A DNA stretch of 17,475 nucleotides, filler included, from Candidatus Zapsychrus exili (GTDB lineage: Bacteria; Omnitrophota; Gorgyraeia; Zapsychrales; Zapsychraceae): assembly GCA_030765585.1 (NCBI GenBank). It is 2 parts of 2 records of this genome, joined end to end, with 100 filler letters (N's around TTAATTAATTAA, not from the genome) between each part and the next. Parts side by side here need not be neighbours in the genome. Positions count along the whole stretch, not along the records: positions 12,593 to 17,475 come from JAVCCJ010000012.1; 1 more part is not named here. The stretch is one strand, 5' to 3'. The notes under the pieces are model-generated. The model was not told the DNA's origin and made no database searches. It worked only from the letters and a program-made list of their open reading frames with translations. Positions within the stretch are counted from its first letter, which is position 1. The number at the start of each line of letters is the position of its first letter. This document shows, piece after piece, positions 1 to 17,475 of the stretch. A program made the translations under genes and the position numbers.

Positions 1-59
1 AAAAGAATTTTCTTCTTTAACTCTGGTATCTTAAAACTATTAACAAATGATGACAGCAT
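1..59 (-). CDS. secY: Preprotein translocase SecY, 5' end only (runs off the window)
   Basis: ATG at 59-57 reads MLSSFVNSFKIPELKKKIL, matching the typical SecY N-terminus (F-KIPEL-KKI); directly downstream of rplO as in the spc operon. Confidence 0.9.
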   Translation of the reverse strand, partial: MLSSFVNSFKIPELKKKIL

Positions 60-71
60 ATAATTAAAATC

Positions 72-578
72 TTATTTTTTAGAAACTAATTTTTTCTTAG
101 CTAATTGTTTTTTAGATAGTTTTCTACTAGATTCTTCTTTAGACTCTTCTATCTTTCCACCAGCTTTAATAATTTTATCACGAGCAGTAGCTGACATGCT
201 CTCTGTTTGAAAAACAAGAGCTTGCTTTATTTCTCCATTTCCCAAAATCTTAAAAGGTTTATTAATGCTATTTATTAAACCTTCCTTTTTAAGAAGCTCT
301 GCGGTCACAATAGTACCTTCTTTAAGACTACTTAATCTATCTAATGTAACAATTTGATTTAGTATAGGTCTTTTACTTCTAAAACCAACTTTTGCAAGAC
401 GTCTAATTAAAGGGCTTTGTCCGCCTTCTGACCCGCCTACAGTCCATCGTCCTGAACGAGATCTCTGACCATTCTCACCACGACCACTAGTTTTACCAGA
501 ACCTGATCCTTGCCCGCGACCAATAATTCTTTTCTTTTTTCTCGACCCTTTTGGCGACTTTAATTCGTGAAGTTGCAT
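72..578 (-). CDS. rplO: 50S ribosomal protein L15
   Basis: MQLHELKSPKGSRKKKRIIGRGQGSGSGKTSGRGENGQRSR, EGGQSPLIRRL and KILGNGEI motifs; operon position. Confidence 0.98.
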   Translation of the reverse strand: MQLHELKSPKGSRKKKRIIGRGQGSGSGKTSGRGENGQRSRSGRWTVGGSEGGQSPLIRRLAKVGFRSKRPILNQIVTLDRLSSLKEGTIVTAELLKKEGLINSINKPFKILGNGEIKQALVFQTESMSATARDKIIKAGGKIEESKEESSRKLSKKQLAKKKLVSKK

Positions 579-599
579 GCTTTAAAACCTTTACTTTTA

Positions 600-1403
600 T
601 TAATCAACAGTTTTTAAACGAGTTAATCCATCAATAGTTGCCTTAACTACATTGATTGGGTTATTTGATCTATGACATTTTGTTAAAATATTATGTATAC
701 CCGCTCCATCGCAAATAGCACGTACAGGACCAGATGCTATAACACCAGTACCTTCAGAAGCTGGTTTAAGGAGAACTCTTGCTCCACCACATTGTCCAAT
801 AATTTCATGAGTTATAGTTGTTCCTCTCATAGGAACTTTAATTAAATTTTTCTTTGCAATACCCATAGACTTTCTAATAGCAATCGCAACCTCTGCGGCT
901 TTTGCTAAAGCATATCCAACATTTCCTTTTGTATCGCCTACAACAACCAAAGCACTAAAAGACAATTTCTTACCACCTTTAGTTACTTTTGTTATTCTAT
1001 TTATAGATATAACTTTTTCAATAAAACCAGTTTCTTCAAAAGTATTATATTGTCTCTTTTTAGGAGGAGCGCCTCTATTATTTCTAGCAAATTCTTTTGG
1101 CTTAGGTTTTTCAGCGACAACAGAAGCTTCTTTTTTCTCAACCGTTTCTTTCTTCGAATCCTCTTTCACTTCTTCAACCTTAATCTCTTCAGCCTTAGCT
1201 TCTTCTTTCACTTCTTCAACCTTAGTCTCTTCAACCTTAGCCTCTTCTTTTACCTCTTCAACCTTAGCTTCCTCTTTCACTTCTTCAGTCTTAACTTCCT
1301 CTTTAGATTCTTGTTGCACTTCTTCTGCTTTAGCTTCAACAGCATCTACTTGTTCTGGCTTTTCTTGATTCTCTAATTGTTGTTTATTTTCTTCGTTTTC
1401 CAT
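600..1403 (-). CDS. rpsE: 30S ribosomal protein S5 with long acidic N-terminal extension
   Basis: C-terminal half [29 protein letters not shown]...[18 protein letters not shown]...[11 protein letters not shown] is canonical S5. Confidence 0.97.
1161..1305 (-). repeat. Imperfect coding tandem repeat in the rpsE extension (KVEEVKEEA / KVEET units)
   Basis: Recurrent plus-strand units like TCTTTCACTTCTTCAACCTTAG; protein [45 protein letters not shown]; boundaries approximate. Confidence 0.85.
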
Positions 1404-1408
1404 AATCC

Positions 1409-1774
1409 TTAAAACTCTAAACCCCCTTTTCGAGCTCCATCAGCAAATGCCTTAACTCTTCCGTGAAAAAGGTATCCTCCTCTATCAAAACAAACTTTTT
1501 TGATTCCTTTTTCTTGAGCTTCTTTAGCAAAAACTTCTCCAAAAGCTTCTGCAGCACTAACATTGCCACCACTTTTAACAGAGCTACATCTCTTATCTAA
1601 AGTAGACATTCCTAATAAAGTTTTTCCACAACTATCGTCTACTATTTGAGCTTGTAAATTTTTCAAGCTTCTATGAATACACAATCTTAATCTATCAGGA
1701 GTACCTGATACTGTTTTTCTTATTCTTCTATGACGAAGTATTCGTTTGAATTCTTTTTTATCTATCTTTTTCAT
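1409..1774 (-). CDS. rplR: 50S ribosomal protein L18
   Basis: [44 protein letters not shown]. Confidence 0.98.
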
Positions 1775-1782
1775 AATAAAAC

Positions 1783-2322
1783 CTATTTTGTAACTGACTT
1801 TCCTTGTTTTCTTCTTACAATCTCGCCCACGTATCTAATTCCTTTTCCCTTGTAAGGTTCAACTGGCTTTAAAGCTCTTATTTTTGCTGCCGTTTGACCA
1901 ACAGAGACATTGTTTGTACCTTCTATAGAAATAGATGTCTGAGTAGGAACTGTAATTGTTACATCCTCTGGAGACTCAAACTCTACAGGATGGCTAAAAC
2001 CTAAATTAAATGTTATTTTGTTTCCTTGTAATTGTGCGCGAAAACCAATTCCTTGTATTTCTAAATCTTTCTTATGTCCCTTTGTTATACCAATTACCAT
2101 ATTATTCAATCTAGCCCTTATGGTACCGTGATTAGAACGATTTTGTTTTGCGTTAGAAGTGCGAGTTATGACTAACTCCTCTCCCTTATGCTCTACATTT
2201 ATACCATTTGGTATATTTATGTCTAGTTTGCCTTTTGGTCCTTCTAAGCAAACATTTCCGCCATTAATATTTACCTTAACTTCTTTTGGTACACTAACTG
2301 GAACTTTTCCTATTCTTGACAT
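1783..2322 (-). CDS. rplF: 50S ribosomal protein L6
   Basis: MSRIGKVPV, LGFSHPV, EPYKGKGIRY. Confidence 0.98.
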   Translation of the reverse strand: MSRIGKVPVSVPKEVKVNINGGNVCLEGPKGKLDINIPNGINVEHKGEELVITRTSNAKQNRSNHGTIRARLNNMVIGITKGHKKDLEIQGIGFRAQLQGNKITFNLGFSHPVEFESPEDVTITVPTQTSISIEGTNNVSVGQTAAKIRALKPVEPYKGKGIRYVGEIVRRKQGKSVTK

Positions 2323-2335
2323 ATTCTTTTATACC

Positions 2336-2728
2336 TTACCAAATATAACACAATACTTCTCCACCAACTTTTGCCTTACGAGCTTCTTTATCCGTAATAA
2401 CACCCTTAGAGGTTGAAAGTACTGCTGTTCCCATACCGTTTAAGACCCTAGGAATATTATCCCTTTGAGCGTAAACTCTTAAACCCGGTTTAGAGACTCT
2501 TTTAATACCAATAATAGCCTTCTTTTCGCCATATTTTAAATAAATTTTATAGCTTCCTTGAACACTATCTTTCATTAGACGAAAATCTTCAACATATCCC
2601 TCTGACTTAAAGATTTCCAATGTCTTACCTATCAGCTTAGAAGCTGGAACATCTACTGTTTCTTTTTTAGCTTGTTGACCATTTCGTATTATCGTCAAAA
2701 AATTACTAATTGGATCGTTCAATGACAT
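2336..2728 (-). CDS. rpsH: 30S ribosomal protein S8
   Basis: DPISNFLTIIRNG, RVSKPGLRVY, STSKGVITDKEARKAKVGGEVLCYIW. Confidence 0.98.
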   Translation of the reverse strand: MSLNDPISNFLTIIRNGQQAKKETVDVPASKLIGKTLEIFKSEGYVEDFRLMKDSVQGSYKIYLKYGEKKAIIGIKRVSKPGLRVYAQRDNIPRVLNGMGTAVLSTSKGVITDKEARKAKVGGEVLCYIW

Positions 2729-2768
2729 TTCTTATTCCTTTATTTTCTTTTATAAAATAGAGAACTAC

Positions 2769-2954
2769 TTACCAACTTGCTTTCTTAACACCCGGGATTT
2801 CTCCCTTCCAAGCTAATTCTCTAAAACAAATTCTACAAACACCGAATCTTCGCAAAAATGCTTTTGGTCGCCCACACAATTGACAACGATTATATTGTCT
2901 TGTTGAGAATTTTGGTTTTCGTGCTGCTTTATTTACTAATGCTTTTTTTGCCAT
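2769..2954 (-). CDS. rpsZ: 30S ribosomal protein S14, short zinc-binding type Z
   Basis: 61 aa, RCQLCGRP...CRICFRELA...IPGVKKASW with both CxxC pairs. Confidence 0.97.
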
Positions 2955-2961
2955 AATATTT

Positions 2962-3507
2962 TTATTTCTTACTAAAAGGCATTCCTAATAGAGTTAACAA
3001 CTCAAATACCTTTTCTTTTTCGCCATTTTTGAAAACTAATGTTATATCCATACCTTGTGTATACGCCATTCGTCCAGTATCAATTTCTGGAAAAATTGCT
3101 TGATCTGAAAGACCAAGAGTATAGTTGCCTTGCTTATCAAAGCCATTACGTGAAACACCATTAAAATCTCTAATCCTAGGAAGAGCTACATTAACCATTC
3201 TATCTAAAAATTCATACATTTTTGTTTTACGCAAAGTTACTTTACATCCAACTGTCATTCCTTCACGTAATTTAAAATTTGAGATAGATTTCTTTGCTTT
3301 TGTTACAATTGGCTTTTGACCTGTAATCGTTGTCATTATATCAACAGCATGATCCATCATCTTAGCATCACTAATCGCTCCACCAACTCCCATATTAACA
3401 ACTATTTAATCTAGCCTAGGCAAAGCTAAAGAGTTTTTTATATTAAACTTCTCTTTTAAGGCCGGTATACATTCTTGGTTATATTTATCTTGTAAACGAG
3501 AACTCAC
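2962..3507 (-). CDS. rplE: 50S ribosomal protein L5 (in-frame TAA at codon 34, probably a base-call error)
   Basis: GTG at 3507-3505 reads [41 protein letters not shown], in frame with the 2962..3393 ORF ([28 protein letters not shown]). Confidence 0.93.
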
Positions 3508-3509
3508 CT

Positions 3510-3821
3510 TTAAACCACCTCTCCACTTTTTTTGCTAATTCTTACTTTCGAACCATCTTTTAAAATTGAAACACCAAAACGAGTTGGCTTATTTGTCTTT
3601 TTATCTAAAAGCATAATATTTGAAATGTGTATAGACGTTTCTATTTCAATAAAACCACCTTGTTGATCTTGCTGAGTTTTTCTCTTTGCCTTCTTTACCA
3701 TATTAATGTTTTCAACTATAACACGATCACTCTTAGGAAAAACTCTTAAAATTTTACCTATCTTCCCTTTGTCTTTCCCAGCAATTACAACTACTTGATC
3801 ATTTTTTTTAATACTTAACAT
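3510..3821 (-). CDS. rplX: 50S ribosomal protein L24
   Basis: IKKNDQVVVIAGKDKGKIGK KOW motif, IHISNI. Confidence 0.98.
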   Translation of the reverse strand: MLSIKKNDQVVVIAGKDKGKIGKILRVFPKSDRVIVENINMVKKAKRKTQQDQQGGFIEIETSIHISNIMLLDKKTNKPTRFGVSILKDGSKVRISKKSGEVV

Positions 3822-4190
3822 TTAAACTACCTCAGGTGCTAAAGAAATTATTTTCATATAATCCATACCTCTTAGCTCTCTTGCAACAGGACCAAAAACA
3901 CGTGTTCCTCTTGGGTTGCCTGCATCATCTACAATTACAACCGCATTGCTATCAAAACGAACGTATGTTCCATCAGAGCGTCGGATAGGAAATTTTGTTC
4001 TTACAACAATAGCTTTTGCCATTGTTCCTTTTTTAACTGCCGCTTCTGGAGCAGATTCTTTAATATTTACCTTAATAGTATCTCCAATTTTAGCAAACCG
4101 CCTGCCTTTTACATTAAGCGCACTTATCATAGAAGCCTTACGAGCTCCGGAATTATCAGCTACATTTAATAATGTTTTCATATATATCAT
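3822..4190 (-). CDS. rplN: 50S ribosomal protein L14
   Basis: VADNSGAR, GTRVFGPVARELR, KIISLAPEVV. Confidence 0.98.
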   Translation of the reverse strand: MIYMKTLLNVADNSGARKASMISALNVKGRRFAKIGDTIKVNIKESAPEAAVKKGTMAKAIVVRTKFPIRRSDGTYVRFDSNAVVIVDDAGNPRGTRVFGPVARELRGMDYMKIISLAPEVV

Positions 4191-4199
4191 AAAGACCTC

Positions 4200-4472
4200 T
4201 TATTCTTCTAATTTCTTTACTATACTAGCAATTACCCAGCGTTTATCTTTTGAAATTGGGCGAGTCTCTTGAATCTTAACAATATCCCCTGCTTTAGATT
4301 CATTTTTCTCGTCATGCGCTTTATATTTAGAAGCAGTTCTTACAACTTTTGTATATTTAGAATGTTTTGTAGACCACTTAACCTGAACAGTGCGAGTCTT
4401 GTTCATCTTGTCACTTACAACAGTGCCTTGAAGAACTTTTCTTCTATTTAGTCTCTTTGTCACTTCTGGCAT
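4200..4472 (-). CDS. rpsQ: 30S ribosomal protein S17
   Basis: GTVVSDKMNKT, KYKAHDEKN, ETRPISKDKRW. Confidence 0.97.
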   Translation of the reverse strand: MPEVTKRLNRRKVLQGTVVSDKMNKTRTVQVKWSTKHSKYTKVVRTASKYKAHDEKNESKAGDIVKIQETRPISKDKRWVIASIVKKLEE

Positions 4473-4662
4473 CTTCTATTTCTCTTTCTCTTAATATTGT
4501 CAAAATACGAGCAATATCTTTTTTTAACATTTTAAAACGTGCTGGTTTTTCAACAGCGCCCATTTTGCGTTGATAACTAAGATCAAAAAGCTCTTTTTTA
4601 AATGTTTTCTCTTTTTGTATCAACTCTTCTTTTGTTAATTCTTTTAAATCTTTTATTTTCAT
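4444..4662 (-). CDS. rpmC: 50S ribosomal protein L29
   Basis: MKIKDLKELTKEEL...KKDIARILTILRERE; between rplP and rpsQ. Confidence 0.96.
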   Translation of the reverse strand: MKIKDLKELTKEELIQKEKTFKKELFDLSYQRKMGAVEKPARFKMLKKDIARILTILREREIEDARSDKETK

Positions 4663-4668
4663 AGCAAA

Positions 4669-5085
4669 TTAATGTCCAGCTCTTGTAACAAATTTTGTTT
4701 TTAATGGTAGTTTAAATGAAACTAATCTAAAAATTATCTTTGCAAAATCTTCAGGAACGCCACTTATCTCAAATAAGACTCTACCTCTTTTAACTACGGC
4801 TACCCAATGATCAAGATCACCTTTTCCTTTACCCATACGAGTTTCAGCAGGCTTTTTAGAAACAGGTTTACTAGGAAATATATTTATCCAAAGGGTGCCT
4901 GCCCCTTTTAGCTTTCTAGCTACAACAACACGACAAGCCTCTATATGATTAGAACGAATCATTCCATTTTCTATAGCCTTAAGTCCGTATTCCCCAAAAG
5001 TTATTTTACTTCCTGTTGTTGCAATTCCTCTATTTTTTCTTTTTTGGGACTTACGATATTTAACTTTTCTTGGCAATAAAACCAT
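4669..5085 (-). CDS. rplP: 50S ribosomal protein L16
   Basis: LLPRKVKYRK, KKPAETRMGKGKG, KLPLKTKFV. Confidence 0.98.
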   Translation of the reverse strand: MVLLPRKVKYRKSQKRKNRGIATTGSKITFGEYGLKAIENGMIRSNHIEACRVVVARKLKGAGTLWINIFPSKPVSKKPAETRMGKGKGDLDHWVAVVKRGRVLFEISGVPEDFAKIIFRLVSFKLPLKTKFVTRAGH

Positions 5086-5089
5086 CTAT

Positions 5090-5767
5090 TTAGCTCTCCT
5101 GTTTATTTTCAGCAACACTTGTGTTCTGTCTCTTTATTTGTTTTATAACATCACCTTTATAAACCCAAACCTTAACGCCAAGTATTCCATAAGTAGTCAA
5201 AGCTTCAGCAAAACCATAATCGATTTTTGATCTAAACGTTTGTAAAGGCAACTTTCCTTCTTTATAACTTTCTTGACGCGCCATTTCAACTCCATTAAGA
5301 CGTCCAGCGCATCTAATTTTAATACCCTTTGCACCTGATGTCATAGCGTTATCGATAGCTCTTTTCATTGCGCGACGAAATGCGATTCTTTTTTCAAGTT
5401 GAAAAGCAACATTTTGTGCAATTAGTTGAGCTTCAATAGAAGGATTCTTAATTTCTCTTGGATCAATAGTAATTTCTTTTGAAGTTATCTTTGCCAACTC
5501 TTCCTTTAATCTATCAATATCAGCACCGCGACGACCAATAATAACACCTGGTCTTGCAGTATGAATGATAACTTTTACCTTATCAGCCAATCTTTCAATA
5601 ACAACCTTAGCTACCGCAGCTTGCACAAATCTCTTTTTGATAAACTTTCTAATCTTTTGATCTTCGATAACGTTCTTTGCAAATTCATGTTTATCGGCAT
5701 ACCAACGACTTCTCCAGTCTTCGATGTATCCAATTCTTAAAACAATAGGACTTACTTTTTGACCCAC
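5090..5767 (-). CDS. rpsC: 30S ribosomal protein S3
   Basis: MGQKVSP, TARPGVIIGRRG, GRLNGVEMAR, TTYGILGVKVWVYKG; GTG start. Confidence 0.98.
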   Translation of the reverse strand: MGQKVSPIVLRIGYIEDWRSRWYADKHEFAKNVIEDQKIRKFIKKRFVQAAVAKVVIERLADKVKVIIHTARPGVIIGRRGADIDRLKEELAKITSKEITIDPREIKNPSIEAQLIAQNVAFQLEKRIAFRRAMKRAIDNAMTSGAKGIKIRCAGRLNGVEMARQESYKEGKLPLQTFRSKIDYGFAEALTTYGILGVKVWVYKGDVIKQIKRQNTSVAENKQES

Positions 5768-5779
5768 TTTGACTCCCCT

Positions 5780-6115
5780 TTATTTTGCTATCAAATCTAA
5801 TTCTATTGTTAAATGTGATGTTTTCTTTATTATCTTTGTTGCGCGACCAAATGCAGCCGCTCTGAATCTTCTCCATGAAGGGCCTTGGTCAGCAGTTATC
5901 TTAGAAATAAAAAGCTGTTCTTCTGATAAACCTTTTTGCTTAGCATTACTTGCAGCCGAATTAAGCACTTTAGAAATCATTTTTGTTGATCCCTTGTTTG
6001 CCTGCATCAATATAGCTAATGCTGTTGGCACATCACGACCTCTAATAAGATCAATCACTTGTCTAAGTTTAATAGGTGAAACTCTAACATATCTTGCTTT
6101 TGCTATTGATATCAT
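5780..6115 (-). CDS. rplV: 50S ribosomal protein L22
   Basis: AKARYVRVSPIKLRQVIDLIRG, SAASNA, GRATKIIKKTSHLTIEL. Confidence 0.98.
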   Translation of the reverse strand: MISIAKARYVRVSPIKLRQVIDLIRGRDVPTALAILMQANKGSTKMISKVLNSAASNAKQKGLSEEQLFISKITADQGPSWRRFRAAAFGRATKIIKKTSHLTIELDLIAK

Positions 6116-6120
6116 AATAA

Positions 6121-6408
6121 TTATGTCTTTTGAGCTGCTTTCTTAGCTTTGACTCCGCCATGTTTTCTAAAAATTCTTGAATTTGCGAAGACTCCTAGTT
6201 TATATCCAACCATATTCTCTGTTATAAAGACAGGAACATGTTTCTTTCCATCATGGACTGCGATTGTATAGCCTACAAAGTCTGGAATAATTGTTGATCT
6301 TCTAGACCAAGTTTTTATTGGCAACTTTGATCCAGATTCCACCACTCTGTTGAATTTCTTCATTAATGTATCTTCTATATAAGGACCTTTTTTAATAGAA
6401 CGTGGCAT
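6121..6408 (-). CDS. rpsS: 30S ribosomal protein S19
   Basis: [35 protein letters not shown]. Confidence 0.98.
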
Positions 6409-7247
6409 TACTTAGCACCTCTTCTTCTTACAATATATTGATTTGAATATTTTTTACGTTTTCTCGTTTTAAAACCTTTTGTTGGCTTACCCCAAGGTGT
6501 TACGGGATGAGGGTTTCCTTGTGGAGCTTTTCCTTCACCACCACCATGAGGGTGATCGACAGGATTCATTACAACACCTCTTACCTGTCCTCTTTTACCT
6601 AACCAGCGCATACGACCTGCTTTTCCTATAGAACGACTTTCATGTTCAACATTACCTATTTGTCCAATAGTTGCACGACAATTAATATGAATTTTTCTTA
6701 CTTCTGATGAAGGCATTCTTATAAAAGCAAATTCGCCTTCCTTTGCCATAAGTTGTGCTGATGTTCCTGCTGAACGAGCTATTTGTCCACCTTTTCCAGC
6801 TTTTAATTCTATGTTATGAACACCTGTTCCAAGAGGAACTTTACTTAAAGGCATACAATTGCCTGCTTTAAATTCAATAACTGAGTCATAAGTACTTGAT
6901 ACCTTATCTCCTACTTTTAATTCTAAAGGAGCAAGAATATAAGATTTTGCTTCATCTTCATACTGAATTAAAGCAATTCGACAAGTTCTGTTGGGATCAT
7001 ATTCTATAGCAAGCACTATAGCTTCTTGATCAATACGATCACGTTTAAAATCTACTAACCTATACATACGCTTATGTCCACCACCGCGATATCTTGCAGT
7101 AATTCTTCCGTAAGAATTTCTTCCACCCTTTTTCTTCAAAGGCTTAAGAAGCGATTTTTCTGGCTTAGACTTTGTTATTTCTGCAAAATCAGAAATTGCT
7201 GTATGCCTTAAACTAGGTGTCGTTGGTTTAAATCTTTTAATTCCCAC
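6408..7247 (-). CDS. rplB: 50S ribosomal protein L2
   Basis: [41 protein letters not shown] start. Confidence 0.99.
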
Positions 7248-7250
7248 TTT

Positions 7251-7529
7251 TTAAGTTACCTCTATCTTTTGACCTTCTTCAAGCGTTACAAATGCTTTTT
7301 TCCAATCAGGTGTTTTTCCTTGTTGCTGACGAACTCTTTTTTTCTTACCAGGCATAATTGTTACATTGACTGCAGCTACTTTTACCTTATATATTTCTTC
7401 GACAGCTTTCTTTATTTCAATTTTATTAGCACTCTTAGCTACTTCAAAAAGGTACTTTCTATCAATTTCTAGAGAAGCTCCTTTTTCTGTTCGTATTAAA
7501 TTTTTAATAATATCGTAAGATGTAATCAT
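7251..7529 (-). CDS. rplW: 50S ribosomal protein L23
   Basis: TEKG, ANKIEIKKAVE, WKKAFVTL. Confidence 0.97.
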   Translation of the reverse strand: MITSYDIIKNLIRTEKGASLEIDRKYLFEVAKSANKIEIKKAVEEIYKVKVAAVNVTIMPGKKKRVRQQQGKTPDWKKAFVTLEEGQKIEVT

Positions 7530-8149
7530 TTCTTTATTCTATCCAATAAACTGTTAAATGCTGTCTTAGATAACAATAGCTTTTTATTTTTTAAAATATC
7601 ATAAGCATTAACATCACAAGCTCTCATTAAATTAAACCCGCGAATGTTACGTGATGCTTTCATAATGCTTAAATCGCTACCGTCTAGCACAGCTAGGGTT
7701 TTACATTTTATATCTAGTTTTTCTAAAACTTTACTAAATTCTTTAGTTTTATTAAAAGCTTCTTTTAAATCAACAATACAAAGCAAATCTTTATCAATAA
7801 CTTTTGCACACAAGCTTTCTCTTAAAGCTGCCTTTTTTATCTTCTTAGGTAATGGATAATCGAAATCGCGAGGATGTGGTCCAAATACAACCCCACCACC
7901 TGCCCAAAGAGGATTACGACTAGAACCAACTCTGGCTCGTCCAGTACCTTTTTGACGATGTGGCTTTCTTCCGCCTCCAGATACACAAGATCTTCCTTTA
8001 GTAGATGCTGTTCCTTGACGCAAAGAAGCTTGATACATAACTACTGCTTGATGAATAACGTCTGCATTCACTTTGCCATTAAAAATATCATCTGGAAGAT
8101 CGATACTTTCTTTTTCTTTACCATTTTTATCTAAAACTGGAAATTTCAC
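7526..8149 (-). CDS. rplD: 50S ribosomal protein L4
   Basis: RQGTASTKGR, RQKGTGRARVGS, GGGVVFGPHPRD; GTG start. Confidence 0.98.
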   Translation of the reverse strand: MKFPVLDKNGKEKESIDLPDDIFNGKVNADVIHQAVVMYQASLRQGTASTKGRSCVSGGGRKPHRQKGTGRARVGSSRNPLWAGGGVVFGPHPRDFDYPLPKKIKKAALRESLCAKVIDKDLLCIVDLKEAFNKTKEFSKVLEKLDIKCKTLAVLDGSDLSIMKASRNIRGFNLMRACDVNAYDILKNKKLLLSKTAFNSLLDRIKK

Positions 8150-8183
8150 TTAACTTTTTCCTTTATTATTTTTAAAGAAGATA

Positions 8184-8888
8184 TTATTTCTTCTTGGCCT
8201 TTGCCTTACTTTGCTTCATAGGATTAATCTTATGTTTGATAACAGCTTTCTTCTCTTCAAGCGACCTATATGCCTTCTTAAAAGAACGATTTACAGAAAC
8301 AACTGCATTGTGATGTCCTGGAATAGCGCCTTTAACTAATATAATATTATTATCGGCATCAACCTCCATAACTCGCAATCCCTGAGTAGTAATTCTTTTT
8401 GCACCCATTTGACCTGGCATATTTGTACCCTTAAGTGTTCTTGAAGGATCAGCACTAGCACCAATGGAACCAACTCTTCTATGATGCATTGAACCATGTC
8501 CTCCTGGTCCACCAGACCAATGCCAACGTTTCATACCGCCTTGAAAACCTTTACCAATCGATGTTCCTGTAAAATCAACAAAGTCTCCTGGCTTAAAAAA
8601 ATCTGCCTTGATTTCTTGGCCAACTTGATAATCTTTGTTATCAGTTGAAGAAAATTCTCTTACAACTTTAGTAGGCGTTACAGAAATTTTCTTAAAGAAT
8701 CCTAATTCAGGCTTAGTTAGTCTTGATTCTTTAACAGCTCCAAAACCTAACTTAATCTTCATCGGTTCTTCTTTTAATTCCAAGACAGTACATGGCCCAA
8801 CTTCAACAACCGTTACGGGAACAACATTTCCTTCTGGGTCGAAAATCTGAGTCATACCTAATTTTTTTCCAATCAGACCTCTTAACAT
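8184..8888 (-). CDS. rplC: 50S ribosomal protein L3
   Basis: GKKLGMTQIF, GTSIGKGFQG, HRRVGSIG, MPGQMG, VKGAIPG. Confidence 0.98.
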   Translation of the reverse strand: MLRGLIGKKLGMTQIFDPEGNVVPVTVVEVGPCTVLELKEEPMKIKLGFGAVKESRLTKPELGFFKKISVTPTKVVREFSSTDNKDYQVGQEIKADFFKPGDFVDFTGTSIGKGFQGGMKRWHWSGGPGGHGSMHHRRVGSIGASADPSRTLKGTNMPGQMGAKRITTQGLRVMEVDADNNIILVKGAIPGHHNAVVSVNRSFKKAYRSLEEKKAVIKHKINPMKQSKAKAKKK

Positions 8889-8901
8889 TTCACTTACTTT
8901 C

Positions 8902-9204
8902 TTATTGTTTGATTTCTACGTCAACACCAGCAGGAAGATTTAACTTTCTTAATGCTTCAATCGTCTTTGCTGTCGGCTCAAGTAAATCAACTAACCTTTT
9001 ATGTGTTGCTAGACTAAATTGCTCTCTAGACTTTTTATCTATAACTGGAGACCTAAGAACCGTATAAAGTTCTTTTTTAGTAGGTAACGGTACGGGACCT
9101 GAAACTTTAGCTCCGGTACGAATTGCTGTATCTACTATCTCTTTTGTAGATTGGTCAATGAGCCTGTGATCAAACGCTTTTAATTTTATTCTTATTTTTT
9201 GCAT
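8902..9204 (-). CDS. rpsJ: 30S ribosomal protein S10
   Basis: [35 protein letters not shown]. Confidence 0.99.
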
Positions 9205-9218
9205 ATTTTACCTTTTAG

Positions 9219-10412
9219 TTATTCTATAACCTCATGAATAACGCCAGCTCCAACAGTACGTCCACCTTCACGAATAGCGAAGCGTAGCTCTTTTTCCATA
9301 GCAACAGGTTGAATAAGTTCAACTTCCATTTCAACGTTATCACCTGGCATACACATCTCTACACCCTCTGGAAGAAGTGCTGTTCCGGTAACATCTGTTG
9401 TTCTGAAATAAAACTGTGGTCTATATCCTTTAAAGAAAGGAGTATGTCTTCCGCCTTCTTCTTTAGTTAGAATATATGCTTTAGCTTTAAATTTAGTATG
9501 TGCAGCAATTGTTCCAGGAGCAGCTAAAACTTGTCCTCTTTCAATTGCTTCTTTATCAATACCTCTTAAAAGAAGACCGACATTATCTCCTGCTTGTCCT
9601 TCTTCCATTTCTTTTCTAAACATTTCAACACCTGTTACAACCGTCTTTTTAGCTTCTTTTGTCATACCGACGATTTCAGCATTATCTCCAACATGAATCT
9701 TTCCTCTTTCGATTCTACCTGTTGCAACAGTTCCGCGACCAGAAATAGAGAAAACATCTTCTATCGCCATTGAGAATGGTTTATCTAGTTCACGAGGTGG
9801 TTCAGGAATAAAAGAATCAACGGCTTCCATCAGCTTATCAATTGATTCTGTTTTTGTTGGATCATCCATATTATTTAAGGCTTCTAAAGCACTTCCTTGA
9901 ATTATAGGAGTATTGTCTCCGTCATAATTATATTTAGTAAGAAGTTCTCTTAATTCCATTTCAACTAGTTCAAGAAGTTCTTTGTCTTCTACTTGATCAC
10001 ATTTATTCATGTAAACAACGATAGAAGGAACGTTTACCTGACGTGCTAAAAGGATATGCTCTTTTGTTTGAGGCATAGCTCCATCAGCAGCTGATACAAC
10101 TAGAATAGCTCCATCCATTTGAGCAGCACCAGTAATCATATTTTTAATATAATCAGCGTGACCTGGACAATCAATATGAGCATAATGACGACTCTCTGTT
10201 TCATACTCAAGATGAGCGATATTGATTGTAACTCCTCTTTCTTTTTCTTCAGGAGCGTTATCAATAGAATCATACGAACGCTCTTGAGCGAACCCTTTTT
10301 TTGCTTGATAAAGAGTGATCGCAGCTGAGAGAGTTGTTTTACCATGATCAACGTGACCAATGGTTCCGATGTTCATGTGCGGTTTATTTCTTACGAATTT
10401 TTCCTTAGCCAT
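9219..10412 (-). CDS. tuf: Elongation factor Tu
   Basis: [55 protein letters not shown] upstream. Confidence 0.99.
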
Positions 10413-10450
10413 AAATGCCTCCTTTTTAAATAAAAAGAATTTCTTATTTC

Positions 10451-12492
10451 TTATTTCTTATTTGTAAGTTCCTTTGCTCCCATAATCTTCTCGGAAACAT
10501 ATTTAGGAACTTCTGCATAATATGATGGTTCCATTGAAAAAGATGCTCTACCTTGCGTTAAAGAACGCAAAGCATTAACATAATTAAACATCTCAGCTAA
10601 AGGAACATCACAACGTGCTGTTTTTAAATTTCCCCTACTACCATTCCAACTATTTGAGCTCTTCTTTGATTCAGATCCCCTAAAACTGTGCTCATAAAAT
10701 CTTCAGGAGAAGTTACTTCTATGTCCATAACAGGCTCAAGCAAAACAGATTTTCCTTTTCTCAATCCTTCTTTAAGCGCCATCTTAGCCGCTAATTGAAA
10801 TGCCAACTCGCTTGAATCTACTTCATGATATGAACCATCAACTAATGTTACAGTAAAATCAACAACAGGATAAGCAGCTAGTATACCATTATTTGCACCA
10901 TCCATGATACCCTTTTGAACGCACTTTATAAATTCACGAGGTATTGATCCACCCTTAATTCTATCAATAAATGTAACGCCTTTTCCTTTTTCTTCAGCTG
11001 GCTCTATATCAATAATGACGTGGCCATATTGACCCTTACCACCAGTTTGTGAAATGTACTTCCCTGATATACCTTTAACTTTTTCTGTAATAGTTTCCTT
11101 ATAAGCAACCTCTGGACGACCAACTGTAGTCTCTAAATTAAATTCTCTCTTCATACGATCAATAATAATCTCTAAATGAAGCTCTCCCATTCCAGATATA
11201 ATAGTCTGAGCTGTTTCATGATCATACATAACTTGCAAGGAAGGATCCTCATCTAAAAATTTTCTTAAAGTCAAACCTAACTTATCTTGATCAGCTTTTG
11301 TCTTAGGCTCTATAGACATAGAAACTACTGGCTCTGGTATCTTCATGTTTTCTAAAACAATTTTATTGTCAATATTACATATAGTGTTTCCAGATTTTGA
11401 TTCTTTTAATCCAACCAATGCAACAATTTCTCCAGCTGATGCTTTCTCAGCAATTTCTTGTTTATTAGAATGCATAACAACTATCTTCGCGATTCGTTCT
11501 TTTGCTTTTTCAGATGAATTATATACCTGTGTTCCCGATGTAATAGTTCCAGAATATATTCTTGTGTAGAATAATTTTCCAACATAAGGGTCAGTTGCTA
11601 CTTTAAATATTAATGCGCTTAGAGGAACATCTGGTTTTGGCTCCCAAGCTAAACTTTCTTTCGTTTTTGGATCTTCACCTTTAACCTGAGGAACTTCCAA
11701 AGGAGATGGAAGATAATCGCATATAGCATCTAGTACAAGTTGAACTCCTCTATTCCTTAAAGCTGTTCCTGTTAAAACTGGTAAAAATGCATTTTTAAGT
11801 ACGCTTCTTCTTATAGCTGCTTTAAGCTCGTCTTTTGTAATTTCTTGCTCTTCTAAAAATTTCTCCATTATACTATCGTCTGCATCAGCTAGCTTCTCTA
11901 TAAGTGTATGTTTGCATTCTTCTAATTTTTCTTTTAAATGTTCTGGTACTTCGCTTCTTTCTAAATCCATTCCTTCAGCATCTTTATATGTAATATATTC
12001 CTCGTTAACAACATCTACAATACCTTCACATTGATCTTCTGCCATATTTGGAAAATTAATTACCGCTGCATTAGCACCTAATCTATCATGTATTTCTCCT
12101 AAAACTCTTTCGTAACTTGCACCCAATCTATCAATTTTATTAATAAAACAAATACGAGGAACATTATATCTATCAGCTTGACGCCAAACAGTTTCAGTTT
12201 GAGATTGAACACCACTTGTTGCACACAATATAACTACAGCGCCATCAAGAACCTTAAGCGATCTTTCTACTTCAACTGTAAAATCAACGTGTCCTGGAGT
12301 ATCAATTATATTTATCTTCTTTTTTTGCCAGTAACATGTTGTATTAGCAGATGTAATTGTAATGCCTCTTTCCTGCTCTTGAGCCATCCAATCCATAGTT
12401 GCATTACCTTCATCAACTGTGCCCATTTTATGTATAACGCCTGTGTAAAACAAAATACGTTCTGTTGTAGTTGTTTTACCAGCATCAATATG
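10451..12492 (-). CDS. fusA: Elongation factor G, 5' truncated by the gap, with a 1-bp frameshift near 10641
   Basis: Frame is open to the gap ([18 protein letters not shown]), then [25 protein letters not shown]; after ...RRAQIVGM the EF-G C-terminus [38 protein letters not shown]...KK* continues in another frame to a stop at 10453-10451. Confidence 0.96.
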
Positions 12493-12592
12493 NNNNNNNN
12501 NNNNNNNNNNNNNNNNNNNNNNNNNNNNNNNNNNNNTTAATTAATTAANNNNNNNNNNNNNNNNNNNNNNNNNNNNNNNNNNNNNNNNNNNN
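12493..12592. other. Artificial assembly spacer (44 N + TTAATTAATTAA + 44 N)
   Basis: Exactly 100 bp and symmetric; central 12-mer at 12537-12548 places stop codons in all six frames. Confidence 0.97.
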
Positions 12593-12747
12593 AGGTTGGA
12601 TTTTATAACTCTAGTTATGATTTTAATGGACTTCAAATTGGGATTATAAATGAAGCTGATTGGTTAAACGGAGTGCAAATAGGTCTTATTAATGTTCACA
12701 AGAACGGCGAAAGAGACTTTTTTCCTATAGTTAATTTTTCATTTTAA
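12593..12747 (+). CDS. 3' end of a GxQIGxxN repeat protein (LA_2272-like surface repeat family), truncated by the gap
   Basis: Manual translation from 12595: VGFYNSSYDFNGLQIGIINEADWLNGVQIGLINVHKNGERDFFPIVNFSF*; repeated NG[LV]QIG[IL]IN and terminal FPIVNFSF; family assignment from recall. Confidence 0.75.
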
Positions 12748-12792
12748 TTTAAATGTATTATAGGTTTTTGTTGTCAGAGAGGATTATATTTT

Positions 12793-12999
12793 ATGGTTAA
12801 AAGGATAGAGGTTAATATTGTTGCAGGTAGAATTCTAGAATTATTGGAACACAACAAGGGACTTTTTGCGAAACAAATGGTATCTGAAGTTTTAAAAGAG
12901 CCAGAAGACTTGGTTTTAAAAGGAATAGAGTGTCTTGTAAAGAACGATTTAGTTGAAATTCAAAGAGAAGAAAATATATTGATAGAAAAAAATAATTAA
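12793..12999 (+). CDS. Small winged helix-turn-helix-like protein (DUF2582-like)
   Basis: 68 aa; AG-x-I-x-x-L-L start and L-x-x-GI-x-x-L-x-K-x-D-x-V pattern resembles DUF2582 by eye; RBS AGAGGA upstream. Confidence 0.55.
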   Translation: MVKRIEVNIVAGRILELLEHNKGLFAKQMVSEVLKEPEDLVLKGIECLVKNDLVEIQREENILIEKNN

Positions 13000-13089
13000 G
13001 TACAGGTGATTTTTTACAAAATTGCAGCTATCTTTTAATTTTAATAGGATTTTACTTTCTTTAGCTTATTTCTAGGTTTAATTCGTATC

Positions 13090-13117
13090 TTGAAATATAT
13101 CGAATTCTTGATAGAAT
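13090..13117 (+). promoter_or_regulatory. Candidate sigma70 promoter upstream of the cassette-like array
   Basis: TTGAAA (13090-13095), 16-nt spacer, TAGAAT (13112-13117) with extended -10 TG at 13109-13110. Confidence 0.45.
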
Positions 13118-13220
13118 ATTATCTTATTTAACGGAGATTGATACGTCTAAGTGGTTGCAACAAAGGTATAGAAAGTTTGCGTAAAAATGGAAGTGGAGTC
13201 TTTAAGTAGGGGGAGAATAA

Positions 13221-14294
13221 GTGGTTTCAGTGTGTGAGAATAAAAAGGGGAGATTTCTGCCTAAATCATTTGATGTTGCCCATAGGTTGTGTTTTGTGAT
13301 TCATGATGTTATGTGTCAAATAATCACGTCAGGAGAAGAGGGCAATTTCTTTACTACAACTATTGAGTTAAAAAATAAGAATGAACGAGAAGCGTTAAAT
13401 AATATAGATGATTTCTTTGCGTTGTTGGAAAGTGAGGAACGTTTTGAGGACAGGGCCGAGATTCTGAGAACGGTCGTTTTGCCTGCAGTCTTATCTGACA
13501 TGATGCATTGTATTTTTGAATCTTTAGAAAGCTCCCGAAAGGCTAAATTGGGTGTTTCCTACATGCTTATACGGAAACCATTACAGGAGAGTTTGTATTT
13601 ACTAGAGTCAGTTGTGCTGGATGAGTCGGATTTTGCAAAAAAATTAGTCGAAGACCCTTTAAAACTTCGTCCAAGCAATGCGGGTGGTGTTGAAGACCAT
13701 GGGCGACGAATTAAAAAGGTCCTAGAGATTATTAGTGAAACTCCTCGCCTTGATGCTGATTATATTGCACAGCTTAGATATGACAAAAAGAAGGAAGACA
13801 GTTTTGATGGAGCATGTAATCACGCAATGCATTTGTTTACGCAACATGAAGCTATTCGAACTGAAAACTTAAATATCAACTTTATCTTTTCTGGTTGGGA
13901 AGAAAAGATAACCCAATGGTCATATTTTTATAGTCGGTTACCATATTTGCTCTTTTATACCCATAAAATGGTCGAACATATCGTAGAAAGGATAGTTCCT
14001 ACGTCACAAGAATATCTTGATGATATTCAAAGAAGATTATCTGCGCTAATTATTTTATGGTGGGAAGGCATTGATGAGCAGTACACCTGTGATCAGCTAA
14101 TGATTTTTGTGAAAGAAACAGAATCTTGGCTAAAGAAACATTGCAAATCTGCTGGGCACAGAATCCCCAATAATAAAGATTTATGGAGAATGTCAAAAAC
14201 AGGTGCTTTTCCGAAAGAAAACATATTTTCAGTTAAGGCGCGTGCTCTAAAGTATGAAGCTCGTGCTGCTATAAACAAAATATATGCAAACTAA
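13221..14294 (+). CDS. Hypothetical 357-aa protein, possibly a divergent HEPN/DUF5677-like fold (cassette 1)
   Basis: GTG start after RBS GGGGAG; motifs LIRKPLQE and ACNHAMH parallel the R-x3-E and distal H pattern of DUF5677-like proteins; TAA stop lies in repeat 1. Confidence 0.7.
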   Translation: MVSVCENKKGRFLPKSFDVAHRLCFVIHDVMCQIITSGEEGNFFTTTIELKNKNEREALNNIDDFFALLESEERFEDRAEILRTVVLPAVLSDMMHCIFESLESSRKAKLGVSYMLIRKPLQESLYLLESVVLDESDFAKKLVEDPLKLRPSNAGGVEDHGRRIKKVLEIISETPRLDADYIAQLRYDKKKEDSFDGACNHAMHLFTQHEAIRTENLNINFIFSGWEEKITQWSYFYSRLPYLLFYTHKMVEHIVERIVPTSQEYLDDIQRRLSALIILWWEGIDEQYTCDQLMIFVKETESWLKKHCKSAGHRIPNNKDLWRMSKTGAFPKENIFSVKARALKYEARAAINKIYAN

Positions 14295-14312
14295 ACGTTA
14301 ATTATGGTAAGT
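14289..14312 (+). repeat. Inter-gene direct repeat 1 (dif/Xer-like site)
   Basis: AACTAA-ACGTTAA-TTATGGTAAGT. Confidence 0.85.
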
Positions 14313-14326
14313 AGGAGATAATAAAT

Positions 14327-14629
14327 ATGCAAGCAAATGAAAGATCGCTAGAGATATTAAACTTATTTGGTAAATATATTCAAGATGGAGATGAGTCTAC
14401 TGTTAAAGGCATTTCGGAAAAAGAACTAGAGATTACTTTGATACAATGTCTTCAAGATAAAGAATCTTCTCAATACGAAGCTATGGAAAGATGGTTGGAT
14501 AAGTTAACAAATAATAAGAAAGAGAACCAAAGAAAAAATGAAAAAGTAGAAGAAAGAATTTGGAATTTAATTTTCTTAATCGTAGGAGTTTTGATTACTT
14601 ACATCAGTACTTCGTTAATAGTAAAATAA
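14327..14629 (+). CDS. Hypothetical 100-aa protein with a C-terminal transmembrane helix (cassette 2)
   Basis: RBS AGGAG at 14313-14317; C-terminal IWNLIFLIVGVLITYISTSLIV hydrophobic stretch. Confidence 0.75.
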   Translation: MQANERSLEILNLFGKYIQDGDESTVKGISEKELEITLIQCLQDKESSQYEAMERWLDKLTNNKKENQRKNEKVEERIWNLIFLIVGVLITYISTSLIVK

Positions 14630-14714
14630 ATAAGCTAATAAGAAAATTGAAGGATGGCAGCAAAAGACATTTGGCGATCGATTTCTTATTATGGCTCCAA
14701 GAGAAAACAAAAAA

Positions 14715-14738
14715 AATTAATCGTTAATTATGATAAGT
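14715..14738 (+). repeat. Inter-gene direct repeat 2 (dif/Xer-like site)
   Basis: AATTAA-TCGTTAA-TTATGATAAGT, identical to repeat 3 over 24 bp. Confidence 0.9.
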
Positions 14739-14765
14739 CAGAATAAATTTTAAGAAGGTCTTTCA

Positions 14766-15551
14766 ATGAATACAGATCAATCATATTTACAAAGATATAA
14801 AAAATTTTTACGAGAATATGCGAGCAGACACTACTATTTAATTATTAACAGAAGAATAAAGGGTGAAAGATTATTAGGACAACGTAGCATTAATTTGCTT
14901 CTGCATATTCTTCAAAGATCACGTTATTTGTCCGAATCGCTCGCAATGTGTTTTAATCATAAACATCAATCGGTCGCATATTTGGCCGTTAGAGCGCACT
15001 TTGAAGTAACAGGCATGCTGGTATATTTTTATAATAAAATAAAAAGATTTTATGAAAAAGACATTACATATGAAGAAATGGATGTAGTTCTTCGTCGTTT
15101 AACATTAGGGGGCAGAGCTTCGGCGCAAAAACTTTTACCAAGTTTTTCTAAGGCTATTAGTGTTATGGATTTCATTGATGAAGCAGATCGATTATTTAAT
15201 TCTATGGCCAAAGAAAAGAAAGATATTTATCGTGATCGTTATGATTATTTGTCTGAATTTTGCCATCCCAATAATTTTGGTTTAACTCTTGGGTGTAATA
15301 TTGTCGGATGGAATGGACGTACTTTTGCAAAAACTCAAGTTCTTGAGAAAAGAGATAAAAAAGAGCTTATTCGTGATTTTAATATTAGTTCAATTCTTTT
15401 TTTCTCGATATATGATAAATGTTTTGAGATTATAAAAGAAAGAGAATCAAAAGATATGCCATTATTATTTAAAAGTTTCACTGCTTTTAATTGGGCTCTT
15501 ATAAAATTTAAGCTGGGAGCAAAAGATAAAGCATTTGAACGCGCTAATTAA
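14766..15551 (+). CDS. DUF5677-like / HEPN-like hypothetical protein (cassette 3)
   Basis: 261 aa; AYLAVRAHFE and YDYLSEFCHPN match the R-x3-E ... Y-x2-LS-x3-HP pattern recalled for this family; TAA stop lies in repeat 3. Confidence 0.7.
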   Translation: MNTDQSYLQRYKKFLREYASRHYYLIINRRIKGERLLGQRSINLLLHILQRSRYLSESLAMCFNHKHQSVAYLAVRAHFEVTGMLVYFYNKIKRFYEKDITYEEMDVVLRRLTLGGRASAQKLLPSFSKAISVMDFIDEADRLFNSMAKEKKDIYRDRYDYLSEFCHPNNFGLTLGCNIVGWNGRTFAKTQVLEKRDKKELIRDFNISSILFFSIYDKCFEIIKERESKDMPLLFKSFTAFNWALIKFKLGAKDKAFERAN

Positions 15552-15569
15552 TCGTTAATTATGATAAGT
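15546..15569 (+). repeat. Inter-gene direct repeat 3 (dif/Xer-like site)
   Basis: AATTAA-TCGTTAA-TTATGATAAGT; 15543-15573 matches 17316-17346 at 30 of 31 positions. Confidence 0.9.
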
Positions 15570-15591
15570 AGAAAAATGATGCGAGGAATAT

Positions 15592-16197
15592 ATGAAAAAA
15601 AATGAAACTGTCGTTCGTGGAGCGCCAAAGCTTGTTGGCAGAAATCTTTCGCCCGAAGAAAGAGAGGCACGAGCTGCAAAAGAAAGAGCCGAGACCGCTG
15701 AAACAGGGCTCCTTTTCAATTTGAAACGTTTTGCTGTGTGTTTAAGTCAAGGAAACACGACGATGTATTTTGACAAGATTACAACAGCTACAATTTCTGA
15801 GCTAGTAAGGTTTAAAAAGGTAATTAGACAATATAAAAAGGATCTAGCTAAAGTTACTTTTTCAAATTCCCGACTTACAATATACGATATTCTAAAAGCG
15901 GCGATAAATCATGAGCTATTAAGACGAAAATCAATACTTTTTAAAATTTACTCTTTGCTGTTACCGCTTCGGAAAGTAATAGCTTGGCAAGTTGGTCATA
16001 GAAAAAGTCATTATTATAAAGAATTTGGCATAATATTTGTTTATAAGTATACTCATAATTTCTTTTATGCTCCAATAAGCAAACACGTTAAAGCTTTATG
16101 GCGATTTTGGCTGTTACATTGGAAATGGCTCTTACAATCTTCCGGTGGTATAGGTCTTGGTTATCTGTTATTAAAATTATATCGTTATTTAAATTAA
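15592..16197 (+). CDS. Hypothetical basic 201-aa protein with Trp-rich hydrophobic C-terminus (cassette 4)
   Basis: RBS GAGGA upstream; C-terminal LWRFWLLHWKWLLQSSGGIGLGYLLLKLY; TAA stop lies in repeat 4. Confidence 0.65.
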   Translation: MKKNETVVRGAPKLVGRNLSPEEREARAAKERAETAETGLLFNLKRFAVCLSQGNTTMYFDKITTATISELVRFKKVIRQYKKDLAKVTFSNSRLTIYDILKAAINHELLRRKSILFKIYSLLLPLRKVIAWQVGHRKSHYYKEFGIIFVYKYTHNFFYAPISKHVKALWRFWLLHWKWLLQSSGGIGLGYLLLKLYRYLN

Positions 16198-16215
16198 ACA
16201 TTAATTATAATAAGG
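16192..16215 (+). repeat. Inter-gene direct repeat 4 (most divergent copy)
   Basis: AATTAA-ACATTAA-TTATAATAAGG; three differences from repeat 5, same position relative to stop and next start. Confidence 0.75.
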
Positions 16216-16229
16216 AAGAAAGGAAGAGA

Positions 16230-16703
16230 ATGATAAAGAAATTATTAAACCCAATTATAGTATCATGGATTGCTATTTGTATATCTGTTTTTAGTGTTTG
16301 GTTCTCAATACGTAATGCAAACACTAATCGTATAATGCATCTCAATAATATCCGAGGGGAAATAGTGACTCAATTAACTATTGTAGGTTTAGAATTACTA
16401 TCTAATATTAAATCTCTATTAAAATATAGCAACCCAGATTTAGATACTATCGAAATCCTTAAAGAATTAGCTGAAGATATAGTAAAAATACGAAATAATT
16501 TCAAGCTGGAGGCATTTGGCTCTCCGTCTTTAAAAGTTATTGATAAGTACGCCAAAGATCTTTCAGCAATAAAAATAGATTGGGATGATTCTATACATAT
16601 TTTTGAAAAACTTACACAGGCTGTAAACGCAAAAGATATGGAAAGCGTAAAACAATGCACTAAAGGTCTACACGAAAGATTCCACGGCACAAAAACACCA
16701 TGA
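16230..16703 (+). CDS. Hypothetical 157-aa protein with an N-terminal transmembrane helix (cassette 5, gene 1)
   Basis: Start reassigned from 16098 to the in-frame ATG at 16230 (RBS-like AAGGAAG, removes a 100-bp overlap); IIVSWIAICISVFSVWFSI is hydrophobic. Confidence 0.7.
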   Translation: MIKKLLNPIIVSWIAICISVFSVWFSIRNANTNRIMHLNNIRGEIVTQLTIVGLELLSNIKSLLKYSNPDLDTIEILKELAEDIVKIRNNFKLEAFGSPSLKVIDKYAKDLSAIKIDWDDSIHIFEKLTQAVNAKDMESVKQCTKGLHERFHGTKTP

Positions 16704-17305
16704 AAGAAATCAAACTTCCAGCTAGATACATAATTCGAGCTTCTTTGCCTATTCATTTTGACAACAAAGAATCTGAACAAGTAGGAAACATAAAAGCTGC
16801 CCATATTAGCACATTCAAAGTTAACAAAGAAGAATATGACATTGTTCAGAAGAATGGGGCACAAGTTATATCCAGCACTATTTATATTGAATCCCTGATC
16901 GAGGATATTTTGTCAATTTACTTATTTGAAGATAAAAAAGAGAATAATAGCAAGAGGTCTTTTTTTGATAATGAAATATTAAAATCTGACAACTTATCAT
17001 TCTCTGCCAAAAAAGAATTATTACAAAAACTTTTAAATAGCCTTGTTTTTTTAAAAGGCAAAGAAAAAGATCTTTTACAAAAGAATTTTAAAAATATTTT
17101 AAATATACGCAATGCTTTTGCACATGGAAAACTTGTAGACGATACGAACAAAGATTGGCAAATTCAATATTATTCAGGAAGCAAAAAAAACATCTCCTTA
17201 GACGACATATACTGGCAAGAACTAGAAGATTGTTTTAACCAAACCGACACATTGCTTAAAGACATAAAAGATAAACTAGTCAAAAAGTTTACACCCTCAA
17301 GTTAG
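16700..17305 (+). CDS. HEPN-domain protein, putative RNase (cassette 5, gene 2)
   Basis: IRNAFAHG has the HEPN Rx4H motif, with upstream IESLIEDIL and LSFSAK typical of MtlR-like HEPN folds; ATGA overlap with the previous gene. Confidence 0.75.
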   Translation: MKEIKLPARYIIRASLPIHFDNKESEQVGNIKAAHISTFKVNKEEYDIVQKNGAQVISSTIYIESLIEDILSIYLFEDKKENNSKRSFFDNEILKSDNLSFSAKKELLQKLLNSLVFLKGKEKDLLQKNFKNILNIRNAFAHGKLVDDTNKDWQIQYYSGSKKNISLDDIYWQELEDCFNQTDTLLKDIKDKLVKKFTPSS

Positions 17306-17318
17306 CATAAGATGAGCT

Positions 17319-17342
17319 AATTAAACGTTAATTATGATAAGT
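17319..17342 (+). repeat. Inter-gene direct repeat 5 (dif/Xer-like site)
   Basis: AATTAA-ACGTTAA-TTATGATAAGT. Confidence 0.9.
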
Positions 17343-17343
17343 A

Positions 17344-17383
17344 GAACTAACTATTGATAAAATATGTTATCAATAGTTTGTTC
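17344..17383. repeat. 40-bp near-perfect palindrome between repeat 5 and the patatin gene
   Basis: GAACTAACTATTGATAA-AATATG-TTATCAATAGTTTGTTC: 17-bp arms with one mismatch, inner 12 bp perfect, 6-bp centre. Confidence 0.85.
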
Positions 17384-17409
17384 AAAAAATATACGAAAAA
17401 TAAATTCAT

Positions 17410-17475
17410 ATGAGTAGAAAATTTAAAATATTATCAATCGATGGTGGTGGAATTAGAGGCTTGATTCCTGCAATG
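17410..17475 (+). CDS. Patatin-like phospholipase, 5' end only (cassette 6)
   Basis: Manual translation MSRKFKILSIDGGGIRGLIPAM contains the patatin glycine-rich LSIDGGGIRG motif; not in the ORF track. Confidence 0.88.
   Translation, partial: MSRKFKILSIDGGGIRGLIPAM

Follow-up and report, generated by a model that had tools for sequence, protein, structure and literature searches.

A row of short genes that all run in one direction and are separated by copies of one short direct repeat raises the question of whether it is a mobile cassette array, i.e. a platform from which genes are excised and inserted by a tyrosine recombinase, as a first-pass annotation had proposed, or whether the repeats have another origin or another role. 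The row is located in a window of 17,475 nucleotides (the whole stretch of DNA that was analysed) from Candidatus Zapsychrus exili, an uncultured Omnitrophota bacterium whose genome is represented by 129 contigs and 2,044,061 bases (2.04 Mb).

The five repeats and the genes between them

The window consists of two contigs and an N spacer, so the array does not adjoin the ribosomal-protein operon; it sits on its own contig of 4,883 bp, which corresponds to window positions 12593-17475 (Table 1). The left flank holds the 3' part of a repeat-protein gene, up to 12747, and a 68-aa, winged-helix-like ORF at 12793-12999. This flank has a second copy on contig C35, with 96% identity (596/620), and the similarity breaks off at 13212, which we therefore take as the left edge of the array. 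Neither a full site nor an attI-like site has been found at this edge, just the short motif TAAGTAG at 13200-13206.

Table 1. Coordinates of the array, its flank and the palindromic sites (window positions, unless a contig is named)
Feature	Position	Strand	Description
N spacer	12493..12592		artificial, joins contigs C128 and C129; not biology
Left flank	12593..13212	+	repeat-protein gene 3' end, 68-aa ORF, 220-nt leader
Promoter match	13090..13117	+	best sigma-70-like match, 5' of cassette 1: TTGAAA, 16 nt, TAGAAT, with TG; consensus match only
Cassette 1	13221..14294	+	357-aa protein; no Pfam, NCBIfam or PADLOC family
Site s1	14285..14312	+	centre CGTTAA; right arm TTATGGTAAGT, one change; holds cassette 1 stop codon
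Cassette 2	14327..14727	+	100-aa protein (14327-14629) with C-terminal hydrophobic segment; doubtful 55-aa ORF (14560-14727)
Site s2	14711..14738	+	centre CGTTAA; right arm TTATGATAAGT
Cassette 3	14766..15551	+	261-aa protein; possibly DUF5677-like (see text)
Site s3	15542..15569	+	centre CGTTAA; right arm TTATGATAAGT; holds cassette 3 stop codon
Cassette 4	15592..16197	+	201-aa protein; no family
Site s4	16188..16215	+	centre CATTAA; right arm TTATAATAAGG; holds cassette 4 stop codon
Cassette 5	16230..17305	+	overlapping pair: 157-aa (16230-16703) and 201-aa (16700-17305) proteins
Site s5	17315..17342	+	centre CGTTAA; right arm TTATGATAAGT
siteC	17350..17377		ACTATTGATAAAATATGTTATCAATAGT; perfect 11-6-11 palindrome, dif-like, 28 bp; left end of the CBASS-recombinase module
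Effector	17410..17475	+	patatin-like phospholipase effector, type II CBASS, first 22 codons; rest on contig C120
siteB	contig C35:834-861		ACTTATCATAATATCAATTATGATAAGT; perfect palindrome; arms equal the array right arm

The five direct repeats of the first-pass annotation, all on the plus strand with motif starts at 14289, 14715, 15546, 16192 and 17319, are confirmed, as are the gaps from repeat to next start codon (14, 27, 22, 14 and 67 nt). The chance expectation is 0.01 copies, with none of 200 shuffles reaching five, and a scan of all 129 contigs, which the annotation had called for, has found the full motif on the array contig only. The motif length of 24 nt has been revised: the conserved block is 26-28 nt and reaches TAAGTAG. 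The copies fit an 11-6-11 register, in which positions 1-11 form an AT-rich left arm (..AATTAAA/T) that matches weakly and does not mirror the right arm, positions 12-17 form a constant centre (CGTTAA in 4/5 copies), and positions 18-28 form the right arm, TTATGATAAGT; the most diverged copy is s4, with three changes. The TAA at motif positions 4-6 is the stop codon of the upstream ORF in three of the five copies. Every gene junction of the row that is longer than 14 nt is occupied by a site, while neither the overlapping gene pairs nor the CBASS operon that follows the row is split by one.

The modules are mutually unrelated accessory genes of 0.4-1.1 kb, all on the plus strand. The cassette 1 protein is a member of a family of hypothetical proteins with a scattered distribution, and a search for homologues in the order's 167 other genomes has found none. 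For cassette 3, language-model and structure look-alikes give a lead to a DUF5677-like protein; in cassette 5, the 157-aa protein has an N-terminal hydrophobic segment, and the 201-aa protein has weak HEPN-type matches and an R-x4-H motif. Where one interval with a coupled pair had been described, two intervals hold two ORFs: that of cassette 2, with the doubtful 55-aa ORF, and that of the overlapping pair of cassette 5. The promoter match 5' of cassette 1 is a candidate for a single promoter of the whole row, and no terminator is predicted between cassettes.

The closing module and its recombinase

The row is closed by a second kind of module. Seven nucleotides past the right arm of s5 (end 17342), siteC begins, followed by the effector gene; the array contig then overlaps contig C120 by 127 nt, where a CBASS cyclase, a split E2/E1 and JAB precede a minus-strand gene for an Xer-like recombinase and siteA. 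The type II CBASS gene set is complete, comprising the CD-NTase cyclase, the effector, E1/E2 (Cap2) and JAB (Cap3), with PADLOC matches to the phospholipase effector (1.5e-89), the cyclase (4.4e-104), JAB (1.7e-45) and an E1-E2 spread over two ORFs (1.2e-51 and 1.8e-68), and Pfam matches to Patatin, DncV-like NTase/SMODS, Prok-E2_B, ThiF and Prok-JAB. The array had been expected to go on past 17475; a PWM scan has found no further copy of the motif on the continuing contig.

Two perfect palindromic 28-bp sites bracket this module, siteC and siteA (AGTTGCTATAATGTATATTATAGCAACT), the latter located 40 nt upstream of the recombinase start. Non-trivial perfect palindromes of the form ATAA-N6-TTAT number just three in the genome (siteA, siteB and siteC), all on contigs that follow the array. 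The recombinase's own nearest site is siteA, the arms of which differ from the array's right arm; s2, s3 and s5 share theirs at 11/11 positions with both arms of siteB. Two contigs enter C120 and two leave it, so that the module occurs in two assembly contexts, with breakpoints at its sites: the left neighbours part 1 nt before siteC, and the right neighbours, C35 (which carries siteB) or C36, part 2 nt after siteA. The second left neighbour, the reverse complement of C94, has just CATTAATTATG in common with the site in register and differs at 8 of the next 12 nt, and is thus not a clean crossover product.

A tyrosine recombinase outside the window had been predicted, and the search at the end of the array has located a dedicated gene on the contig that follows, at a distance of about 5 kb downstream. 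The enzyme is 319 aa long and is encoded on the minus strand, converging on the row from its far end; its best NCBIfam models are XerC/XerD and its best solved relative is XerD 1a0p. An identity as IntI, an integrase with a family-specific extra segment, has been rejected: the NCBIfam integron-integrase model matches only 72 residues (231-302) and scores 63.9 bits where the cut-off is 265, and a second such model gives 35.4 bits where the cut-off is 435.

In at least 12 loci of the clade to which this recombinase belongs, a palindromic 11-6-11 site is located 25-135 nt upstream of the recombinase start, and in several genomes these sites carry the arm of the array right arm; near the closest orthologues (genomes G013 and G010, 73-74% identity), no array-type sites have been found. 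A dif-type site directly upstream of an Xer-family gene is also seen in the single-recombinase systems XerS/difSL and XerH/difH. These are one-per-chromosome dimer-resolution systems, whereas the present clade occurs in just 16 of the 168 genomes of the order, in up to four copies each, where it coexists with the usual XerC/XerD-like genes and with a host dif that is separate and conserved. Of the 168 genomes, 134 have this dif of the order (..CCTATAA, 6 bp, TTATGTTAACT), usually in one copy. Clade modules adjoin it in G063, and adjoin a host-dif-like site in G097, G098 and G095 (two mismatches to the consensus) and in G100.

Relatives and known systems

In a relative, the MAG Candidatus Omnitrophota bacterium OFTM38 (G012), the site recurs at two loci, where it separates unrelated defence modules: PDC-S47/Abi_alpha, DUF3192 with GIY-YIG, and PifA at the first, and a retron-type RT with DUF5677, then Gabija, at the second. 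Its four sites all have the centre CGTTAA and agree in strand and orientation, and both loci end at a minus-strand recombinase that is 44-45% identical to the enzyme described here. All three arrays, from two genera, have a dedicated-clade recombinase at their end, and a degenerate left arm with a good right arm is seen in all nine copies of the site, the centre being CGTTAA in eight. Among about 185,000 species scanned, the array-type site has been found in only two, counting the present one (the scan may omit this genome's own records); looser matches number 14, six of them in these two genomes, against seven in a reversed control, and elsewhere they occur at about the control frequency. No cassette is common to the three arrays, so the comparison of relatives that the annotation had proposed does not demonstrate reordering.

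The integron-like character that had been suggested holds for the layout only: the cassettes are arranged head to tail on one strand without predicted promoters of their own in consensus scans, with one candidate promoter upstream; a recombination-type site, often holding the stop codon, is located at the cassette 3' end; and a tyrosine recombinase shares the island with unrelated accessory cargo (recognised defence systems in G012). It does not hold for the enzyme, which is Xer-like and not IntI, and whose gene is distal and convergent, whereas that of integrons is upstream and divergent; nor is there an attI-like full site at the head of the row. The sites also differ, in agreement with the annotation's view that they are not attC: attC sites are imperfect inverted repeats of at least 55 bp that fold as hairpins, while the sites of the array are double-strand, dif-type sites of 26-28 bp, for which DNA folding of 46-nt windows predicts no stable hairpin (-0.1 to -4.5 kcal/mol, z +0.9 to -3.0).

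The Acinetobacter dif (pdif) modules of Rep_3 plasmids are likewise small and bounded by 28-bp 11-6-11 dif-like sites, and a given module recurs in several contexts whose breakpoints lie at the sites; here this is seen for the CBASS-recombinase module, not for the five small cassettes. Acinetobacter modules are often toxin-antitoxin or resistance modules; those here are TA and defence modules. Their sites alternate in orientation around modules, whereas all five sites of the present array (and the four of G012) are direct; the present array is, moreover, chromosomal, from an uncultured phylum, with its own Xer-like recombinase, arms unlike the host dif and a second site class of perfect palindromes. 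In IMEXs (the CTX/TLC arrays of Vibrio, and others), the inserted DNA is also flanked by direct dif-like repeats with one poor arm, and the clade modules beside a host dif or host-dif-like site recall this arrangement. IMEXs are by definition without their own recombinase and rely on host XerCD; here, a dedicated recombinase is found in the island, the array is at neither host-dif-like site of the genome (contigs C62 and C80, away from the array), and single-gene cassettes are without phage or plasmid functions. The locus is probably a recombinase-linked module array that stands between integrons, Acinetobacter dif modules and IMEXs.

Alternative readings and a proposed mechanism

With somewhat better than even confidence, we read the repeats as asymmetric dif-type core sites that split a row of accessory genes into modules swapped by the recombinase. 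The gene-shuffling platform of the first-pass annotation is supported in part, by the dif-type anatomy of the sites, by the dedicated recombinase and by the relative in which defence systems are parted by the same site; against it, no excision has been seen and no cassette is shared. The search for an excision joint, a circle or an empty site has found none in the contigs of four public runs, the only ones to hold the locus, none of which spans the array.

The sites could instead be fossil scars, i.e. hybrid attachment sites left by serial insertions in the manner of IMEXs, through this recombinase or host XerCD, and now fixed in a static defence island, which we consider rather unlikely. The sites have a single well-preserved arm, as hybrid attL/attR sites do; this, the visible decay of s4, the lack of junction variants in the contigs of the runs that hold the locus, and the position of clade modules next to host dif or host-dif-like sites, as with IMEXs, are in keeping with such scars. 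However, the serial insertion of a full-site element into a half-site would give full sites or both hybrid kinds, and one hybrid kind alone is seen in the two genera; the conservation of the left arm and the constancy of the centre across both genera argue for selection over decay, and no cassette carries its own genes for replication or mobility.

It is improbable that the 26-nt block is regulatory punctuation copied before each gene, with no recombination, either as the promoter or operator on which a dedicated factor acts (alternative sigma, phage-type polymerase or repressor) or as an RNA-level signal that halts translation in every frame and lets it start again. The block always precedes a start codon by 14-67 nt and points the same way as the gene, contains TATGAT/TATAAT-like hexamers and stops in all three frames, followed by a Shine-Dalgarno-like purine run, and a small palindrome forms its left part, in which the present genome and G012 differ by a single change that appears compensatory. 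Yet none of the five sites scores in a consensus sigma-70 scan, since no -35 partner is present in any; the distance from site to start differs five-fold; a related site on contig C54 has no gene to drive, as the gene that it faces is convergent and presents its 3' end; and the motif is missing from the rest of the genome. The punctuation reading also leaves unexplained that the right arm is the arm of recombinase-linked palindromic dif-type sites, and no island-specific regulator gene has been found, the 68-aa ORF of the left flank being present also at a paralogous, array-free locus.

That host XerC/XerD, and not the island recombinase, act on the five sites by a strict Acinetobacter dif-module or IMEX mechanism is less probable still: the genome does encode two XerC/XerD-like proteins, its best Phage_integrase matches (the C83 protein reaching 282.7 bits for XerD in NCBIfam), and the sites have the asymmetric form, variable arm, 6 bp and conserved arm, that is typical of XerC/XerD sites, but the order's dif matches the right arm at 9/11 positions and the left arm poorly, whereas siteB matches the right arm in full, and each of the three arrays ends with a recombinase gene from the dedicated clade. 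The annotation had left the choice between host Xer and a dedicated enzyme; a dedicated gene has been found, and it is the likelier of the two because the conserved dif of the order has other arms.

In the module-swapping reading, we infer that the island recombinase acts on the five sites, where its binding would be firmer on the strong right arm than on the left arm. Recombination between two directly repeated sites with the same centre would release a circle of the gene or genes with one site, and the circle could re-enter at any site that bears a matching centre. In favour of this reading, contigs from two marine runs match cassette 1 and s1 at about 98% and diverge just past the site, at 14315. 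Against it, the variant right arm of s1 remains joined in these contigs to the gene before it, a pattern more easily reconciled with crossing over at the right edge than in the centre. By such excision and re-entry, the island would gain, lose and reorder modules, most likely anti-phage genes, and its cassettes may still be moving. The array looks like an undescribed means to stockpile accessory genes, probably anti-phage ones, and, as we infer, to swap them.

The array repeats and the contig that carries them

Five plus-strand copies of AAYTAAWCRTTAATTATRRTAAGK, as claimed in the first-pass annotation, are indeed present in the window, where 0.01 copies are expected by chance and none of 200 shuffled sequences has contained five; the gaps from each repeat to the next start codon are the same as those reported earlier, and the scan of the whole genome (G000; 129 contigs, 2,044,061 bases, 34% G+C) has located the full motif at the five array places only. 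The repeat itself stands, but its extent had been drawn too short: the conserved block continues up to TAAGTAG. In three of the five copies, the TAA inside the motif is the stop codon of the upstream ORF. In an 11-6-11 register of the copies (s1 to s5), the right arm TTATGATAAGT and the centre CGTTAA are common to s2, s3 and s5, the left arms of which end in AATTAAA or AATTAAT; s1 departs by a single change in the right arm, and s4 by three changes, of which one is in the centre and the other two are in the right arm.

Looser copies of this asymmetric site type occur only twice in the genome, both with other centres: the first, on contig C19, is located between the divIC/enolase genes and an island that encodes AbiTii as well as a TraG-like protein and a phage-type integrase, and the second, on contig C54, is located past the 3' end of a methyltransferase gene. 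The C19 copy is situated exactly at the boundary of the housekeeping genes and the island, where the TraG-like protein is a coupling protein, the integrase has 395 aa and an HTH_17 protein is also encoded. Outside of G000 and the relative G012 (Candidatus Omnitrophota bacterium OFTM38), looser matches are at control level.

The window joins two contigs: positions 1-12492 are contig C128, with ribosomal protein, EF-Tu and EF-G genes, and positions 12593-17475 are contig C129, complete at 4,883 bp, while positions 12493-12592, across which features are not to be read, are Ns around the stop-codon linker ttaattaattaa. As the two contigs are separate, the ribosomal operon is not a neighbour of the array, and overlaps between the contigs have given the true neighbourhood. 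C129 shares its first 112 nt with the end of C58, a contig of housekeeping-type genes, and its last 127 nt with the start of C120; the reverse complement of C94, which carries AbiEi/AbiEii (PADLOC 1.3e-60 and 7.3e-100), ends in the same 127 nt, and the final 127 nt of C120 are the start of both C35 and C36. At the left edge, C129:1-620 (window 12593-13212) is 96% identical to a paralogous locus, the reverse complement of G000:C35 4005-4623; the similarity ends at 13212, just past TAAGTAG, and no full site is present at this edge. The duplicated 620-nt segment holds the end of a repeat-protein gene and a 68-aa winged-helix-like ORF with its leader, and precedes the array in one copy and an unrelated 229-aa gene in the other.

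None of the seven cassette ORFs has given a match above threshold to Pfam, NCBIfam or PADLOC; the five cassettes next to the CBASS genes of C120 encode proteins without a known family. The comparison of cassette 3 with the DUF5677 protein of G012 by BLASTP was not significant (E 0.6). In cassette 5, the 201-aa protein has an R-x4-H motif and weak matches to HEPN families (RiboL-PSP, Apea, RTasHEPN; E ~1e-3), and its ORF has a 4-nt overlap with that of a 157-aa protein that has a hydrophobic segment at its N-terminus; the pair may be a two-gene HEPN system.

Coordinates of the sites, loci and gene blocks compared in this analysis
Feature	Location	Description
s1	window 14289
s2	window 14715
s3	window 15546
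s4	window 16192
s5	window 17319
siteC	window 17350-17377	7 nt past the s5 right arm
siteA	C120:5311-5338	upstream of the recombinase gene, 40 nt from its start codon
siteB	C35:834-861	both arms exactly the array right arm
Cassette 5, 201-aa ORF	window 16700-17305
Looser array-type site on C19	L148 (G000:C19:9000-24000), locus 10817-10844	minus strand
Split CBASS E1-E2 (Cap2)	L145 (G000:C120) 2023-3798	adjacent ORFs of 338 and 252 aa
Host-dif-type sites of G000	C62:8580-8607; C80:24595-24622	two canonical copies
Three dif-like sites in the spacer of the second G012 locus	L014 (G012:C80), 5811-6023	two palindromic sites and one array-type site
Toxin-antitoxin locus of G013	L121 (G013:C10) 13600-18200	three directly oriented palindromic sites
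Block 1, G012 10-kb contig		1,042-aa ORF
Block 2, G012 10-kb contig		Abi_alpha/PDC-S47 and 263-aa ORF
Block 3, G012 10-kb contig		DUF3192 lipoprotein and GIY-YIG protein
Block 4, G012 10-kb contig		PifA-type KAP NTPase

The recombinase, its clade and the palindromic sites

The genome-wide scan of G000 for perfect ATAA-N6-TTAT palindromes with complementary 11-nt arms has returned three non-trivial sites only, siteA, siteB and siteC. The arms of siteA, the one next to the recombinase gene, differ from the array right arm. Contig C120 encodes a patatin effector, a CD-NTase cyclase, E2 and E1 as separate ORFs and a JAB protein, a gene set that is a type II CBASS; the two ORFs of the split Cap2 match the first and second halves of one PADLOC model. 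These genes are followed, on the minus strand, by a gene for a 319-aa tyrosine recombinase: an enzyme of the kind that had been predicted to lie outside the window is present on the contig that overlaps the end of C129. With siteC before it and siteA after it, the CBASS-recombinase module is therefore bracketed by these two sites. On C35, the interval from siteA to siteB holds a HicA/HicB pair, and genes for a polysaccharide deacetylase, CorA and ClpB come next. The possibility that siteB is the chromosomal dif has been ruled out: its arm type occurs in only 20 of the 168 genomes of the order, a count for which the reversed control was also positive in 5 genomes, and a different, conserved dif occurs in 134 of the 168.

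The best family models for the recombinase are XerC (182 bits) and XerD (178 bits), far below the equivalog cut-offs of 335 and 330; the closest solved structure is XerD, and integron-integrase models match the C-terminus only. Across the 168 genomes, ordinary XerC/XerD-like genes are ~29-37% identical to it, and a distinct clade, present in 16 genomes with up to 4 copies per genome, is 38-74% identical (E <=1e-47). In all examined loci of this clade, except for G086 and a truncated gene in G012 (contig C21), a palindromic 11-6-11 site precedes the gene start, at 25-135 nt in most loci and at ~550 nt on G012:C81; a second site often follows 0.7-1 kb further out. Array-type sites are absent beside the orthologues in G013, G097, G098, G095, G010, G058 and G086, where G013 and G010 hold the nearest orthologues. 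In G013, three palindromic sites in direct orientation separate a HigB/HTH pair, two small ORFs and a Gp49/HTH pair with the recombinase; these are toxin-antitoxin modules between dif-like sites. The locus, with two recombinase genes, is laid out as a chromosomal look-alike of the Acinetobacter dif modules. No relatives of the recombinase have been found on viral contigs, where the motif gave 14 single matches.

The host dif of the order, which consists of CCTATAA, six bases and TTATGTTAACT, is found in 134 of the 168 genomes (82 of the 91 high-quality ones), usually in one copy; the reversed control was often positive at 2 mismatches, while the real matches mostly show 0-1 mismatch, with a centre that hardly varies. 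G063 has the host dif 438 nt from the palindromic site and gene of the clade; the outer second site resembles the host dif in G097, G098, G095 and G100, and the G097 element, of only ~2 kb, lies between dif and housekeeping genes. Judging from these placements, the clade behaves as a mobile module of recombinase and site, for which dif is a frequent landing place. G000 has two canonical host-dif-type sites where most relatives have one, and one of the copies may border an element that has integrated.

The same site in a relative and the evidence on movement

The scan of related genomes, which had been proposed along with the motif, has singled out G012: among 41 relatives it alone matches (<=1 mismatch), with zero control matches. 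The exact motif, searched in one genome per species across ~185,000 species, has given 73 single scattered matches, the only two related ones being both in G012; in metagenomes, the motif has given 14 loci, of which 3 are 100%-identical fragments of C129 and the others consist of one site each and no recombinase. In G012, four blocks on a 10-kb contig are separated by three copies of the site, all on the same strand, and are followed by a minus-strand recombinase that is 45% identical to the G000 enzyme. A second G012 locus contains, in this order, a retron-type RT with the DUF5677 protein, a 315-nt spacer, and a 381-aa ORF with GajA and GajB; past Gabija, there are a palindromic site, more genes, and a minus-strand clade recombinase (44% identical) with its palindromic site. 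G012 and G000 have no flanking DNA or cassettes in common.

The centre is CGTTAA in 4 of 4 array-type copies of G012 and constant in 8 of 9 copies across the two genera, and the palindromic sites have many different centres. Since the partners of tyrosine recombinases need matching centres, the constant array centre, set against the varied centres of the palindromes, would fit exchangeability.

Four further observations speak for movement. Within a single assembly, the CBASS-recombinase module is joined on each side to either of two neighbours, the sequences of which part 1 nt ahead of siteC on the left and 2 nt past siteA on the right; the alternative neighbours, C94 and C36, carry MobC-like and relaxase-like genes, as read from the sequence alone, together with AbiE, an S24/HTH repressor, an HTH_17 protein and a phage-type integrase, and the module may also be on a mobilisable element in the same population. 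Array sites are present at all junctions longer than 14 nt, and overlapping pairs and operons are never split. Cassette 1 has no homologues in the 167 other genomes of the order, yet its family, of hypothetical proteins, is scattered over phyla, a distribution that suggests movement. Lastly, contigs from two marine sequencing runs of different studies match cassette 1 and s1 at ~98%, up to 14315, past which they continue into unlike sequence without cassettes 2-5; the break after s1 likewise suggests movement. Against it stand the nearest orthologues without array-type sites, the control-level frequency of looser matches outside of G000 and G012, the siteA arms that are unlike the array right arm, and the lack of a cassette common to any of the three arrays. 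Logan contigs contain no deletion or circle joints, and no contig spans the whole array; among the sequencing runs listed for the locus, none is of RNA.

As to where strands would be exchanged, a position close to the right border of the block fits no less well than the 6-bp centre, as it accommodates the left edge of the array, at which there is no full site, the s1-specific G of the right arm, which remains with cassette 1 in the marine contigs, and the alternative left neighbour (the reverse complement of C94), which has only CATTAATTATG in common with the site, in the same register.

Readings of the array and its relation to known systems

A bolder reading, to which we give clearly less than even weight, is that of an undescribed Omnitrophota gene-capture platform, where a dedicated Xer-family recombinase and dif-type sites build integron-like arrays of anti-phage genes. 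The recombinase would use short double-stranded sites, in which a fixed 6-bp centre lies between a strong and a weak arm, and at these it would excise and insert cassettes of a single gene or a few genes; the arrays would resemble those of integrons, with a chemistry and a site type unlike theirs.

The alternative that host XerCD acts on the sites is weakened by the difference between the dif of the order and the array site. That the sites are fossil scars has also lost ground, as one hybrid type only is seen and both the "weak" arm and the centre are conserved. A role as promoter or operator is weakened on four counts: none of the sites scores as a promoter, start codons follow the sites at varying distances, no gene lies downstream of the C54 copy, and the array right arm is identical to recombinase-linked palindromes. 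The scan of the genome for a phage-type RNA polymerase (PF00940) is uninformative on this, as neither the genome nor the controls gave a match. Simple serial integration of IMEXs at a full site, which predicts full/mixed hybrid sites between elements, is rejected, as none are seen; an operator of a regulon scattered genome-wide is ruled out by the restriction of the full motif to one contig, with looser copies on C19 and C54 only, and the attC/hairpin reading by the fact that the sites do not fold.

Among known systems, integrons are alike in layout, yet three of four integron membership tests came out negative. Acinetobacter dif modules are closest in site type and modularity, from which the array differs by site orientation, its own recombinase and its chromosomal location. 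The recombinase modules of the clade are similar to IMEXs in landing at dif, although IMEXs are by definition without a recombinase. Literature searches have returned papers on Acinetobacter dif modules, IMEXs and integrons and no description of such arrays, and an Omnitrophota preprint (10.64898/2026.05.20.726742) is concerned with Mu-class elements.

If the gene-capture reading is true, the five unannotated cassettes would be new defence genes. The site offers a search handle, as whatever is flanked by a pair of such sites becomes a candidate for a mobile defence gene; the site-bounded intervals of G012 hold Gabija, a retron-type RT, PifA and PDC-S47. Together with its 28-bp palindromic sites, the recombinase also makes a compact candidate pair of tools comparable to Cre/lox. 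Provided that the sites are active, the system would widen the "dif module" idea of Acinetobacter beyond resistance plasmids, to defence islands on chromosomes that encode their own recombinase, and would represent a second answer, arrived at independently, to the integron problem of how to store and reshuffle cassettes that lack promoters, built from Xer/dif parts instead of IntI/attC, in a phylum that is known from metagenomes alone.

Follow-up and report, generated by a model that had tools for sequence, protein, structure and literature searches.

One-armed recombination-type sites at the gene junctions of a cassette row in Candidatus Zapsychrus exili, and their probable link to a mobile Xer-like recombinase clade

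Integrons, with the integrase IntI and the sites attI and attC, are the textbook cassette-capture system, and arrays without an integrase are known as CALIN. A 17,475-nucleotide stretch joined from two records of the Candidatus Zapsychrus exili genome (Omnitrophota; GenBank assembly GCA_030765585.1), here referred to as the window, carries a compact row of genes with a short repeat at their junctions, all of it in the part from JAVCCJ010000012.1 (positions 12,593 to 17,475). A first-pass annotation had read the repeats as a Xer-family target with atypical geometry, which raises the question of whether they belong to the host XerC/XerD or to another recombinase.

Repeats and genes of the row

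The five repeats claimed at first pass were recovered, all in the same orientation, and the only exact matches of their 20-base consensus in the 2.04-Mb genome are these five, every one inside the window. Scored with a profile built from themselves, the repeats reached 33–44 bits, and none of three genome shuffles gave a match above 20 bits. The features of the row are:

13203–13209, plus strand: remnant of a sixth site (arm end and purine-rich leader), preceding ORF1
13221–14294, plus strand: ORF1, 357 aa, full length compared with its homologues
14292–14312, plus strand: site 1; TAA at 14292–14294 is the ORF1 stop; core 14296–14301; arm 14302–14312
14327–14629, plus strand: ORF2, 100 aa, hydrophobic C-terminus; 426-bp cassette between sites 1 and 2
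14718–14738, plus strand: site 2; core 14722–14727; arm 14728–14738; 98 bp past the ORF2 stop
14766–15551, plus strand: ORF3, 261 aa, no family; 831-bp cassette
15549–15569, plus strand: site 3; TAA is the ORF3 stop; core 15553–15558; arm 15559–15569
15592–16197, plus strand: ORF4, 201 aa, no family; 646-bp cassette
16195–16215, plus strand: site 4; TAA is the ORF4 stop; core 16199–16204; arm 16205–16215
16230–16703, plus strand: ORF5, 157 aa, hydrophobic N-terminus; first gene of a 1127-bp two-gene cassette
16700–17305, plus strand: ORF6, 201 aa, weak HEPN-type matches below cut-off
17322–17342, plus strand: site 5; core 17326–17331; arm 17332–17342; last in the array
17350–17377, no strand assigned: perfect symmetric 11-6-11 site with another arm type of the same recombinase family
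17410–17475, plus strand: start of a CBASS phospholipase; the operon and a family recombinase continue on contig C120

The conserved part of what is here called a one-armed site is the 11-bp arm, which is nearly self-complementary, and the left side is degenerate. In sites 1, 3 and 4 the TAA is both the stop codon and the end of the coding sequence that forms the left part, so the claim that three copies borrow their left arm from the upstream gene was borne out, as was the 7-bp gap between TAA and arm, found in all five window sites. The inner inverted repeat spans only 3–7 bp, coding sequence reaching up to the TAA; a conserved inner hairpin occurs in the host genome (G000) and in G012 and is missing from the other genomes. 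A gene start follows closely on every site, and in many cases a ribosome-binding site comes directly 3′ of the arm.

The arms of sites 1 and 3 agree at 10/11 positions, and the arm of site 3 with its flank is identical (14/14) to a symmetric site at positions 831–864 of host contig C35. Site 4 is the most decayed copy, with one change in the core and two in the arm. Site 5 ends 7 bp before the symmetric site at 17350–17377, and a one-armed and symmetric pair with this spacing recurs in genome G699. At its other end the array is cut before ORF1, where identity to a duplicated chromosomal segment ends at 13204.

Co-oriented gene cassettes separated by recombination-type sites were thus found in a row, and none of the six window ORFs matched a family above cut-off. 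ORF1, for which Pfam, NCBIfam and PADLOC gave no family, has 323 homologues, many of them proteobacterial, and ORF3 extends about 10 residues past most of its homologues, into site 3. The symmetric site at 17350–17377 is the left edge of a module comprising the CBASS genes and the C120 family recombinase (319 aa, minus strand). One base to the left of this site the assembly branches, and the site is identical (28/28) to one upstream of a family recombinase on a Nitrosomonas plasmid.

Length of the core

The first-pass annotation had parsed a 7-bp spacer between TAA and arm. This parse did not hold in a set of 17 junction sites from 8 loci in 7 genomes, which are akin, so that counts over them are not independent. 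The base six positions before the arm is C in 17/17, including seven sites from G640, G643, G649 and G646 that were chosen by an arm-only test, and the seventh base varies (10 A, 4 T, 3 C). The TAA gap itself is 7 in nine of these sites and 6 in two, with TAA missing in the remaining six. Furthermore, of 32 symmetric sites on contigs that carry the family, 31 have a 6-bp centre and none a 7-bp one. Exceptions are isolated copies on host contigs C54 and C19 and the G699 copy, which begin the core with T, not C.

With a 6-bp core, only site 4 departs from an otherwise identical set of five window cores, and the three spacer variants noted at first pass, although present, reduce to its single change. 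Nor would a 7-bp centre be without parallel: the available text on related systems gives 7-bp centres for attA of Rhizobium etli IntA (PMC4928290) and for the 12-7-12 sfx sites (PMC11852207), a 29-bp VGJ attP, and a centre of 5–7 bp for CTX attP2 (PMC4246890, PMC5357621).

Recombinase family with the same arm

The array arm is the arm of a symmetric 11-6-11 site that lies upstream of one clade within a mobile family of Xer-like tyrosine recombinases. The family was found in 17/168 genomes of the order and also on plasmids (14 plasmid loci examined), and 4,791 of 8,000 scored candidate proteins belong to it at E<=1e-60. The catalytic residues R164, K190, H267, R270, H293 and Y302 are invariant in 50 aligned members, and a symmetric core site directly upstream of the recombinase gene was observed in the family. 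IntA of Rhizobium etli, considered as a possible member, falls outside the family, with only 24% identity to the C120 recombinase.

Arm type tracks recombinase clade. In the matching clade (SH-aLRT support 95), the arm next to the recombinase gene equals the array arm at 10–11/11 positions in 7/13 rows, compared with 1/23 rows outside it; the other 6/13 clade rows have other arms or none. No gene of this clade was found in the host assembly (96% complete, 129 contigs). The C120 recombinase is 36–40% identical to the matching clade and scores 64 bits against an integron integrase cut-off of 265. Because it belongs to another clade, the row here is probably orphaned or cross-served. Elsewhere, a one-armed site on contig C80 of G012 adjoins a recombinase outside the matching clade, and G699 has a one-armed site with no family gene at E<=1e-55. 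Pieces of a Tn3-type transposase lie beside the family in G012; tblastn found no Tn3 transposase in the host genome.

One-armed sites in other genomes

Exact one-armed copies were concentrated in loci of the matching clade. Six occur in 96 kb of its loci, all intergenic, and none in 363 kb of other loci; the one copy in 31 kb of mixed loci is the site that a recombinase has upstream of its gene. A reversed-arm control gave none. Copies at cargo-gene junctions beside the family were found in six other genomes, and in G640 each of three successive gene junctions carries one. All 17 junction sites are oriented toward the family gene's 3′ end. The cargo beside the sites includes Abi_alpha, PifA, Gabija, TIR, AbiTii, SIR2-like and CBASS genes.

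In marine runs X3 and X4, contigs follow ORF1 at about 98% identity and then diverge after 14315, behind site 1. Contig C120 is a two-in, two-out assembly node that branches at the outer edge of each of two symmetric sites, which indicates that sites of this family do bound moving modules. Cassette-skipping reads or contigs were not seen in runs X1–X4 (low-depth contigs only), and a DNA-level search of the order's 167 other genomes returned none of the window cassettes.

In collection-wide scans, the exact site was found in six GTDB stretches: three rows represent two loci with the site positions of G012 loci, and the other three are single matches in ordinary gene contexts of unrelated phyla. 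In metagenomes it was found in 22 stretches, of which four are identical to contig C129 and 18 have no array, and viral contigs held none. Viral scans for the recombinase or for symmetric sites gave at most two weak loci, and a loose site pattern searched in five genomes did not rise above control. A class-wide pattern, which matched 38/401 genomes, was set aside after the 30 loci inspected looked chance-like. In the open-access main texts searched, no description of a one-armed cassette system was found.

Alternative readings and the host dif site

Judged from sequence comparison, the repeats are probably one-armed sites of the mobile Xer-like clade that serve as the joints of an integron-like cassette row; the recombinase of a mobile element, not the Xer enzymes that unlink the host chromosome, would likely do the joining. 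Against this explanation stand the absence of a matching-clade gene from the host assembly, the one-armed sites of G699 and of contig C80 in G012, the six clade rows with other arms or none, the T that opens the core of the C54, C19 and G699 copies, and the negative results for cassette skipping and for window cassettes in other genomes. Four other readings were weighed.

The sites could be bound without crossover, for expression control or as accessory sites, with the cargo shuffled by other means. Their position just before gene starts, in many cases with a ribosome-binding site immediately behind the arm, is consistent with this, as is the fixed distance at which site 5 and the G699 and C94 copies precede a symmetric site, in the manner of the TnpI irs accessory sites; resolvases also regulate promoters within res sites, according to the available text of PMC7157771. 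However, a lone binding site leaves the invariant C six bases before the arm unexplained, no sigma-70 promoter match uses the −10-like hexamer of the site, and in X3 and X4 the neighbouring sequence switches right at site 1. We regard this reading as unlikely.

Comparison with the host dif site bears on whether XerD acts on the arm with XerC loaded on the degenerate left side, as at pdif- or IMEX-like sites. The host dif lies at positions 24595–24622 of host contig C80, minus strand, where the order-wide dif arms are matched without mismatch; this contig is outside the contig chain of the array. Set against it, as the first-pass annotation had suggested, the repeats proved similar on the XerD side, with 9/11 positions in four sites and 7/11 in site 4, and dissimilar on the XerC side (2–6/11). 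In several relatives the XerD arm differs from the array arm by a single base. On the XerD profile the array arm scored 11.1, where true dif arms score 15–18 and the 99.99th background percentile is 8.8; that it exceeds this percentile counts against the explanation that we prefer. Host XerC and XerD are both above cut-off, one-armed Xer sites such as the TLC attP exist (PMC4246890, PMC5357621, in the text available), and in G074 and G679 a family element lies <=1 kb from the chromosomal dif. However, the left part scored −7.9 to −25.5 on the XerC profile, which is background in both the 6- and the 7-bp registers. In addition, dif and Xer are near universal in the order, yet the sites were found only beside the mobile family, save in G699, and in their symmetric form, which lies upstream of clade genes, both arms are equal. 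The five sites are all direct, without C/D–D/C alternation, whereas pdif modules, as Blackwell and Hall reportedly described in 2017, are bounded by inversely oriented C/D sites. Host XerC/XerD thus appear quite improbable as the acting enzymes. Of the first-pass reading, the tyrosine-recombinase type of the site, its one strong arm and its degenerate left side are supported, and the host enzymes as users and an atypical 7-bp geometry are not.

The arm might also be read from the opposite side, as a left arm shifted by two bases with crossover in the six purine-rich bases that follow it. Near self-complementarity of the arm points this way, and so does a profile built from the other arm types without the matching ones, on which the block scores higher when read as a left arm with the two-base shift; this score also tells against our preferred explanation. 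The cut before ORF1 falls within one base of the crossover so predicted, and X3 and X4 diverge inside those six bases. However, the two bases needed before the arm vary among genomes while the C at −6 is constant, and the symmetric sites of the clade carry the arm as their right arm, and we consider the shifted reading very unlikely.

That the sites are shrunken attC or attI sites of a relic IntI integron is scarcely credible. In its favour, the genes are compact and co-oriented and their stop codons overlap the site, the core in part looks like the integron core consensus, and some ORF1 homologues have the Ala-Asn-x ending that is common in genes that run into attC. However, IntI was above the TIGR02249 cut-off in 0/4 genomes (G000, G012, G013, G699), an inner inverted repeat of only 3–7 bp leaves no room for an attC hairpin, the core resemblance is gone in G640, G643, G646 and G649, and an Rfam search found nothing.

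Proposed mechanism and comparison with known systems

Under the preferred explanation, the one-armed sites of the mobile clade, one recombinase monomer would bind the arm by sequence and bring in a partner on the variable left side; such a combination of specific and non-specific binding has been proposed for Rci at sfx (PMC11852207, in the text available). The first strand exchange would occur at the left edge of the core, with the invariant C giving the needed base-pairing. Because sites vary in the remaining core bases, replication would probably resolve the junction, the route taken by CTX and VGJ at dif; in the accessible text on IMEX, homology is required at just one core end and replication resolves the product (PMC4246890, PMC5357621). 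A cassette would consist of core, arm, leader, one or more genes and left flank, and would insert in front of an existing core, so that the row would grow away from the recombinase gene.

The row resembles integrons (PMC4542609, in the part available) in its compact, co-oriented cassettes of one or two genes beside a tyrosine recombinase, in stops that overlap the site and in its defence cargo, and it resembles CALIN in that it may be orphaned too. In contrast to integrons, it has no IntI and no attC hairpin, its sites are about 17 bp and double-stranded in type, and its genes converge on the 3′ end of the recombinase gene, with the recombinase's own symmetric site on the far side of that gene. 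The R64 shufflon likewise combines a single tyrosine recombinase (Rci) with sites whose core and right arm are conserved and whose left arm varies; the text available (PMC11852207) describes sfx sites as driving inversions and their asymmetry as blocking deletion between direct sites, whereas here the sites, all 17 of them direct and with a 6-bp core, lie between whole genes and occur alongside symmetric sites with the same arm.

Among Xer-dependent systems, Acinetobacter pdif sites of 11-6-11 structure bound exchangeable accessory modules, much as the symmetric sites around CBASS and HicAB behave as module borders here. However, pdif sites pair XerC with XerD arms, use host Xer and alternate in orientation (PMC9455709, PMC12907356, as far as available), unlike the single arm type, dedicated recombinase family and direct orientation seen here. 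Degenerate arms and odd centres are shared with the attP sites of the IMEX CTX, VGJ and TLC (PMC4246890, PMC5357621, same portions), which use host XerCD at dif, while the present array lies away from dif and has no XerC arm. The TnpI/irs (Tn4430, Tn5401), TnpS/T and IntA/attA systems share with this family a single recombinase whose symmetric site lies directly upstream of its gene, frequently near toxin-antitoxin genes; in the available portions of the sources (PMC7157771, PMC4928290), one-armed cassette rows are not described. The rulAB integron-like elements and the mcr-10 xerC were considered and are different systems.

Implications

It is possible, though we hold this tentatively, that the row represents a second, independently evolved integron, in which one Xer-like recombinase, equipped with a symmetric home site and with one-armed cassette sites of 17 bp, captures, stacks and exchanges defence genes. 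Such a system may also make its cassettes, the TAA mimicking the inner end of the missing arm and the arm being read from either side. The origin of cassettes in integrons is still open, and a 17-bp one-armed system would make their formation testable with short double-stranded substrates. The arms may serve as markers for new anti-phage genes, the six window ORFs being without a family above cut-off, and the presence of the family on plasmids of culturable Proteobacteria, with clade-specific 28-bp sites, could give orthogonal recombinase tools. If the reading is true, a gene-cassette system working like an integron has been built from different parts, a small recombinase and a 17-bp one-armed site, and cassette stacking evolved more than once.

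Organization of the Array and Its Contigs

The repeat array lies on contig C129 of Candidatus Zapsychrus exili (Omnitrophota), which an N linker joins to the ribosomal-protein operon of contig C128; the two halves need not be neighbours, so the operon and the EF-G gene may lie elsewhere in the genome than beside the array. Features of the window are as follows.

600–1403, minus strand: ribosomal protein S5 with a long N-terminal extension of acidic repeats (~120 aa)
12493–12592: N linker with a 12-base palindromic insert; C128 occupies 1–12492 and C129 starts at 12593
12593–13204: second, partly deleted copy of C35:21891–22509 (96% identity), together with the end of contig C58
13221–17305: ORF1–ORF6
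14292–17342: one-armed repeats, sites 1–5
17350–17377: symmetric palindrome

The 20-base consensus of the repeats has five exact matches in the 2.04 Mb assembly, all of them array repeats, and the array sites score 33–44 bits on a profile that gave nothing above 20 bits in three genome shuffles. All five repeats are co-oriented with the six ORFs, which they divide into units of 426, 831, 646 and 1127 bp. The motif (up to 3 mismatches) directly follows the stop codon in 4 of 1,645 genome ORFs, three of these in the array. ORF1 is full length relative to its homologues and ORF3 is about 10 residues longer than most of its own. A remnant of a sixth site stands in front of ORF1, where the copy of C35 DNA stops at 13204. 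Its end is a 5′ gene stub resembling an ORF of contig C99 that looks like ilvD. If contig C120 joins C35, the copy would lie in inverted orientation about 22 kb away from the other side of the island.

Comparison With the Host Xer/dif System

The first-pass annotation had read the repeats as a Xer target with a XerD-like right arm and a degenerate left arm. A loose dif pattern matched in 94 of 101 genomes of the order, and among the matches listed (157 more exist) there was one highly conserved dif, whose left arm is reminiscent of the Bacillus type. The dif of Ca. Z. exili is on contig C80, with zero arm mismatches. A second dif-like site with two arm mismatches, near a contig end (C62:8580–8607), is possibly the trace of an element integrated at dif. 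Comparison of the host arms with the array showed a likeness on one side only: the right arm agrees with the host XerD arm at 9/11 positions (7/11 in site 4), and the XerC score of the left part does not rise above background in the 6- or the 7-bp register. On the XerD profile the array arm scores 11.1, above background and below true XerD arms; because of the former, XerD may bind there. Judged from its sequence, the repeat is nonetheless not a XerC/XerD-type site. A pdif or IMEX site was likewise rejected for the array, whose left part is without XerC signal.

Host XerC (C72) and XerD (C83) exceed the NCBIfam cut-offs, and the C120 recombinase falls below both. In two other genomes a recombinase of the C120 family and its palindrome lie within ~1 kb of the chromosomal dif (L072:16075–18065 in G074; L219:4058–5830 in G679).

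A Mobile Recombinase Family With Symmetric Sites

By contig-end overlaps, C129 leads to C120 and then to C35 (HicB, HicA) or C36. C120 carries, in order:

CBASS phospholipase
cyclase
E2/E1 (Cap2), split in two in-frame ORFs, 2023–3039 and 3040–3798
JAB
319-aa tyrosine recombinase, minus strand

The recombinase is a member of a large, unnamed family whose catalytic residues are intact and which occurs on at least 133 plasmids and, within the order, in 17 of 168 genomes. Perfect or near-perfect 11-6-11 palindromes accompany the family genes, in most cases immediately upstream; 14 plasmid loci yielded 10, with more cases at other loci, and the centre is 6 bp in 31/32 across all loci examined. A Nitrosomonas plasmid carries a palindrome identical to that of the window. 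In the assembly, C120 is a two-in, two-out node with branch points at the outer edges of two palindromes, that at 17350–17377 and one upstream of the recombinase, and therefore these sites delimit a module that occurs in two contexts. The CBASS operon and recombinase form this module (C120:1–5340), its edges exactly at two symmetric sites of different arm types. The symmetric site joined by the array is shared by a plasmid-like element (C94:1–9204) with RepA, a relaxase, Fic and an AbiEii pair, in which a decayed one-armed site stands equally far from it.

Arm type tracks the protein tree of the family. One clade of a quick tree (13 of 36 rows, SH-aLRT 95) has a gene-proximal arm that agrees with the array arm at 10–11 of 11 positions in 7 of its 13 rows, versus 1/23 outside; row G646a was scored by an exact arm 61 bp upstream, replacing the automatically chosen palindrome. 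The Ca. Z. exili assembly contains no gene of the clade with the array-type arm, to which the C120 recombinase is 36–40% identical, and has a symmetric site of the array arm type at C35:831–864 (14/14 with sites 3 and 5). In G013, two divergent family recombinases that belong to different clades flank a symmetric site (L074:17147–17174) that pairs one arm of each type, a hybrid suggestive of recombination across clades.

One-Armed Sites in Other Genomes and the Core Register

In an arm-only search, the clade loci (96 kb) contained 6 exact one-armed copies, each of them intergenic, the mixed loci (31 kb) contained 1 and the other loci (363 kb) none; a reversed-arm control had no matches over the searched loci. 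The arm occurs 16 times in the Ca. Z. exili genome, 8 of them inside ORFs (reversed control, 4), so chance would supply ~0.2–0.4 per 96 kb. A profile built from the five window sites alone matched 7 times in the recombinase contigs (243 kb), one of these apparently by chance, versus 0–3 in 30 shuffles.

Exact arm matches, near matches and pattern or profile finds together gave 17 junction sites in seven genomes (G000, i.e., Ca. Z. exili, 5; G012, 4; G640, 3; G649, 2; G643, G013 and G646, 1 each), all directed toward the 3′ end of the family gene. The count excludes an intergenic one-mismatch match that is likely due to chance (G012 C21, 3838), the third G640 site when read in reverse, the G646 site nearest the recombinase, and the copies in G000 (C54 and C19) and G699, which are not beside a family gene and have T as the first core base. 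The copy on C54 (minus, ~11458) is single, near the end of another island, and has the core of the C35 symmetric site; that on C19 (minus, ~19836), also single, is near an island end, next to a tRNA-like gene and with an AbiTii-like gene following it. Cargo beside one-armed sites includes Abi_alpha, PifA, Gabija, TIR, AbiTii and SIR2-like genes. A G012 defence island with a retron-type RT and Gabija contains three sites within 200 bp (L028:10585–10800), namely a one-armed site and two palindromes, one of the family type and one that combines IntA-like arms with a 6-bp centre. The cassette row of G012 includes an odd tRNA-like gene whose anticodon ARAGORN left undetermined (L027:5563–5658).

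The 7-bp spacer proposed earlier proved a local feature: in 17/17 junction sites the sixth base ahead of the arm is C, while both the seventh base and the left flank are variable, so the core is 6 bp. The distance from the end of TAA to the arm is 7 bases in 9 sites and 6 in 2; the remaining 6 sites have no TAA. The arm, which is nearly self-complementary, may also be read with a two-base shift. This reading fits the other arm types better, but the two bases that it needs differ from genome to genome.

Signs of Movement and a Proposed Mechanism

Contigs from two marine runs of two studies (X3, X4) track ORF1 at ~98% identity through site 1 and diverge from the window after 14315. Two and three further differences must fall after 14260, a distribution that would fit a core and arm derived from another cassette. 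No cassette-skipping joint was seen in runs X1–X4, of which X1 and X2 may include the source population, and the 167 other genomes of the order held no window cassette DNA except the site-5 pair in G699.

Other recombination sites offer analogies. In the sfx site the core and right arm are conserved and the left arm varies, with the second monomer loaded without sequence specificity (PMC11852207); TLC attP has one degenerate arm, and CTX and VGJ are described as requiring homology only beside the first cleavage, with replication resolving the junction (PMC4246890, PMC5357621). We propose by analogy that a single strand-pair exchange by the clade recombinase would take place at the core's left edge, the site of the invariant C, and that units of core, arm, gene and flank would enter in front of existing cores. 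Every symmetric arm ends in TAA, so a TAA stop at −6 or −7 may imitate the inner end of the missing arm.

In its presumed working the array resembles an integron, yet IntI and attC tests were negative, and it shares shufflon-type sites but differs from shufflons in direct orientation and the 6-bp core. We found no description of such a system in the literature searched, which included passages of two recombinase classifications. A left-edge crossover, we infer, cannot create the link between an arm and the gene after it, and integron cassette formation has the same gap. Two-sided use of the arm would close this gap and would be a novel case.
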